A stretch of 64,000 nucleotides of DNA. Source: an uncultured virus (IMG/VR IMGVR_UViG_3300043429_001189). Its lineage: Duplodnaviria > Heunggongvirae > Uroviricota > Caudoviricetes. Below the pieces are notes generated by a model, which did no database searches, was not told the DNA's origin, and was given only the letters and a program-made list of their open reading frames with translations. Location of the stretch: positions 62,001 through 126,000 of the IMG/VR virus record IMGVR_UViG_3300043429_001189. One strand, given 5' to 3'. Shown here one piece after another: positions 1 to 64,000 of this stretch (position 1 is the stretch's first letter; every line of letters starts with the position of its first letter). The translations under genes and the position numbers were made by a program.

Positions 1-2302
1 GTAAAGACCCTTCTTGAATTATTACATCAGTTACCACACCCAATCCTGTAACACCTGATACTATCAATCTTAACGGAGATTCATATGTTCCGCCATTAAG
101 AGTTATTATATCCCCCACAATAAAATCTGTACCAGCAGGATTTGCTAATGAATATGATCCAGTATACCCTTTCATTTTAACATATCCTGTTGCTTGTTGA
201 TTTGAAGTTCCTGGAAATGTTACATTAGGTATACTTGTATATGGGCCGCCTGGCGAAGTTATTGAAATATCTAAAATATCATACCTATTCATAAAAGACT
301 GTAAAGTCTTTTCTAAAGTAGGACTTAAATATGCATCTGATGTATATGGACGTAAATCCTGAATAATTGCTCTGTCTTCACATGTAAAATTAATAGGGCG
401 CGTTAATTCTAAAACTCTTCGTTCATCAACATTTCGCCAAGAATTAATTGCATATCTTTCATAATAAACGCCTTCACCTGTTATATCAGTTATTTGACTG
501 TTAAGAGGCAGAAATTTTTCTTTAAGATATTTTTTAAGAGCAAAGAATTTAATTAAGGCTTCCTCATTTGTAAATTCAAATGCATCAGTTGTTATAGGTA
601 TGCCATTTTCATCAAAATTCCCTGAATCTTTAACCAAATCATAAAAAAGCCCAAACATACTGGTTTTTTTATAGTGCTTGCTTGGAACTAAATTTAATGA
701 TTCTCCACTTTGTTTTTTGTCTTTTAACTGAAAAGCAATAGGTACTTGTCTATACGTTCCAAATTCGGTATCTAAGCTATTTACATTTAAAAAGTATTCT
801 TTAAGTCTGATATCATAATAACCAAACCAATTTATAATATTAACCAATCCTTTATATGATCCAACGTAAGGCCAGATTTGATCTCCTTGTAGGAGCATTT
901 CACGTCTTTTTTGGTTTAATAAAATATAGTCAACATTAGATTCATCTACATCTGAATCTCTAAGTATTAATTCCTGTTCAAGATCAACATCTCTACCTAT
1001 ATTTGATAATAATATTCCTAGTCTTTCATCTTCAGCTTCAGTTTCAGCTCTATAAACTCCGTACATTAATAATCCAGGATTTGATGCAAATGTTATATCA
1101 AGAATCCTAAAAATCGTTATAAATACTCCTTCTACATTTGACTGATGTCCTATGTTTATCGTTAAAGGAGTTTTTTGAATATTTTCATAAACTGTTCTTT
1201 GATATAACTGATTATTTGCAGGTCCTCCAATTGGCGACGACGGTATGGTGTCGGATGATGCAGCTTGTGTAAATTCAAATTCCAATGAAGCCGATTTGGT
1301 AATTGTAGGATAATCTTCATTGTAATTTACATCAAATAAAAAGAAAGAATCATCGCCTTCTACATAAGCTTTAAATTTAGGAACTACTTGATATGTTATT
1401 CCCGCACCCGGTGTAGTGCCAACGGTTAAAGACGTATCAAAATATAAGTTAAAAGTATCAACTTTAGTTAAAACATACGGCCCTCCATCAAGAGCACCTC
1501 CGTCTATAAATATTTTTGATCCAGCCTGTAAATCATGTGGAAAATATGCAGTAAAATTTATTTCTCCTAAAGATGTACCGGGTATTGGATTAGTTAAAGT
1601 AATTGATTGTGAACTTGTGTTAATATCAAAAATAAAAGTGTTTTCAGGTATGCCTGTACCACTAATATTCATTCCTACAACAAGATTTGCAATTGTAGCT
1701 GCTGGTATTCTTGCAACAACATTTGCATCATACTCTCTAACAAGTCCCGTAAAGGTAAATGATTCAATTTCAATTTTAGCACTACTGCCGTTTGCTGAAA
1801 AAGAATTTATATTAAACGGTCCATAATTTTCAATTCTTGGAAATGTATATGTACTTTTTCCATTGGAATCAAAAATATTTTCCAATATGTAAATTTGGTC
1901 AACTGATATTAAGTCAGTAGATACACGTTCTAAACTATAATCTATTATGTAATCTGTCGACGGAGTAGGAAAATCATTATTATTAATTGAGTTGGGAATA
2001 ATGATTGATTGAAAAGAACCGTTAGAATCAAAAGTTATATTAGAATTTGGTATAGTGAAAACAATATTGTCATTATCTATACTTCTTATTTCAATATAAG
2101 TATTAGGCCCGTAATTTGTTCCTCCATCTAAAATTTCAATGTATATTACCTGGCCGCTAAAATTTGTATATGCATTAATAATTGCACCTATCCCAGGAAA
2201 TTGGGCATCATCAATTATTGAGACATATGTGGCATATCTCTTTTGAGGGTTTAAATTATCACCTTTTTTATTAAAAAACGCAAATCTATTAGTTAATAAC
2301 AT
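1..2302 (-). CDS. Large virion structural protein, probably baseplate wedge; runs off the left window edge; not in ORF track
   Basis: ATG at 2300-2302 overlaps the upstream stop (TAATG). The frame was open where spot-checked (start MLLTNRFAFFNKKG, internal IWPYVGSYKGLVNIINWFGYYDIRLKEYF, positions 2-58). It lies directly downstream of baseplate genes. Confidence 0.7.
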   Translation of the reverse strand, partial: MLLTNRFAFFNKKGDNLNPQKRYATYVSIIDDAQFPGIGAIINAYTNFSGQVIYIEILDGGTNYGPNTYIEIRSIDNDNIVFTIPNSNITFDSNGSFQSIIIPNSINNNDFPTPSTDYIIDYSLERVSTDLISVDQIYILENIFDSNGKSTYTFPRIENYGPFNINSFSANGSSAKIEIESFTFTGLVREYDANVVARIPAATIANLVVGMNISGTGIPENTFIFDINTSSQSITLTNPIPGTSLGEINFTAYFPHDLQAGSKIFIDGGALDGGPYVLTKVDTFNLYFDTSLTVGTTPGAGITYQVVPKFKAYVEGDDSFFLFDVNYNEDYPTITKSASLEFEFTQAASSDTIPSSPIGGPANNQLYQRTVYENIQKTPLTINIGHQSNVEGVFITIFRILDITFASNPGLLMYGVYRAETEAEDERLGILLSNIGRDVDLEQELILRDSDVDESNVDYILLNQKRREMLLQGDQIWPYVGSYKGLVNIINWFGYYDIRLKEYFLNVNSLDTEFGTYRQVPIAFQLKDKKQSGESLNLVPSKHYKKTSMFGLFYDLVKDSGNFDENGIPITTDAFEFTNEEALIKFFALKKYLKEKFLPLNSQITDITGEGVYYERYAINSWRNVDERRVLELTRPINFTCEDRAIIQDLRPYTSDAYLSPTLEKTLQSFMNRYDILDISITSPGGPYTSIPNVTFPGTSNQQATGYVKMKGYTGSYSLANPAGTDFIVGDIITLNGGTYESPLRLIVSGVTGLGVVTDVIIQEGSL

Positions 2303-2619
2303 TAAGATATGTATTTGTATTTTTTATCTACTGCATAATTAATCGATTTTCTGATTTGCTGAATTGTATCAACTATATAAGTTAAAAGTTTATTATATTG
2401 AGTCACTACCGCATCAACATCTTCATTTGCAAGAATATAATTAGACAAAGATTTTTTCATAAGATTAGGTCTCCAGTCATACCCTACATTTTTTAAATCA
2501 TCTTGACGATGGATCATTGCTTCATAAAAGCTTTGTCTTGTTAAATACGCACCCATTTTTATTTCTTCATTGGGATCTTCGTAAGTTTTTTCAATTATAT
2601 TTACTTCTCTATTAGCCAT
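2302..2619 (-). CDS. Hypothetical protein in baseplate operon
   Basis: 105-aa ORF translationally coupled to both neighbours. Confidence 0.7.
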   Translation of the reverse strand: MANREVNIIEKTYEDPNEEIKMGAYLTRQSFYEAMIHRQDDLKNVGYDWRPNLMKKSLSNYILANEDVDAVVTQYNKLLTYIVDTIQQIRKSINYAVDKKYKYIS

Positions 2620-4312
2620 TTTTTATACTATCTATATTAATGCGATGTAAATCTATGTTTAAAGATTTTATGGTATCTTTACCAAAAGAGATATTAATTG
2701 TACTTGGTTTTGATTGGCTTGTGCTGTCTTCAATAAAAACTCCGTTTCTATCGGGCCAACCTCCTCTTATTAATGCAAGTTCGCCTCTTCCTATAACAAT
2801 ATCGCCAAATTCGTCTAATCCTATTTCTAAGGTGGAATCAGCATTTTCAGGTATTGCATGAAACGCTTCATTTTCTTCAGACATAAACCAAATATTTACA
2901 CTATCTACGCCTTCAACAGATTCAACGATTGAAACCAAATCCGAAGTAGGAATTTTGTCTCTTCTTCTATTTTTTAAGAAATAGTCTGAAGTTTTTGATA
3001 TAATGTTTTGGCGTATAATATCTTTGCTATACCCTTCAAAAGCCCTAACATTTAAGTTGATAACGTATTTTTTAACTATCGGATCAACTATCTTGACAAT
3101 TGTATTAAGAGTTTTTTGACCGCTCTCTTCTATAACATCATAAATCTTTTGTTTTTCATTGTCAGATAACAAAAATAAATTTTCTGGGATTGTATAATAA
3201 TTTGAATTACTTGGTTTTCTCTTGTTAACGTCAGGAATTAAAAATAAATAAACCACATTATCATCAGATACATCATTATCGTCAAAAGTGCTAAATGCAT
3301 CAACTACAGCAAAAAAATTATATTTTTCCAAAAAGTAAACATAAGAATTGGCATTTGCCAATACATACGATCTTGAAGTTTTTGGCGCTAAAATGCGAGT
3401 TAAAAATATCGGCTCAGCATCTGATCCAAATATAATAGGTTTTCCTACACCGATATTTATAATTGCATTTAGATCAACGCTATTTCCTGCTAGATCAAAT
3501 CCATCATCTTCCCATTGAAAATTAGGCATTTCATCCATCAATATATTGCCAGCATCGCCTGCGCTAATTAAATACTCTACTCTTATAACAGAACCAGCGG
3601 GCGGAATTTTTCCAAAATACAAGTTGCCAAAAAAGATATCTATACCTGTGTCTAAACCTGTTTTAACAATTACGCCAGGTGCATCATAAGGTATATCATA
3701 TAAAGAATCATAATTTTTCCACAATTCATTATTTACATATATTCTATAAATAAAATTATCAATCTGAGTACCTTTTCTTGGTTTAATGTTGTACGATTGC
3801 AATGGATATCCTGTACCCGTGATTGTTTGCACCTCAAAGCTTCCTTGCGTAACTTTAACTTCAACTACTTGCTTTCCCGATAAATTAATTCTTACTTCCT
3901 CGGTATTTGTTGTTATTACGTAAGAAAGACCAGTTGCTTGGTCAACTAATTTTGAATAATTAGGAATAATCACGGTGTTTCCATACATATCCACCGTAGA
4001 TCCATTATATCCAAGCAAAACAGTACCAGAAGCTGAAATTGCTCTTGTGGGATTATGTCCCGCTAATCTTGCAAGACCAATTATTGATTGGTCTCTACCA
4101 GCGGTCATTATATTAAGTTCAGTAATGCTGTCTTCAATGTAATAAAACATCAAGCGAGCTAAATCCAATATAACATAGAGTAATTGTCCGTATGCACTTG
4201 CCGGAGAAAAAACTTCTCCTACCTGTAAGAATTTTGTTGTCATAAAATTTCTTACATCTCCGTACAGCTGGTCAAATCTAATTCTATTGTATTTGAATAT
4301 TTGAAGAGCCAT
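2612..4312 (-). CDS. Baseplate wedge protein (T4 gp6 / baseplate J-like)
   Basis: N-terminal 'SIIGLARLAGHNPTRAISA', 'IFFGNLYFGKIP..GSVIRVEYL' and C-terminal 'VESVEGVDSV' are typical of gp6/J-like proteins. Confidence 0.85.
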   Translation of the reverse strand: MALQIFKYNRIRFDQLYGDVRNFMTTKFLQVGEVFSPASAYGQLLYVILDLARLMFYYIEDSITELNIMTAGRDQSIIGLARLAGHNPTRAISASGTVLLGYNGSTVDMYGNTVIIPNYSKLVDQATGLSYVITTNTEEVRINLSGKQVVEVKVTQGSFEVQTITGTGYPLQSYNIKPRKGTQIDNFIYRIYVNNELWKNYDSLYDIPYDAPGVIVKTGLDTGIDIFFGNLYFGKIPPAGSVIRVEYLISAGDAGNILMDEMPNFQWEDDGFDLAGNSVDLNAIINIGVGKPIIFGSDAEPIFLTRILAPKTSRSYVLANANSYVYFLEKYNFFAVVDAFSTFDDNDVSDDNVVYLFLIPDVNKRKPSNSNYYTIPENLFLLSDNEKQKIYDVIEESGQKTLNTIVKIVDPIVKKYVINLNVRAFEGYSKDIIRQNIISKTSDYFLKNRRRDKIPTSDLVSIVESVEGVDSVNIWFMSEENEAFHAIPENADSTLEIGLDEFGDIVIGRGELALIRGGWPDRNGVFIEDSTSQSKPSTINISFGKDTIKSLNIDLHRINIDSIKNG

Positions 4313-4327
4313 TAAGGTAAAAATTAT

Positions 4328-4690
4328 TTAAGTTGCCTCGACACCAAGATATTTTTTGCCGTCTATGTATATATCAATATAGCAAATATCTCTTACCGTT
4401 CCTTGGGTAAAAGATACTTTAATTTCGATTGGCATGTTTGCTGTATCAGGTACATAAAAACCTAATTGTCCGTAAAAGCTTTCAGAAATCTGTCTTTCAT
4501 TTGCATTTATTTCAAATAACATTTGTTCTAAACTCAATCCAAAGTTGGGATCGCCTAAAACCTCTCCTTTATTTGTAAAAATAATCATTCTTATTTTTGT
4601 TAAAAGAGCTTCGTAAGGCGATCCTGTCTCAAGTATTCCAGGTAAATAACCTGGATCAGATTCATTTCTACAATATATTTCTTTAAGCAT
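4328..4690 (-). CDS. Baseplate wedge subunit, gp25-like
   Basis: 'IFTNKGEVLGDPNFGLSLEQMLFE' gp25 signature. Start moved to ATG 4690 to avoid overlap with the upstream gene. Confidence 0.85.
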   Translation of the reverse strand: MLKEIYCRNESDPGYLPGILETGSPYEALLTKIRMIIFTNKGEVLGDPNFGLSLEQMLFEINANERQISESFYGQLGFYVPDTANMPIEIKVSFTQGTVRDICYIDIYIDGKKYLGVEAT

Positions 4691-4722
4691 GTTTAAAATA
4701 TTGATTTTCAACAATTTATATA

Positions 4723-5454
4723 TTAATGAAATAGCATGAACCAATCTGGGCTGTTCTCATCATCAATTTTTTGCAATATTGAATTGAGCTCTTCTTGTCC
4801 TTCGTCTTTAATTGCGCTCGCGTCAACTTGTATGCCACCAGGCAAATTAAATGTAAAAGTTCCTAAAAGTCTACCTAATGATATTTTTGCTTGTGCCGTA
4901 ATATATCTTTGAAAAAACCAATCATCATACAACTTGTAGTCTTCAATCTTGGTATAAGTTAAAATATAAACGTTCTTTTTTGGATCTCTACCTAAAATTT
5001 TCAATCTTTTTGTGTTTCTGTTAAAATCAAACGCATATCTTTCAAGCATAAAACTTTTAGTTAAATCCCAATAAGAATATTGGGCTGTTCTTAATACCAA
5101 ATCGTCAGATTGAAAAGGTGATAAAAATAACTCAGCTGCTATTAAACGATTATCTGCAAAATCCTGGTCAACTGTTCCTAATATACCTCCTCCTGTAAAA
5201 TCCCTAACATCTTGTATAGAAATTACACAATCAGGAAGTAAAACACTTCTTGTTGCTTTCCATTCACTTTGTGCAAAAAGTTTTCTGGGCAATACATAAT
5301 ATGTAGTCTCAACAGCAGGACCGTAGTTTACGTAAAACCAATTTTCAGCTTGACCTATAATTCTTTCCATTTCTTTTTGCGGAATAGAATAAGGTAAAGA
5401 ACCAGATACAGTAATCTCGTCGTTAACAAGCTGTATTAATTCGTCTTTCGTCAT
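4723..5454 (-). CDS. Neck protein, T4 gp13-like
   Basis: C-terminal 'WFFQRYITAQAK...FNLPGGIQVDASAIKDEGQEEL' resembles the gp13 C-terminus. Confidence 0.75.
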   Translation of the reverse strand: MTKDELIQLVNDEITVSGSLPYSIPQKEMERIIGQAENWFYVNYGPAVETTYYVLPRKLFAQSEWKATRSVLLPDCVISIQDVRDFTGGGILGTVDQDFADNRLIAAELFLSPFQSDDLVLRTAQYSYWDLTKSFMLERYAFDFNRNTKRLKILGRDPKKNVYILTYTKIEDYKLYDDWFFQRYITAQAKISLGRLLGTFTFNLPGGIQVDASAIKDEGQEELNSILQKIDDENSPDWFMLFH

Positions 5455-5485
5455 TTTATTACTTTAATTTTTGAAAACAAATTAT

Positions 5486-6889
5486 TTATTTGTTTTTCTT
5501 TTTATCGGCATTTTTTGCACCTTTATTTGGATCTTTATAGCTGCCGGGAGATTCAGCAGGTTCAATAAGTTCAACAATTAAAGTTTCTTTTGAAATATTT
5601 GCAAGCTTTCCTATTTCTCCGTTTCTAATGACTCCGCCTACAACTTTACAATTAATAGGAAATCTTTTGTTTTCAATAAAGCAATCTTCGCAAGAATTTG
5701 AAATATGTAAAGGCGATTCAGCAACTTTACAAGAAATGAAACTATTTTCTTTGACTGGTTTGCATTCAGCAACTCTTGAATTTTTAATTTCACACCCATA
5801 AAATGTACATCTGTTAAAAACACCTTCCAATTCACAATTAACAAATTCAATATCATGCGCTACACAATTTTTAATTTTTGTGTCCTTTACTTGTAAAACC
5901 GATAAATCTGTATCAAAATTAAATATGCCTTTAGTAATACCACTAGACAACAATAACTTAAATAGAGGTTCTTTAATTACATGCCAATATGATTCCAATA
6001 TCTGATCATCATTTCGCATATCTATTCCTACCTCTATTTTAGGAAAGTTTTTCTTGAACGTAGAATATTTAACAAACCCTTCATAAAGTTTGGTTTGTTT
6101 TTCCATTAACTTTTTAAAATAGGCACGGTCACTTTGGCTGAAATTGCCATCAAAATTTAATACTTCATATAAATTTAATATGTAATAATTTATAAGATCT
6201 AAAATTTTACGAGTTTTTCTTTCATAATCAGCCCCGCCCATATAACGGTATTCAAGATAACCTTTTTCAGCTTTTAAGAAATTCACCCCATAATATTTTT
6301 CTGACGGAACTTTAAGAACATTTTTGCTAATATCAGTTTCCGTCGTATAAAATAATATTGCATTGGGGTGAATTTCTTTGATGCTTCTTGCATAAACTGA
6401 ATCCCTTCTTTTTGGGAATATATCATAAACTTTTTCTTCATCAAATCCCAAAATGAATTTTACAATATTCATTTGCGGAATTTCAACTCTTGTTGGAATC
6501 TTATTTGGGTCTATACTGATGTTTGCGTGAATTGAACATCTTTCATTTGTGTATCCGTTTGACTGAATCCATTCAAATACTTTAATGATAACGTTTCTTG
6601 CTTCTGAATAATTTAAAGGCCCAGTAACCAATTCACACATTTTTTTGCCGCCTGAATAATCAGGCTCCAACTTAAAAACAGATGATGATGGCTGTACTGG
6701 CGAGTGATACAAAGGCTTAGGTTCTTGAATATTACTTAATGCCATTGGAACTACCACTCTTTTTTTCAGAAATGCAGAAAGAGAACGTGCTGTTTCAATA
6801 ATATCCATTGATGAATAAAATTCAAATTCCACCCCGATCCTGCTACCTGCAAGAATTTCATCTTCAGTATAAACCTTTTTGGTTTTCAT
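5486..6889 (-). CDS. Putative amidoligase (Amidoligase_2 / COOH-NH2 ligase) with C-terminal beta-helix-like repeats
   Basis: Motifs IGVEFEF, CELVTGPL, CSIHANIS, KYYGVNF, YLEYRYMGG. Confidence 0.75.
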   Translation of the reverse strand: MKTKKVYTEDEILAGSRIGVEFEFYSSMDIIETARSLSAFLKKRVVVPMALSNIQEPKPLYHSPVQPSSSVFKLEPDYSGGKKMCELVTGPLNYSEARNVIIKVFEWIQSNGYTNERCSIHANISIDPNKIPTRVEIPQMNIVKFILGFDEEKVYDIFPKRRDSVYARSIKEIHPNAILFYTTETDISKNVLKVPSEKYYGVNFLKAEKGYLEYRYMGGADYERKTRKILDLINYYILNLYEVLNFDGNFSQSDRAYFKKLMEKQTKLYEGFVKYSTFKKNFPKIEVGIDMRNDDQILESYWHVIKEPLFKLLLSSGITKGIFNFDTDLSVLQVKDTKIKNCVAHDIEFVNCELEGVFNRCTFYGCEIKNSRVAECKPVKENSFISCKVAESPLHISNSCEDCFIENKRFPINCKVVGGVIRNGEIGKLANISKETLIVELIEPAESPGSYKDPNKGAKNADKKKNK

Positions 6890-6904
6890 TTTTTTAAGGT
6901 ATTT

Positions 6905-8101
6905 TTATGCTTCATTTGGTATAGTCAAGTAGATTTTATCATTAATCACTTTATCTACTGTAACCATAATTTTTTCACCAACGTTATATTTCTTTTTCTT
7001 AGTCTTGACTTCTTTTTGAGATATCATTCCTATAATATCTTTTTGCAATTTAACTAATACTCCAAAAGATTGAATTGAAATAATTTCCCCTGTTTTAACG
7101 GTTCCCAAATTAGCATTTTTAAATTCTGTAATTTCTTTTAATCTAATTGCAGGATCTTCGTCAGTCAATATAATTTTTTTGTCATTGGTCACCTCTTTAA
7201 TCCAAAAAGAAATTTTATCACCTGGCCTAACTCGCCCTTCTTTAAATTTCTCTTTTAATTCGGGTGTCATTTTACTTGCGTGTATAAGTCCAGTAAATAT
7301 ATCGTCAAACTCAATAAATATGCCATATTTTGCCGCACCTGTAATTGTTCCAGAATATTTCTTTTCTCTATCTAATTCATCAATTTTTTGCGGCAATATT
7401 TTAGAAATGTATTTTTTATATGAAAAAACAAATGTTGAACTTTCTTCTAAATAATCTTCAACCATAACTGGTACCTCTTTGCCTATCATTTCATCAAAAT
7501 CTCTAACAATATTTGCTGCAGCAAGCGAACCTGGCAAAAAACCATCTACTCCTTGAACGTTAATAATAAATCCGCCATGATTTTTTCCAATTATTTTTCC
7601 ATAATAAGCGGTTTCATTTGCGGATATTTGTTCCATAAATTCATTCCGCGTCTTTTCGGTTTGCCCTGCATATAATGATGCTCGAGTATACGGATTAATA
7701 CCTTCAATTTTTACATGATAACCTTGATTTAAAAAAGATCTTTTCCAAGATTCATTTTTTGCATTTTCAATAAATTCTTCCTGCGTTAAACCAAGCATAG
7801 AGAAAAACTTACGTTCGCTATCCAGCTTAATTGTTGCGTCGATCATTCCTTCTAATGTAATTGCCATCTCTTTTTCGGAAACTCCGTAGATGTCAACCAT
7901 TTTCATAATCATACCTTCATTAATTTCTTTACTGACTACATCAGATGCTACCATTAATTTACATAACTCTTCGGCATAAGGCTCGTGACAAAAAACTTTT
8001 CCTCCATATTTTTTGGATAGTTTTTTGTTTACAACTCGTCTTTCTGTAAGACTTAAAATTTCCCAATCAAATGCTGGGGACTGTTTTTTTTCTAAATTCA
8101 T
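6905..8101 (-). CDS. Ribosomal protein bS1-like protein (about three S1 domains)
   Basis: S1 repeats 'GKIIGKNHGGFIINVQGVDGFLPGS', 'GTITGAAKYGIFIEF..FTGLIHASKM', 'GEIISIQSFGVLVKL...GMISQKEV'. Confidence 0.8.
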   Translation of the reverse strand: MNLEKKQSPAFDWEILSLTERRVVNKKLSKKYGGKVFCHEPYAEELCKLMVASDVVSKEINEGMIMKMVDIYGVSEKEMAITLEGMIDATIKLDSERKFFSMLGLTQEEFIENAKNESWKRSFLNQGYHVKIEGINPYTRASLYAGQTEKTRNEFMEQISANETAYYGKIIGKNHGGFIINVQGVDGFLPGSLAAANIVRDFDEMIGKEVPVMVEDYLEESSTFVFSYKKYISKILPQKIDELDREKKYSGTITGAAKYGIFIEFDDIFTGLIHASKMTPELKEKFKEGRVRPGDKISFWIKEVTNDKKIILTDEDPAIRLKEITEFKNANLGTVKTGEIISIQSFGVLVKLQKDIIGMISQKEVKTKKKKYNVGEKIMVTVDKVINDKIYLTIPNEA

Positions 8102-8123
8102 ATTTTTTTAATTGGTCTATAAG

Positions 8124-8132
8124 TTATATATC
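8124..8132 (-). promoter_or_regulatory. GATATATAA putative late-type promoter
   Basis: Exact 9-mer about 22 nt upstream of the S1-like start; recurs in other intergenic gaps. Confidence 0.55.
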
Positions 8133-8151
8133 TGTATTTGAAATGAATATG

Positions 8152-8442
8152 TTATGATATTATAGCAGCAGGTGAAGGAGCAACGGTTGCGCCTGTTTGA
8201 GCAACAGCTGAGCCTGCTGTTGTAACTGATTGCCCTGGAGGAATAATAATCGTTTGTGATCTAATATAAGAATCAATTGCAGGTGCGGCAATCGCTGCAA
8301 AAGTTTCCGCGGCAGCAAGTCTTGCCTCGAAGGAAACGTCAGTTCCTTGTGGGGAACTTGCAATTGTATTGGCAAACTCAAGCATAGCTTGTTCAAAAGC
8401 ATTTTTGAGTGCTAAATTTAATGTATCAGGTATAAGTGCCAT
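8152..8442 (-). CDS. Small baseplate/spike-associated protein
   Basis: Ala-rich 96 aa immediately downstream of the gp5-like gene. Confidence 0.55.
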   Translation of the reverse strand: MALIPDTLNLALKNAFEQAMLEFANTIASSPQGTDVSFEARLAAAETFAAIAAPAIDSYIRSQTIIIPPGQSVTTAGSAVAQTGATVAPSPAAIIS

Positions 8443-8443
8443 G

Positions 8444-9226
8444 TTATTTTGTTTTTGATATTAAACTTAATTCTGAACCGTTTAATGGAATTATAGGTGG
8501 GCTTGTGGGAGCGCCTAAATTTCCTATATGAGTGTGAGCATTAAAAATTTGTTGAAAGGTGTTTCCTTTAATCAAAGCTTCAGTTGCACCTTCGCCTAAT
8601 TCAATTGCGCCAGCATCAATTACAGCTTTTTCGGTGGTAACATTGACTTGACTAGTAGATACAATATTAATTGTATCCCCTATTAATTCAATTATGCTTT
8701 CAGTATCTTTGTGTTGAATTGTTATACTTGAATCGGGATTAATTATTATCTGAGATTCTTTGTGAAAAACGTTCATACCTTTATTAGGGGTATAAAAAAT
8801 CTTTACTTGTTCGTCATTATCATATAATAAAATATGAGAACCTTCATAAGAATCTTGAATTTCCTCAGATGCTTGAATGTTTAAATTTTGTATGAATGAC
8901 CATTCTGGTGAATATAAGTCGCCTGTAGGGAATACTACTTTTACTATTGTTCCTACTTTAGGAATTGAAATATCGCCAAAACCTTTAGTCTCTCCACCAG
9001 CAAAAAATTTACCATTTGCAGGCGACGCCCAGGGAATTTTATCAACAGATAATTCTGTTTTGGTTATTTGTCCTGTTGGATTTCCATTTTGAATTACAGG
9101 ATCTTCAGAATTAAATAAACCAAATATCTTTATTTTGCATCTCCCTTCTTTTTCAGGATCGTTTGCATCAAGCACTTCACCTATAAAAAACTTGCCAATA
9201 AGTTCTTCTTTGTTAAATGATTTCAT
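8444..9226 (-). CDS. Baseplate central spike, gp5/VgrG-like OB-fold protein
   Basis: 'GEVLDANDPEKEGRCKIKIFG..IPWA..IPKVGTIVKVVF..GD' OB fold; C-terminal HTH (His-x-His) iron-binding tip motif. Confidence 0.85.
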   Translation of the reverse strand: MKSFNKEELIGKFFIGEVLDANDPEKEGRCKIKIFGLFNSEDPVIQNGNPTGQITKTELSVDKIPWASPANGKFFAGGETKGFGDISIPKVGTIVKVVFPTGDLYSPEWSFIQNLNIQASEEIQDSYEGSHILLYDNDEQVKIFYTPNKGMNVFHKESQIIINPDSSITIQHKDTESIIELIGDTINIVSTSQVNVTTEKAVIDAGAIELGEGATEALIKGNTFQQIFNAHTHIGNLGAPTSPPIIPLNGSELSLISKTK

Positions 9227-10788
9227 TGCGGATTGTATATATTACCCAATCTAGCTTTTACTATATCTGGGCCTGTTAAAATATTTTTAGGTAAATTTGA
9301 CGAAACTAAACTTGAATTAGAATTAATGTTGTCTTCGACTGTTTTACCTAAATCGTTGGAAATTAAATTGGGATTATTTAGTTGCAAATCTTCAACCGTA
9401 TTTCCTATATTATTTACAATTAAATTTGAGCCACCTGGGTCTTGTAATGTGTTACCTAAGAAATTCGTTAATAATTCAACTTCTTCACCAGTTAAACCAA
9501 CATTACCTAAACTATTTGGATTAATGCCGTTTTCGGCTGTAAATTGTTGAAGTACATTTTGAAACGTTGCCAGTGGATTATTTTGTAAACCTTGTAAAGC
9601 ATTAATTGTAGTTGATGCCGAAAACCCGTAAACATTTTCAAGACCAGCCGCTGTAATTATTTTACGAGCAATATTTATCAAAATGTCTTCTGGATCAAGA
9701 CCGCGTAAAGTACGTTCAGGCTTTTTTTGTTCAACCGGAGAAACCGCAGGTTTTGGAGGAAATACTGATTCGCGTGAAACGGTATTTGCTGCACTTGGCT
9801 GTGTTGCGGAAAAATTTTTACCGCCCAATGTTTCGTTGATTGTCCTTGATTGTGTGTTTAAATCTTTTATGTCATAACTATAATCGGCATTATAATAAGA
9901 TTCTTTTAAAACCGCTCCTAATAATCCGTATGAATTAACTTCAGAAATGTATGGTGTATTAATGATAATTTTATTAAGAGCTCTTGATTCAACTATTTTG
10001 GCAACAGATTCTAAATAATTTGGAGATGTTTCAATTATATCAAACGTACACATATCAAATCTAAAGGACAAAAATGTTGTTGTTGACCAAGGAGCTTTTA
10101 AAGATTTTTGAGTGTCAGAAACAACAGCAGAAGGCGAAGCAGCATTTGCAAAAACTCCATTAATATCACTTAAAATTACGCCGGTGTATGTGTTGTCGTT
10201 GTTAACATTAGTCCAATTGCTTAAGGAAGTATGCATAGGTCTTAATTCAGCAACAACAAGTTCCATTGCAAACATTCTTTGGTTTTCAGGTAGTGCATAT
10301 CGCATCCATCCTGTATCAAAAACGGCCTTTCTGTAAAGATCCATTAAATATGTAATCTTAAGATCTATTGATTCCTCAGTTTCAAATGTTAATTTTTTAT
10401 CTTTACCTCTAAATGAATTGCTAGGATTAATTTTCCAAATGTCTGAAAGACCGGAAACCTTTGTAAAATACCACGGAGCTTCTTTAAGAATTTGTAAAAA
10501 ACCAAGTTTAAATTGCCGTATCATATCAGCTCTTGCCAATTGATTTGTTCTAACAAAATAACTTACCGCTGAATCTGTATCAGTATCAGGCAAAAATAAT
10601 CCTTGAGGAAAATAATCTAAATCAAGTTCACCGCTTGACTTTGAAAAATCTTGTGTATTAATTATTCTCCATTGAAATCCCAAGAATGTAGGATCTTGCC
10701 ATTCAAGAGCATATCCGCTTTGTGCTGTAGAAACTCTGGGCTGACCATAAGTTAAAAAATTCTTGGTTATTGAATCCGTGTATTTCAT
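9223..10788 (-). CDS. Putative tail/baseplate structural protein
   Basis: 521-aa ORF between hub and spike genes; no clear motif. Confidence 0.55.
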   Translation of the reverse strand: MKYTDSITKNFLTYGQPRVSTAQSGYALEWQDPTFLGFQWRIINTQDFSKSSGELDLDYFPQGLFLPDTDTDSAVSYFVRTNQLARADMIRQFKLGFLQILKEAPWYFTKVSGLSDIWKINPSNSFRGKDKKLTFETEESIDLKITYLMDLYRKAVFDTGWMRYALPENQRMFAMELVVAELRPMHTSLSNWTNVNNDNTYTGVILSDINGVFANAASPSAVVSDTQKSLKAPWSTTTFLSFRFDMCTFDIIETSPNYLESVAKIVESRALNKIIINTPYISEVNSYGLLGAVLKESYYNADYSYDIKDLNTQSRTINETLGGKNFSATQPSAANTVSRESVFPPKPAVSPVEQKKPERTLRGLDPEDILINIARKIITAAGLENVYGFSASTTINALQGLQNNPLATFQNVLQQFTAENGINPNSLGNVGLTGEEVELLTNFLGNTLQDPGGSNLIVNNIGNTVEDLQLNNPNLISNDLGKTVEDNINSNSSLVSSNLPKNILTGPDIVKARLGNIYNPQ

Positions 10789-10803
10789 ATTAAAATTATA
10801 TAT

Positions 10804-12330
10804 TTAAGGAGCAGGCCACTCTCTTCTTCTAAGAAATAATGTTTGGTAAAAATCAGGCAAATTTGATTTTTTTCTATTTGAAAAAGTTCCAGCTGGCCCT
10901 ATACGATCAAAATTAAATATCATACCGTCCGTCATATAATAACCTGTATAAAATTGATCCACCGCGGCATAACTACTGTTTTCACCGGAATTTGCAACTT
11001 CTCCTGTTGCATTCATTAATCTTTTTTGATCATCAACAATATTTTGCATTAATATCGGAAGTTTTTCTCCATTTGCAATATTTGGATTCCATCGTTGTAC
11101 ATCAATCTTTATAAAAAGCTTTGAAAGTTCTTCTCGGTTTCTTTGATTATGTATTTCGGAATAAAGATATTTGTCGTGCACATTTTTAGACTGAACACCT
11201 AACCACATTTTTTTGTTTTGTGTTTTCCAATACTCGTATTGCGAAGGCGCTCCTATTGCTGTTGTGCCTTCACTTTTAGGGAATGTTCTACCTTTTAAAA
11301 TAATTTTGTTTTCCTCTGCGCCTGTGGTAGTTAATGGATCTATGTATAAATCCCAATATTTTAAACTTTTTTGGTCAAAAAATTGAACATGCGTTTTATA
11401 TCCCCACTTGTTTGCAACATCAGTACTTTGATTAATTATTTGATATTGTTTTATAAAAAAATTGGTATTTTGAAAATCGGACATATTTGTTAGTACCTTA
11501 GGCATATTAACCTGCCCAGCATCTTTGTAAGGTAAATCATCTGGGTAATATGCTTTAACCAATGAATAATCTAAAATAGCAGCGGGTACTTGACTTTCTC
11601 CTTCAAATTGATTATTTATGTTAATAAAATTTAAATGATAATAAATATCAATAAAGACTTTAAAAAAGTCTGATTGTGTTTTCCAAGAATGATCTGCTAT
11701 ATGATTAATAAAATTAGACATACTATCTCCTGCGCATATCCAATTCATTGAATCATTTGTTGACGTTTCGTTTGTAGCAAATCCCAAGCCTAAATCTTTT
11801 GCTATATTTTGCAAAACTTCAAATGAACTACCTGTATACTCTTTAACAACTTCATCACGTATTCTAGGTATGAATAGTTCTCCTGATATAGCAACTGGAG
11901 CGCCAAGCCCTTCTTCACCGCCTTTACCTATATCAACTTTAGTAATAACATAATCATTTCTTACAGGCTTAAAAACATCATTTTTTGCTCGTATAAAAAC
12001 ATTAATAATATCGCCGTCTTTAGGCATTGCCTGTGATGTAAAAGCGGTTGTACCAACCATGTCAAAAATAACAAAAATTTTAGGCAAAAACCCTGTACAA
12101 TCTATTCTAAAAGTGTCAAGTTCTTGTAAATTAATAACATAGTTGTTAATTGATATTAATGGATATTCTGTTCCTAAATTATTTTGTTCTTGATGACCTG
12201 TCGTTTCTTCTTTTTTGCCTTCAGGCAAATATTCACTTGTTCCTGTAAATACATCAGCAAGCGAAAGTTCATCCAAAACTATTTTTGGTTTAATTAAGGA
12301 TCTAATTATAGTTTTTTCTTCAGATGCCAT
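10804..12330 (-). CDS. Putative baseplate hub protein (gp27/gpD-like)
   Basis: 'SSFEVLQNIAKDLGLGF' and C-terminal 'DQFYTGYYMTDGM...RREWP'; position upstream of gp5-like gene. Confidence 0.6.
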   Translation of the reverse strand: MASEEKTIIRSLIKPKIVLDELSLADVFTGTSEYLPEGKKEETTGHQEQNNLGTEYPLISINNYVINLQELDTFRIDCTGFLPKIFVIFDMVGTTAFTSQAMPKDGDIINVFIRAKNDVFKPVRNDYVITKVDIGKGGEEGLGAPVAISGELFIPRIRDEVVKEYTGSSFEVLQNIAKDLGLGFATNETSTNDSMNWICAGDSMSNFINHIADHSWKTQSDFFKVFIDIYYHLNFININNQFEGESQVPAAILDYSLVKAYYPDDLPYKDAGQVNMPKVLTNMSDFQNTNFFIKQYQIINQSTDVANKWGYKTHVQFFDQKSLKYWDLYIDPLTTTGAEENKIILKGRTFPKSEGTTAIGAPSQYEYWKTQNKKMWLGVQSKNVHDKYLYSEIHNQRNREELSKLFIKIDVQRWNPNIANGEKLPILMQNIVDDQKRLMNATGEVANSGENSSYAAVDQFYTGYYMTDGMIFNFDRIGPAGTFSNRKKSNLPDFYQTLFLRRREWPAP

Positions 12331-12332
12331 AT

Positions 12333-12965
12333 TTAAGAATTATTTCTCAATCTCTGTTTTATCATTCTTGCAACAAATTCACTTTTGGATATTGGATCCT
12401 GTGAATCAACACCTGATCCGCTAACAGCGCCGCCTAAAACTAACTTACCGTTTATCAAAGCTATTTCTTGATCTCCAAAGTCTGCCAAATTAGGAGGGAG
12501 CGCCGGCGCATTATTTCCTTTAGAAGGATCTGGTTTTACAGCTTGACTTCTTTTATCAAAATCTCGCAATCTTGGGTCAACTGTAGATTTTTTCTCAGGA
12601 GTCATATATTGTTTTCTGATATCTTCTCTCTCCTCTGCATTTGTTTTTTGCGGGCGAATAAAATTCTCTGCAGAATTTAAGTCCCACACAGTAAATACTT
12701 GCCCTTCATCAATTGCAAAAGGATTTGACACTGCATTAAATTTTAAAACTTTTTCAATAGGCGAAAGATACCCATACATTTGCTGTGTTATTAGGTCTGG
12801 TCTCATTGCTTCATTTTTCCCAACTAAAAATAAATCAATACCAATTAATGACCCTTTATTTGGCGGATTTGTGTAATCTTTTGGTAAAAAATCAATAATA
12901 ACAGGACTTCTTTCGTCTCTTTGCCATTCAGGTTTATTATCAATTGTACTAGGAAATTCTATCAT
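12333..12965 (-). CDS. Baseplate wedge protein, gp53/LysM-like
   Basis: 'MRPDLITQQMYG...VLKFNAVSNPFAIDEGQV' gp53-like signature. Confidence 0.75.
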   Translation of the reverse strand: MIEFPSTIDNKPEWQRDERSPVIIDFLPKDYTNPPNKGSLIGIDLFLVGKNEAMRPDLITQQMYGYLSPIEKVLKFNAVSNPFAIDEGQVFTVWDLNSAENFIRPQKTNAEEREDIRKQYMTPEKKSTVDPRLRDFDKRSQAVKPDPSKGNNAPALPPNLADFGDQEIALINGKLVLGGAVSGSGVDSQDPISKSEFVARMIKQRLRNNS

Positions 12966-12974
12966 ATTAAAATT

Positions 12975-15254
12975 TTATTTTGAAGGAGGTGTTTGATTTG
13001 TGATAGGATCATCTACTGGATGCGCTGTACCTAAACCATACAAAGAAACATATGCTGATCTTGTTATCGGATCTTTTGCTAATTTAACTGGAGAGTACAT
13101 TTGTTCGTATGCTTTTTCTCCGCCAACAATTGACGGTCTTTGTGCACGATTTCCTTGTACACCTTTCATAAGAGCTCTGCGGGATCCTTGTCCGCCGTTG
13201 CCTGCAGTTGTTGATGATATACCACCTCCAACAACTTCATTACCTGATTCTATCACTTGTCCATCTCTTGTTGTGGTTGATGTAGGTTTATCAACAACCG
13301 ACATTCTAGAACTATAAAACGTATCGGCATATCCTTTAGGTAATGCATATATTCTTCCTTGACCATAGTTAAACATCGATTCTATTGCATCTTTGTCTCT
13401 GGGCATAGCATGTTCCAGTGTGATTGTAATCTTAAGTTCAGTTGGAAAGTCATCAGGACCCAATTCATCATTAAATTCAATTTTTGAATTTGTGCAAATT
13501 AAATTACCTATCATCATTAAAGGGTTAAAAGGACTCCCCACTTGAAGATGCCATTCACCTGTAGGCGCGCCTGTTAATAATGCATGTAATCCTGAAAGTT
13601 GTCCTCTTTGCTGTGTTGTGTTTAACTTCATAAATTCTGTTGCACCTTTTGTTATAATTGTAGCTAAACCGCCTAAAGCGCCGTCCATTGAAAAATTATT
13701 AAATAAGTCGGCTATATTTTTATAAACTGCAGAAAATTGCGATTTAAGAGCATTAAAGAATCCGTTTGGATCACCTTTTAACCAAGCAGATCTTCCAGCA
13801 TCGCCTCCCAAAAACGGATCATTTAATCCACCTACCACGTGAGGAGCAAAACGATTCATACCGCCCCAAAAAGGTGCTGAAGCTGAAGTCATCAACAAAG
13901 CATTTGCAAGAATATCTAATCCTGCAGCCTTTGTGTTAATACCTCCTATACTTCTGATTGAATATTCAAATACAAGATTAATCTCGTGTTTAAAATTTAA
14001 TCCTCGTTCTCTTGCCTGCACTTCAGTTATAACGTTTACCGGTCCTAATATTTTATTAACATACGGGCCATTATTATAAGGATCAATCGGAGTCATTGGG
14101 TCTTTACGATTTTTTGCGCCTTCAGCACCTGACTGTAAAAAACCTAATACTTTAGCAATATTTGCAGCGGGATTATTTATACTTGGTTGTTCGGTTGTTT
14201 GCGACACATCCCATACGTTTGCAGTAACGGGTTTCCATTTTAACCCAGTTTCAATAGGTCCTACTATTGATGAAATTTTATTGCCTGCATCTTCTCCTAA
14301 ATATGTAACCATGGTAGCCACGGGATACAAACGATCAAGCGGAACTTCTTTTCTTGCTTCTTGAGGTGATGTAACAGCATCGCTTACAGGATATGGATAT
14401 CTTCTAAGAGTTACCATATAATTATTTGGAATTTTTTGCCACCATTTACAAAAAACGAAATCTTGATATTTATATGGAAACTTATATGCATTATCTTCTA
14501 ATGTCGACCAATTAATTATATTTGTAGTTGTTGGCGTTTTTGCTGCTCCTAAATTATCAGTTGTGCCTGGATTATTATAATCATAAAATCTAGGTTGATT
14601 TGATCTGTCTACTAAGTTTTTATTTTTTCCTTTACCACCTGCTGCTTGTAAATTTATGTATGCTTGCTCACTCATGATAGCAGGAACACCATAAAAAGGT
14701 GTAAGGTCAGACGTAACTACACTGTTATTATTTGCTGATTTTGGTATGCGTGGGTCATCTGTTTTTTTCGGCGGAATCATAAAACCGTCCACTAATTCTT
14801 TTTCTACATCAGTTTGCAAAGAATACAAAACCCGTGGTTGTTTATCTTTGTTATTTGCAACTAAATACACCAATCTTAAGTCAAGCGGCACATTATCATT
14901 CTGAATTGCTTCTCCTTCATCGCTTAAAGGAGTTGATGTACTTGCTGTAGTTGTTGCTGGTTCTTGTTGTAATACTTTTGATATAGTTTGGTCGGGAAAA
15001 TATGTAGATATTAAAGTATTAATTAAACTGATATTTTGTGAAGAATTATTTGCATCAAACTGTTCAGGCAACGTTTCTTGGCCTGTTGATGCTTGTGCAT
15101 ATTTAGAGCCGCCTGTTTTAATTACTCTAATGATAGTGCCAGTGTTTGTTTGGACCACTGTAGGCGGTCCTAAGTCCGAATTAGGATTTCCGCTTTGGAA
15201 ATTATTAGCATCAGTATTTCTGCTAAATGTTAATGACTGTGGATTTTTTGGCAT
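12975..15254 (-). CDS. Putative tail-tube initiator/baseplate protein (gp48-like)
   Basis: 'WHLQVGSPFNPLMMIGNLICTNSKIEF..PTELKITITLEH' tube-fold-like segment; first gene of the structural operon. Confidence 0.55.
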   Translation of the reverse strand: MPKNPQSLTFSRNTDANNFQSGNPNSDLGPPTVVQTNTGTIIRVIKTGGSKYAQASTGQETLPEQFDANNSSQNISLINTLISTYFPDQTISKVLQQEPATTTASTSTPLSDEGEAIQNDNVPLDLRLVYLVANNKDKQPRVLYSLQTDVEKELVDGFMIPPKKTDDPRIPKSANNNSVVTSDLTPFYGVPAIMSEQAYINLQAAGGKGKNKNLVDRSNQPRFYDYNNPGTTDNLGAAKTPTTTNIINWSTLEDNAYKFPYKYQDFVFCKWWQKIPNNYMVTLRRYPYPVSDAVTSPQEARKEVPLDRLYPVATMVTYLGEDAGNKISSIVGPIETGLKWKPVTANVWDVSQTTEQPSINNPAANIAKVLGFLQSGAEGAKNRKDPMTPIDPYNNGPYVNKILGPVNVITEVQARERGLNFKHEINLVFEYSIRSIGGINTKAAGLDILANALLMTSASAPFWGGMNRFAPHVVGGLNDPFLGGDAGRSAWLKGDPNGFFNALKSQFSAVYKNIADLFNNFSMDGALGGLATIITKGATEFMKLNTTQQRGQLSGLHALLTGAPTGEWHLQVGSPFNPLMMIGNLICTNSKIEFNDELGPDDFPTELKITITLEHAMPRDKDAIESMFNYGQGRIYALPKGYADTFYSSRMSVVDKPTSTTTRDGQVIESGNEVVGGGISSTTAGNGGQGSRRALMKGVQGNRAQRPSIVGGEKAYEQMYSPVKLAKDPITRSAYVSLYGLGTAHPVDDPITNQTPPSK

Positions 15255-15273
15255 TTATAATTAGACATTTTTT

Positions 15274-15309
15274 TTATATATCCAACAGAATATACAAAAA
15301 GATATATAA
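15274..15309. promoter_or_regulatory. Divergent pair of GATATATAA promoter motifs
   Basis: One copy on minus at 15274-15282 (before 15254) and one on plus at 15301-15309 (before 15325). Confidence 0.6.
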
Positions 15310-15324
15310 AGAAAAAAAATATCA

Positions 15325-15726
15325 ATGTATAAAGTTAAAACCTATGAAGAGTATTTTCCTAAATGGGTTAGCGATTCAACTGAGGATAGGAAAAAAGCTC
15401 AAATGAAAAAGCAAGCAAAAATGGACGATGACGATCCTTCTGCATATAAAAAAATGCCAGGCGACACAAAAGGAAAAGATAAATTAAAAAAATCTAAACA
15501 TACAGTTAAATACCATGAATTGTATGGGAAGAATAATGAAGAAAAAGAAGGTGGTATGTATTTATCCGCATTGAATAATATTGTTACGCACTCAAGTGAA
15601 ATAATCAATCTTATAGATGAAAATATGGAATTGCCTGCATGGGTTCAGGACAAAATAACATTATCTGAACATAACATGGATGCTGTGTTAAATTTTTTAA
15701 AAACTACTATGAATGATGAAATATAA
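15325..15726 (+). CDS. Hypothetical protein
   Basis: 133 aa; begins MYKVKTYEEY (capsid-targeting-like). Confidence 0.7.
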   Translation: MYKVKTYEEYFPKWVSDSTEDRKKAQMKKQAKMDDDDPSAYKKMPGDTKGKDKLKKSKHTVKYHELYGKNNEEKEGGMYLSALNNIVTHSSEIINLIDENMELPAWVQDKITLSEHNMDAVLNFLKTTMNDEI

Positions 15727-16783
15727 AGATTATTTACTTAAAAACTTTAATGATCATACGGTTTTAAATTACCCACAAACTCCTGAAGAATTTAAAAAGA
15801 TAGTAATGTTTTCAACAATGAGTCAAGAACAGGAGCAAAATCCTACAATTGTTGAAAAAATTAAAAAGGTTTTTTTATATCAAGATGATGCTGATGATTA
15901 TGCTTGTTCTTTAATGGAAAAAGAAATGCCCCTTTTACTTTGGGGTAAAAAAACTTTAATAGAAGAAAGCCAAATTCTTGCAATGACAAAATTTGATCCT
16001 TTTCCAAAAGGAATTTATAATAATCCAAAAAGTATAATTACAAGTAAAAAAGATTTAACTCAAATATATCAAAAAGAAAATTACAAGTTTTTGCCCAAAA
16101 CGTATTTTAATAAAAAAGATGCATTAGAAAATTTGGATTTTCCTATTATAGGTAAATCTTTAAACTCTTTTCAATCAAGAGGAGTTATAAAAATAAATAA
16201 TAAAAAGGAGCTTTCAGAATTATCAAATGAATACGATATTTTTCAACAGCAAATTAAAATTTCAAATGAATATCGTTTTATTTTTTTTAATGGATTTAAC
16301 ACAGAAATAACATTATTATGCGGCTTTCATCGTAAACCTACCAACAAAAAGGCAAAAGATTTACGTGAGGCTATGAGTTTTACTTCTATGAAAGAAAAAC
16401 AACCTTCAGAATTTAAGTGGACGCAAGTTGATATAAATAAATTTGCAGATAAAGATCTTTTTGAAATTGCATCAGCTGTATTTAAACATAGCCCAGGATT
16501 AAACATAGTAGGAATTGACGTTGCTTATGAAAAAAATAACTCTAAACCTTATTACATAGAGCAAAATATAACACCTAGTATGATAGCTAATGTACCTTTT
16601 TTGGTATATAAATTTATTTATGAAGATGCATTTTATCCTTTAAGTAAATATACAATACAAAGATTGGAACAACTATCGTTAGGATATATTATCAAAAGAC
16701 TTAAAGAAGACGATCTATTTGATGTAGAATCTCAATATGCTGGAATAAATTTAAAAGGAATTTCATATTCCGAAATAATGTAA
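15713..16783 (+). CDS. ATP-grasp (RimK-like) ligase
   Basis: 'LPKTYF..FPIIGK...GVIKI..IFQQQI..EYRF..VGIDVA..YYIEQNITP' ATP-grasp motifs. Confidence 0.75.
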   Translation: MMKYKDYLLKNFNDHTVLNYPQTPEEFKKIVMFSTMSQEQEQNPTIVEKIKKVFLYQDDADDYACSLMEKEMPLLLWGKKTLIEESQILAMTKFDPFPKGIYNNPKSIITSKKDLTQIYQKENYKFLPKTYFNKKDALENLDFPIIGKSLNSFQSRGVIKINNKKELSELSNEYDIFQQQIKISNEYRFIFFNGFNTEITLLCGFHRKPTNKKAKDLREAMSFTSMKEKQPSEFKWTQVDINKFADKDLFEIASAVFKHSPGLNIVGIDVAYEKNNSKPYYIEQNITPSMIANVPFLVYKFIYEDAFYPLSKYTIQRLEQLSLGYIIKRLKEDDLFDVESQYAGINLKGISYSEIM

Positions 16784-16784
16784 T

Positions 16785-17837
16785 ATGTTATTAAAATACG
16801 ATAGTTTTATAAAAAGACCGTTTAAAATAGGATTTTTCGGTGACATGGGATGTGAAACCATGCAGGTAGATACTATTATTGATTCAGATCCATTAATGTA
16901 TATCAAAAAGTGGATGAATTCTTTAGATTTTAAAGTAGGCCAACTTGAAACAACTTTCAGTGGATATGAATCAGATTATCCTAAATTTTCATCCTCTGAT
17001 GTCTTTGCAGAATACTTAAAAAACAATTTTGATTTATTATTAACAGCAAATAACCACAGTTTAGACGGAGGAATTAAAGGTGCTGTGCGCACATCTAAAA
17101 TATTAGATGATTTAAAATTACCACATATAGGAACAGGGTTTATAGAAAAACCCAGAACTTTATATGACACAAATATAAACGGTTATACCGTAACATTTTT
17201 AAATTACGTAACATCAATCAATGGAGAAAAAAGCAAAAAGGAAGGCAAAATTTTCACGGACATTAATTCCGAAGAAATCCCATCAGGAGTCGTCAATTTT
17301 TACGATGAAGCCGAAATTAAAGAAAAGATTAATATTGCGAAAAAGAGAAGTGATATCATCATTCCTACAATCCATCAAAGAAATTCAAGAAAAATAAGGG
17401 AATTTGGTGAATACGCAACAGAAAAACAAATTGAAGATCTTGAAGCAATATTGGACATGGGTGCCAACATCGTCGTCGGAGCTCACCCTCATGATTTTCA
17501 AGGCGGCCGACTTTATTCAGAAAATCGCATTATCATTTATTCTTTAGGTAATTTTTATAGTGCAATGACTAATAAAAAATATCCAGTCAATTCAGGATGT
17601 GTTATGGTAATAACGTCAGACTCATATCAAAATTTAAGATATTCATTTTTACCTGTTTGCACATATAAAACAAATAATTTCTATTATGTATTACCAATGG
17701 CGCCTATTGAGGTAGGTGCTTATAAATTTATTAACAAGGATGACAGATATGAAATAACAAAAAAATTACAGGAAATTAGAGGGGTATTAAAAAGATGTGA
17801 TTTATCTGAAGAGGTTATTCAAATTCATCATTTATAA
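16785..17837 (+). CDS. CapA/PGA_cap family metallophosphoesterase
   Basis: 'FFGD', 'QLET', 'ANNHSLDGG', 'VVGAHPH', 'YSLGNF' motifs. Confidence 0.85.
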   Translation: MLLKYDSFIKRPFKIGFFGDMGCETMQVDTIIDSDPLMYIKKWMNSLDFKVGQLETTFSGYESDYPKFSSSDVFAEYLKNNFDLLLTANNHSLDGGIKGAVRTSKILDDLKLPHIGTGFIEKPRTLYDTNINGYTVTFLNYVTSINGEKSKKEGKIFTDINSEEIPSGVVNFYDEAEIKEKINIAKKRSDIIIPTIHQRNSRKIREFGEYATEKQIEDLEAILDMGANIVVGAHPHDFQGGRLYSENRIIIYSLGNFYSAMTNKKYPVNSGCVMVITSDSYQNLRYSFLPVCTYKTNNFYYVLPMAPIEVGAYKFINKDDRYEITKKLQEIRGVLKRCDLSEEVIQIHHL

Positions 17838-18243
17838 AATTAATAGGCTGACATTTTATTATATGAACTTTTTTAGCGGTTGGATAATAAACTATTTCAT
17901 GGAAAAGTTCATATAATTCTTCATTCTTTCCTTTATCCGTTAAAAAAATCACCTTTTCAATCGACGTTTCTAATTCAGCAAAATTAATCAGCCCTTTTAT
18001 ACTTTCATAATTTATGTTAGGATTAATATAAATTATAGACTGCATCCTAGTGCCAGCGGATACAGTCTTTATTTGTTTTTTAATTTTTTCGTTGATTATA
18101 AAATAAGAATAATCGGTTAGATCTTCAGATAAATAACCTAAAGATCTAACCACTTCATTTGTATCTATGATTAATTGTTTTCTTAGATTCAAAAATGCTT
18201 TTCTCAATCTTTCTTTATCACCGTACGTTACGTACAAATTCAT
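17815..18243 (-). CDS. Hypothetical protein
   Basis: 142-aa ORF in operon. Confidence 0.65.
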   Translation of the reverse strand: MNLYVTYGDKERLRKAFLNLRKQLIIDTNEVVRSLGYLSEDLTDYSYFIINEKIKKQIKTVSAGTRMQSIIYINPNINYESIKGLINFAELETSIEKVIFLTDKGKNEELYELFHEIVYYPTAKKVHIIKCQPINFINDEFE

Positions 18244-18551
18244 TATTTATTCTTCTTTTTTCTGGCTTCACGTTCCTCATCTTTTAATTTTTCATTTAAC
18301 AGAATTTGTTCAGCCTTTTCTTGGGTATATCCCATTTTTTCAATATAAAATTGAAGTCTTTTTGTATATAATTGTATTTCATTTTCAATCGCTATTGCTT
18401 CAAGATTTTCTTTGCGATCTTTTTGAATAGCTAAACTTTCTTCTTTTCTTTTCTGCAAAAGTTTTTCTTTAAGTTCTTTCGGAGCAATTTTTAAAAGTTT
18501 ATTTATGCCTAACTGCTTGTCAATTTTTCTTCTTTCTTTGCGATTATACAT
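18243..18551 (-). CDS. Hypothetical basic protein
   Basis: 102-aa ORF, NRKERR N-terminus. Confidence 0.65.
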   Translation of the reverse strand: MYNRKERRKIDKQLGINKLLKIAPKELKEKLLQKRKEESLAIQKDRKENLEAIAIENEIQLYTKRLQFYIEKMGYTQEKAEQILLNEKLKDEEREARKKKNK

Positions 18552-19089
18552 CTGTTGGTATTGATTTTTGATAAAAGAAATTAAATAATCTTAAAAATGC
18601 CGCAAGCGGAAGTAATTCATCAGTTGATAATCCTTCGTTTGCAGGTGCTAAATGAAATGTTGACATTTCTTCTTTTTTGCTTCCATCTCCTGTTGCCTCG
18701 CCTAAAGTAAGGCCAGATACATCAATAGCAAAAGTAGGTATCATTCTATCGCTATCTTTATATGGATAAAAATTTCCTAAATAAATTATGCGTCCTATCT
18801 GATCTTGTGGACATTCAATTCCGCCTTCTTCTTTTAATTCACGTATTACCGTTTGAACCAAATCTTCATCCTCAGTTTCAACCGTGCCTGTTATTAATGT
18901 GTTTGCATAGCCACTTTCTCTAAAAGGATTATATTCTTTTAAAAAACCTATTTTATCCACAATATTATGTTCATCAACCGTAAAGGGCATCACTGCAATT
19001 GACATAGTTTTAGCCTTTAGGCCTATTTGGCCTTCTATATCAATTACATCAAATTTTTTGGAACTATACAGTACTTTGTAATCTTTCAT
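18544..19089 (-). CDS. NUDIX hydrolase
   Basis: Nudix box 'GTVETEDEDLVQTVIRELKEEGG'; start moved to MKDYK (19089). Confidence 0.85.
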   Translation of the reverse strand: MKDYKVLYSSKKFDVIDIEGQIGLKAKTMSIAVMPFTVDEHNIVDKIGFLKEYNPFRESGYANTLITGTVETEDEDLVQTVIRELKEEGGIECPQDQIGRIIYLGNFYPYKDSDRMIPTFAIDVSGLTLGEATGDGSKKEEMSTFHLAPANEGLSTDELLPLAAFLRLFNFFYQKSIPTDV

Positions 19090-19618
19090 TGCGTTTATTT
19101 TTTGTGGTTTTAACTTTTTTATCAAATGCTTTTTGCGCAATTTGTTCAGCAATCTTTTCTTTAATTGCGTCAGTCTGAATTGATGATGCTAAAAATTTTA
19201 GAATTTGTTCTTCTCCATTATCATAAGATGCTGATAAAACTTTCATTAATTCAACAGAAGGCAGATTAACATCAACTTCAATTGTGAATTTTTCTTTGGT
19301 TTTTTTGCTACTATGCAAAAGCTGTTCAAGCGGAGATAGCGCAACTTCTTTACTTGCTGTTATATCAGGCAAGTTATTTTTTTGAACCGCTTTTTTAACT
19401 TCTTTAACAGGTTGCGGCATTAAATCGGATAAAAACATTGCCTCATTTTCACTTGGAATTTCGATCAAATACTCATTGATAAGTAAAGTATTAATCATAC
19501 TGCCATCATTAAAAACTAAGTACTCGATATTATCTTCTTTCCAAATTTCCCCCGAAGATTTAACTATTGTTCCAACTTTGTCACCTTTAGTCCATTGATA
19601 AATTTGTTCTTTTGTCAT
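19064..19618 (-). CDS. Hypothetical protein
   Basis: Start moved to MTKEQ (19618) to remove overlap with the upstream ORF. Confidence 0.65.
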   Translation of the reverse strand: MTKEQIYQWTKGDKVGTIVKSSGEIWKEDNIEYLVFNDGSMINTLLINEYLIEIPSENEAMFLSDLMPQPVKEVKKAVQKNNLPDITASKEVALSPLEQLLHSSKKTKEKFTIEVDVNLPSVELMKVLSASYDNGEEQILKFLASSIQTDAIKEKIAEQIAQKAFDKKVKTTKNKRNERLQSTV

Positions 19619-19643
19619 TTCTTTAATTTTAGTATATATTGGG

Positions 19644-19970
19644 TTAGATAATGATGTGATTTTTGTATTCTCGATGGTATTCTCGCATCCATTCTTCTGA
19701 GAAACCTTGGGCTGCCCACGAAAGGTAATCCTCTCTAAAAATTGCAAGAAATTCTTCAATGTGTTTTTCATAATTACCTTTGCTGAGCTGATTAAGTTGA
19801 TTGACAGGTATTCTAAATGTATGTTTTGTTCCTTTAATTCTCCAAAACATATTTATTAAGGTTCCAACATATCCATAACCATATTCTATTATTAAAGGAG
19901 TCCATTTTTGTGGTTTAATTTCAATTTCTGTTATACCCCACAACTCATCAAAATTTTTATGATACGGCAT
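19644..19970 (-). CDS. Hypothetical protein
   Basis: 108-aa ORF. Confidence 0.65.
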   Translation of the reverse strand: MPYHKNFDELWGITEIEIKPQKWTPLIIEYGYGYVGTLINMFWRIKGTKHTFRIPVNQLNQLSKGNYEKHIEEFLAIFREDYLSWAAQGFSEEWMREYHREYKNHIII

Positions 19971-19974
19971 GAAA

Positions 19975-20169
19975 TTATTTTTGAGTATTTTCGGTTGTTT
20001 CTAATGTTTTAAGCAAAAGTTCCAAAATATCTTCTCGTTTGATATTATGTAATTCTTGCATATTTTCTAAATCTTGTTTCATAATACGAATGGAGCCGTG
20101 TACTTCTTCTCCATTTGAAATTTGGATTACTAATGAATCCCAATCATAAATAAAATTTTCTTGTGACAT
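19975..20169 (-). CDS. Hypothetical protein
   Basis: 64-aa ORF directly after a promoter motif. Confidence 0.6.
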   Translation of the reverse strand: MSQENFIYDWDSLVIQISNGEEVHGSIRIMKQDLENMQELHNIKREDILELLLKTLETTENTQK

Positions 20170-20186
20170 ATTTTTGTTTTAATTAT

Positions 20187-20212
20187 TTATATTCAGATTA
20201 AAATAATGGTTT
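20187..20212 (-). promoter_or_regulatory. Bipartite promoter AAAC-N14-GAATATAA
   Basis: One of at least 7 intergenic copies with a 14-15 nt spacer. Confidence 0.6.
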
Positions 20213-20218
20213 TAAAAA

Positions 20219-20262
20219 AAACAAAAAACCCGGAGGACTTTTAAATCTCCGGGTTTTTGTTT
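20219..20262 (-). terminator. Intrinsic terminator
   Basis: AAAAACCCGGAG...CTCCGGGTTTTT inverted repeat with T/A tails, downstream of 20275..21312. Confidence 0.85.
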
Positions 20263-20274
20263 GATTAAAATTTC

Positions 20275-21312
20275 TTAGCGTTTTTTCCGATAAATACCTA
20301 CAGTAGATTCACGTGAAGTGTACCAACTAGAATAGGAAATTATATTGCCGTAACTCAAAATTTGTGATAGCGGAGCACCAGTTATTTGCAAAATTTGGCA
20401 ATGGGTATTACCGTCTGTAAACACCATAATATCGTCAAACCCAGCATAGTCTTTATAAGTTAGCATTTGAATTGCCAAAAACAGATTAGATAACTCATCA
20501 GGAGTTTTAATACCTTTCATAACCATGTTTGTCATTTCTTCTTTATATGAAGTTAAAGAATCAGGCATTTGTGATAAAGCCAAAACAAACTTAGCTGCTT
20601 CTGCTCTAGTGAATTTTTTATTGGCAACAGCAGGAAAAATATCTTTCTTGATAGTAGTTGAACTAATACCTCTACTTACAATTTCCGAACCTAAAATTTT
20701 ATTTACGTTATCTAAGGCATCAACTCCATTTACCAATCTTCCTATCGGAGAAAGCCTACCGTTTTTTCCTTTCACTTCAACATTTCTTTTGTTAATAGGA
20801 TCATAAAGATCTCCTTTAGTTCCTTTTTGAAATGTGGTAAATACCGAAAACATTAATTCGCCAGGTCCCATATCGCCTGCTAATGCAAAATAAAGTTCCT
20901 GAAAAAATTTATCAGAAAAACCTTTATAATATGAAGCTAATGCTGAATACGGGTCAAATAAATTTCCGTACATGGAAGTAGATGACATAGGCAAAGGATT
21001 GTTTTCCAGCAAATCAATTATTTGTCCTAAATTTTCAGGTCCTCCTGTGTATAATCTTTTTGCAAGATTTTTAACCTTTTCAGCTCCTTCAGCTCTTGCG
21101 GCAGGTGGTAACTTAGCAAAAGCAATATCTTTCAAATGATTAAATGCAGATTCAGCTAAAGTATTCTTAATTGAATTAACTTTTTCGCTAAACTTTGGAT
21201 CGTCTGCATCAAGTGTACCAAGAACATCTTTGCCGGGAGTATCTTGGGCATTGATATATACCAAATTATTTTCTACAAGAAAATCTTGATAAGATAAGAA
21301 ATGTGTTTTCAT
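20275..21312 (-). CDS. Hypothetical protein, possible PD-(D/E)xK fold
   Basis: 'GPGELMF..GDL..VEVKG' motif; N-terminus LSYQDFLVE. Confidence 0.5.
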   Translation of the reverse strand: MKTHFLSYQDFLVENNLVYINAQDTPGKDVLGTLDADDPKFSEKVNSIKNTLAESAFNHLKDIAFAKLPPAARAEGAEKVKNLAKRLYTGGPENLGQIIDLLENNPLPMSSTSMYGNLFDPYSALASYYKGFSDKFFQELYFALAGDMGPGELMFSVFTTFQKGTKGDLYDPINKRNVEVKGKNGRLSPIGRLVNGVDALDNVNKILGSEIVSRGISSTTIKKDIFPAVANKKFTRAEAAKFVLALSQMPDSLTSYKEEMTNMVMKGIKTPDELSNLFLAIQMLTYKDYAGFDDIMVFTDGNTHCQILQITGAPLSQILSYGNIISYSSWYTSRESTVGIYRKKR

Positions 21313-21518
21313 TCATGTTCTATTTTTAATTGGCGCAATGCATTGCTTGCAATATCTTGATAATAACTAGGATTATCCAACACTTTGATTATATATAACC
21401 CATTCAAACTTTCTCCTTCCTTCATCTTTGATTTAATGTGTTCAAGAGGATTTGATATTGCTTTAAGAGCATTAATTGCTATTTCATATTTTTCTATTTC
21501 TACGTTATTCAAGCTCAT
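21309..21518 (-). CDS. Hypothetical protein
   Basis: 69-aa ORF. Confidence 0.6.
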   Translation of the reverse strand: MSLNNVEIEKYEIAINALKAISNPLEHIKSKMKEGESLNGLYIIKVLDNPSYYQDIASNALRQLKIEHE

Positions 21519-21536
21519 TTTTGTGTTTATTAAAAA

Positions 21537-21794
21537 TTAAATTAGATCACTAAAATCTTCAGCTTCTTTTCCTTTATTAACAATTGCAAAACCATCTATA
21601 TAATCAACAATCCCACTTTTGCTAATTCCACGTATCTCGTGGTCCACTATCATAGTTCGAAAATGATCCCTAATTAAAGATTGCGCTTGCTCGATAGATT
21701 CAGCATTAACCAAAAAAGTTTCCATTTTTGATCGCAATTTACCCGTGTCAACATCTTCACTTGTTACACGTACTCGTACTGTCCAATGACTCAT
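21537..21794 (-). CDS. DUF4494-like protein
   Basis: 'TGKLRSKMETFLVNAESIEQAQ...EIRGISKSGIVDYI' resembles the Bacteroidota DUF4494 family. Confidence 0.65.
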   Translation of the reverse strand: MSHWTVRVRVTSEDVDTGKLRSKMETFLVNAESIEQAQSLIRDHFRTMIVDHEIRGISKSGIVDYIDGFAIVNKGKEAEDFSDLI

Positions 21795-21834
21795 AATTTA
21801 ATAATTTTAAAAAGGTTAAAAAATTTTATAATAT

Positions 21835-22449
21835 TTATACTTTTACTCTAAAATAAATGTAATAATCTTTATATAAAGGATTATTTTTGGGAAAATTTCC
21901 AACATCGATTGCGTTTGGAATAACTTCCTTAATTGCTTTTGTTATAAATTCTTTAGAATGAGTTGTAGGATCGGTTGGATCCTTAATTGGCATTTCTACC
22001 GTAATATATTCCAATCGATTTAATTCTGTTTTTAAAAGTTCAGGTTTGTCATCTCTTTCATTTTTAGTAAAAGCATATTTTTTTATATCATCAGGTAATG
22101 CTTTAAACTCTTTGTGAGCATTTTTTTTAATTATTTCAATAAATTGTTTAATACCATCCAATAAATCATATAAATCTTTCTTTCCTTTAACGGTAACAAA
22201 GGATCCATACGTAGAAGTGTCAAGATCTTTTTCGACAGTTATTTCTTTGCCTACTAATGTTGGGATCAACCTATCTTGCAAATATCCTAAAACTTTTAAA
22301 TTCCCACCGCTATATTTAATTTTTCCTCCATACGAAAGAGCATATCTATCTCTTGATAAACCCCATCCAGGTGCTTCACCAAAATAAGTTTTTCTTAATG
22401 ATGCTTGTGCTTCATTGATAAATTGATCATAATCTTGAACGTAATTCAT
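21835..22449 (-). CDS. Hypothetical protein with capsid-targeting-like N-terminus
   Basis: Starts MNYVQDYDQFINEA; N-terminal region resembles 62907..63521. Confidence 0.65.
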   Translation of the reverse strand: MNYVQDYDQFINEAQASLRKTYFGEAPGWGLSRDRYALSYGGKIKYSGGNLKVLGYLQDRLIPTLVGKEITVEKDLDTSTYGSFVTVKGKKDLYDLLDGIKQFIEIIKKNAHKEFKALPDDIKKYAFTKNERDDKPELLKTELNRLEYITVEMPIKDPTDPTTHSKEFITKAIKEVIPNAIDVGNFPKNNPLYKDYYIYFRVKV

Positions 22450-22477
22450 TTAATATTATTTTTTTAACTTATCGCTA

Positions 22478-22732
22478 TTATCTAGCGCTCTTCATCATGG
22501 ATTCACACTCTTTGGCTAATTCACTTATCATAGCTTCATTTAGATTTGCATATTCGCCCAACCATTTTTCGGCAATCTCCTCTTTATCTTTGCTATTATG
22601 ATATTCTTTCATTTCATTTAATGCAGATTCATAACAATTTTTTAAAGCTTCCCAACACTTTTCTGAAACAGCATTCTTTGTTTTGCTTGTATCTTTTTCC
22701 TTAATAAAATCGTCAAATCTTTTAACTTCCAT
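22478..22732 (-). CDS. Hypothetical protein with capsid-targeting-like N-terminus
   Basis: Starts MEVKRFDDFIKE. Confidence 0.6.
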   Translation of the reverse strand: MEVKRFDDFIKEKDTSKTKNAVSEKCWEALKNCYESALNEMKEYHNSKDKEEIAEKWLGEYANLNEAMISELAKECESMMKSAR

Positions 22733-22760
22733 GGTATGGTTTTTATATATTTATCATTTG

Positions 22761-22790
22761 ATAAAGGAGGGTTTTTAGGCCCTCCTTTAT
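22761..22790 (-). terminator. Intrinsic terminator
   Basis: ATAAAGGAGGG...CCCTCCTTTAT inverted repeat after 22798..23934. Confidence 0.75.
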
Positions 22791-22797
22791 TTTGATA

Positions 22798-23934
22798 TTA
22801 AAGCATTTCAATTAATTGAGGATAATCAACTTTAACATTTTTAGCAACATCTTCTAAATCAAGTTGTTTTTTGAACAAAAGATCAGATGCTTTGATTTGC
22901 AAATCAGCACGGTCAGTATATTCCATCGAAATTTTTTCCGGGTGTGACGCAATGTATGTAAGCATATTAAAAAAGTCATATGCGCAAATGCCTGAATTTG
23001 CTGTGCTTTGCCATTTATTTGATTTTTCTTTTACGTCAGTTCCGTATGCCTGATAAAAAGGTGAATCATCAAGATAAGAATAAATTATTTTATCATAGTT
23101 ATCATTCTGATTCTTGCGCTCAAACCACTTACGAAAATGATAAAATTCTGCAATAGAGATATTATTACTTTGCAAATGACGAACCGCGTGTTGTAGTTCC
23201 TGTGACATTGTTTCAGAATTTTGAATCAATGCTTTTTCAATTATGCTTTGAATCTTTTGATTGTTATATTTGGATTGTGTGATATTGCTATTAAAGCCAT
23301 ATTGCATTCCAGTGTTTCCATTTGAACAAGAAAGCCTCTCAAAGAATGGAGCATAATTAAACTGTACTCCGCCAAATGAAAATCTTTCGCCAGTTTTCCA
23401 AATGTCAACGCCTGTTCCAAACATATCAACATCAGAATTATTATCCAACAAAGTCAAGTCAACTAATCCACGAGATGCATCCAAACCGATACTTTTTAGT
23501 GAATATTCTTTTTCAGATTCAGCCAAAGAATCAGTAATCCACCCCAAAAAACGCTCCATATCTCGATTATCCTCTTTTTTCTTGTTTTCGTTCCGATTAA
23601 ATACGCTAATAATTTCTTTTTTGGTCATAGAAGAGCCCGGCCTTACTTTAGCATACATTTTATGTTCGGATTCAGCTTTTTGCAAACGCTTTGACACATT
23701 GTACCAATCTTCAGGACTCATTTTCTTTTCAAGATCAGTAAAATTGGAACGAACTCTTAAAGCATTTAATACACTTTTTTGTGCGTTTCCTGTTAATTTA
23801 ACATCATTCAAGAAAATTCCGTTTTCTATCTTTAGATCACCTAACTTAAATTCTTGAATTGAGAAGTTTGAAGCTTCTTTAAAAATTCGTTCAGATTCTT
23901 CCTGAATCTTTTGGATAACATTTTGGTTGTTCAT
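22798..23934 (-). CDS. DUF932-like protein
   Basis: 'APFFERLSCSNG' motif. Confidence 0.55.
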   Translation of the reverse strand: MNNQNVIQKIQEESERIFKEASNFSIQEFKLGDLKIENGIFLNDVKLTGNAQKSVLNALRVRSNFTDLEKKMSPEDWYNVSKRLQKAESEHKMYAKVRPGSSMTKKEIISVFNRNENKKKEDNRDMERFLGWITDSLAESEKEYSLKSIGLDASRGLVDLTLLDNNSDVDMFGTGVDIWKTGERFSFGGVQFNYAPFFERLSCSNGNTGMQYGFNSNITQSKYNNQKIQSIIEKALIQNSETMSQELQHAVRHLQSNNISIAEFYHFRKWFERKNQNDNYDKIIYSYLDDSPFYQAYGTDVKEKSNKWQSTANSGICAYDFFNMLTYIASHPEKISMEYTDRADLQIKASDLLFKKQLDLEDVAKNVKVDYPQLIEML

Positions 23935-23955
23935 AAAAAAATTTATTTTTTATTT

Positions 23956-23981
23956 TTATATTCTAAGAATTTAAAAAGTTT
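23956..23981 (-). promoter_or_regulatory. Bipartite promoter AAAC-N14-GAATATAA
   Basis: Motif copy 21 nt upstream of the 23934 start. Confidence 0.6.
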
Positions 23982-24508
23982 TAAAAAGTAAGGTTGTAGT
24001 TAATAACTTTTATTGCGTAGTCATTTATACAAGGATGTCCAGTATTATACGCGCCTAATGCAAGTCTCCAATCTTTGTGTTTTTCATAAAGCATTTTCAT
24101 TATTCTCATTGATGCTTTAACATTCATGTCAATATCAGTCTGTAAATCTTCTTCAGTAAAATCCACATCAACAAAAGGATGCGCATATTTAGGCATAATT
24201 TGCATAGGCCCTACTGCGCCTGCATTTGACTTTAAAGAATGTTTGTATTTCCAATCATCAGGGCCTTTGTAGCGAGATTCTTGATACGCTATACCAAAAG
24301 CATATTTTTTGGGTATGTTATATTCAGTAGAATATTTAGAAACATAATAATACATCTGAATACACGGAGGTGCAGATTGCAAAGTTTCAATCTTTTTTTC
24401 GTTAATATTGGTATCTTTAGGTCTTTGATAGTTATTAATTAAAAAAGATAAGCAAGATACTAATAATATACTTATAAGCACCTTGCTTATTATTTTTTTA
24501 TTCATCAT
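23981..24508 (-). CDS. Lytic transglycosylase (SLT domain) with N-terminal membrane anchor
   Basis: 'IAYQESRY', 'GAVGPMQIMP', 'ALGAYNTG'; start moved to MMNKK. Confidence 0.9.
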   Translation of the reverse strand: MMNKKIISKVLISILLVSCLSFLINNYQRPKDTNINEKKIETLQSAPPCIQMYYYVSKYSTEYNIPKKYAFGIAYQESRYKGPDDWKYKHSLKSNAGAVGPMQIMPKYAHPFVDVDFTEEDLQTDIDMNVKASMRIMKMLYEKHKDWRLALGAYNTGHPCINDYAIKVINYNLTF

Positions 24509-24722
24509 TTTTAACGGCGCTTGATTTGCTAACAGGAGTAAAAATCCAAATAAATAGTTGCAGCCCAACGGCTTCCCAGAAATTTATTTGTTTTAATCCA
24601 AAAATTGAAGGCATAAGCCAATTCCATAAAAATAATGTAGGAAATCCTAGAATAACCATGACTAAAATCATTAATCCAAAGCCACCCAAAATAATAGATA
24701 AAATAGAGGTAAATTTATTCAT
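24498..24722 (-). CDS. Small membrane protein
   Basis: Hydrophobic; 'LWNWLMPSIFGLKQINFWEAVGL'. Confidence 0.7.
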   Translation of the reverse strand: MNKFTSILSIILGGFGLMILVMVILGFPTLFLWNWLMPSIFGLKQINFWEAVGLQLFIWIFTPVSKSSAVKNDE

Positions 24723-24726
24723 TTTT

Positions 24727-25047
24727 TTATTTTTTTGTTAATTCATAATCCCATGTTGCATTTTTTTCAAGATATTGCCACAAATCTTCGATTGATTCGC
24801 AAATAACTTTCCCATCTGCATCAAATGCCTGTAAATCTTTACGGGTGCCCCATTTTTTGTCATAGCACCACCATTCAAATATATCTTTTCCTTCTTTGCC
24901 GTATACAGCGCCAATTAAGTGACTATTTGCTTTTTGTAATGGTTCTATAAAATTTAACGAATCAATTCCCAATTTATAAAATGCGTCAAATAATTCTTCT
25001 TGCTTTTTTAAACATTCAACCACTTCTTTAAAAACTTCCAAATTCAT
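24727..25047 (-). CDS. Hypothetical protein
   Basis: 106-aa ORF. Confidence 0.65.
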   Translation of the reverse strand: MNLEVFKEVVECLKKQEELFDAFYKLGIDSLNFIEPLQKANSHLIGAVYGKEGKDIFEWWCYDKKWGTRKDLQAFDADGKVICESIEDLWQYLEKNATWDYELTKK

Positions 25048-25048
25048 A

Positions 25049-25243
25049 TTATGTATTAATGTTTATATTTTTTATTTTTAGATGAATTATAGTTATCCAA
25101 GTTTCGATTATAATTAATTTAATGAACCAATCAAAATTCATTTTTTGCAAAACATCTGGCTTGTGCAAAGAATACAGCAATATTCCCATTAAACATGCAT
25201 ATACTGCAAAATACCAATAACTAATTAATTTAGTAAATTTCAT
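25049..25243 (-). CDS. Small membrane protein
   Basis: Two hydrophobic segments. Confidence 0.55.
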   Translation of the reverse strand: MKFTKLISYWYFAVYACLMGILLYSLHKPDVLQKMNFDWFIKLIIIETWITIIHLKIKNININT

Positions 25244-25249
25244 AAGGTT

Positions 25250-25774
25250 TTAGGGTTTAATCCAATACCACATATCATTAACAGATTGAATTGGATTCAT
25301 ATTTAAAGAAGCTGCAAATTCAGTTATTGCTTGTTGAACTTCTGAAATTGCTTGATAGTCATGAAACGAAAAAACTCCACCTGATTTAAGTTTAGGATAA
25401 TAATTTTGACAATCCAACAAAACTTGCTCGTATGTATGTAAACCATCAATAAAAATAAAGTCGATTGAATTATCTATAAAATTATCCACTGCGTTATCAG
25501 AAAAATCTTTGTATAATACAAATCTTTCGCCGAAAGTAGCAAGCCTTTCACTCATTTTTTCAAAACAAAAATCCCTTTGACTTTGAAAAAGCTCATAATC
25601 ATTCCAATCCTTATATCCTACGTAAGGATCGACGCCATACAAAGTTAATAATGAACGATTTGATAAAAGGGCATGCGCTGTATCTCCAAGATCAACTCCT
25701 ATTTCTATTCCCTGGATTTGTTTGTTTGTAGGTAATAGATTTAATAACCCATACCCAGCAACTTGTTGTTCCAT
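25250..25774 (-). CDS. Class I SAM-dependent methyltransferase (Methyltransf_24-like)
   Basis: 'GIEIGVDLG', 'IDFIFIDGLHTYE', 'LKSGGVFSFHDY'. Confidence 0.85.
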   Translation of the reverse strand: MEQQVAGYGLLNLLPTNKQIQGIEIGVDLGDTAHALLSNRSLLTLYGVDPYVGYKDWNDYELFQSQRDFCFEKMSERLATFGERFVLYKDFSDNAVDNFIDNSIDFIFIDGLHTYEQVLLDCQNYYPKLKSGGVFSFHDYQAISEVQQAITEFAASLNMNPIQSVNDMWYWIKP

Positions 25775-25792
25775 AATATATTTTATTACTAT

Positions 25793-25999
25793 TTATCTTT
25801 GGATGATTTCTTTATCCCAATCAGAAGTATCATAATTAAATCCAATAACTACAAATTTGTCCTTGCCAGCTTTCCATTGTGTTTCTTTTAAAGAAGGCTT
25901 ATTTGTGTAAGCGTATGCGGTACCAATTTTATCAACCGCAGCAAAATTATAATTTTTTGGAATATCTTGTTTGGATAATTTTTTATTTTTCATTATCAT
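25793..25999 (-). CDS. Small protein, paralog of the repeated domain in 61041..61712
   Basis: 'LSKQDIPKNYNFAAVDKIGTAYAYTNKP'. Confidence 0.65.
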   Translation of the reverse strand: MIMKNKKLSKQDIPKNYNFAAVDKIGTAYAYTNKPSLKETQWKAGKDKFVVIGFNYDTSDWDKEIIQR

Positions 26000-26186
26000 T
26001 AATATTTTTTGTTGCTTTTTTCATCTCTTTGTGCATATCATATACATAGATACAAAAAAACAAGGTACTTAAAATAAAAATAGAATAGCCTCTGAATGTA
26101 TCTAATGTTAAACCATAAGCGGCTGAAATAGCAAGAAAAGTAGCCACAATAAATTTAATTACTTGACTAAAATAAAATTCTTTCAT
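25983..26186 (-). CDS. Small membrane protein
   Basis: Two hydrophobic segments. Confidence 0.55.
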   Translation of the reverse strand: MKEFYFSQVIKFIVATFLAISAAYGLTLDTFRGYSIFILSTLFFCIYVYDMHKEMKKATKNINDNEK

Positions 26187-26883
26187 ATTTAAAATATTTA
26201 ATTACAAAATCTGATATCGGCGGAAAAAGTTGTTTATTAACCTTTTTTGTGACTGCGTTATTAAGAATAACATTCATTCGTGTGCGGTTAAAATCTTCAA
26301 GAATTGAAGCGTCATCAATTGTTCTGACTAACTTATTATCATAATAAAATTTAACATAATCTTTTTGCCAATCAACTCGATATTTAATAAAATTTTTAGT
26401 TGGATCTTTAAACCCAAAATTATGAGTTTCTCCGCCGCAATCCATTTTTATTCCGTTTTTCTTATAATGCAAATTTGTTTCAACTTTCCAAATATTTCTT
26501 GGCTTAAGTAAATTTATGTTAAAATAATTTGGACACCAATCACTATAACCTTCAAAAACATCAATTTCAGGCGGCCAATCATCCCAGCTCCACATCCAAA
26601 AAGCAGGCCATAAATTTTTTCCATAAGGCAGCTTGGCCTCAACTTCATAACTACCATGAAAAAAGTCTCGATACGTACATGATACTAAACCTATTCCAAC
26701 CGTAGATACAACATCTAAGTGTGGAAAATATCTAGGACTGTATGTTGTTTTTAAATGAAGATATCCATTGCCGTCAATCTCAACACAATGTGGATCATAC
26801 CACTGTTCAGATTTTTCGGGATGAATATCACCCCATCTTTCTTGTTTAATCCATTCGTATCCACACCAATTAATAGTTTCCAT
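26167..26883 (-). CDS. Glycoside hydrolase family 16
   Basis: 'LWPAFWM..WPPEIDVFE' catalytic ExDxxE motif. Confidence 0.9.
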   Translation of the reverse strand: METINWCGYEWIKQERWGDIHPEKSEQWYDPHCVEIDGNGYLHLKTTYSPRYFPHLDVVSTVGIGLVSCTYRDFFHGSYEVEAKLPYGKNLWPAFWMWSWDDWPPEIDVFEGYSDWCPNYFNINLLKPRNIWKVETNLHYKKNGIKMDCGGETHNFGFKDPTKNFIKYRVDWQKDYVKFYYDNKLVRTIDDASILEDFNRTRMNVILNNAVTKKVNKQLFPPISDFVIKYFKYERILF

Positions 26884-27181
26884 TTTTTAATCTTTTTTTT
26901 ATAGGATGCATATCCAATTTATCAACATCTTTTGATAAATTAATAAACATTTTTATAGCTTTTGCAAAATACATACCTTTTCTGTTAAAATGTGAATAAC
27001 TAAGATTATTAATATGTAAATCTTTAGGTCCCCACAAGATCCAGTAATTAGTTTTGCGGCTGTCTTTTACTTTAGTATTTTTTTCTTCTTTATCATTTTT
27101 TATCAGAACTAATTGATTATTTTTTCCAATAAAGTGATTAATAATAAAACAATTTCCTAATTTGGTATGATTTATTAACAT
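26870..27181 (-). CDS. Hypothetical protein
   Basis: 103-aa ORF. Confidence 0.55.
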   Translation of the reverse strand: MLINHTKLGNCFIINHFIGKNNQLVLIKNDKEEKNTKVKDSRKTNYWILWGPKDLHINNLSYSHFNRKGMYFAKAIKMFINLSKDVDKLDMHPIKKRLKNGNY

Positions 27182-27185
27182 AATT

Positions 27186-27371
27186 TTAATTTAAAGAACG
27201 TGTCATAATTTTTTGAATATTTTCTGCGTTTTGATTTTTAAGTAATTTAATGTGATTTATTAAAATACTTATTTCCTCATCTTTTTTAAGAATCAAATCG
27301 CTTTGTGATTTGATTATCTTTTCAAAAGAATCAATGATATCTTTTGCTTCTTTGACAGAGTTAATATCCAT
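27186..27371 (-). CDS. Hypothetical coiled-coil protein
   Basis: 61-aa ORF. Confidence 0.55.
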   Translation of the reverse strand: MDINSVKEAKDIIDSFEKIIKSQSDLILKKDEEISILINHIKLLKNQNAENIQKIMTRSLN

Positions 27372-27402
27372 AATGTTTTATTTTTATATACATATATAAT
27401 AA

Positions 27403-27435
27403 AAAAGTTCAAAGGAAATTATCCTTTGAACTTTT
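27403..27435 (-). terminator. Intrinsic terminator
   Basis: AAAAGTTCAAAGGA...TCCTTTGAACTTTT inverted repeat. Confidence 0.75.
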
Positions 27436-27450
27436 AAGTTATTAACATTT

Positions 27451-28140
27451 TTATCGATATAAAGCAACCGGGTATTCTTCTAATTCCCAAGGAACCTTAT
27501 TTAAGAAAAAGTTTCTGATTAAAATCATATGCGGGCAATATCTTTCATGCGCATGAATCCTTGTGTTTTCTTTTCCGTATTTAAAATCATTTAATAAAAA
27601 ATCAATAAATTCTTGTTCAAACGGAGTAGAATGTAATTTTTCAAATTCTTCATATAGAAAAAAATGTTTTGCATACTTATAAGGCATCACAGCAAACACA
27701 TCAGATATTAATCCCCACGATTCAGCAACTGAAGTTTTTACAGAATTTAATGATTGATTAATAGTAAAATTTGTTAAAAAAGCAAGATCATACCTTGAAA
27801 AAATTATATTGTCATAAGTATCTTTTGGCACTAAATTATATGCTTCTTTTCTGCCATAGTGCATTGATGCATTTTGCCACAATTTATCACTATTAGGTCC
27901 TTTTAAGAATTTCTTTTTAATTCTTGCTTCTATGTTTAAAAATTCTGAATTATCATTTAGATTTTTGCATTTTATTTGTTTAGGCTTTAATGTATCAACA
28001 ATCTTTTGATATTCTTTTTCATTATTACTCCATAAATGACAATAAACATCAAGATTATTTGCATTAATAAAATTGACTATTGTATCTGCGGTTTTTTCAA
28101 ATGTTCTAAATTCGCCCGCCAAAATTAAACAGTTTTTCAT
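27451..28140 (-). CDS. Putative glycosyltransferase-like protein
   Basis: 'CLILAGEFRTF..DVYCHLW..YDNIIFSRYDL' family motif; paralog of the next gene. Confidence 0.55.
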   Translation of the reverse strand: MKNCLILAGEFRTFEKTADTIVNFINANNLDVYCHLWSNNEKEYQKIVDTLKPKQIKCKNLNDNSEFLNIEARIKKKFLKGPNSDKLWQNASMHYGRKEAYNLVPKDTYDNIIFSRYDLAFLTNFTINQSLNSVKTSVAESWGLISDVFAVMPYKYAKHFFLYEEFEKLHSTPFEQEFIDFLLNDFKYGKENTRIHAHERYCPHMILIRNFFLNKVPWELEEYPVALYR

Positions 28141-28898
28141 TGCTCTAATTGTATCATTTGATGAAATTCATCATTTACCCAAACCCCTTGGATTCTTAAC
28201 GGATTTTCTTTTCTGACTAAACCTACATTAATGAACCGATTTCTCATTAAATTGTTTATGACGCCTTCTTTGGTTAATTGAGCTTTAAGCATAGGTTCTC
28301 CGTTCATATCTACTCCTTGGTGGTAAAAGTTTGATAAGTTATCATAAGTACCAGCAATTTTATAAAAATTTTCTTGTGAAGAGATTGAAAAATTATCATT
28401 AAACCACCCCATCACAGGACAATTATCAGGAACCCAAATGCGATCGCCAACCAATTCTTTAAGTGGTCTTAATCCTTTCACGGCTGAATCGGTTCTCATT
28501 TTAAAAACCAAATCATAAGATTTTCCGCTCTGTTTTAAAAGCTCGCCTACTTGTGCTTGCGAATAATACATCCTATGAACTATTTCAGGCGAAGTAGGAG
28601 CGGGTGTTCTTGAAAAAACTTTTGAATCATTAACAAATGTTCTTTCTTCTTCAACCAGCAACGCAGCTGGTTCATAGATATCTTCAATCTTTTCCTTAAT
28701 GTTTTCTATATCAATTACAGCTGAAGATTCTTCAATCGAAGTCCACGGAGACCGCATGTAATTTTTTGCATCTTTAGGTTTCCAAAGGTGCATATAAACA
28801 TCAACTTCACCTTCCGCTTTAATATCCCGTAAAAATTCCAGGATTTCAGCGTTGTTATAAAAACGGGGTTGCCCGTAAAAACATAATGCTATTTTCAT
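28137..28898 (-). CDS. Putative glycosyltransferase-like protein
   Basis: 'MKIALCFYGQPR..DVYMHLW..YDLVFKMRTD..FNDNF'. Confidence 0.55.
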   Translation of the reverse strand: MKIALCFYGQPRFYNNAEILEFLRDIKAEGEVDVYMHLWKPKDAKNYMRSPWTSIEESSAVIDIENIKEKIEDIYEPAALLVEEERTFVNDSKVFSRTPAPTSPEIVHRMYYSQAQVGELLKQSGKSYDLVFKMRTDSAVKGLRPLKELVGDRIWVPDNCPVMGWFNDNFSISSQENFYKIAGTYDNLSNFYHQGVDMNGEPMLKAQLTKEGVINNLMRNRFINVGLVRKENPLRIQGVWVNDEFHQMIQLEQ

Positions 28899-29782
28899 AC
28901 AAATTTGTTTGTTAAAAGTTCTTTCCAAGGTTGATATCTATCATATTGATGAACTATTGCGTACGGTTCACCCAACGCATTGCATACTTGTCCATCCTTC
29001 ATTTGAGGCAATCCACACAACATAACATCAGTAAATTTTTTATGCGCTCTAAATCTTTCATACGAATCGTATTCACTTCTTTTTTTGGTTGACCATTCAG
29101 GAGTGTTCATAGGAATTGCATACAAAGTTCCTAAATTTGCACACCACGTAGAATCTCCTCCACATATTTTGGTTTTTTCATCAAAAATTCGGCGAATTGC
29201 TAAATTATAATAGCACTGATCAACAAAAGCACCAGGGTCTTTGCCAAAATATGCAAGTTCAGCTATTGCGGTAAATACTTTAATTATCATGTCTTTTTTG
29301 CCAGCAATAATACCTGAACATAAAGTTTCATAATTTTTCATAAGATCAAAAAAGGTGTTTCCAAAATGACGTTGTAACATATCACCATTCCAATCTTCAT
29401 GTTTATACTTTACTCCTTCGCCTGTTGCTATAATACTATATTCTTCAATGTTATCTTTTACCCATTTTCCTGGGTCAGATTGAAACACAACATCTCTTAT
29501 GTCTGTGGTGATAACAACATCATAATTTTTCCCGTATTCACCTTCTAATATACCAGCAAAATCCAAAAATCTTTGAGTTGCAATGTTTAAATCTCCATTT
29601 ACAGTTCCTAGAATAACTCCGATATTTTGACTTTTAAGATATTCAGGTACTGTTTCGTCAATAGGATCATATACTACAACCAATACATCTCCATCAAATT
29701 CTACTTTTTTAAGACTATTTACCCAAGGTTTTAAATCATCAACTGTATAACCTCCAGCTGCTGCAATTAAACAAGTTTTCAT
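28895..29782 (-). CDS. GT-A fold glycosyltransferase
   Basis: 'VITTDIRDVVFQSDP', 'CSGIIAG', 'DQCYYN', 'IVHQYDR'. Confidence 0.7.
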   Translation of the reverse strand: MKTCLIAAAGGYTVDDLKPWVNSLKKVEFDGDVLVVVYDPIDETVPEYLKSQNIGVILGTVNGDLNIATQRFLDFAGILEGEYGKNYDVVITTDIRDVVFQSDPGKWVKDNIEEYSIIATGEGVKYKHEDWNGDMLQRHFGNTFFDLMKNYETLCSGIIAGKKDMIIKVFTAIAELAYFGKDPGAFVDQCYYNLAIRRIFDEKTKICGGDSTWCANLGTLYAIPMNTPEWSTKKRSEYDSYERFRAHKKFTDVMLCGLPQMKDGQVCNALGEPYAIVHQYDRYQPWKELLTNKFV

Positions 29783-30933
29783 ATTTGTGACTTTTTGTGT
29801 TTAAGATAATCAAATAATTCTTTTTCGTTAAAGCGCCCAAGATTTTTTTGCGCAAACCACATATTTTTTCTAATCCGTGCTTTATTTTTTGCATCAAGTT
29901 TTGGATTTTTAAGAAGGTGCATACATGCTGTTTCACATTCTTGAAACCGACCGGTATGAAAAGCTGATACTGAAAATTCATCAAGAGCAAGAAATTCATA
30001 TGCAGCGGTTGCAATGAATAATAAATCTTTTTGAGGATAGGGAGTTTGCGCAGCAATCTTACCAAAATAATATGCATGTTCAAGCATTCGTCTTTTCCTT
30101 GCCTCAATTGCAAGAAGCCAAACAGGTTCAAGACGCCATGGTCTTAAAGACCATGCTTTCATAAGATCAGGTAAAAAATCATGCCAACTATCACCTCGAT
30201 TAACTTTACCCCATCCTACCATATATTGTGCGTACCACACTTCCTCGTCCCATCCACCTGCTTCTACGCGTTTTTGATACCATTCAATTGATTTATCCCA
30301 TTGATCCGTATCTCTGTATGATTGAGCAAGATAGAACATATATCGCGCATTCCAAGGCTCATCAGCAATTCCTTGTGTTAATAAACGTATGTCCCGTTCA
30401 AATTTGTCGTGCTTTGATCCGCCGTCGGATATATCATTAAACCACAAAGAATCCATTTTTTCTCTGGATTTAAAACCTCCTTCACAATCATAATATTCGT
30501 GAGTTACGCCGATACATCGCCATGTTTTTTGTGCATTTAATAATCGAAAGTTGTAATAACTTGTTCCATTATTTTCCTGCATCACATCGTATGCATCAAT
30601 TCTTTGATCTAACATGGATTTTTTAAATCCTCTGTTTTCCAATACCATGTCAGCATCAGTAAGAAGAATCCAGTCCCCCCACTTAGTTGCATATGATAAA
30701 GCTTCGTCACGATTATGACCAAAATTAATCCAAGGTCTTTCAATTAATTCACCAGGCTTGTCTTTAAGAAATTTTTTAATTAGATCCTGTGTTCCATCAG
30801 TTGATCCAGTGTCAACTATGCACCATGTGTCAATTATATCATAAACAGATTTTAGACACCTTTCGATAATTTTTGACTCATTTTTGACAATCATATTAAG
30901 CACGATTGTCTTGCCATTCTTTTTAATGCTCAT
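29779..30933 (-). CDS. GT2 glycosyltransferase with TPR repeats
   Basis: 'MIVKNESKIIERCL..VDTGSTDGT..TDADM..HEY' plus TPR-like C-terminus. Confidence 0.9.
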   Translation of the reverse strand: MSIKKNGKTIVLNMIVKNESKIIERCLKSVYDIIDTWCIVDTGSTDGTQDLIKKFLKDKPGELIERPWINFGHNRDEALSYATKWGDWILLTDADMVLENRGFKKSMLDQRIDAYDVMQENNGTSYYNFRLLNAQKTWRCIGVTHEYYDCEGGFKSREKMDSLWFNDISDGGSKHDKFERDIRLLTQGIADEPWNARYMFYLAQSYRDTDQWDKSIEWYQKRVEAGGWDEEVWYAQYMVGWGKVNRGDSWHDFLPDLMKAWSLRPWRLEPVWLLAIEARKRRMLEHAYYFGKIAAQTPYPQKDLLFIATAAYEFLALDEFSVSAFHTGRFQECETACMHLLKNPKLDAKNKARIRKNMWFAQKNLGRFNEKELFDYLKHKKSQI

Positions 30934-30984
30934 TAATTTTTTGTTTTAACAATTTATATATCTTAAATTAATTATTATCAGAAA

Positions 30985-31821
30985 TTAAATCCAACCGTTT
31001 TCTTTAATTTGATTTATAACATATTCAGGAGTAATAGTTTTGGAACATTCAAATTGCTTATTAGTTCCTTTGTTTATAGGGCACCACATCCAATCCATAG
31101 GGTCAAACTTAAATTTATTAACTTCGTGAAAACAACCGTGACATACATTAGGATTTATAATTCTTACACAATCTTCAACAAATTCATTCCAAGTATGCGT
31201 TACACCGGATATCATTACTACCTTTTTGCCCATTGCGTGTGCCACCCAAGCCATTCCTGATGAAACTCCTACAAAAAAATCAGAGTGGTAAATGTAATTC
31301 ATGGAATCTTCTATCGAATTATCCAATCTTCTAACCGCTGATTTTGGAACATAGTTCCAATTGCCCGGGACTCCAAAAGATTCACCTTGATCTATACAAA
31401 CCGGAGTTATTTCATTTTTTCTCAACATTTTACTCAAAATATCCCAACCGTTTGGATAATTCCAATATTTGCATTGAGCGGTAGTGTGCATTCCTATGGA
31501 AGCATATCTTGATTTAATAGGTCTATCTTTAGGTGTAAAATCAACTTTAGGTCTAATGTAAGTCCAGTCAGTAAACCCTAAATCCCTGGCAAAACCTTCT
31601 TGCAATGGAAGATCAAAATGATAATTAATTTCTACCACTTTATCAAATTGAACATTTACATGATCAAAATTTAACGTTGGATATGAATTTCTAAAAAGTT
31701 TAGACCAAGCGCACTCTACATAAACCTCACATTTTTCACGCTTTTGAAATTCAAGAACAGCAGGCATACCACCTATGGTATCACCCAAAGATTTAGTTGT
31801 AAATTTAACAAGTATTTTCAT
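30985..31821 (-). CDS. Autotransporter-type heptosyltransferase (BAHT; Aah/TibC-like GT domain)
   Basis: 'SLGDTIG', 'TAQCKYWNYPNGW', 'FFVGVSSGMAWVAHA', Cys motif 'VCHGCF..WMWCP..FECSK'. Confidence 0.8.
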   Translation of the reverse strand: MKILVKFTTKSLGDTIGGMPAVLEFQKREKCEVYVECAWSKLFRNSYPTLNFDHVNVQFDKVVEINYHFDLPLQEGFARDLGFTDWTYIRPKVDFTPKDRPIKSRYASIGMHTTAQCKYWNYPNGWDILSKMLRKNEITPVCIDQGESFGVPGNWNYVPKSAVRRLDNSIEDSMNYIYHSDFFVGVSSGMAWVAHAMGKKVVMISGVTHTWNEFVEDCVRIINPNVCHGCFHEVNKFKFDPMDWMWCPINKGTNKQFECSKTITPEYVINQIKENGWI

Positions 31822-32075
31822 TAAAATTGTTTTAAACGGCCAGATTTCCAATCTTCCATTGTATGCTCAACATCAATTGTATGTTCACTGGAATAAAAAT
31901 GCAAAATTGGTTTATCATTTTTATTTTTGCCGATTAAATTTAATCCGCACCCTTCGCATAACACAGGATAACACTCGTTTGCCTTTATCTCTTCCAAAAT
32001 TTTATAAACATCAATGCCTGGTTTAATCTTTTTTCCAAACATTTCTTTTGAACATACATTGCAAAAATCTGCCAT
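31821..32075 (-). CDS. Small Cys-motif (zinc-binding?) protein
   Basis: CNVC ... CEGC. Confidence 0.6.
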   Translation of the reverse strand: MADFCNVCSKEMFGKKIKPGIDVYKILEEIKANECYPVLCEGCGLNLIGKNKNDKPILHFYSSEHTIDVEHTMEDWKSGRLKQF

Positions 32076-32089
32076 AATGATTTAATAAT

Positions 32090-32590
32090 TTAATATTGTG
32101 AGGTGAAAAATTTATTTGGGTATGTTATATCAAAAGAAGAATTTGTCCCGAAAGATATTGATTCAACAAAATCTTGATATTGACTTTTTAATTTAGATTC
32201 TGTCACAAAAACTTGAGTTTCAAGATCTTTAATTCTTTCCTTAAGATTATTAACATCGGACAAACCCAGCAATTTGTATAAAGAGTCAATTAAATCTTTG
32301 TTATGCAATTTAATTTCTTCTAAAATTTCTTCTGAATGATCACTTTGTAAAAGACCAACAAGCTTTTGAATGCACTGAGTTATTTCTTCTTCAATAGGAT
32401 CGACAATTTCAAAATAGTCTTCGTAATTTGGTACAATAGAAAGAAATATATCTTTGGATGTATTTTCATCTAATGTTAGTGTAATATACCCATCTGACTT
32501 CCATGTTACATAAGAATCCTTACTTATGCTAAATATTTCTGTTCCATGCAAAACAAAAAAATCTTTAATTACTCTAAGTTTTTTTTCCAT
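32090..32590 (-). CDS. Hypothetical protein
   Basis: 166-aa ORF. Confidence 0.6.
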   Translation of the reverse strand: MEKKLRVIKDFFVLHGTEIFSISKDSYVTWKSDGYITLTLDENTSKDIFLSIVPNYEDYFEIVDPIEEEITQCIQKLVGLLQSDHSEEILEEIKLHNKDLIDSLYKLLGLSDVNNLKERIKDLETQVFVTESKLKSQYQDFVESISFGTNSSFDITYPNKFFTSQY

Positions 32591-32599
32591 AGTATAAAT

Positions 32600-32848
32600 T
32601 TAATTAATAACCCAACCTTTGGATAATGAATTATTTAGCCAAGTATCAACGTCTTTTTGAATAATCATGCTTACTTGTTCATACTTTTTTGTTGTGTTTC
32701 GTATTTTCACAACATAAACAAACCAAGAATCATCCGGGTCTTCAATGTATTCTATTGAATATGGCGAACGTTTCTTAGTAAGAACATAAAGTTTTTTTGC
32801 TTCTTTTAATTCTTCAGCATATTTATCAAAATTTACTTTGCCTTTCAT
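32600..32848 (-). CDS. Hypothetical protein
   Basis: 82-aa ORF. Confidence 0.6.
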   Translation of the reverse strand: MKGKVNFDKYAEELKEAKKLYVLTKKRSPYSIEYIEDPDDSWFVYVVKIRNTTKKYEQVSMIIQKDVDTWLNNSLSKGWVIN

Positions 32849-33279
32849 TCATATTTATCTTTTGAGACTGTAATTTTTGCAATTATTCTTCTGCTATCTA
32901 ATTTTTCTATTGTCTCTTCAACCATTTTTTGATATTCCACATCAACGTTATAATCACTTATAAGGGAAGATTTGCGATACACTGGGGTAATTATTGCGCT
33001 ATTGCCCATAGGTGAAATCTCGTCAATTCTAAAGACGGACAGCGCTATCCCATGCTTATCTTCAAACGCTTTCGAAATATAATCGCCTGCTTCTATGGGT
33101 ATTAACGCTTGTTTTTCTCTATCTTGATCAGCAAAAATTGCATATTTTAAATTTTTATCTTTTCCGTAAATAACAGTTGATCTTCTAAGGTCAGAAAAAG
33201 TCATAACGCTTTCCCATAAGCAAGGCACTCCATTTCTTGTTCTTGCAATTTTAATCTTCTTTTCTTTAATTTCTTCCAT
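32845..33279 (-). CDS. Hypothetical protein
   Basis: 144-aa ORF. Confidence 0.6.
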   Translation of the reverse strand: MEEIKEKKIKIARTRNGVPCLWESVMTFSDLRRSTVIYGKDKNLKYAIFADQDREKQALIPIEAGDYISKAFEDKHGIALSVFRIDEISPMGNSAIITPVYRKSSLISDYNVDVEYQKMVEETIEKLDSRRIIAKITVSKDKYE

Positions 33280-33286
33280 AATTTTA

Positions 33287-34144
33287 TTATTGAATCCAAA
33301 AATAATTACTTAAAATTTCTTTTGCTGATTCATTGGTTATTTTAGTTTCGTTGGATTGATTAACTAATTCCTGTACGTCGGAAATAAATTTTTGCCCAGT
33401 TGGCAATAATATATATTGCCCATCTTTAGAATTAAATAGCGGTTCTTTAAGCATAAAATAGACAGGATCTTTTGCAGATTCTTTGGATATACGATCAGCT
33501 TTTTCAAAGTGTCTTTCATAATAATGAATATTATCAGCACAATGATAATACTTACCAAGTTCAATATCTTGATATGTTTCACGAAGCCAATGCCACATTG
33601 TCTGTTGAACAAAAGCAAAAAAAGGAGCATCAAAAGTCAATCCATAAAACATATCATTTGACCTCATTTGTACTTTCATATTTAATTTATTATCTCTAAT
33701 CCAAAAATTAAGATACATTGTACAAACAAAATCTTTATTGCCTTCATATTGGTATTTAGGACGATTAACAAAACATACCGCTTGACGTGTATGTTTGTCC
33801 TTAATTAATGATTTTTTTGCCCATTCTAATTGTTCATCAAACAAAATGTACCCATAGTTTGAATTTACATACCCTTCGGGTGTTGCAATTTTTTGCCAAA
33901 AGTTTGAAAAATTATTAATAAAACTTGTGTTTGTATCACGTTGCAAATACCAAGATAATTCTCCTAAAAAATATTTCCAATCAAAAGGTCTTGCCTTAAA
34001 ATCTAAAATTGTAAAATTAGGATCAAGTTCAAGTGTTTGAAGCTCAAGTTCTTTTACCTGAAGACCTCTGGGTGAAGAATGAATTCCTTCATTGTTAATT
34101 TTTTCAATTAGCTGTTTAAACTGATTATTTATAGAATTATTCAT
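33287..34144 (-). CDS. Thymidylate-synthase-family enzyme, probably dCMP-modifying (dCMP hydroxymethylase-like)
   Basis: 'DFVCTMY', 'MRSNDMFYGLTFD' with Asp at the nucleotide-specificity position, 'NIHYYERH'. Confidence 0.8.
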   Translation of the reverse strand: MNNSINNQFKQLIEKINNEGIHSSPRGLQVKELELQTLELDPNFTILDFKARPFDWKYFLGELSWYLQRDTNTSFINNFSNFWQKIATPEGYVNSNYGYILFDEQLEWAKKSLIKDKHTRQAVCFVNRPKYQYEGNKDFVCTMYLNFWIRDNKLNMKVQMRSNDMFYGLTFDAPFFAFVQQTMWHWLRETYQDIELGKYYHCADNIHYYERHFEKADRISKESAKDPVYFMLKEPLFNSKDGQYILLPTGQKFISDVQELVNQSNETKITNESAKEILSNYFWIQ

Positions 34145-34703
34145 TAATAAAAGATTTGATTTGATTGTATATTAAATTAAAGTCTGTATAACTATTATCT
34201 TTGTTTACTTTAATTTTCATTTTATTGATAATTGATGATTTTTCATATGCATTTAAAAATAAATCAATTTCTTTTTGTTTATCTTCTATTTTTGCTGAAT
34301 ATGAGTTGCCATCATCTTTTGATGCAACAAATTCGGCATCAGCATATAAAAGAATTAAATAAATTTCAGTGTTTTTATAAAATGAAAAATCTTGTTCTAA
34401 ATGCCAAACCCAGGATTCGGGATTACTATTCCTAAATAACTGTCCATATACAAGTTCACCAATATGAGACCTATTCCAAAACATTATCATATCATTCTTA
34501 TAATACTTATCATTATTTAATGTCCAATATAAACGAAAGTTATCGAAAAAAGTTTTTTTCTGATATTTTGTTTTTTCTTCATTCGTATTACCTATAGGAA
34601 ACGACCAATGTTTTTTAATCACATTTCTTTTTTCTTCAACCAATTTATTAATAACAGTATCTTTTCCTGTTCTATCGGTACCTTCTAATATAATAAGTTT
34701 CAT
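34137..34703 (-). CDS. dNMP/thymidylate kinase-like protein
   Basis: P-loop 'ILEGTDRTGKDT', 'NRSHIGELVYG'. Confidence 0.85.
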   Translation of the reverse strand: MKLIILEGTDRTGKDTVINKLVEEKRNVIKKHWSFPIGNTNEEKTKYQKKTFFDNFRLYWTLNNDKYYKNDMIMFWNRSHIGELVYGQLFRNSNPESWVWHLEQDFSFYKNTEIYLILLYADAEFVASKDDGNSYSAKIEDKQKEIDLFLNAYEKSSIINKMKIKVNKDNSYTDFNLIYNQIKSFINE

Positions 34704-34710
34704 ATTGTTT

Positions 34711-34737
34711 TTATATTCAAAAGATTTTATAAAGTTT
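34711..34737 (-). promoter_or_regulatory. Bipartite promoter AAAC-N15-GAATATAA
   Basis: Motif copy upstream of the kinase/TS genes. Confidence 0.6.
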
Positions 34738-35501
34738 TATAAATATCTTCGGGCAATAATGTTGTATGTAGTATCAATATTTTTAATATTAACTTCGGTT
34801 AATGCATCGATGTATTTCTTGTTTGTCGATTCCCAGATATGGTGACAGTATGCATTAGGATATTCGTGTGCTTCTTCAAATAATTTTATGGATCCTGTCT
34901 TAGACCATGTTGGGTAATGAAAGGCATCATAAGGTAAAATGGTCAAATGATCATTATATGCACCACTCTCCCACATTTTAAGTGGTAATTTTATTGAATG
35001 AATATTCCAAGTATCATCTTTTAGCCCAGTTGCTGAAAATGTTTTATACTCTTCATACCAATCGGCAATAAATTTATTATTAGGCTCGGCTAAAATAACA
35101 GCGTTACCAATACCTAATTCTCGTTTACCTTCGTACCCTATAACACATTTATGAATTAACAAATCATTATACGATTTAACTGTAATTGTATCAATGTCCA
35201 AATAAATTCCACCTACTTTTTTGAGTATTTCTAAACGTAAAACATCAGCTTGATGCGCAGGGTGTTTAACAGGATTACCAAATATTTCTGTTGGCGGTTG
35301 AATAATATTTAGCTTAACATATTCTTTAGATTTAACAATATCCCACCATTCTCCCGTAGGTTCTTGGTCGCAATATAAATCAATAGAAAATCCTGGATTA
35401 CAGATAAAAGCTGATTCTATTGCAAGATAGTGAGTAATTCCAAATGATTTATGTTTATTTTCTTTTGATAAAAAAATGAAATGTATTTTATTAGGTATCA
35501 T
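34737..35501 (-). CDS. Glycosyltransferase, DxD sugar-binding (GT32-like)
   Basis: 'IPNKIHFIF', 'HQADVLRLEILKKVGGIYLDID'. Confidence 0.9.
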   Translation of the reverse strand: MIPNKIHFIFLSKENKHKSFGITHYLAIESAFICNPGFSIDLYCDQEPTGEWWDIVKSKEYVKLNIIQPPTEIFGNPVKHPAHQADVLRLEILKKVGGIYLDIDTITVKSYNDLLIHKCVIGYEGKRELGIGNAVILAEPNNKFIADWYEEYKTFSATGLKDDTWNIHSIKLPLKMWESGAYNDHLTILPYDAFHYPTWSKTGSIKLFEEAHEYPNAYCHHIWESTNKKYIDALTEVNIKNIDTTYNIIARRYL

Positions 35502-35502
35502 A

Positions 35503-36717
35503 TTAAAATAGGTTTTTTGATTTTATATTTTTATGCGTATAATCTATCTTTTGTAAAATATTATTTTGTTTCACAAATTCACCCCCAAAATCTTTGATTT
35601 CTCCTTTTATGAATCTAACTACTTCATTTGTCCAATCCATCGCAGTGGTCACAGGAACATTTTGACAAATGTGATTCATTTTAACGGCTGTCATTTCAAA
35701 ATCGTGTGGCAATCCCATTAAATGCATTGCTTCTCTAATCGTTAATCCTCTTTCTTTGGTTGGATGAATAATTGAAGAATTTTTAGAAATAATTGCATTG
35801 GTTGCATCTTTAAAAATAAGAGGAGAACCATCCCACCATCCTAAGTTCATTGACATTTTATTTTTAACATGCGCTGCTATTTTTTCTATTCCTTTTTCGT
35901 TGTTTTCACGCCCCCAATTTTCAAATTCATTCAATAAATTTTCCTTTATTACCCATTGTAACATTGTTTTGTATGAGCTGTCAGTTATTTTCTGAATAGT
36001 CCATCCTTTTTCTTTTGCAAAAAGAAACCAAGGATTATTTTTAATGTCTCCAATTCCAAAAAATTCGTCCATGTGTTTGACGTTATCAGGTATTTGATCC
36101 AAATATTCGGCTAAATTAGGAGCTTTTCTACTATAAAAATTTAGAATAGGAGCTTCGCTGTCTTTCCAAAAAAAATAAAAAGTTCGCATTCGATGTTGAG
36201 GTATTCCGTGTAAAAAAGTATCGGTTTTAATCACTGACATTGAATACCCAAATTCTTTTCCGATTGACCGTAAATTTTCAAGTACTTTTTCTCCCATTCC
36301 ACTGTATAGTCCAGGTGCATTTTCTCCCCAAAAAACTTTTGGTTTAATTTGTCCTAAAACCAATTTAGCGGTTTTATACATCCATTCATTTTGTATTGCA
36401 TCCGCCCCTCGTGCTCTATCAGAACCTCCATTATTGCTATTTAGCATTGATAATCCTGCACAAGGACAAACGCTTGAAACAAAATCAACATCTTCAAATA
36501 AAGCACTTTCTACATCAGGTAATGTATTTTCATCTGGGTCAACCAACATATACGGGCTTTCGGAAAAATAATTAATGCAATGACTATCATTATCCTGAAA
36601 CGCAGGATAAGATAGAATAAAAGATGGCTCCGATTCTGTAACTTTTTTATTTGCTACTGTCATCCCACCAATAAGCGGTACAACACTTCCGTATTTAATT
36701 TTTTTAATAGACTTCAT
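35503..36717 (-). CDS. C5-cytosine DNA methyltransferase-like protein
   Basis: Motif IV PCAGLS, VI ENAPG, VIII QHRMRTF, IX RGLTIREAMHLMG, X QNVP; motif I atypical (VPLIGGM). Confidence 0.8.
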   Translation of the reverse strand: MKSIKKIKYGSVVPLIGGMTVANKKVTESEPSFILSYPAFQDNDSHCINYFSESPYMLVDPDENTLPDVESALFEDVDFVSSVCPCAGLSMLNSNNGGSDRARGADAIQNEWMYKTAKLVLGQIKPKVFWGENAPGLYSGMGEKVLENLRSIGKEFGYSMSVIKTDTFLHGIPQHRMRTFYFFWKDSEAPILNFYSRKAPNLAEYLDQIPDNVKHMDEFFGIGDIKNNPWFLFAKEKGWTIQKITDSSYKTMLQWVIKENLLNEFENWGRENNEKGIEKIAAHVKNKMSMNLGWWDGSPLIFKDATNAIISKNSSIIHPTKERGLTIREAMHLMGLPHDFEMTAVKMNHICQNVPVTTAMDWTNEVVRFIKGEIKDFGGEFVKQNNILQKIDYTHKNIKSKNLF

Positions 36718-36724
36718 TTTTTTG

Positions 36725-37480
36725 TTAAAACAATTGTTTATTATTTATCAAGTTTCCAGATATAACAGTTTTTGCTCTTTCTTCAAAATATTCCCATTTT
36801 TTAGGATTTTTAGCTCCTTGTGTTTTGCAAGATCTTAAATTTTCGTCCCAACTCCTTTTCCAACCAGCAATATCCGAATATGAAGATATTGTTTTAATAA
36901 TTGAAGGTGTTATTTGATACGTCATATTTTGAGGCTGAATGTGTTCAGCTAAAAATACATCTATTGACATTGAACATTTACCGTCATCTTCATTATCAAC
37001 TATATGTATTACTTTTTCTAATCCTTTATGTGTAAACAACATTGCATGAGTTAACAATGTGTATTGTGAAAGAGCAACCATATCATTAATAGGAGCCGAT
37101 GGATATTTATCAGCACATCCTAAATATAATAGATCAAATTCAACTATACCTGATGAATTAAACCAAGCATCTAATTGTTCATACAAATCTTCGGGTATTA
37201 AAGCATCATCCTCAAGAACCAATATTCGATTATATCCTTTTTTCAAGGCATCTCGATAAATTTCTATATGCGATGACCAACATGCAATACAGGAAGGCTT
37301 TTTAACTCTTGTTCCTTTTCTATGTTTTTCTAAATCAATATCTGCTGCTTTGGTTGCATCCCAACGCTGGACATTAAGCCCAGCGTTGTTTGCCGTTTTT
37401 TGAATTTCATTCCACCTATCCTGTCTAAAATCCAAATTTATTACATATGCCGCATCCCAAAATTTTTCAAAGTTTTTCAT
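36725..37480 (-). CDS. GT25 family glycosyltransferase
   Basis: 'YVINLDFRQDRW', 'ACWSSH', 'LVLEDDA', 'LLYLG'. Confidence 0.85.
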   Translation of the reverse strand: MKNFEKFWDAAYVINLDFRQDRWNEIQKTANNAGLNVQRWDATKAADIDLEKHRKGTRVKKPSCIACWSSHIEIYRDALKKGYNRILVLEDDALIPEDLYEQLDAWFNSSGIVEFDLLYLGCADKYPSAPINDMVALSQYTLLTHAMLFTHKGLEKVIHIVDNEDDGKCSMSIDVFLAEHIQPQNMTYQITPSIIKTISSYSDIAGWKRSWDENLRSCKTQGAKNPKKWEYFEERAKTVISGNLINNKQLF

Positions 37481-37507
37481 TTAATCTTAATAATATTTTT
37501 CATTCAG

Positions 37508-38902
37508 CTAGAATAAAGACTTTGCTTTTACTTTAGCCAACTCTTTAATTTTTTGAACCAAAGGTTCCTCAATAATTTCTCTTAAAATTTCATCATTATA
37601 TTCTTCGCTCAATTTAATATTTACATTCGTTTCTTCTAAAAAACCGTTGAAAATGTTTGCTAGGAATGTTCCTTTACGTACACCTTTTAGGAATTTAACC
37701 TGCAATTCTTTTACCAATTTAATTCTCATAGCAGGATTTGATTCAAGTTCTTCAATCTTATCAAACATTTCCTGTGGAGTTTTAACTCTAATGTAATGAT
37801 CCTTTGGTACTAAAGAATATTGCGTATCATAGTCAGGGTGAAAAAATGGAACTACTCCAACTCGCAGCATTTCAGCGTATTTACTGGTTACCCAATTAGG
37901 ACGAATTGGTATAATTAAAGTATAGCGAGTTCTTTTAAAGATTTCATCAATCTCATCAGCTGTTTTAAACCCTTTAAATTGTGAATAATTTGCAGTAAAC
38001 CGTTCGTCCCATTTTCCATATATGTGATAATCATCTGAACCAGGACGATTTAAAATCCACGTTTTAAGAGCTTCTAATCTGTAGTCAATTTCTTGATGAC
38101 CGTAAGCAGATTGCATTGCAACAACCGAAAATTTAACATCTCTCTCGTTATCTGGCGGTTCAATGGCTTCTCCAATTAAATTTAGTTTTTCAATTCCTGA
38201 ATATTTAAGAAAGAAATCTTCAGTTATTTCCTGTCCTTGTGATGGATTTGGATATGTATCATAATGCACCAAATTTATAGTTTCATTGTATTGCGCTATT
38301 CCCATTTTGGGTGCATTAACCATATCCCGCCATTTTTGAGTTTTCTTAATGTATCTGGGATCAGTCATTACCATGTACCATGGAATTTTTGACATATTTA
38401 GCCAATGAACAATCGGAGCACTATAAATTAGTGTCATGTCCAAAGTAGTTGTCATTCTGCTATTATCACGAATGCTTGGAATAATTCCTGGAATATTAAC
38501 CATCGTTAAACCTTGTGAAGCAAAACCTATACCAAAATCAGGCTGTTCTAAATGAGATACTTTTTCCCACAAATTTTTGTATGCTTCAATGTCTTTATTA
38601 CTTCTATCATTTAAACTTCCATCCTCATTTTTTGTTCTACCAGAAGATGTACTAATACCAAATTCAGTATAAATATCACGAATTATTCCTCTTGGATCAA
38701 TTTCAATTTTTTCTTGATTTGTGAGTTTTTTCCAGTCGCTTCTTTGCATAATCCAAAGTTCACTCACCGAGGCATTTCTTGCAAGACCAAAAAATAATTT
38801 ATAATATTCTGAACTGCCGTCTGACCTTTTTATTTTATTTTTGTTAAATTTTAAAGAAGAACCGATAGGGAAAATGGCAATCTTTATGTTTTCAGTTTTC
38901 AT
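37508..38902 (-). CDS. GT-B glycosyltransferase, phage DNA beta-glucosyltransferase-like
   Basis: 'DPRY', 'IYGKW', 'YTLIIP..WVTSKYAEMLRVGVVPFFHPDYD'. Confidence 0.65.
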   Translation of the reverse strand: MKTENIKIAIFPIGSSLKFNKNKIKRSDGSSEYYKLFFGLARNASVSELWIMQRSDWKKLTNQEKIEIDPRGIIRDIYTEFGISTSSGRTKNEDGSLNDRSNKDIEAYKNLWEKVSHLEQPDFGIGFASQGLTMVNIPGIIPSIRDNSRMTTTLDMTLIYSAPIVHWLNMSKIPWYMVMTDPRYIKKTQKWRDMVNAPKMGIAQYNETINLVHYDTYPNPSQGQEITEDFFLKYSGIEKLNLIGEAIEPPDNERDVKFSVVAMQSAYGHQEIDYRLEALKTWILNRPGSDDYHIYGKWDERFTANYSQFKGFKTADEIDEIFKRTRYTLIIPIRPNWVTSKYAEMLRVGVVPFFHPDYDTQYSLVPKDHYIRVKTPQEMFDKIEELESNPAMRIKLVKELQVKFLKGVRKGTFLANIFNGFLEETNVNIKLSEEYNDEILREIIEEPLVQKIKELAKVKAKSLF

Positions 38903-38904
38903 AA

Positions 38905-40314
38905 TTAAAAATAATTGTTAAGTTTATTTTTCCAATTTTTGTTAAATGTTTTAATACTAAAAAGTTCTTCTAAATCATCAAGAAGTTTTTCACGTTCTTC
39001 AATGTTTTCGTCAAAATATTTGACTTTTTGTTCTATATCTTTATGTGAATACACTAACAATTTAGATTGTATATATTCCGGTATTTGCAAATAAGCAGGA
39101 TCATAAAGAGGATCCAATAGTGGAAGAATTCTTAACCGCGCATATAATATCGGACGAAAATTTAAAGAATCATAATTTGATACACATCTAAATAATATTC
39201 CATATTTATAGCGTGCAACTTGATCTTCATATTCATCAGGCACTAAATGTCCTAAATAATGAGGATGATTTTCCACATCATATAAAAGTTCAGAAAAAAC
39301 CTCTTTTACTTTATTAAGATATTTATCGTTGCGTGATTTAGAGTGCAAAATTCCATTAGATCTTAGCGGAATGTATAAGCCAGCATCCGGAACTCGTAAA
39401 TTTTTAAGATATTTTTCCCATAGTTCAATCCTTCCTCCTTTTTCTTGAAATATAGTACCTGCAAAAAATACTGATTTATCTTTTTTACGCTTATCACTGC
39501 CAAACGATAATAAATCAATTTTTTTGTTTCTGCCATCCCATATAATATGTTGCAATTCCCCTATCGGAAATTCATAATAATCTCTGGTTCCTCTCTTATC
39601 ATCTTTAAAATAATATGCTTTAAACGGAATATTTTCATATTCAAAAATAGGAGAATAAAAAGCAGGATCATTTATAAATGCATATGCTGTATCAAAATTT
39701 TTGGCTTCTTTGAAAGCATACTTAACTAAATTGACAGTTATGTTTTTGAAATGTGACCCAAAAGCCAAAATCCTACATTTTGCATCAAAATTTTTGCATA
39801 TCTTTCGATTGGCAATTTTAATTTTTTCCAATTCAAAAGTATCAGGATTAATAGAATCATGGAATTCATTTTGCTGCAAATGTAAATCTAAATGTTCTTT
39901 TTTAGAAACATAAGAAGTCAACGGCAAAATAAAATCATCAGGATTAAATATTAATATTTTGGATAATTTAGAAAAAAATCCTTTTCCAAAAGTTTTGACA
40001 AATTCCTCTGTTAAAATATTATGATTATATTCACAGTTAGAATCTTCTAAATCATCTACTCTCTTAAATCTTTCACTTTTTAAATATTTAATATAAATCT
40101 GATCAATCCCCCACACTTGCCCATATTTTAAAAGTTCTTCATTATCATCTTTTTGGCCAGTTAAAATAACTAAGTTATATTTTTCTGTTAAAAATTCCAT
40201 AACAGGTACAGAAAATCCCATTATGTATGACATTCTTTTAAAATTTCTTGGCATTATACATAGTGCCATAGGTTTTTCTGAAGGCTCTACATCATTAAAT
40301 TTAGTGTATAACAT
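38905..40314 (-). CDS. Second GT-B glycosyltransferase, BGT-like
   Basis: 'VFFAGTIF..GR', 'YKYGILF..SLNFRPILYARLRILPLLDPLYDP'. Confidence 0.55.
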   Translation of the reverse strand: MLYTKFNDVEPSEKPMALCIMPRNFKRMSYIMGFSVPVMEFLTEKYNLVILTGQKDDNEELLKYGQVWGIDQIYIKYLKSERFKRVDDLEDSNCEYNHNILTEEFVKTFGKGFFSKLSKILIFNPDDFILPLTSYVSKKEHLDLHLQQNEFHDSINPDTFELEKIKIANRKICKNFDAKCRILAFGSHFKNITVNLVKYAFKEAKNFDTAYAFINDPAFYSPIFEYENIPFKAYYFKDDKRGTRDYYEFPIGELQHIIWDGRNKKIDLLSFGSDKRKKDKSVFFAGTIFQEKGGRIELWEKYLKNLRVPDAGLYIPLRSNGILHSKSRNDKYLNKVKEVFSELLYDVENHPHYLGHLVPDEYEDQVARYKYGILFRCVSNYDSLNFRPILYARLRILPLLDPLYDPAYLQIPEYIQSKLLVYSHKDIEQKVKYFDENIEEREKLLDDLEELFSIKTFNKNWKNKLNNYF

Positions 40315-40317
40315 AAT

Positions 40318-41925
40318 TTATTTGGATAAATTCTTTTCTTTAATTAAATTAATACAGCGGATTAAAAAAGCACGTTGCCTGTTTGGATCATCTGAATGGA
40401 AAGGAATTGCTGTTAAAAGTAAAAGAATTGCCAATCTTTCAAGTAATTCCGTATCATATCCCAATTCATTTAATAATTCTTTTAGAAATAAATGTAATTC
40501 TTTAGAATTTTCAACCCAATTTATTTCAACTACTTCTTGATTATCTTTTTTAACAATCTTATATCTATCAGCAATTAACATGGAATACCCGCAATAAAAA
40601 TCTTGCAACAGTTTTCCCATATCATATCGCATATCACCAGCAGTTCCTACTATATCCCCAAAACTCCCGCGTGGGTCTACAAATTTAATGTTTCCGCTAT
40701 ATGCATCATATATGATATTTGCTAAATGGCTATCACCGTGTATTACTCCTGACCAATTTGGATTTTTGGAAAGTTCGGTTGCAGTGTTTTCAAAAAAAGT
40801 ATTTACTAATTGCTGTTGTTCTTGAGAAATTTTAACTTGTTTAAATATTGTTGCAAGACGATCAGCATTTCTTTGGTAATAATTTCTATAGCAAACGTCA
40901 TTAACATTCAGATTTTCTAAATTAGAATCTTTACATAAAAAGATTGAATGATGTACTTTTATAATTTTACGAATGATCTCTCGCCAAACATCAAGTCTTA
41001 AATTATCATAAACAAGAACTTCATTTAAGGCAACGCCAGGTTCAAGTGACATTTCTAAAACACCATAATCACTATCCAACACTCTTGGACAAAATAAAGA
41101 TTGGAATTTATTTAATGATTTAAACCATTTCTTTTCCTGCTCAATCTTTTCTTTTTTAATCTCTGTGTCTGAGGTTTTTGTAATAGTCCCAAAAAAAGTG
41201 TTAACTTCAATTTTATTAAACGCTCTTGCGGATCTATTTAATAAACGTGCTTTTGATTCATAATATGAATTTAACTCTCCACAATCATACCAATACTGTG
41301 CTTCAATTAAATAATCCCCCCAATTCAGTTTAGATAATCTAGCATATTCAGTAAGTAATTCAGCAATTTGGTGTTCTCCTTTATGTGTTGGACAAATCAT
41401 TCCTCTTTTAACTGAATCCACAAAAATATCTCTAGACGTAAAATTATACACTCCAATTAATGCTAAATTAGTTGGCGGGTCAGATAATTTATCATATAAT
41501 TTTCCATTATGGTCAATCAGGCACCAGCGTTGTGGGTCGTCTACTTTATTGACAGCTAAAAAATCATTATTATAATCAAATTCATCAAGACATATAGTAT
41601 CACCTAGCCAAACAGTAACTGGCCCAGGCTGTTCTGATGCGTCTGCACCCAACATAATTGCATGTAATGGGCCTTTTTTATCACGCTGAGTTACAAATTT
41701 AAAATTTAACTGCGGGTAAACTCTTTTCAAGAATTTTCGAATATCTCCAAGTTCATTTTCAACTATAATGTATTCTGAAAACTTTGTTTTTGATTTTTCT
41801 AAATGTTCAATAATATAACTGATTAATGGCCTGCCATTTACAGGTATCATTGCTTTACTAACGCCATTAGATAATGGTTTCATGCGAGTTGCTAAGCCCG
41901 CCGCTGGGATAATAACTGTCCTCAT
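40318..41925 (-). CDS. Sugar nucleotidyltransferase fused to APH/choline-kinase-like phosphotransferase
   Basis: N-terminal 'IPAAGLATRMKPL..KAMIPVNGRP', 'WYDCG'; C-terminal 'IHGDSHLANI..KFVDPRG..YDMGKL'. Confidence 0.85.
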   Translation of the reverse strand: MRTVIIPAAGLATRMKPLSNGVSKAMIPVNGRPLISYIIEHLEKSKTKFSEYIIVENELGDIRKFLKRVYPQLNFKFVTQRDKKGPLHAIMLGADASEQPGPVTVWLGDTICLDEFDYNNDFLAVNKVDDPQRWCLIDHNGKLYDKLSDPPTNLALIGVYNFTSRDIFVDSVKRGMICPTHKGEHQIAELLTEYARLSKLNWGDYLIEAQYWYDCGELNSYYESKARLLNRSARAFNKIEVNTFFGTITKTSDTEIKKEKIEQEKKWFKSLNKFQSLFCPRVLDSDYGVLEMSLEPGVALNEVLVYDNLRLDVWREIIRKIIKVHHSIFLCKDSNLENLNVNDVCYRNYYQRNADRLATIFKQVKISQEQQQLVNTFFENTATELSKNPNWSGVIHGDSHLANIIYDAYSGNIKFVDPRGSFGDIVGTAGDMRYDMGKLLQDFYCGYSMLIADRYKIVKKDNQEVVEINWVENSKELHLFLKELLNELGYDTELLERLAILLLLTAIPFHSDDPNRQRAFLIRCINLIKEKNLSK

Positions 41926-42317
41926 ATTAAATTTTCTTTTATAATAATTGATTCGTAATTTTTAGATTTTTCAGTAATAAATGATTTAAGAGAAAGATTT
42001 CTATTATCTACATAAACAGGATTTTTCCCCCAAGGTTTGCCTGTGTGTAATTCGTGGTATTTAACATTAAATCTGCTCAGCCAATCTATTAAGATTGGTT
42101 CGTGATATTCTTTTATTTTTTCTTTGTTTCCATTAAAAGTGCGATAACCGCGCGCGGTAAACAAGATAATTTTATGCCCTTCATCAAATAATTGATTTAT
42201 TTTATATATTGTTTCTTTGATAGGTACAGCGTTTGGATAATCATAAGACCCTGAATCCAATTTAGGAGCATCACATATAGTACCGTCAATATCTATAATA
42301 AAAGTCATTAATTCCAT
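41922..42317 (-). CDS. HAD-family phosphatase (capsule-biosynthesis type)
   Basis: 'DIDGTIC', 'FTARG', 'GKPWG..YVDNR'. Confidence 0.85.
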   Translation of the reverse strand: MELMTFIIDIDGTICDAPKLDSGSYDYPNAVPIKETIYKINQLFDEGHKIILFTARGYRTFNGNKEKIKEYHEPILIDWLSRFNVKYHELHTGKPWGKNPVYVDNRNLSLKSFITEKSKNYESIIIKENLI

Positions 42318-42544
42318 TATAAAATTTTTATTTTTTTTACCCAAATTGTGTCACCAGGAAATAGGTTTTTGTTAGTTACAAAAGTACCGCATTTTGTAAA
42401 TACCTGGGTTTGGATTCTTTCAGATTGACCATGCATCAAAACTTTTGTTTTTTGAGATCTTTCAACAACACAAGGACATTTAGTTGTTAAACTATCAACA
42501 CATGAAGATAATGTAAATAAAGTACTTAAAATAAATATTTTCAT
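42317..42544 (-). CDS. Small putative lipoprotein
   Basis: Signal-like N-terminus ending LSSC. Confidence 0.5.
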   Translation of the reverse strand: MKIFILSTLFTLSSCVDSLTTKCPCVVERSQKTKVLMHGQSERIQTQVFTKCGTFVTNKNLFPGDTIWVKKIKIL

Positions 42545-42557
42545 ATTTATTCTATAC

Positions 42558-43535
42558 TTAAAATTTAAAAAGTTTTTGATTATAGAAATAAAACATACCT
42601 ATTTCTGATGAATTTTCGTTTAAAATTTCTATATTTTCAAGAATAAATCCATTACTTAAAAATAAATTTAGCAAATCATTTTTAATTGTTTTTGAATGAT
42701 ATTCAATAGCAACTTTTTTAATTTTATTTTGTAAAAAAGATTGATCCAAAGAATTAAAAATTTCAAATTCAGCGCCTTCACAATCAACTTTTAAATAATC
42801 AATTTTATCTAAATTTTCTTGAGCAATTAAATCATTTAAACTAATTGCGTTTACAAAAATTTCTTGTGATATAGCATCAAAAAAATTATTTTGAGTTTCT
42901 GGGTTATAAATTCTGTTGGAAACACCACCTTCAGCTAATAAAAAATTAATAGTTCCTGATTTATCCGAAACGGCATATTTATAACATTTAATGTTGTTAA
43001 AACTACTTACATTTTTCTCTAAACACTCATATTCTTTAGGGCTTGGTTCAACTGCAACAACTTTGCTTGGATTAAAATTTTGCGCATAGACGGAAAACAT
43101 TCCTAAATTAGCCCCAATGTCAACAACAACATCATCTTTTTCTATTTTTACAAAGTCCCTGTCATAAATTTTATCATAAAAAACTTCCATCAAAGTATAA
43201 AATGCTGGGAGATTGATGTGATTAAAAAATATTTTTTTTCCGTTAACAACTGGAGATCTATAAGAACCTGCTAAAATAACCGTTTCTTTTTGTATTAATT
43301 CTTCAAGTTCTACGATAAAAGATATTTTTGTAAGATATCTATCCATTATTGCAGGAATGATATAATATGAAGAATTTTCGGATAATTCCCAATTATCAAA
43401 AACACATACAGGAAGTAAACTTTCATCATCATAAATACTCACTTTATATTTGTGTATTCCTGGATATTTTACAGTAAAATGAATTTCGCTTAATTCTTGA
43501 TTAACTTGATCTAATTCAATTAATTTATTCATCAA
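42558..43535 (-). CDS. FkbM family methyltransferase
   Basis: 'VVDIGANLGMFS', 'IDYLKVDCEGAE'. Confidence 0.9.
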   Translation of the reverse strand: MMNKLIELDQVNQELSEIHFTVKYPGIHKYKVSIYDDESLLPVCVFDNWELSENSSYYIIPAIMDRYLTKISFIVELEELIQKETVILAGSYRSPVVNGKKIFFNHINLPAFYTLMEVFYDKIYDRDFVKIEKDDVVVDIGANLGMFSVYAQNFNPSKVVAVEPSPKEYECLEKNVSSFNNIKCYKYAVSDKSGTINFLLAEGGVSNRIYNPETQNNFFDAISQEIFVNAISLNDLIAQENLDKIDYLKVDCEGAEFEIFNSLDQSFLQNKIKKVAIEYHSKTIKNDLLNLFLSNGFILENIEILNENSSEIGMFYFYNQKLFKF

Positions 43536-45012
43536 TTTTATTATTTATGTGGAAAATTACTTGATTGTAATAGTTTAAAAAATGCTCATTATACAAATCC
43601 CATTTGATATCTATTCCGTCCAACGAATAAACATCAAACTGTTTAAATCTTGGTAGGTATTCATATATAAATTTTTTAAATTTTTCTTTTCGTTCTTGAT
43701 TTTCAAGGTGCCATTCACCTACAATTACTTTAACATTATTAACCAAAAAATCTATGTTTTCTTCATTAAATATGTAATATTCGCCGCCTTCACAATCAGT
43801 TTTCAAAAAATCAATATATTCAATTGCATATAATTCTCTGAAAGTTTTAAATTTAATTGTTTCTACGTTTCCATTCCAAAAATATGTATCAAATGCATTA
43901 GTAATGCCATCTCCTTCATATATTGCCTTATTAATATTACAAACAGGCATACCTAAAGTATTCTTTACAAGAATGGGAAATTCAACTTTAGAAGGTTCCA
44001 ATGTATATACTTGAAGAGGCTTTTTATCTAAAATAAAATATGTAAAAGGACCTACACTTGCACCAATATCAACCACTATATCGCCTTCTTGAACATCATA
44101 AAGCTTGTTATAAACTTTTTCGATAAATATTTCATTAATTAAAAATTCTTTAGTCGATGTGTGTTCCATCGGTCCCCAGTTAAAATTTGCCAATAAACTA
44201 TTTTTTTGGTATTGAGAATCAATAATGTTAACATAAAAAATTGGTAATGATAATTTCATTGCGGCTGGCAATATCAGCATTTCTTTGTTCCAATAAAAAT
44301 AAATGTGAATAAGATGAACGGGATAAGAATGATATCCCATATCATGTGGGATTGCATAATCTTCTCTAACATCCCAAATATTATATCCTAATCTATAAAT
44401 AGCATTACTTTGTTCTACTTGTCCTACTTCCTCAGCCCTGCGATAATTATATTCAGCATTTTCTGTTATTTCTGTTGTATGAGGTAAACATCCATATTTT
44501 TCCCATGCTTCATTTAGAACTTTATAAGAAGAAAAACCTATTGAATTTCCTGCGTGTACAGGCGCTGGATATTCAGGAGTAGGTCTTCTAACAACCATAC
44601 AAAGATATCCGGTATTAGGTAAACTATTAAATTTTTTAATTAAATATTGGTCAAAATTATTTATGTTAAAGAAATAATCGTCTTCGGTGAATATGTAATA
44701 GTCATACGTATCTTTATATTTTCCAAATACATCTGACCATGCTCCATAACTCATGCCAATGTTTTTTCTTTGTATTAATTCTACATCAGCATTTCTGATT
44801 TTATTAGGAATTAATTCTTGTGCTTGCGCAAATAATTCTGAGTGTTCATTTTCATAATTAACAACAAAAACTATTTTTTCTAAATCATGTTCTAGATTAC
44901 ATAAATCATTAATTTGTGTTTTTAAATAAATTAATCGGTCTTGGTCATACACAGAATTACTATGTCTTCTGTTACCAAACCAAACACAACATACATAACA
45001 TACTTTATTCAT
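43525..45012 (-). CDS. Glycosyltransferase-like domain fused to FkbM methyltransferase
   Basis: N-terminal 'NIGMSYGAW..YIFTEDDY'; C-terminal 'VDIGASVG..FLKTDCEGGE'. Confidence 0.8.
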   Translation of the reverse strand: MNKVCYVCCVWFGNRRHSNSVYDQDRLIYLKTQINDLCNLEHDLEKIVFVVNYENEHSELFAQAQELIPNKIRNADVELIQRKNIGMSYGAWSDVFGKYKDTYDYYIFTEDDYFFNINNFDQYLIKKFNSLPNTGYLCMVVRRPTPEYPAPVHAGNSIGFSSYKVLNEAWEKYGCLPHTTEITENAEYNYRRAEEVGQVEQSNAIYRLGYNIWDVREDYAIPHDMGYHSYPVHLIHIYFYWNKEMLILPAAMKLSLPIFYVNIIDSQYQKNSLLANFNWGPMEHTSTKEFLINEIFIEKVYNKLYDVQEGDIVVDIGASVGPFTYFILDKKPLQVYTLEPSKVEFPILVKNTLGMPVCNINKAIYEGDGITNAFDTYFWNGNVETIKFKTFRELYAIEYIDFLKTDCEGGEYYIFNEENIDFLVNNVKVIVGEWHLENQERKEKFKKFIYEYLPRFKQFDVYSLDGIDIKWDLYNEHFLNYYNQVIFHINNKIDE

Positions 45013-45965
45013 TATTTTAAATGTTTAATATAATTTATGGCAAAAAAATGATTTTTATCAATTTGTGTAAAATCATATTCTTTTTCCAATGTTTTGTCAA
45101 TAATTATTTTTATACTATCAATTTCATCAATACTTCCAATTCTATTTAATCTCCAAACATTATTACTCATTTTAACATTTAATGTTGATTGATTATTAAC
45201 TATAAAAAAAGTGTCAATATCTTTTTCATATTTGTTAAATCCTAATACAAAGCTGTATATGCTTTCTCCATCACTTAAAACAATAGCCCAATCATCATTA
45301 TTATCAGTGTTAAATAAATTTGTTTTTATGCAAGCGTTGTATTTATCCAAATTTTCTTGATATGCAACATCTAAATCAAAGAATTCCTTACTAAATTCTT
45401 CTAAAACTTTGCAATTATTTGAATTTACGTATCTTTCTACATTGTTATCAAAATAATTTATCCAATCATTTGTCAAAACCGAAATATTTAACGAATATGA
45501 TGAATAAACGCCCAAATTAGCAGGATGATTATACCAAATTATTGGATGATTATCCAATTTAATTGAGTTTTCTTCTAAAATTTTGTGATCAACAATAATA
45601 CTATCATATTCTAAAAAATGCAGTTTGTTGTACCCAATAGCTTTACAAAATTTTATACCATCAAATATTAATTTTCCTGCTGCAATTATATGATTAAATT
45701 TTTTCACTTCTGATGTAGAAATATGAAACAAATCATTACGCCAAGCTAACGAAAATTTATGATAAAAATTAGTAAGCAGTTGGTTTTCTTTATTATAAAT
45801 AACATAATTACATAGTTCAAAGACTTCATCAGAAAGTTTTGAATTTGCTGAAACCACCACATCATATTTTTCTCGATTAATTGAATTTATTAAATTAATC
45901 AATAATTTTTTCCTAACTAAATCAGGTGTGTGCGCAGTTATTAAAATAACTTCTTTATTAGTCAT
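45012..45965 (-). CDS. Hypothetical protein (GT-like), related to 47656..48657
   Basis: Shared 'Y.KEN.(V/L)L' and 'HFLEYD/FHLIYD' segments. Confidence 0.55.
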   Translation of the reverse strand: MTNKEVILITAHTPDLVRKKLLINLINSINREKYDVVVSANSKLSDEVFELCNYVIYNKENQLLTNFYHKFSLAWRNDLFHISTSEVKKFNHIIAAGKLIFDGIKFCKAIGYNKLHFLEYDSIIVDHKILEENSIKLDNHPIIWYNHPANLGVYSSYSLNISVLTNDWINYFDNNVERYVNSNNCKVLEEFSKEFFDLDVAYQENLDKYNACIKTNLFNTDNNDDWAIVLSDGESIYSFVLGFNKYEKDIDTFFIVNNQSTLNVKMSNNVWRLNRIGSIDEIDSIKIIIDKTLEKEYDFTQIDKNHFFAINYIKHLK

Positions 45966-46443
45966 ATTTATATTCCGATCTTAGCATTGACATTATACAA
46001 GAATCAATGTAAACATTATTTTTTAGTACTTCTTGTCTTTTTGTTCCTTCATTAAAAAAACCTAACTTATGATATAAATTAATTGCTCGTTTATTGGTTA
46101 CAAGAACTTCAAGAGAAACTTTGTTTAAATTATAGTCGCCAAAAAGAATTGGCAAAAATTTTTTATACGCTTGGTATCCATAACCTTTTCCTTGAAATTT
46201 TGGATGAATATCTGCGCCTACATATATATTTTTGCTTTCTTGTGAATGATTGCTTAATCTAAAATATCCTATTCTTTCTTCGTTTAACCATATAATCCAA
46301 TAGTCTGGTTTAAATGTATTAAACCAGACCAAAGATTCGTCAACAGTAAAAGTCCTTGAATCGTGTAAATATTCTTGAGCGACAAGATTTCTTGTTTCAT
46401 TAAGAAACGGTACATCTTCCACTGTTATTTTTTTTATAATCAT
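45958..46443 (-). CDS. GNAT N-acetyltransferase (PseH/RimL-like)
   Basis: 'FQGKGYG', 'NKRAINLYHKLGF..EG'. Confidence 0.9.
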   Translation of the reverse strand: MIIKKITVEDVPFLNETRNLVAQEYLHDSRTFTVDESLVWFNTFKPDYWIIWLNEERIGYFRLSNHSQESKNIYVGADIHPKFQGKGYGYQAYKKFLPILFGDYNLNKVSLEVLVTNKRAINLYHKLGFFNEGTKRQEVLKNNVYIDSCIMSMLRSEYKYD

Positions 46444-46449
46444 TTTAAT

Positions 46450-47631
46450 TTACCATCCTTTTTTGATACAATCTACAATATATTCACGCTCTTCGTTTGT
46501 AACCCACCATCCAACTGGTATTGACACAATTTTAGGAATTGTATTATCCAATACGGGTAAATGCGAAATATAATCTCTAACCGCAGTATGTTTATCATTT
46601 CGCTCGTGAACTTGTGAAACTACAATATTGCATTCTTTCATCCATTTATAAAAACCGTCTCTGTCTTCAACCAACATACTGTATATCCAAAATGCTGATT
46701 CATGGTCAGGATTTCTTTCCAACAAAGTAAGGCCATTGCTACCTGCTAAATTACGATCATAATAAGCGGCGTTTTCCTGGTGTCTTTTGATAATTTTTTC
46801 GGAATGTTTTAAGTTTTCCATTCCAACAGTTGCGCACACATCATTCATATGAAATTTAAAACCCCATTCAATAATATCTGCTTCACATCTGAAATCTTTG
46901 CGGTTTCCTTCGCGGTCAATTCCATACCAACGTATTAATTTTCCTCTGTCATGCAATTCTTTGTGTGGAGACAATAATAGACCGCCATCAATTGAAGTTA
47001 TATGTTTAATTGCTTGCAGTGAATACATGGTTAAATTTCCATGCGTTCCGATATGTTTACCTTTATACTTTGACCCAAAAGAATGCGCGCCATCTTCGAT
47101 AACAGCAGGCTTAAAGCCGTACATTTGATATGCCTTGTTTTGTATCTGTTTAATTTTATCAAGATCAATAGGATATCCACCCCAATGTACAGCCATTATC
47201 ACTTTTGTTTTTGGAGTAATTTTTCTAGCTAAATCATCCAAATCCATGTTTAATGTATTGGGATCAATGTCAACCCATTTGATTTTTAAACCATTTGCTA
47301 ATATAGGCCAGTTACTTGCAGTGCATGTCATTGCTGTTGTTAACACCTCATCACCCGGTTCTAATCCGGGCCAATTATATTCTACATTTGCAACTCCGTG
47401 ATACATTTTTTGGGAAATTTCAGGCTTTTTAAGCATGTGTAGTGCCATGTGTAATGCTGAAGTTCCTGCATTTAATGTTAGTACATAATCATGGTTAAAA
47501 TATTCTTTAAGTTGTTTTTCAAATTCATCAACTTTAGGGCCTTGACCAATATAACCACTGTTTAATACCTTTCCTACTTCTTCAGCGGCAGTAGGCGCCA
47601 TAAAAACTTTGAATAGTTGAATAGTTTCCAT
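46450..47631 (-). CDS. DegT/DnrJ/EryC1/StrS sugar aminotransferase
   Basis: 'NAGTSALH', 'VHWGG', 'IEDGAHSFG', 'SLQAIKHITSIDGG'. Confidence 0.95.
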   Translation of the reverse strand: METIQLFKVFMAPTAAEEVGKVLNSGYIGQGPKVDEFEKQLKEYFNHDYVLTLNAGTSALHMALHMLKKPEISQKMYHGVANVEYNWPGLEPGDEVLTTAMTCTASNWPILANGLKIKWVDIDPNTLNMDLDDLARKITPKTKVIMAVHWGGYPIDLDKIKQIQNKAYQMYGFKPAVIEDGAHSFGSKYKGKHIGTHGNLTMYSLQAIKHITSIDGGLLLSPHKELHDRGKLIRWYGIDREGNRKDFRCEADIIEWGFKFHMNDVCATVGMENLKHSEKIIKRHQENAAYYDRNLAGSNGLTLLERNPDHESAFWIYSMLVEDRDGFYKWMKECNIVVSQVHERNDKHTAVRDYISHLPVLDNTIPKIVSIPVGWWVTNEEREYIVDCIKKGW

Positions 47632-47655
47632 TAATATTTAATTTATTTATTTATC

Positions 47656-48657
47656 TTATGAATAAAAAGAGTCATATTGAATTTGGTTAAAACTTATTTT
47701 TGAATAAAGTTCAGTCAAATCCATTTCTGAATTATTCCATTTTATTTTTATTGTATTAATTTTACTTGATTGTATCGGAATTTCGCAAACATCCCACGAA
47801 ATAGGATTAATGATATATTCTTCATTATTAACAATTATGCAAATTTCTTTAATTTCTGTTTTTAAATCATAAAAAACCATTCTAAGATTTCCTGATTGAA
47901 TTACATCATATGAATCATTTTCTTGATTCCAAACGGTTTCTTCGGGGTTTTTACTAATAAAAAATTTAAAGTCTTTATGAATTTTATAATCAAAAAAATC
48001 GTACCCTGTCCAATAGTGAATTAAATCTTTAACCACAAGATCACCAGATTTTATGTTAAATTTTTTAATCCATCGTTCAACATGTGTTTCTGCAATACCG
48101 TTTGTTTTTATATAAAGATCATAGTCAATTTCATTAACAATATTTTTTAAGATTTCGCGGTTTAAAACCATAAAATGTAAACATGAATACCAAATTAGCG
48201 TCGGGTCATGCGGATCAACTCTAGGATAAACTACATTAATATCCGATGATTCAAATTTATTTAATACCTCGTCAGTTATCTCTAAATCATATATCAAGTG
48301 AAAAAAGATATCATAATCAAACGTTAATGCAATTTCACTGATTTTTTTAGTTTGATATAAAGCAGCCCAGCCGTAATCACCAACTCCTCTATGAAATGTT
48401 ATTTTTTTACCTGTATTGGTAAAAAAAGAATACCAATGAGTATATTGCCTTATTGGATAATTTAAAACTGGATTTTCTTTGGTGTAAAAGAAAAAAGAAA
48501 ACTCTTTGATTACCTCATCAGGCATAATTAAATGATTAGGACCTATTCCTATTACATCAATGCCAAGAGATTTTATTTTTTTTATGTTGTTTAATAAAAT
48601 ATCAAGTTTTTCTTGAGTATCACAATAAGTGCTAATCATAGCAATTTTTTTACTCAT
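47656..48657 (-). CDS. Hypothetical protein (GT-like)
   Basis: 333-aa ORF, related to 45012..45965. Confidence 0.55.
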   Translation of the reverse strand: MSKKIAMISTYCDTQEKLDILLNNIKKIKSLGIDVIGIGPNHLIMPDEVIKEFSFFFYTKENPVLNYPIRQYTHWYSFFTNTGKKITFHRGVGDYGWAALYQTKKISEIALTFDYDIFFHLIYDLEITDEVLNKFESSDINVVYPRVDPHDPTLIWYSCLHFMVLNREILKNIVNEIDYDLYIKTNGIAETHVERWIKKFNIKSGDLVVKDLIHYWTGYDFFDYKIHKDFKFFISKNPEETVWNQENDSYDVIQSGNLRMVFYDLKTEIKEICIIVNNEEYIINPISWDVCEIPIQSSKINTIKIKWNNSEMDLTELYSKISFNQIQYDSFYS

Positions 48658-48662
48658 ATTAA

Positions 48663-49217
48663 TTATTTCTGTTTATGTAAATTAATAAATTCATCAATAT
48701 TATCTGACCACAATTGCATTGCATTAATTTTTATTTTGTTTTCGTCCCAGTCCCACCAAGATATGTTTAATAAATCTTGAATCTGAGATTCGGTAAATCT
48801 ATATTTTACTATTCTTGCTGGATTTCCTGCAACAATTGCATACGGAGGCACATCTTTTGTCACAACAGAACCAGCTGCAACTATTGCTCCGTTGTGAATT
48901 GTTATTCCTGACATTATGGTTGCTTTTGCGCCTATCCAAACATCATTTTCAATTATAATGTCGCCTTTAGCTGAAGGATGTCCCATTTGCATGTGCATAT
49001 TGGCAATTTCTTCGGTAACAGGACCCCATAATTGCGAACTTGTGGTAACCCAATCAGGTCTGTGATTTGCATGTAAGAAAAAGTTACAATCTCTGCCTAT
49101 AGAATTATACTTACCTGCTATAATTCGATATGAATTGCTCCAAGATATAATATTAATGTTGCGATCAAAATAAGTGCCTCTGTCAGCAGAAAGTAAATGA
49201 ATATTTTCTATGCTCAT
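48663..49217 (-). CDS. CatB/Vat-like hexapeptide O-acetyltransferase
   Basis: 'IIENDVWIG..GAIVAAGSVVTKDVPPYAIVAGNPARIVKYRF..WWDW'. Confidence 0.9.
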   Translation of the reverse strand: MSIENIHLLSADRGTYFDRNINIISWSNSYRIIAGKYNSIGRDCNFFLHANHRPDWVTTSSQLWGPVTEEIANMHMQMGHPSAKGDIIIENDVWIGAKATIMSGITIHNGAIVAAGSVVTKDVPPYAIVAGNPARIVKYRFTESQIQDLLNISWWDWDENKIKINAMQLWSDNIDEFINLHKQK

Positions 49218-49236
49218 AAATGTTTTGATTAAATTT

Positions 49237-49263
49237 TTATATTCAAATATAAATAATTAGTTT
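49237..49263 (-). promoter_or_regulatory. Bipartite promoter AAAC-N15-GAATATAA
   Basis: Motif copy upstream of the 49217 start. Confidence 0.6.
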
Positions 49264-49266
49264 TAA

Positions 49267-50040
49267 CTATATTAATGCGTACTTGTCTATTGTATTAATT
49301 TTTTCAATTAAAAATTGGCCCAAATATTTCTCAAATTCTTTAAATTCTGATGTGTTTCTAAAAATAACCCATTCATCGGCCCATTCTGTGATTCCCCAAT
49401 TTATTTTTCCAATAGGTTCTCGATTCAAAGAAATGTGTATTCCATGAACAGGTCTGTATTCATTTTCATAATCAAAATAAGAAAATCTTTTTTTAACTAA
49501 TTCATATAAAAAAACTTCGTCGTGATTATGTAATCTCTTTTCAATTAAATCGGCGTAAGGAGGTAATGGATAGTAATTATCCCACAAGGAAAAATGAAGC
49601 CCTGTTAATCTGCGATACTGCTGGTTTTCATCAGCAACTTTTCTAACAATATTGCTGTATGGAAGACCTGTTTTTTCCATATCTTTGACGTGAAGAGATA
49701 ACAAATCTTTTTGCAAACAAATTATGTCAATATCGGAAATGTAAATATATTTAGATTTAACCGTTGGTTCAATTATAAATCTTGATAAATTTGGAACACA
49801 AGTTATTTTGTTCTTTTTATGAATAATTACGCCAACTTCAATCTTATTGATTAAAAACCTATTTGGAAATATTTTTGAAATGTAAGATATAGCCTTTTGT
49901 GTCTCTTCACTTAATTCATCATCATAACCTATTTCAATAAATGCAGTTGGATTATGATACAAATGTGAAAAAACAAACAAAGGAATAAAATTATTGTAAG
50001 ACTTATTACAACATGTATAAATATTTAAGGTTTCTTTCAT
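49267..50040 (-). CDS. Putative GT-A glycosyltransferase
   Basis: 'YIYISDIDI' DxD-like motif. Confidence 0.55.
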   Translation of the reverse strand: MKETLNIYTCCNKSYNNFIPLFVFSHLYHNPTAFIEIGYDDELSEETQKAISYISKIFPNRFLINKIEVGVIIHKKNKITCVPNLSRFIIEPTVKSKYIYISDIDIICLQKDLLSLHVKDMEKTGLPYSNIVRKVADENQQYRRLTGLHFSLWDNYYPLPPYADLIEKRLHNHDEVFLYELVKKRFSYFDYENEYRPVHGIHISLNREPIGKINWGITEWADEWVIFRNTSEFKEFEKYLGQFLIEKINTIDKYALI

Positions 50041-50588
50041 TAGATTAAGTGTTCTATAAATTTTTTATTGCCTCCTCTATACCAGTGATATAGATATAAA
50101 CCTCTTATTAAATAAAATTTTAATTGGTGCTTTTGTAATTTCCAATGCAAATCATTATCCACGCCAAGCATACCTTCAGCTTTAAATCCGCCGATTGTTT
50201 TCCAGGTGCTTTTTTTAATTAAAATTAAAAAGCCACTCATAACAGCATTTTTTGGCTTATTTGTTACATCAATAACCGATGAATCATAAATAACTTTCAT
50301 TTTTTCACCAAAATCTCTATGATATTTTATGTTATCATTAAAAATATCAACACCAGGCGCAATTTGCCATTCGCATCCTACTCTGTTTGTAAATCCCGTA
50401 AAACAAGAAGCGTCGGGATTTTCCATTAAAGCTTTTTCTATGATTAATCCATAATCAGGTGTTGTGAAAATTGTATCACCGTCAACTATACAAGCCCAAT
50501 CATCATCATTCGGCAAAATTTCCATGAAAGAATTATAATACTGGCCTATATTTTTATTTGCATCAAAAGGGATTGTATAATATATCAT
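50040..50588 (-). CDS. GT2-like glycosyltransferase
   Basis: 'IVDGDTIF', 'IGGF..GVDNDL', 'YLYHWY'. Confidence 0.75.
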   Translation of the reverse strand: MIYYTIPFDANKNIGQYYNSFMEILPNDDDWACIVDGDTIFTTPDYGLIIEKALMENPDASCFTGFTNRVGCEWQIAPGVDIFNDNIKYHRDFGEKMKVIYDSSVIDVTNKPKNAVMSGFLILIKKSTWKTIGGFKAEGMLGVDNDLHWKLQKHQLKFYLIRGLYLYHWYRGGNKKFIEHLI

Positions 50589-51646
50589 ATTGGTTTTCCG
50601 TTTATAAAGTTTTGCAACTGTCCGTAATCTTTTCTAATTTTTACTTTTTTTGCAATGCTTGAATTGTGTGTCCAAAGCCAAAAGTAATCTGAGCAAATAA
50701 TATTAGAGTTTAATGGTTTAATATTAATTGGGTACTTCCATAATACATAGTTAAAAGATATCTGATCTCTTTTGGAATATTTTAAAACTTGTTCCCACCA
50801 CATATTACATAAAAATCGAACTTCTTTAACGTTTTTTCGATAAATAATACCTGTTTGGACCATTCCCCAATTTTCAGGATATCCTTCATTCTTATATATT
50901 TCTGTTTGTTTAATTAAGATTTTTTCATCATCTTTTTTAAATTTAATACAAGCATCTCTTTCCTGGTAAACACAAATTCTGTCAGGGTGCGCAGAAACTG
51001 CAAAAATGTCTTGAGGAGTCAAAAATTTTTGCATAAATTGTTGCGGAGAATTAATAATTTCTACAGTACCATCAATCCATATAGAAGTTTCATATTCAGG
51101 TAAAAATAAATGAGGTAAAATTTTTAACGCTCTTGCTCTTTTTGTTTGATCCAAAAAATTTAAAATTTTAGGTATTTCTCTTATTTCCCATTTTTTATAT
51201 CTGCCTGGTCTAATAAGATTGGTAAAACAAATATAATCCCAAGAATCGTCATAATTGCCTATATCTTTAAGATTATCATAATCACCCGAAATACATGTGT
51301 ATATTACTTTTTTATTTTTGGTTTCAATAAATTCATTTGCTTCTATATTTTGATAAAAAAATTCGATTGATTCATTGGCTTTTTCAGGTCTATGTACAGT
51401 AATTGCTTCTACAGAAAATTCGTCAATTTTATATTGTAGTCCTGTTTTTCTACCTTGCTTAAGCCAATGTCTTAAAGCTAAAAATTCATTATTAATGTTT
51501 TTAGCTTTTAATTGCGAATTAATAAAAATATAATCTTGCCAGTCAAAATCTTCGGGTACATGCGGATGATTTCTTAATCGTTCAAGTTGCTTTGTTGTCG
51601 CGTCTTCGCGTAGCCTCTCAAATTTTTCATTTCTTGGGTCCTTCAC
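50585..51646 (-). CDS. DUF616 (TOD1/MUCI70-like) glycosyltransferase
   Basis: 'VIYTCISGDYD', 'KILPHLFLPEYETSIWIDG', 'RDQISFNY'. Confidence 0.85.
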   Translation of the reverse strand: MKDPRNEKFERLREDATTKQLERLRNHPHVPEDFDWQDYIFINSQLKAKNINNEFLALRHWLKQGRKTGLQYKIDEFSVEAITVHRPEKANESIEFFYQNIEANEFIETKNKKVIYTCISGDYDNLKDIGNYDDSWDYICFTNLIRPGRYKKWEIREIPKILNFLDQTKRARALKILPHLFLPEYETSIWIDGTVEIINSPQQFMQKFLTPQDIFAVSAHPDRICVYQERDACIKFKKDDEKILIKQTEIYKNEGYPENWGMVQTGIIYRKNVKEVRFLCNMWWEQVLKYSKRDQISFNYVLWKYPINIKPLNSNIICSDYFWLWTHNSSIAKKVKIRKDYGQLQNFINGKPI

Positions 51647-51674
51647 TTTATGCGTTTTTTATAGCATATATATC

Positions 51675-51709
51675 AAAAAAGGAAAGGTACACTTAAGTAC
51701 CTTTCCTAT
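51675..51709 (-). terminator. Intrinsic terminator after TROVE gene
   Basis: AGGAAAGGTAC...GTACCTTTCCT stem followed by a T-tract on minus. Confidence 0.85.
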
Positions 51710-51729
51710 ATTAATTAAAAAAACAACAA

Positions 51730-53355
51730 CTATTTATTTTCAATTTCATCCCACGCTTTTATAATTGCGTCAGCATATTGTGCCTCTTTACCTGTCCATC
51801 CTGTTAAAATTGCTCCGCGATATAATGTTTCAGGCAAAACAGAATTTGTATATCCGCCCACCTGAACAGAAAACACATTTACCTTTGGATTTACAGTTTT
51901 ACGATATTGTCGAATAACAGCAAGAACGTCGAGATATGATGAATAATTTGAAGATCTGTAAGTAAACTCTTTAGGTAATTCATCATGCCCAAACAATTCG
52001 CCTCGGCCAGCCTGCATATCTGAATAAATAAAAACTGTGTCATAATGAATTTTTTCGTTTAGTGCAGCATTCCAAAATAACCAAAGACCATTTTCGGTGT
52101 TAGATCCTGTTCTTTTACCTTTCTCTGTAATGTCTGTAAGTTGACTTAATATTCCGTTTCTTTTGGAAATAGGTGTCATTGTTAATCTGTCGCCAAAAAC
52201 TCCAACCTCTCCATTGTCAGCTTGTTTTGCAGTTATAACTGAAGACAAATTAGCAATATCAGCAATAGTAATTTTCCCATATTCCGAATTAAATGTGCCC
52301 CAGGCAGAACCAGAATTGTCTGATAAGCATGCAACCTTGCCTTTTAATTTAGGCATATTTGCAACTGAAATATCAATACACTCTTCAAGAGCATCAAGAA
52401 TTTGCTGCTTATAAGGAATGTCAGTGCTTTTAATAATGTTAAAAGCAGTATAATACCTAAATGGGAATTGCTTTCCTTGTAAAACTCCTGCTTTTAATTG
52501 CTCAAGAATTTGTGTTGCTTGATCTTGTGATAATTCAGATTTTGAAAAAATTCCGCGCAAATTCCTCAACAAGGCCATATGAGGAACTTTAATTGTATTC
52601 AAAATTTCCACCCATGTCTTGCCACTTGATTTTAACATTTCCCAAGTTTGCTCAGTTTCTTTTATCGCAACGGTACCTGTACGCATCAATTCATTGATAG
52701 TTTCATTGTTTGCGTGAGATAACCTTACCAAGTCAATTAGCCTTTTTCCTTTATACTTATTAATTTGATATCTAGACATTGATTCTAAAGAATCAGCCCA
52801 AGACCTCTTAAGAATTGAAGGTAAACCTTTTTTAGACCCGTTTAAATACATATAATATTCAAATTGGTTAGTTATGTCGTCAGGACGCGGTGTAATTTCT
52901 TTAGCAAAAGCGCGCATATAACCTGGATTTTTGGCATTAAATTCCACCCGATTTTTGTGACGAATTGCTCTAACATAAATAACCGCGGGATTCAAGCGCA
53001 TTAAGTATTCATTACGTAATTCCTTGGCAAACTCCAAGGTTCCTAAATAATCATAATCCAATGCGTTGTCAATTACTCGCTCAAACACTTGCCCAGCATC
53101 TTCATTTGGGGATATCAAGTCAGCAAAAATAAAATCCGCAGATAATTTCGAAGGATATTCAACCTTGATACCTTTTCTATAGTACTGCGGTTCGCCAAAA
53201 ATTGAGCTCGTTGCAACCATTTTGAGTGTTTGCAAAGGGTTAACTTTAAATGAAGTACCGCCCATAAAGTTTTGTTCAGCTTGCGCTTCATACATAGAGA
53301 TTTCTGCTTTTCTTTGAACGACTTCCTTGGATGCTGATGAGCTTAATCTTGACAT
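51730..53355 (-). CDS. TROVE-domain / Ro60-like (Rsr) RNA-binding protein with C-terminal vWA domain
   Basis: 'PHMALLRNLR', 'QFPFRYYTA', MIDAS-like 'LSDNSGS', 'YSDMQ'. Confidence 0.9.
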   Translation of the reverse strand: MSRLSSSASKEVVQRKAEISMYEAQAEQNFMGGTSFKVNPLQTLKMVATSSIFGEPQYYRKGIKVEYPSKLSADFIFADLISPNEDAGQVFERVIDNALDYDYLGTLEFAKELRNEYLMRLNPAVIYVRAIRHKNRVEFNAKNPGYMRAFAKEITPRPDDITNQFEYYMYLNGSKKGLPSILKRSWADSLESMSRYQINKYKGKRLIDLVRLSHANNETINELMRTGTVAIKETEQTWEMLKSSGKTWVEILNTIKVPHMALLRNLRGIFSKSELSQDQATQILEQLKAGVLQGKQFPFRYYTAFNIIKSTDIPYKQQILDALEECIDISVANMPKLKGKVACLSDNSGSAWGTFNSEYGKITIADIANLSSVITAKQADNGEVGVFGDRLTMTPISKRNGILSQLTDITEKGKRTGSNTENGLWLFWNAALNEKIHYDTVFIYSDMQAGRGELFGHDELPKEFTYRSSNYSSYLDVLAVIRQYRKTVNPKVNVFSVQVGGYTNSVLPETLYRGAILTGWTGKEAQYADAIIKAWDEIENK

Positions 53356-53381
53356 AATAAAAATTGGTTTAATAAGTTAAA

Positions 53382-53463
53382 AAATCGAGAATATCAAAAA
53401 GAGTTTTTAATAAAGTATCATTTACAAATTGATTTTGAAGTAACTCTTTTTCCGCTTCGATTT
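53382..53463 (-). ncRNA. Y-RNA candidate, copy A
   Basis: Terminal stem AAAUCGA/UCGAUUU, inner stem AAAAAGAGUU/AACUCUUUUU, conserved GAAGCGG..GUUACUUCAA..UUCUC; immediately upstream of TROVE. Confidence 0.7.
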
Positions 53464-53464
53464 G

Positions 53465-53537
53465 AGCAACAAGCGAGACTCGAACTCGCAACATTTAGTT
53501 TGGAAAACTAACACTCTACCAATTGAGCTATTGTTGC
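53465..53537 (-). tRNA. tRNA-Gly(UCC)
   Basis: Full cloverleaf GCAACAA/TTGTTGC, loop TT-TCC-AA, T-loop TTCGAGT; no encoded CCA. Confidence 0.92.
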
Positions 53538-53542
53538 TTATT

Positions 53543-53627
53543 TTTTCTTGAGAAAATTATTAAAGGTGTTGGTGTGTGAAAATTCTAAAACAATTTTGAA
53601 GTAACCTTTAATACCGCTTCAAGAAAA
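53543..53627 (-). ncRNA. Y-RNA candidate, copy B
   Basis: Stems UUUUCUUGA/UCAAGAAAA and UAUUAAAGGU/ACCUUUAAUA with the same conserved motifs. Confidence 0.7.
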
Positions 53628-53631
53628 TATT

Positions 53632-53682
53632 TTTTTTAAAGAACGTTTGTAGATATAATATACAAGTAATGATAAATAGTTT
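53632..53682 (-). promoter_or_regulatory. Promoter (AAAC-N15-GTATATTA) plus boxA-like GTTCTTTAAAA; duplicate of 56442-56492
   Basis: 33-nt exact identity 53632-53664 = 56442-56474. Confidence 0.7.
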
Positions 53683-53708
53683 TTGTGATTTGATATTTTT
53701 TTTTAAAT

Positions 53709-54455
53709 TTAATCAAACGGCAAAGAAACTCCTCTTTTTCCAACAACGGCACAAGATAAAAAGTTTGCAAAACTTATTGAAGCGTTCAAATCCTTTGTTT
53801 CTAAATAAGTAATACCAAAAGCCGCAACAAAAGTATCTCCTGCACCACTTACATCAATGGTTTCTTTTGGATTTTTAAGAGCGAATGTTTTGTTGTTTAT
53901 CATCGCTCCTCTTGCGCCCAGTGTAACAATAATATTACTTTTATCAGAAATATGCAAATTGTTTGACATTTCGCTTTCGTTTAACTTAATAAATGTAAAT
54001 TCTTTAACAATTTCATCAGTTAAAATTTTCTTGGAATCCAACAAAGTTAATTTGCCATTTTTTGCTATTTTTAATAAATCATCATGCCCTAAAAAACCTT
54101 TGTTATAATCACTTACAATTACTAAATCCGCTTCTTTAATCTCTTTTATATTTTCTTCTGTGATGTTAATTTTTCCAACTGGTTGCAATTCTCCGTCATC
54201 AATTCTAACAATCATTTGGTTTGACTTTTCATCAACAATCCTTGTTTTTTTAATCAATTCTTTCTGATGCCAAAATGTTATACTTGTCTCGGGATTTATT
54301 GATTTAATGTTTTCTACAACATTTCCTGCCATTCCAGGGTTTTGTGTAGTTTTAATTGGATTAAAAACTGGAACAGGCGCTTCAGGACACAGCCTAACAG
54401 TTTTTCCATAAATAAATTCATCAGTACAAAGTTCACCTATAACTATTACTTTCAT
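53709..54455 (-). CDS. PfkB-family kinase, HldE/RfaE kinase domain-like
   Basis: 'RLCPEAPVPV', 'SDYNKG', 'DVSGAGDTF'. Confidence 0.85.
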   Translation of the reverse strand: MKVIVIGELCTDEFIYGKTVRLCPEAPVPVFNPIKTTQNPGMAGNVVENIKSINPETSITFWHQKELIKKTRIVDEKSNQMIVRIDDGELQPVGKINITEENIKEIKEADLVIVSDYNKGFLGHDDLLKIAKNGKLTLLDSKKILTDEIVKEFTFIKLNESEMSNNLHISDKSNIIVTLGARGAMINNKTFALKNPKETIDVSGAGDTFVAAFGITYLETKDLNASISFANFLSCAVVGKRGVSLPFD

Positions 54456-54921
54456 AATTTAAAATTTTTGTTGTTGAATATTTTTCAATTCTTGGAAAAA
54501 AAATTAGTTCTTTAGCATATTCACTTCCTATAACTCCATTTTTGCGATACTCTTCTCCTACTATTAAATAATCAGGGTTTAATCTTTTAATTGCATTTTT
54601 AAGTTCTTCTGAGTCATCAAAAACAATAATGTTTGATACATAAACTATCGAGCTTAACATCTCAATTCTATCTTTTAAAGAATTATACGGTCGCAATTCG
54701 CCTTTTAACTCTTTAATTCTACGATCTGTGTCAATTCCTACTGTTACTTCCCCGTATGAATAAGCATATTTAAGTAAACGAATATGACCGTTGTGTAACA
54801 CATCAAAAGTACCGTTAACCCAAACCTTTTTATTTAATTTACTATAATGATTTGGCGCAGGAAGACTGGAATAAAAATCCCAGTCTTCATCATCAAGAAA
54901 TTTAGTGGTTTCTTTATTCAT
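54433..54921 (-). CDS. Cytidylyl/adenylyltransferase, HldE/RfaE domain II-like
   Basis: 'NGTFDVLHNGH', 'KGELRP', 'STTKI'. Confidence 0.85.
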   Translation of the reverse strand: MNKETTKFLDDEDWDFYSSLPAPNHYSKLNKKVWVNGTFDVLHNGHIRLLKYAYSYGEVTVGIDTDRRIKELKGELRPYNSLKDRIEMLSSIVYVSNIIVFDDSEELKNAIKRLNPDYLIVGEEYRKNGVIGSEYAKELIFFPRIEKYSTTKILNYESNSYR

Positions 54922-54926
54922 GTGTA

Positions 54927-55313
54927 CTACTTTTGCGAATCGCCAGCCCAAACTCGGTAACTGTCTTCATCAAAGTGTTGTGTTGATACTTCAAAAACAA
55001 TGCCATCTGTAAGAGCTTCAAGTTGATGCGGTTGTCCTGGATATTGTCGAACAGAGTCTCCTTCTCTTAATGTTATTTCATTGACTTTTGCGGTTTGCGT
55101 ATCTATCCAACGATAAATAAATTCGCCTTCTTTAACATACCAAGTTTCATCTTTAAGCATGTGATAATGCATTGAAAATTTTGCGCCTGCTTTAAAACAC
55201 AAAAGTTTTCCGCAATAAAATTCATTATTTTCAAATACAATCTCATGTCCCCATCCTTTAGGAACATTGCATTCTTTGCACTCCTTTGCATTGAATATGT
55301 TTGGTTTTTTCAT
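54927..55313 (-). CDS. Cupin-fold sugar isomerase-like protein
   Basis: 'KGWGHE..YCGKLL..SMHYH..KDETW..FEVST.HFDEDSYR'. Confidence 0.75.
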   Translation of the reverse strand: MKKPNIFNAKECKECNVPKGWGHEIVFENNEFYCGKLLCFKAGAKFSMHYHMLKDETWYVKEGEFIYRWIDTQTAKVNEITLREGDSVRQYPGQPHQLEALTDGIVFEVSTQHFDEDSYRVWAGDSQK

Positions 55314-55342
55314 AAAAATATATTTGATTTATATATTCAGAG

Positions 55343-55413
55343 CAGAAGCATTAGGATTCGAACCTAAAATAACGCTTTTGGAGAGCGCCATGATACCTTT
55401 TCACCATACTCCT
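55343..55413 (-). tRNA. tRNA-Trp(CCA)
   Basis: Cloverleaf AGGAGTA/TGCTTCT, loop CT-CCA-AA, T-loop TTCGAAT. Confidence 0.9.
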
Positions 55414-55417
55414 GTAT

Positions 55418-55591
55418 TTATTCACAGTATTTATTTTTTCTGCACTTGTATTTATTCTCTTCTTTCTTTTTATCTTTAAATACTTTAGGGGCAAACCTTC
55501 CATCATAGAATCCTTGTTCCTGGGCATTTTTTCTTTGTTTACCCATTTCAATTTTCCTAAGTTGTTCTGAAGTTATCACAAATTTTTTCAT
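55418..55591 (-). CDS. Small basic protein (57 aa), not in ORF track
   Basis: MKKFVITSEQLRKIEMGKQRKNAQEQGFYDGRFAPKVFKDKKKEENKYKCRKNKYCE; fills the gap between tRNA-Gln and tRNA-Trp. Confidence 0.7.
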   Translation of the reverse strand: MKKFVITSEQLRKIEMGKQRKNAQEQGFYDGRFAPKVFKDKKKEENKYKCRKNKYCE

Positions 55592-55613
55592 ATTAAAATT
55601 TTTAAATTGTGAG

Positions 55614-55684
55614 TTATCTGATCTGGGCTCGAACCAGAAATTTAGGACTCAAAAACCTACGTGATACCATTTCACTATCAGACA
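55614..55684 (-). tRNA. tRNA-Gln(UUG)
   Basis: TGTCTGA/TCAGATA acceptor, loop TT-TTG-AG, T-loop TTCGAGC. Confidence 0.88.
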
Positions 55685-55689
55685 ATATG

Positions 55690-55763
55690 TAGGCCTGGCA
55701 GGGTACGATCCTGCAACCCCTGAATTAAAAGTTCAGTGCTCTATCCATTTGAGCTACAAGCCT
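55690..55763 (-). tRNA. tRNA-Lys(UUU)
   Basis: AGGCTTG/CAGGCCT acceptor, loop CT-TTT-AA; atypical T-loop ATCGTAC. Confidence 0.88.
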
Positions 55764-55770
55764 ATATTTG

Positions 55771-55842
55771 AGCCTTCTGTCGGACTCGAACCAACATCTT
55801 CTAAATTACAAATTTAAAGCTTTACCATTAAGCTAAGAAGGC
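55771..55842 (-). tRNA. tRNA-Thr(UGU)
   Basis: GCCTTCT/AGAAGGC acceptor, loop TT-TGT-AA. Confidence 0.9.
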
Positions 55843-55850
55843 AATTTGTG

Positions 55851-55926
55851 TCCGAGAAGAAGGGTTCGAACCTTCATGATGTCTGGTTCCCAAAACCAGA
55901 GGCTTAGCCAATTAGCCCATTCTCGG
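55851..55926 (-). tRNA. tRNA-Pro(UGG)
   Basis: CCGAGAA/TTCTCGG acceptor, loop TT-TGG-GA. Confidence 0.9.
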
Positions 55927-55936
55927 AAATTTGATT

Positions 55937-55978
55937 AAAAACAAAAAGGTCCAGATAATTTAATTACCTGGACCTTTT
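55937..55978 (-). terminator. Intrinsic terminator of the putative attenuator, upstream of the tRNA array
   Basis: AAGGUCCAGGUAAU-UAA-AUUAUCUGGACCUU stem followed by UUUGUUUUU, ending about 10 nt before tRNA-Pro. Confidence 0.85.
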
Positions 55979-56000
55979 AAGAATAATAATTACTATTATA

Positions 56001-56120
56001 CTAAGGTCCAGTATCTGGCCACGTAGACGGTTGTTGAACACAACCAATAACACCAACCGGTGTAGCAACTGTTTTGCTTGTTGCTTTTGAAATTTTAGCT
56101 GATGTGATTTGTTGTTTCAT
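56001..56120 (-). CDS. Putative attenuator leader peptide (39 aa), not in ORF track
   Basis: MKQQITSAKISKATSKTVATPVGVIGCVQQPSTWPDTGP*; A-rich start context; its 3' end contains the antiterminator arm CUGGACCUU. Confidence 0.7.
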   Translation of the reverse strand: MKQQITSAKISKATSKTVATPVGVIGCVQQPSTWPDTGP

Positions 56121-56139
56121 ATTTTTAATTTTAATTTAG

Positions 56140-56211
56140 TGGCGGGGCCGGGAATCGAACCCGAACCTCCAGGTTATGAGCCTGGCGAACTACCGTTATT
56201 ACCACCCCGCA
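56140..56211 (-). tRNA. tRNA-Met(CAU), probably initiator
   Basis: 1:72 mismatch (U/C) above GCGGGG/CCCCGC; loop CT-CAT-AA; weak D-stem. Confidence 0.85.
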
Positions 56212-56220
56212 ATGTTTTAG

Positions 56221-56295
56221 AGATCATAGAAAGAATCGAACTTTCGCTTACCGGCGCGGACGCCCTTTCCGGCTTTCTACCAACAGAATATGGTC
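56221..56295 (-). ncRNA. tRNA-like RNA with non-canonical anticodon arm
   Basis: Acceptor GACCATA/TATGATC, D-arm TTCT-GTTGGT-AGAA, T-arm GAAAG-TTCGATT-CTTTC; GCCGG/CCGGT stem encloses 14 nt instead of 7. Confidence 0.7.
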
Positions 56296-56317
56296 AATTT
56301 TTACTATTATATATTTT

Positions 56318-56441
56318 TTCTTTTCTTGAGAATTTTAACCAAAGGCGTTAAGAAAGGGGGAAAGCAAATTTCAGTGTTAAAACCTATATTGCTTAGTAGA
56401 GCTATATTGAAGTAACCATCGGTACCGCTTCAAGAAAAGAA
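56318..56441 (-). ncRNA. Y-RNA candidate, copy C (longer loop)
   Basis: Stems UUCUUUUCUUGA/UCAAGAAAAGAA and ACCGAUGGU/GCCUUUGGU with the same conserved motifs. Confidence 0.7.
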
Positions 56442-56492
56442 TTTTTTAAAGAACGTTTGTAGATATAATATACACAAGATAATAAATAGTTT
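56442..56492 (-). promoter_or_regulatory. Promoter (AAAC-N15-GTATATTA) plus boxA-like element driving the RNA operon
   Basis: Duplicate of 53632-53682. Confidence 0.7.
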
Positions 56493-56510
56493 TCAGAAAA
56501 TAAAAAATAT

Positions 56511-56726
56511 TTATTTATTTTTTGTGCTTTCTGCTATGATATAAAAAATGTATTTAATCATAACAAAAATATACGGCATGCAAGCTGCAATTCCCAATTT
56601 TAGATGCCATATTTGGTACCCAAACATATAAGAAAAACCGGCCAAAACTCCTAAAAAGAGTGGGAGAAATATTACATAAATAATAAAATATGCCTCCCAC
56701 TGTAATCTATCAAAGAATAATTTCAT
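56511..56726 (-). CDS. Small membrane protein
   Basis: Two hydrophobic segments. Confidence 0.6.
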   Translation of the reverse strand: MKLFFDRLQWEAYFIIYVIFLPLFLGVLAGFSYMFGYQIWHLKLGIAACMPYIFVMIKYIFYIIAESTKNK

Positions 56727-56743
56727 ATATTTTTATATTTTTA

Positions 56744-57292
56744 TTACCACAATCCATCAGAACTTTTAATATCCTTGACTTTAGACAAATCCCAATCAAA
56801 ATCTGAATGAACTTTAGATTTACTAAATATGCCTTTCATATATCTGACATTTCTAATATCCCAATTTCTTAGATTACCATCAAAAGGAGTATCATAAAAC
56901 ATAGATGCCATGTTGGTTACTTTACTAACATTCCACCCGCTAACGTCACCCTTAAAAGGTGTCCCTTCAAACATACCTTCCATGTTGGTTACATTGCTAA
57001 CGTCCCATTCGCTAATGTCACCTTTAAAATCTGACCCATAAAACATGTAGGACATATTTTTTACATTACTAACATTCCATTCGCTAATGTTGCCATTAAA
57101 AGGCATTTCTGCAAATAAGAATGACATGTCTTTAATTCGCGAAACATCAACATGACTTAAATCTGCATTAGGCCCAAATTTAGCTATTTCATTTTCAATT
57201 ATCGACTCTAAAGATTTCCGATCTATTGCATAAATAACTTTGTTTTGAGCAGCTTCGTTAAGAAACTGATCGAAAGATTTTAAATTTTTCAT
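56744..57292 (-). CDS. DUF285 (BspA-like) repeat protein
   Basis: About 5 repeats of F-x-G-D-I-S-x-W-(D/N)-V-S-x-V-x-x-M; starts MKNLKSFDQFLNEA. Confidence 0.9.
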   Translation of the reverse strand: MKNLKSFDQFLNEAAQNKVIYAIDRKSLESIIENEIAKFGPNADLSHVDVSRIKDMSFLFAEMPFNGNISEWNVSNVKNMSYMFYGSDFKGDISEWDVSNVTNMEGMFEGTPFKGDVSGWNVSKVTNMASMFYDTPFDGNLRNWDIRNVRYMKGIFSKSKVHSDFDWDLSKVKDIKSSDGLW

Positions 57293-57296
57293 TTTT

Positions 57297-58073
57297 TTAA
57301 ATTTTTATATGTTTCAGACCATACATTCTATCTACATTATCAGCCTTTGATAAATTCCATTGACTAATATCGCCTTTAAACTTAGAGTCTAAGAACATTA
57401 TAAATACATCTCTGACATTGCTAACGTCCCATTTGCTAATGTCGCCGTTAAATCGAGATTCTGCAAACATGTGCGTCATATCTCTAACTTTGCTAACATT
57501 CCACTTGCTGATGTCACCGTTAAAAGTTGTCTTTTGAAACATGTGCGACATATCAATAACTTTGCTGACATCCCACTTGCTGATGTCGCCATTAAATTTA
57601 GACCCTTCAAACAATGATGACATCATTTCAACATTACTTACATCCCATTGACTAATGTCGCCGTTAAATTTAGAATATGCAAACATATCAGACATATCAC
57701 GTACATTGCTTACATCCCACTTGCTAACATCGCCGTTAAACGAAGAATGACGAAACATTCCCCACACAGTGCGAGCATTACTAACATTCCACTTGCTAAC
57801 ATCGCCGTTAAATTTTGAGAATGCAAATGTATCATTAAAATTAGTAACATTGCTTACATCCCACTTGCTAACGTCGCCGTTAAATTTTGTACCTGAAAAA
57901 GCGGCGCTTATATCGGTTAGACCTGAAACATCAATGTGATTTAAGTCAGCATTTGGTCCTAGCAATTGAATTTCTTTTAAAATAATTGGTTTTAATTCTT
58001 TTGCGTTCTTTGGGACAATAATTTCGCGTTCTGCTTCATTAAGAAACTGATCAAATGTTTTTAAATTTTTCAT
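57297..58073 (-). CDS. DUF285 repeat protein
   Basis: About 8 repeats of 24 aa (72 bp); starts MKNLKTFDQFLNEA. Confidence 0.9.
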   Translation of the reverse strand: MKNLKTFDQFLNEAEREIIVPKNAKELKPIILKEIQLLGPNADLNHIDVSGLTDISAAFSGTKFNGDVSKWDVSNVTNFNDTFAFSKFNGDVSKWNVSNARTVWGMFRHSSFNGDVSKWDVSNVRDMSDMFAYSKFNGDISQWDVSNVEMMSSLFEGSKFNGDISKWDVSKVIDMSHMFQKTTFNGDISKWNVSKVRDMTHMFAESRFNGDISKWDVSNVRDVFIMFLDSKFKGDISQWNLSKADNVDRMYGLKHIKI

Positions 58074-58098
58074 TTACTATGTTTTTTTTTATATATAT

Positions 58099-58938
58099 TT
58101 AGTTAAACAAATCTTCTTTAGACGTTACGTCTCGCAGATTTGTCAAATTCCACATATGAACACTTCTTTTAAATTTAGATCCTTGGAAGATACTTTCAAT
58201 GTATTGCACTTGTCTTACGTCCCACTTACTAATGTCTTGATTAAATGATGAGCCATTAAACATAAAACTCATATTTTCTACATTGCTAACGTTCCATTTG
58301 CCGATGTTTTGATTAAATCGAGAGTCAGCAAACATCCATTGCATATCGGTAACATTTAATACATTCCAATTGCCGATGTCTTGATTAAATTTCGATAACC
58401 TAAACATATATGACATATCAGTTACTCGTCTTACGTTCCACTTGCTGATGTCACCGTTAAATTGTGATTCCGTAAACATTCCACGCATCAGCTCTACATT
58501 ACTCACGTTCCAACCACTGATATCTCCTTTAAATTTGGAATCTTTGAACATATTAGACATATCAATGACATTACCAACATCCCATTTGCTGATATCTTTA
58601 TTGAACTCTGATCCTTCAAACATACCTGACATATCTTTTACTTTGCCAACATTCCACTTGCTGATGTCACTATTAAAATGAGAATACAAAAACATATTTT
58701 TCATAGAAGTAACATTGCTAACATCCCACTTGCTGATATTGCCTTTAAATTGTGACCCTTCAAACAAGGATACCATGTTGGTAACTTGCGAAACGTCAAT
58801 ATGATTCAGATCTGCTTTAGGTCCAAGTCTAGCAATTTCGCTTTCTACTATATCCTTTAAAGTTTGTCGATCTTTAGCAATAATAGTTTCTTGTGTAGCT
58901 TCATTAAGAAAATGTTCAAAAGTTTTTAAATTTTTCAT
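58099..58938 (-). CDS. DUF285 repeat protein
   Basis: About 9 repeats; starts MKNLKTFEHFLNEA. Confidence 0.9.
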   Translation of the reverse strand: MKNLKTFEHFLNEATQETIIAKDRQTLKDIVESEIARLGPKADLNHIDVSQVTNMVSLFEGSQFKGNISKWDVSNVTSMKNMFLYSHFNSDISKWNVGKVKDMSGMFEGSEFNKDISKWDVGNVIDMSNMFKDSKFKGDISGWNVSNVELMRGMFTESQFNGDISKWNVRRVTDMSYMFRLSKFNQDIGNWNVLNVTDMQWMFADSRFNQNIGKWNVSNVENMSFMFNGSSFNQDISKWDVRQVQYIESIFQGSKFKRSVHMWNLTNLRDVTSKEDLFN

Positions 58939-58971
58939 TTACTATGTTTTTATTAATTTTAATATTGCACA

Positions 58972-59643
58972 TTATTTTTTTGCATATGAAGAGATTTTCC
59001 AATTTGAAGTATCCCCCTTGAAAGCTGAGTTATTAAACATGTCGGTCATATCCTCAACCTTACTAACATTCCACTTGCTGATATCTTGATTAAATTCTGA
59101 AGATTGAAACATTCCAGCCATATCATAAACATTACCTACATTCCATTTGCTGATGTCTTTGTTAAATCTTGAGTCTTGAAACATCCAAGACATATCAGTA
59201 ACATTACTAACATTCCACTTGCTGATATCTTGATTAAATTCTGAATAAGCAAACATACCAGTCATAACTTTTACGTTGCTTACATTCCACCTGCTGATAT
59301 CTTGATTAAATTCTGATGATGCAAACATATAGGCCATTAATCGAACATTCCGAACATTCCATCCTGAAATGTTACCATTAAAGACTGACTCCTGAAACAT
59401 ATAGGACATGTTTTCAACTTGACTAACATCCCATTTACTTATGTTGCCGTTAAAATCTGAATTTTTAAACAACCCCGACATATCTTTAACTTTTGATACA
59501 TCAATATGATTTAAATCCGCCGTAGAACCTTGTGTTTTGATTGCATCTTCAATTAGCTTTATTAAATCTGCTTTATCTTTAGCAATAATTGTTGTGCCTG
59601 CTGCTTCATTAAGAAACTGCTCAAAGGTTTTAAAATTTTTCAT
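58972..59643 (-). CDS. DUF285 repeat protein
   Basis: About 7 repeats; starts MKNFKTFEQFLNEA. Confidence 0.9.
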   Translation of the reverse strand: MKNFKTFEQFLNEAAGTTIIAKDKADLIKLIEDAIKTQGSTADLNHIDVSKVKDMSGLFKNSDFNGNISKWDVSQVENMSYMFQESVFNGNISGWNVRNVRLMAYMFASSEFNQDISRWNVSNVKVMTGMFAYSEFNQDISKWNVSNVTDMSWMFQDSRFNKDISKWNVGNVYDMAGMFQSSEFNQDISKWNVSKVEDMTDMFNNSAFKGDTSNWKISSYAKK

Positions 59644-59685
59644 TTACTTTGTTTTTTTATACTTCAATTCGGGTATTTACAAATA

Positions 59686-59711
59686 TTATATACTACTTTT
59701 TCCAAAAGTTC
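59686..59711 (-). promoter_or_regulatory. Bipartite promoter variant GAAC-N14-GTATATAA
   Basis: Upstream of the DUF285 array. Confidence 0.5.
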
Positions 59712-59755
59712 TTAAAATATAAATATTATTTTTACCGATAGTTTTATTTTTTAAA

Positions 59756-60052
59756 TTAATTTGAAGATTCTTCTGTCTCTTCAACAACTTGTTTTTTTTC
59801 TTTTTGGATTTGATTCACAATGTATCCCGCAACCGCAAATTCAGCCCCTGCCCATAGCACTGCATCAGATGCTGTTAATTTTTCTACATTTTCATAAAAA
59901 AACCAAACCATTCCTGATTGGCCAATTATAAATGCAATACTTGATTCTATTCTTTTTTTGGAAAAAAAGGATTCTTTTGATGTGTATATAAATCCTATTT
60001 CTTGTATAAACCATTTGATATTAGTCCAACCAAAAAACCATTTTTTGTTCAT
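59756..60052 (-). CDS. Small membrane protein
   Basis: 'SKKRIES' followed by two moderately hydrophobic helices. Confidence 0.6.
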   Translation of the reverse strand: MNKKWFFGWTNIKWFIQEIGFIYTSKESFFSKKRIESSIAFIIGQSGMVWFFYENVEKLTASDAVLWAGAEFAVAGYIVNQIQKEKKQVVEETEESSN

Positions 60053-60114
60053 TTTACATAGGCATATTTTTTAATTACTTTATATATCCATAAATGTATA
60101 ATGAACAAAGCATA

Positions 60115-60396
60115 TTATGATTGATACACTTCTTTGTAAATTTCGGCTAATTTAGTATAATCAGCAACTCCATATATACGAGTGGCAACGTCGCCGTTTT
60201 TAATAAAAACTGTATGTGGAACGCTTTTAATGTTATATTTACGCGCCAGCTCAAAATTTGCATCTTCATCAATATCCAAATCTTGAATCTCTACAGTATT
60301 TTGGTATTCTTCAGAAAATTTTTGAAATGAAGGTGCCATTGCTTTACAAGGTCCGCACCAGCTGGCAGAAAATTTAATAATCTTATTCATATTCAT
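60115..60396 (-). CDS. Thioredoxin
   Basis: 'FSASWCGPCK', 'IKSVP'. Confidence 0.95.
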   Translation of the reverse strand: MNMNKIIKFSASWCGPCKAMAPSFQKFSEEYQNTVEIQDLDIDEDANFELARKYNIKSVPHTVFIKNGDVATRIYGVADYTKLAEIYKEVYQS

Positions 60397-60592
60397 TCTT
60401 TAAATTTATATAAATCTTAACTTTTTCGTTTTCTTTTGCCGTCATAAACTCGTTATAAATCATTAATGAAAACTCATCTTTAAAAATTAATGAATCCGGG
60501 TTGACTATGTAATTTTTAAAAAAATTATACTCGCTGTTCTTTGCGCATTGAATAATTTTCTCAGTATCTAAAATTCTTTTATTAAATCCCAT
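60383..60592 (-). CDS. Hypothetical protein
   Basis: 69-aa ORF starting MGFNKR. Confidence 0.6.
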   Translation of the reverse strand: MGFNKRILDTEKIIQCAKNSEYNFFKNYIVNPDSLIFKDEFSLMIYNEFMTAKENEKVKIYINLKNEYE

Positions 60593-60748
60593 AATCTTGT
60601 TAGTTAAAAATCTGTTTGTGTGCTTTGTAGACGTTTATCCCAAAAAAAGTTAGCATTCTGTATTTCATAATATATAGCTTTATTTTAGGCATTAATCTCT
60701 GATATACACCAATCCTCAAACAGATTTTTAATTTGTTTATATATCATA

Positions 60749-61018
60749 CTATTCTTGATTCAATTCTTTCATTCCACGGTGAATATCCTTGATAGTGTAA
60801 ATACCTTGTGGACTATTGTCAACAGGATAGACTTTTGTTTTTGGCGGCAAAAATTTTGCGATTGGTGATTTCCAATAAAAATTTTTATAGCCTCGGAAAG
60901 CAACCTCAACTATTTCCACATCATCATCGTCCAAAATATCTGAAATGTCCGTATCTTCATCAATTTTAATATCTAACAATGAATTATCTTTAATAATAAC
61001 TGCGAATAGTGTACTCAT
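60749..61018 (-). CDS. Hypothetical protein
   Basis: 89-aa ORF. Confidence 0.6.
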   Translation of the reverse strand: MSTLFAVIIKDNSLLDIKIDEDTDISDILDDDDVEIVEVAFRGYKNFYWKSPIAKFLPPKTKVYPVDNSPQGIYTIKDIHRGMKELNQE

Positions 61019-61040
61019 ATTTATGTTTTTTAAATGTTAA

Positions 61041-61712
61041 TTAATGTTTTTTAACCGCATCTTTAACTCTGTTAATTAAGCTAGAAATTTCTTCGACATT
61101 ATCCACCGACCAAGCTTCTGTTTTTAGGATAACAAAACCTCCATCAGTACGGTCAAGACCTAAGTCTGAAACAACTTCTATGGTTAAAGTTTGATCTTCT
61201 CCATTAACGCAGTCGCCTTCCTGCCAAAATTCAAATTTTGCTGACATAAGTACTGCTTCTTGTGAATCTAAATCTTTTTTATTTTCTAAAGTATTATCCA
61301 TAATTTCTTCAGGTTTCTTTTTCATAATTAAACTATTCTGCCAGCTGCTTGTATCAAATCCTTCACCTAAATAAATAAAATGCTTGTCTTTTGATGACCA
61401 GTGTCCACACTGAGACTTTGATCTTATTAAAACAGGTTCATTTGCATAAGCAAAAGCTAATCCGTTTTCATTAACCGCAACATAATTGTATTGGTCAGGT
61501 ATGTCTTTTTCGGATAGCTGTTTAATCTTTCTTATGACAGAATGTTCCCAATTACTAGAGTCAAAGCCATAATCAATAAATTCCATTCCTTCTCCATACC
61601 AAATATCTGAAAAATGTCGTGGCACATCTTTAAATCCTTTAGCAAGACCGTCAGGATCAACAGCAGCCCATTCACAATTTTCAGGTATGTCCTGTTGTGA
61701 TAATTTTTTCAT
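61041..61712 (-). CDS. Hypothetical protein with a tandem duplicated ~60-aa domain
   Basis: 'LSQQDIPENCEWAAVDPDG' and 'LSEKDIPDQYNYVAVNENG' repeats. Confidence 0.65.
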   Translation of the reverse strand: MKKLSQQDIPENCEWAAVDPDGLAKGFKDVPRHFSDIWYGEGMEFIDYGFDSSNWEHSVIRKIKQLSEKDIPDQYNYVAVNENGLAFAYANEPVLIRSKSQCGHWSSKDKHFIYLGEGFDTSSWQNSLIMKKKPEEIMDNTLENKKDLDSQEAVLMSAKFEFWQEGDCVNGEDQTLTIEVVSDLGLDRTDGGFVILKTEAWSVDNVEEISSLINRVKDAVKKH

Positions 61713-61732
61713 ATAAATAATTATTTAATTTG

Positions 61733-62026
61733 TTAAAGATCCCAACTCAAGATTAAAGTGTGTACAATTTCACCTTTATTGTTGCGCTCTTCTTTTTCAT
61801 TTACCGTTATTCCATTATCTTTCAACTTTTGTATCAAAGAATTTTGAAAGCGCTTTTTGTCTGTGATCTGCAAAGAAGATGCATTCTTTTTAACAGCACT
61901 TAAACACAATTCAGCAATCTTTTCATAATTGATATTATTAAAAGATGGATTAGTGCCTTCTTCATTTTGCTTTTTAACAAGTTCAGTGCGCGCTTCTTTT
62001 AGTTGTTCAAACAGAGTTTTTTCCAT
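61733..62026 (-). CDS. Hypothetical protein
   Basis: 97-aa ORF. Confidence 0.6.
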   Translation of the reverse strand: MEKTLFEQLKEARTELVKKQNEEGTNPSFNNINYEKIAELCLSAVKKNASSLQITDKKRFQNSLIQKLKDNGITVNEKEERNNKGEIVHTLILSWDL

Positions 62027-62029
62027 AAT

Positions 62030-62383
62030 TTATATTTTGTTATTTTTTATAAAATCTTCTAGAATTTCATTTATGCAAGTACCGCCATCATAATAAACAG
62101 CAGTATAAGAAATGCTGCCATCTGCATTGGTGTGAAATACTTGTATGTCTTCATATGCAGCTTTAGAGATTTCTTTCTCAATCATCCAAATGGTATTATC
62201 TGAAAAATTAAAAATATAGTCTTCAAAATCTTCACACTCACTTGAATAATAATCATAATAAGTCACACCAGGAGGCAACCCTTCAGTTAACGGTCCAATC
62301 TGTTCTTTGCACCATTCTTCGATTGTCTTACCTTGTAAATTAATTTGTTTTAATTTTCCAATGTCTAATCTAGTTTCACTCAT
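62030..62383 (-). CDS. Hypothetical protein
   Basis: 117-aa ORF. Confidence 0.6.
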   Translation of the reverse strand: MSETRLDIGKLKQINLQGKTIEEWCKEQIGPLTEGLPPGVTYYDYYSSECEDFEDYIFNFSDNTIWMIEKEISKAAYEDIQVFHTNADGSISYTAVYYDGGTCINEILEDFIKNNKI

Positions 62384-62522
62384 ATTATTTAAAATTATAA
62401 ATTCTTCATTGTTTTGTCGATTAATTTTTTACTTATTAAATAAAAAAATCTTGAATTTTACAACTCAAGATTATTTAACTCCTTATTAAGGATATTTGGT
62501 ATTTTAGGGGTAGGCGTGTTTT

Positions 62523-62894
62523 TTAGTCTTGAGTAAAATCTTCAATCTTGTCATTGAAAGAAGATTGTTGATATGAAGATAAATTCTTAATTTCATCGCG
62601 TTTTCTTGGAGTTAACTCAATTACAGTGTACCCCATTCGGTAATACTTCTTTTCTGCTGCTGTCAAATTTTTATTACGGCGTTTTGCAACTTCTTTTAAA
62701 GCTTCTTTGTCATTACCTGTTTCCATAACATCGCCCCAAGTTCCTTTAACAAAAATTGGGTATGTTCTTTTAGTGCCAATTGAACCTCCGTAATAAACCA
62801 AAGCAAATTGGTCAGATAAATTTACTTCATTACCTTCGTTGAGAAATTCTTCCGATTCGTTGATAAAATTATCAAAGTTTTGAATATGTTTCAT
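62523..62894 (-). CDS. Hypothetical protein with capsid-targeting-like N-terminus
   Basis: Starts MKHIQNFDNFINES. Confidence 0.7.
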   Translation of the reverse strand: MKHIQNFDNFINESEEFLNEGNEVNLSDQFALVYYGGSIGTKRTYPIFVKGTWGDVMETGNDKEALKEVAKRRNKNLTAAEKKYYRMGYTVIELTPRKRDEIKNLSSYQQSSFNDKIEDFTQD

Positions 62895-62906
62895 ATTTGT
62901 GTTTTT

Positions 62907-63521
62907 TTATCCTACAATTGAAAAACTTAATTGATTTTCAGAAACTACCAAATTATAAACTTTATTAAATAGAGTCTCAACCTCACGTTTAATATCTGAT
63001 TCAAGCTGTGCCCTACTTTTTTGTGCAAAGTATTGTTTTAGAGATGCTTGTTTAAAAATATTTGCAGTACTCCGGTAATTGCGTGCGCTTCCTACAAATG
63101 AAACATTGACAGTTCTAGTTTTTGCCGAAGGTATATTACTGATTTGCATGTCTTTTCCCAACTTAGATTTCACCAAATCATTGTTTGCATTTTGCATCAC
63201 TGCATCAACAAATAGTTTCAATCCAGCTAAAAAATCGCCCATTTCGTTTGCATTAAAATACGGTCCGCTACCTTGAGAAACAATTGTGTATTTATCTCCC
63301 CAACCGCTTTCTGCTATGTCACTTGTTACTGCATCATACCTACCTGTGCTTATTTTGCTTGGAACGGCCATAACAGGTACTTTGCCTCCAGCATATTGGA
63401 TGGTAGCAGAATACCTTAAATCGCCGTATTCACCTACTCTCCATTGTGGCTTTCCTCCTGTCAAAGAAGCCTCGTTAAGATTTTCATTGATAAAATTATC
63501 AAAATTTTGAATGTGTTTCAT
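62907..63521 (-). CDS. Hypothetical protein with capsid-targeting-like N-terminus
   Basis: Starts MKHIQNFDNFINE. Confidence 0.7.
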   Translation of the reverse strand: MKHIQNFDNFINENLNEASLTGGKPQWRVGEYGDLRYSATIQYAGGKVPVMAVPSKISTGRYDAVTSDIAESGWGDKYTIVSQGSGPYFNANEMGDFLAGLKLFVDAVMQNANNDLVKSKLGKDMQISNIPSAKTRTVNVSFVGSARNYRSTANIFKQASLKQYFAQKSRAQLESDIKREVETLFNKVYNLVVSENQLSFSIVG

Positions 63522-63535
63522 ACTTGTGTTTTTTT

Positions 63536-64000
63536 TTAATTATAAATTTTTGATTTATCAACAACTGTTGAAATTTGCCAATCCGATATATCTCCATTAA
63601 ACTTTGAGTTCTTAAATATACCATTCATAGTCAAAACTCTTCCAACATCCCACTTGCTAACATCGCCATTAAACTTTGAATCCGCAAACAGCAATCTCAT
63701 ATCTTCAACATTTTTAGTATTCCATTTACTAACATCGCCATTAAACTCAGATCCTTCAAACATACTCTGCATATTTGCAACATTGCTTACATCCCATTTG
63801 CTAATGTCGCCATTAAACTTGGATCCTTCAAACATGCTTTTCATATTAGCAACATTGCCTACATTCCACTTGCTAATGTCACCATTAAATTTCGAGAATG
63901 CAAACATGCCTTTCATATTGGCTACCTTTCCCACATTCCACTTGCTAATGTCACCATTAAAAGGTGAGTACATAAACAAGTCAGACATATCAGTTATTTT
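63536..64000 (-). CDS. DUF285 repeat protein, 5' part outside the window
   Basis: Same 24-aa repeats; frame stays open upstream of 63988 (KITD-MSD) to the window end. Confidence 0.85.
   Translation of the reverse strand, partial: KITDMSDLFMYSPFNGDISKWNVGKVANMKGMFAFSKFNGDISKWNVGNVANMKSMFEGSKFNGDISKWDVSNVANMQSMFEGSEFNGDVSKWNTKNVEDMRLLFADSKFNGDVSKWDVGRVLTMNGIFKNSKFNGDISDWQISTVVDKSKIYN

Follow-up and report, generated by a model that had tools for sequence, protein, structure and literature searches.

A putative leader-peptide attenuator inside the tRNA gene array of an uncultured giant phage

The role of the tRNA genes carried by phages has been argued for decades in terms of codon compensation, decay of host tRNAs and escape from tRNA-cutting defences. 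To our knowledge, the control of these genes has hardly been addressed. This question is raised by a locus of the window, the whole stretch of 64,000 nucleotides analyzed here, in which a short open reading frame and an intrinsic terminator are lodged among the tRNA genes of an uncultured phage (Table 1). On the basis of its sequence and predicted folds, this element is probably a transcription attenuator of the ribosome-mediated, or leader-peptide, kind, acting on a block of phage tRNA genes. The core of an earlier sequence-only reading, in which the leader ends over an antiterminator and the progress of the ribosome gates codon-matched tRNAs, is supported by a coding signature, by mutually exclusive folds, by a codon enrichment specific to the leader's own block and by the recurrence of these features in related phages.

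Table 1. Coordinates of the putative attenuator and of its surroundings (positions of the window)
Feature	Position	Strand	Description
Upstream non-coding stretch	56212..56500	(-)	90-nt block also found upstream of tRNA-Gly; hairpin RNA; degenerate tRNA-like element
tRNA-Met(CAU)	56139-56211	(-)	ARAGORN; Rfam tRNA 46.8 bits; not gated by the terminator
Leader ORF	56001..56120	(-)	39 codons and TAG stop, ATG start; peptide MKQQITSAKISKATSKTVATPVGVIGCVQQPSTWPDTGP
Weak hairpin CCAG-AUA-CUGG (segments 1:2)	56008..56018	(-)	Takes up the first 4 nt of region 2
Region 2 (antiterminator 5' strand), CUGGACCUU	56003..56011	(-)	Codons 37-39 and first base of the stop
A/U-rich spacer	55979..56002	(-)	Mini-hairpin, extends the antiterminator; holds a TATAAT-like box
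Intrinsic terminator	55937..55978	(-)	16-bp stem, AAA loop, U-run; fold prediction
Region 3 (terminator 5' arm), AAGGUCCAG	55968..55976	(-)	Pairs with region 2 or region 4
Region 4, CUGGACCUU	55954-55946	(-)	In the terminator 3' arm
tRNA-Pro(UGG)	55850-55926	(-)	ARAGORN, Rfam; starts ~10 nt past the U-run
tRNA-Thr(UGU)	55770-55842	(-)	ARAGORN, Rfam
tRNA-Lys(UUU)	55689-55763	(-)	ARAGORN, Rfam
tRNA-Gln(UUG)	55613-55684	(-)	ARAGORN, Rfam
57-codon ORF	55418..55591	(-)	Between tRNA-Gln and tRNA-Trp; without family match or terminator of its own
tRNA-Trp(CCA)	55342-55413	(-)	ARAGORN, Rfam; last gated tRNA
tRNA-Gly(UCC)	53464-53537		ARAGORN, Rfam; further downstream

The five tRNA genes for Pro, Thr, Lys, Gln and Trp announced downstream of the terminator, and the tRNA-Gly(UCC) beyond them, were all located. 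The module had been thought to gate the array from its head, a view that has to be given up because tRNA-Met lies directly upstream and ends 18 nt before the ATG of the leader; the putative attenuator module is inside the array. Indeed, both tRNA-Met and a tRNA-like remnant precede the module, which is not the head of the transcription unit. No promoter was identified upstream of the module, and the promoter of the unit is probably held by the stretch 56212..56500. Between the end of the U-run at 55937 and the start of tRNA-Pro at 55926, no site resembling the sigma-70 consensus was found, a consensus that may not be that of the host; with only ~10 nt following the U-run, a promoter would hardly have room before tRNA-Pro. 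A promoter-like match at 56010->55983 reaches 9/12 only. The TATAAT box of the spacer was considered as a start site bypassing the gate and rejected, since a transcript begun there would lack region 2 and would retain the terminator. A scan of positions 50000-64000 against Rfam at E <= 1 returned only tRNAs and sub-threshold chance matches.

The open reading frame, placed by the sequence-only reading at 56120->56001 on the minus strand with 39 amino acids, was recovered as such when the sequence was read again, and to judge from its codon usage it is a coding frame. Its in-frame codon log-odds score is 19.05 bits, the other two frames giving -23.6 and -20.4. This score corresponds to the 85th percentile among real in-frame windows and is matched by none of 686 non-coding windows. 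The start context, A-rich upstream and devoid of a Shine-Dalgarno sequence, is typical of the 148 ORFs of this phage, in which A-rich upstream regions are general and Shine-Dalgarno sequences occur in 3-4% of the cases. The frame-specific codon signature and the typical start context together make translation of the leader plausible. The same region could be regarded as a structured non-coding RNA or as a processing element of the tRNA precursor, as with the small stable RNAs encoded in the tRNA cluster of T4, the open frame being then incidental. Such a reading, which is very unlikely, would draw on the 212-nt spacer, folding far better than shuffled sequences (z -5.96), on the 5' part of the leader RNA, also somewhat more structured than shuffles (z -2.5), and on several consecutive predicted hairpins; the CAACAA glutamine codons take part in the predicted helices. 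It is nevertheless the terminator that drives the z-score of the spacer, the codon signature of the frame equals that of real genes in strength and the only Rfam matches are tRNAs. In addition, the related phages described below keep their frames open despite a varied sequence, as in the leaders of their module B, which differ in length by five codons (24 vs 29).

The codon content of the leader matches the tRNAs behind it. The five gated tRNAs read 17 of the 38 codons that follow the initiator, for an expectation of 17% (p 7e-5 to ~1e-4), and none of 2740 windows of 39 codons taken from the long ORFs of the phage equals this match. For the codons served by each of the other tRNA blocks, the same leader gives only 5/38, 1/38 and 6/38 matches, without enrichment (p of at least 0.5). 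The residue counts given by the sequence-only reading are exact: Lys, Gln, Thr, Pro and Trp make up 19 of the 39 residues, all 4 Lys codons are AAA and all 4 Gln codons are CAA. The exclusive use of AAA and CAA is uninformative as a signal, because genome-wide AAA makes up 85% of the codons for Lys and CAA 82% of those for Gln. Similarly, the claim that 8 of the last 11 residues match the gated tRNAs stands for a count of amino acids, but the number falls to 6 under strict wobble rules. The cognate codons are scattered along the whole leader and are not clustered.

The second component of the element, the terminator, was confirmed at 55978->55944 as a stem of 16 bp containing 5 G-C pairs and closed by a 3-nt loop, with a T-run reaching 55937; folded alone, its predicted energy is -20.5 kcal/mol. 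The 9-mer CTGGACCTT is duplicated as announced, at 56011-56003 at the end of the ORF and at 55954-55946 in the 3' arm of the terminator, and its complement lies at 55976-55968. Region 2 is thus an exact copy of the terminator 3' arm. The extended antiterminator, in which AG/CU pairs and an A/U inner stem are added to the 9-mer, folds as proposed (-16.1 kcal/mol). For an RNA ending before region 4, the minimum-energy fold is the 2:3 antiterminator (-17.6 to -18.7 kcal/mol), and for the full leader the best folds containing the antiterminator or the terminator helix differ by 1.3 kcal/mol. Two mutually exclusive states are therefore predicted, the 2:3 antiterminator and the 3:4 terminator. Pairing of the terminator 5' arm with upstream sequence yields an energy gain of -11.1 kcal/mol. 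Of 3000 70-mers drawn at random from the genome, 0.6% yield as much, and none of the other terminator-like hairpins in the 136-kb record, which has 10 in all, shows so strong a gain. Among strain variants, represented by near-identical contigs from four DNA runs, the differences are confined to position 55961 in the terminator loop and to T-run length at 55943.

The sequence-only reading went one step further and proposed a four-segment layout of the trp type, in which a small upstream hairpin sequesters region 2. This hairpin, CCAG-AUA-CUGG, is present, but it is weak: with its flanking pairs included, its predicted energy is -6.2 kcal/mol, whereas that of the antiterminator is -16.1. A strict attenuator of the trp type would need a stronger 1:2 hairpin and, for this reason, readthrough rather than termination is predicted for the untranslated RNA. 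Termination in the untranslated state characterizes the trp type and is not a requirement of attenuation in general.

The position at which a ribosome would have to be delayed was estimated with an assumed footprint extending from -15 to +12 nt relative to the A site, the kinetics being assumed as well. Only the overlap of this footprint with region 2 and the energies of unmasked folds were used, since in the masked folds the forced pairs override the mask. In this model, an A site at codon 33 or earlier leaves the whole of region 2 free, and one at codon 36 or later leaves it fully covered. Codons 29-33 encode Gln, Gln, Pro, Ser and Thr. With a ribosome stalled at Trp34 or Pro35, two codons counted in the match, 3-6 bases of the 9-nt region 2 would remain covered. 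The same geometry makes any delay before codon 34 effective, and could suit a general sensor of translation status, opened by any slowing (host shut-off, ribosome damage, amino-acid starvation or infection timing), in which the codon composition would simply mirror the codons that the phage tRNAs serve. The spread of cognate codons over the whole leader and the predicted readthrough of untranslated RNA would fit such a device as well. A generic sensor is nevertheless quite unlikely, as it has no need for the own-block enrichment seen in this leader and in those of two modules of related phages.

The attenuator reading can be formulated as follows. Transcription would enter from upstream through tRNA-Met, and the 39-codon leader, whose last three codons and stop form region 2, would be translated while it emerges. 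A ribosome arriving in time at the end of the leader would cover region 2, leaving region 3 to pair with region 4; the terminator would then form and transcription would end ~10 nt before tRNA-Pro. A ribosome that lags, or that stalls no later than codon 33, would leave region 2 to pair with region 3 as soon as the latter is made; no terminator would form, and RNA polymerase would proceed into tRNA-Pro, Thr, Lys, Gln and Trp. Since nearly half of the leader codons are read by the gated tRNAs, the switch would report the decoding capacity of the cell for the codons of these tRNAs and feed it back on their synthesis. Translation of the leader, its coupling to RNA polymerase and the actual response are parts of this scheme that we infer. 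In this manner, this uncultured freshwater giant phage would probably make the gated tRNAs upon slow decoding of the leader codons.

Homologues of the element were searched for at several levels. An identical copy of the leader region, the sole match to exact and gapped DNA patterns, was found in a 238-kb contig of the same phage. When the leader peptide was compared with 1.84 billion protein representatives, the matches were limited to the peptide itself and to two proteins that are long and repetitive, and phage GenBank records gave only tRNA-level or gene-level matches. No homologue of the leader was detected in 79 non-self cupin loci, 11 non-self Ro60 loci, 24 metagenome loci and 5 contigs of relatives. 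In the sequences searched, the leader and its switch are without a sequence homologue outside a single phage species. Synteny with the neighboring cupin gene was dropped as a route to leader relatives: among the best 80 loci of 429 relatives, only 5 of the 79 non-self ones contained any tRNA and none contained the leader, the cupin being uninformative because it is a widespread auxiliary gene. Relatives retrieved with Ro60 among viral and metagenome contigs (11 non-self and 24 loci) show at most 62% identity. A giant eukaryotic virus, suggested as the source by DUF285 repeat proteins, was ruled out by the presence of a baseplate and other phage families.

This absence of homologues is what would be expected of an orphan small protein gene, inserted with its own terminator in a mosaic array, the tRNAs being then obtained by leaky readthrough or processing and both the pairing and the codons being incidental. 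The tRNA arrays of related phages are mosaic and contain HNH-endonuclease ORFs, a 45-codon ORF, a 190-codon gene and non-coding inserts. The array of the window harbors a second small ORF, of 57 codons and without a switch, whose homologues were found only in the same phage, and a leader-plus-terminator module is present at none of the five other tRNA sites of this phage. The 9-mer itself may derive from a local duplication of the hairpin, GGCCAG-AUA-CUGGACC resembling a shortened copy of the terminator. Such an origin is still unlikely to account for the element: it leaves unexplained why codon enrichment is restricted to the leader's own block (p 7e-5, vs at least 0.5 for the other blocks) and why the duplicated strand lies exactly at the stop codon. 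Nor does it explain the recurrence of both features, with invariant switch strands, in three non-homologous modules of related phages.

These modules support the attenuator reading. In five contigs of related phages, whose Ro60 is 57-62% identical to that of the window phage, a TAnnTTTG box, a short ORF and a terminator were found ahead of each of three tRNA blocks. The leaders of these modules, A, B and C, are mutually non-homologous and without detectable homology to the leader of the window. They are thus analogues of the window module, with the own-block codon match the best in each case, and not its sequence homologues. The leader of module A matches its own block at 11/18 codons (p 4e-5) and that of module C its own block (C with D) at 26-27/34 codons (p 1.5e-4 to 5.7e-4); the 8/28 codons of module B are not significant alone (p 0.06 to 0.5). 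Every leader matches its own block best, all cross-block comparisons giving p values of at least 0.075. The content of these leaders bears on the general sensor in two ways: the leader of module C samples 15 amino acids of a 15-tRNA block, as such a sensor could, whereas residues 7-19 of module A are all Ile, Leu, Pro, Ser or Arg, with 10 of the 11 codons 7-17 decoded by the tRNAs of its own block.

As in the window, modules A, B and C each carry at the stop codon a strand that copies the terminator 3' strand exactly or nearly so, and the terminator stands just before the first tRNA; module B also has an A/U mini-hairpin spacer between these two elements. The stop-codon strand of the switch does not change among variants (10/10 for module A, 8/8 for B and 4/4 for C), and the leader interior varies. 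Compensatory changes in the stems, which were to be expected of a conserved switch, amount to a single one in terminator C (C-G to T-A), and the strains of the window phage provide none, their differences lying outside the stem. A variant without the tRNA block is also without the leader start, through a 27-nt deletion, and in one variant of module A the ATG is replaced by ATA. The antiterminator gain of module A is not significant (p 0.14-0.23). An automatic screen of all the loci collected returned only modules A, B and C and one unconvincing candidate in L126. In contrast to the module of the window, which follows tRNA-Met, modules A-C head their blocks, right after the TAnnTTTG box. A conserved TCTTTGA[AC]AT motif, absent from the window, follows the terminators of the relatives and could be part of a promoter.

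How does this element compare with known regulators? In enterobacteria, multivalent attenuators such as the thr leader, with Thr and Ile codons, and the ilvGMEDA leader, with Ile, Leu and Val codons, spread the codons of several amino acids along a short translated leader, as the window element does, and the choice between a terminator and an overlapping antiterminator is likewise set by the position of the ribosome. The window element differs in that its antiterminator strand overlaps the stop codon, in that it is without a strong 1:2 helix and in that it is phage-borne, inside a tRNA array. The regulated genes, moreover, are tRNAs and not biosynthetic enzymes; the signal would therefore be a decoding capacity fed back on the decoders themselves. 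T-box riboswitches also choose between terminator and antiterminator according to the state of a specific tRNA. They bind the uncharged tRNA directly, without a leader ORF, and the genes under their control are those of aminoacyl-tRNA synthetases and of amino-acid supply; the Rfam scan of positions 50000-64000 at E <= 1 gave no T-box.

In attenuators of the pheL, trpL and hisL type, a ribosome at the stop codon masks segment 2 and allows the 3:4 terminator to form, and a pause at the regulatory codons leads to the 2:3 antiterminator (PMC3082878; for the principle, PMC1183508). The same choice between 3:4 and 2:3, made by the position of the ribosome over segment 2, is proposed for the window, which is unlike these attenuators in having no run of a single codon, a 1:2 helix of only -6.2 kcal/mol and a predicted default of readthrough when untranslated. 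We know of no sequence relation between them. Leader-peptide attenuation was found described for amino-acid genes and not for tRNA genes: no description of leader-peptide attenuation of tRNA genes was found in the openly accessible literature searched. Attenuator-like leaders may exist at the tRNA-Phe genes of E. coli, for which the literature search gave nothing relevant, and no use is made of them here.

Phage tRNA genes have been presented as a compensation for the loss of host tRNAs or as a counter-defence (PMC10264068, PMC11555353). Both publications concern, to judge from their abstracts, the tRNAs themselves and not the control of their transcription by a leader; such functions would nevertheless give a reason for tying tRNA supply to decoding trouble. 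Along this line, the leader may be viewed as a damage sensor in the conflict between phage and host, although this extension is tentative and rather unlikely. Host tRNAs for Lys, Gln, Thr, Pro or Trp, cut by a defence tRNase or decaying after host shutdown, would make the ribosome lag, the switch would open and replacement tRNAs would be supplied on demand.

A leader whose codons are those of the very tRNAs under its gate would show a phage measuring decoding capacity and supplying tRNAs on demand, and would extend leader-peptide attenuation from the supply of amino acids to the decoding machinery. The element is compact (200 nt) and testable, its signature, a leader composition that tracks the content of the block, lends itself to a survey of thousands of phage genomes, and it is a possible codon-specific sensor part for synthetic biology. 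If the damage-sensor reading is true, and given the modules of the relatives, codon-matched leader attenuators would be general in large phages, and their tRNA arrays would be sets of spare parts under feedback control.

The leader-peptide attenuator proposed in the sequence-only reading comprises a leader ORF, a spacer and a terminator preceding five tRNA genes (module W). Its coordinates, its duplicated 9-mer and its codon counts all proved correct on re-examination. An overlooked tRNA-Met gene upstream of the leader places the module inside the array and not at its head. A degenerate tRNA-like element lies just upstream of tRNA-Met. It has an intact T arm and an odd anticodon region; a lowered threshold is needed for ARAGORN to call it, as 'Arg(ccg) with a 7-nt intron'. 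The source of the window is a 136-kb IMG/VR virus record (completeness estimate 48%) in which family matches identify phage baseplate and other phage families. The same locus is found, letter for letter, in a near-identical 238-kb contig (completeness estimate 84%), and the DNA runs containing it are labelled as freshwater, subsurface and wastewater metagenomes. Shine-Dalgarno sequences precede just 3-4% of the phage's 148 ORFs and the leaders are A-rich, a pattern described for Bacteroidetes (PMC6847099). A tandem run of four paralogous genes codes for DUF285 (BspA-type repeat) proteins with the common N-terminus MKNLK(T/S)F(D/E)QFLNEA.

Features of the locus (window coordinates) and of related contigs (L-numbers)
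Feature	Position	Strand	Remark
Four DUF285 genes	56744-59643	minus	
Conserved block plus hairpin RNA	56330-56500	minus	upstream of tRNA-Met
tRNA-like element	56222-56295	minus	
tRNA-Met(CAU)	56211-56139	minus	first part of the ordered locus; then 18 nt
Leader ORF, 39 codons (MKQQITSAKISKATSKTVATPVGVIGCVQQPSTWPDTGP)	56120-56001	minus	
Region 2 (CUGGACCUU)	56011-56003		leader strand at stop codon
A/U spacer, 22 nt		minus	between leader ORF and hairpin
Hairpin, 16 bp, with U-run	55978-55937	minus	about 10 nt before tRNA-Pro
Region 3 (AAGGUCCAG)	55976-55968		terminator 5' arm
tRNA-Pro(UGG), Thr(UGU), Lys(UUU), Gln(UUG)		minus	in this order 3' of hairpin
57-codon ORF		minus	between tRNA-Gln and tRNA-Trp
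tRNA-Trp(CCA), then cupin gene		minus	end of the ordered locus
Conserved block plus hairpin RNA	53538-53720	minus	upstream of tRNA-Gly
TROVE-domain (Ro60-like) gene	51730-53355	minus	
~166-nt insert	L088 10917-11082; L089 8917-9082; L090 6155-6320; L091 9198-9371; L093 9204-9369		
Array inserts	L101 1558-2154; L104 216-1063		
C/D separator	L099 487-707; L104 1540-1760		

The leader ORF looks like a gene in its codon usage. The in-frame codon log-odds, 19.05 bits, place it above 85% of the real in-frame windows of 39 codons; in the two alternative frames the scores are -23.6 and -20.4 bits. Its start context agrees with that of the phage's genes. One rival explanation is a structured non-coding RNA: the RNA of the 5' part of the ORF is somewhat more structured than shuffled sequence (z -2.5), which favours it, and none of 686 non-coding windows matches the codon score, which speaks against it. 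Another rival, an orphan small gene, accords with a peptide for which neither a family match nor a homolog was found; the placing of the switch strand at the stop codon speaks against it. The terminator alone is worth -20.5 kcal/mol, and the antiterminator, a spacer-extended helix between regions 2 and 3, -16.1 kcal/mol. Folding reproduced the two predicted states: the antiterminator is the minimum-energy structure in every transcript ending before region 4 (the terminator 3' arm), and for the complete leader the optimal fold with 2:3 pairing and that with 3:4 pairing lie 1.3 kcal/mol apart. The terminator 5' arm gains -11.1 kcal/mol by pairing with the upstream 70 nt, a value reached by 0.6% of 3000 random genomic 70-mers and the largest among the record's 10 terminator-like hairpins (next, -7.8). 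The small upstream hairpin CCAG-AUA-CUGG, put forward as the 1:2 pairing, does fold, but at just -6.2 kcal/mol; readthrough is therefore expected for the untranslated RNA in this folding model, unlike the trp case as treated in PMC3082878.

After the initiator, the five gated tRNAs can decode 17 of 38 codons under strict wobble, against 17.2% in the phage's own genes (p 7e-5), and 19/38 match at the amino-acid level (p 1.4e-4). All p-values given here and below are nominal, the locus having been picked from 64 kb. Neither value is reached by any of 2740 windows in the phage's long ORFs. The exclusive use of AAA for Lys and CAA for Gln was counted rightly and adds nothing, because these make up 85% and 82% of such codons genome-wide. 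Under an assumed ribosome footprint of -15 to +12 nt around the A site, region 2 is wholly free with the A site up to codon 33, part-covered at 34-35 and fully covered from 36. The last fully effective codons are thus Gln29, Gln30, Pro31, Ser32 and Thr33, with Trp34 and Pro35 marginal. Slow decoding of any cognate codon before these would likewise make the ribosome reach the leader end later, which would explain the spread of such codons along the leader.

Comparative evidence for module W as an element is none. Leader and switch were not found in 79 non-self cupin loci, 11 non-self Ro60 loci, 24 metagenome loci or five whole contigs of relatives, and the phage's other five tRNA sites carry no leader-plus-terminator module. 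Strain-level variants differ only at the terminator loop (55961) and in T-run length (55943); one contig spanning ORF and terminator has zero changes there.

The predicted arrangement of a short ORF and a terminator before tRNA blocks was nevertheless recovered at the block heads of the nearest relatives found (Ro60 identity 57-62%). In five contigs, the order at the head of each of three blocks (modules A, B and C) is TAnnTTTG box, short ORF, terminator, the conserved motif TCTTTGA[AC]AT and first tRNA. This motif, a candidate processing site or promoter element, is invariant in the relatives (L136-L140, alignments A1-A3); the window has GTTCTTTAAAAAA after the repeated upstream block in its place. 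In module A (Ser(UGA), Arg(UCU), Pro(UGG), Ile(UAU), Met, Leu(UAA); leader MKTILNILPSILRPSIRRS), 11/18 codons are read by the own block (p 4e-5), and residues 7-19 are exclusively Ile, Leu, Pro, Ser or Arg. In module C (Phe, Lys, Trp, Arg, Cys and ten further tRNAs), the leader contains all 15 block amino acids and lacks Leu, with 26-27/34 codons matched (p 1.5e-4 to 5.7e-4). Module B (Glu, Asp, Met, Leu(UAG)) is weakly matched by its leaders, at 8/28, 7/28 and 4/23 codons (p 0.06 to 0.5), which retain an L-E-D core 4-6 codons ahead of the switch strand. The own-block matches of W, A and C are more than the remaining rival, a generic translation sensor, would require; it departs from a block-specific attenuator in specificity only. 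For every leader, W included, the lowest p is obtained with its own block, all other-block comparisons giving p >= 0.075. The five-tRNA set is dictated by the locus itself, and this comparison is independent of how the locus was picked.

Every module copies the terminator 3' strand at the leader's stop codon (CUGGACCUU in W, UCAGAGG in B, AUCGAAGC in C, and AAAGGUCC vs AAAAGUCC in the terminator for A). The switch strand is invariant in 10/10 (A), 8/8 (B) and 4/4 (C) variants while leader interiors vary, and B shares an A/U mini-hairpin spacer with W. In terminator C, one base pair shows a compensatory change from C-G to T-A, and the leader strand can still pair via G-U. The antiterminator gain is significant in B (p 0.012, 0.04) and one C variant (p 0.008); the values for A (p 0.14-0.23) and for the second C variant (p 0.13) fall short of significance. 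The ATG is missing from two module-A variants. One reads ATA there; the other bears a 27-nt deletion and, tellingly, is followed by no tRNA genes.

The arrays have further features. One gene of the phage codes for a TROVE-domain protein (Pfam 1.6e-8; PHROG 'RNA-binding protein' 6e-46), and tRNA-Gly and tRNA-Met are each preceded by a conserved ~90-nt block and, after it, a long hairpin RNA. These RNAs may be phage Y-RNA-like Ro60 partners joined to tRNAs; Rfam YrlA matches them only at chance level. A well-folding, non-coding insert of ~166 nt, conserved in related phages between tRNA-Arg(UCU) and tRNA-Pro(UGG), could represent an intron-like or mobile RNA; it is missing from L086, and in L087 the same start runs into a 264-nt ORF-bearing insert. 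The relatives' arrays are mosaic, with an HNH-endonuclease-like ORF inserted after tRNA-Met and a 190-codon gene between blocks. In these relatives, the stretch between blocks C and D holds a conserved 45-codon ORF (MMIESKIVARGSFPSS...) along with a tRNA-like element, ~85 nt long and uncalled, whose T-loop reads TTCGATT.

Full-text searches of mainly open-access literature found no account of tRNA genes, phage or cellular, being controlled by leader-peptide attenuation. Module W is best explained, on computational grounds, as a predicted ribosome-mediated attenuator of the Pro-Thr-Lys-Gln-Trp block, and as one instance of a design of this phage lineage in which different, non-homologous leaders are fitted to different blocks. 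Its trigger could be feedback from the tRNA pool, the decay of host tRNAs, or defence tRNases.
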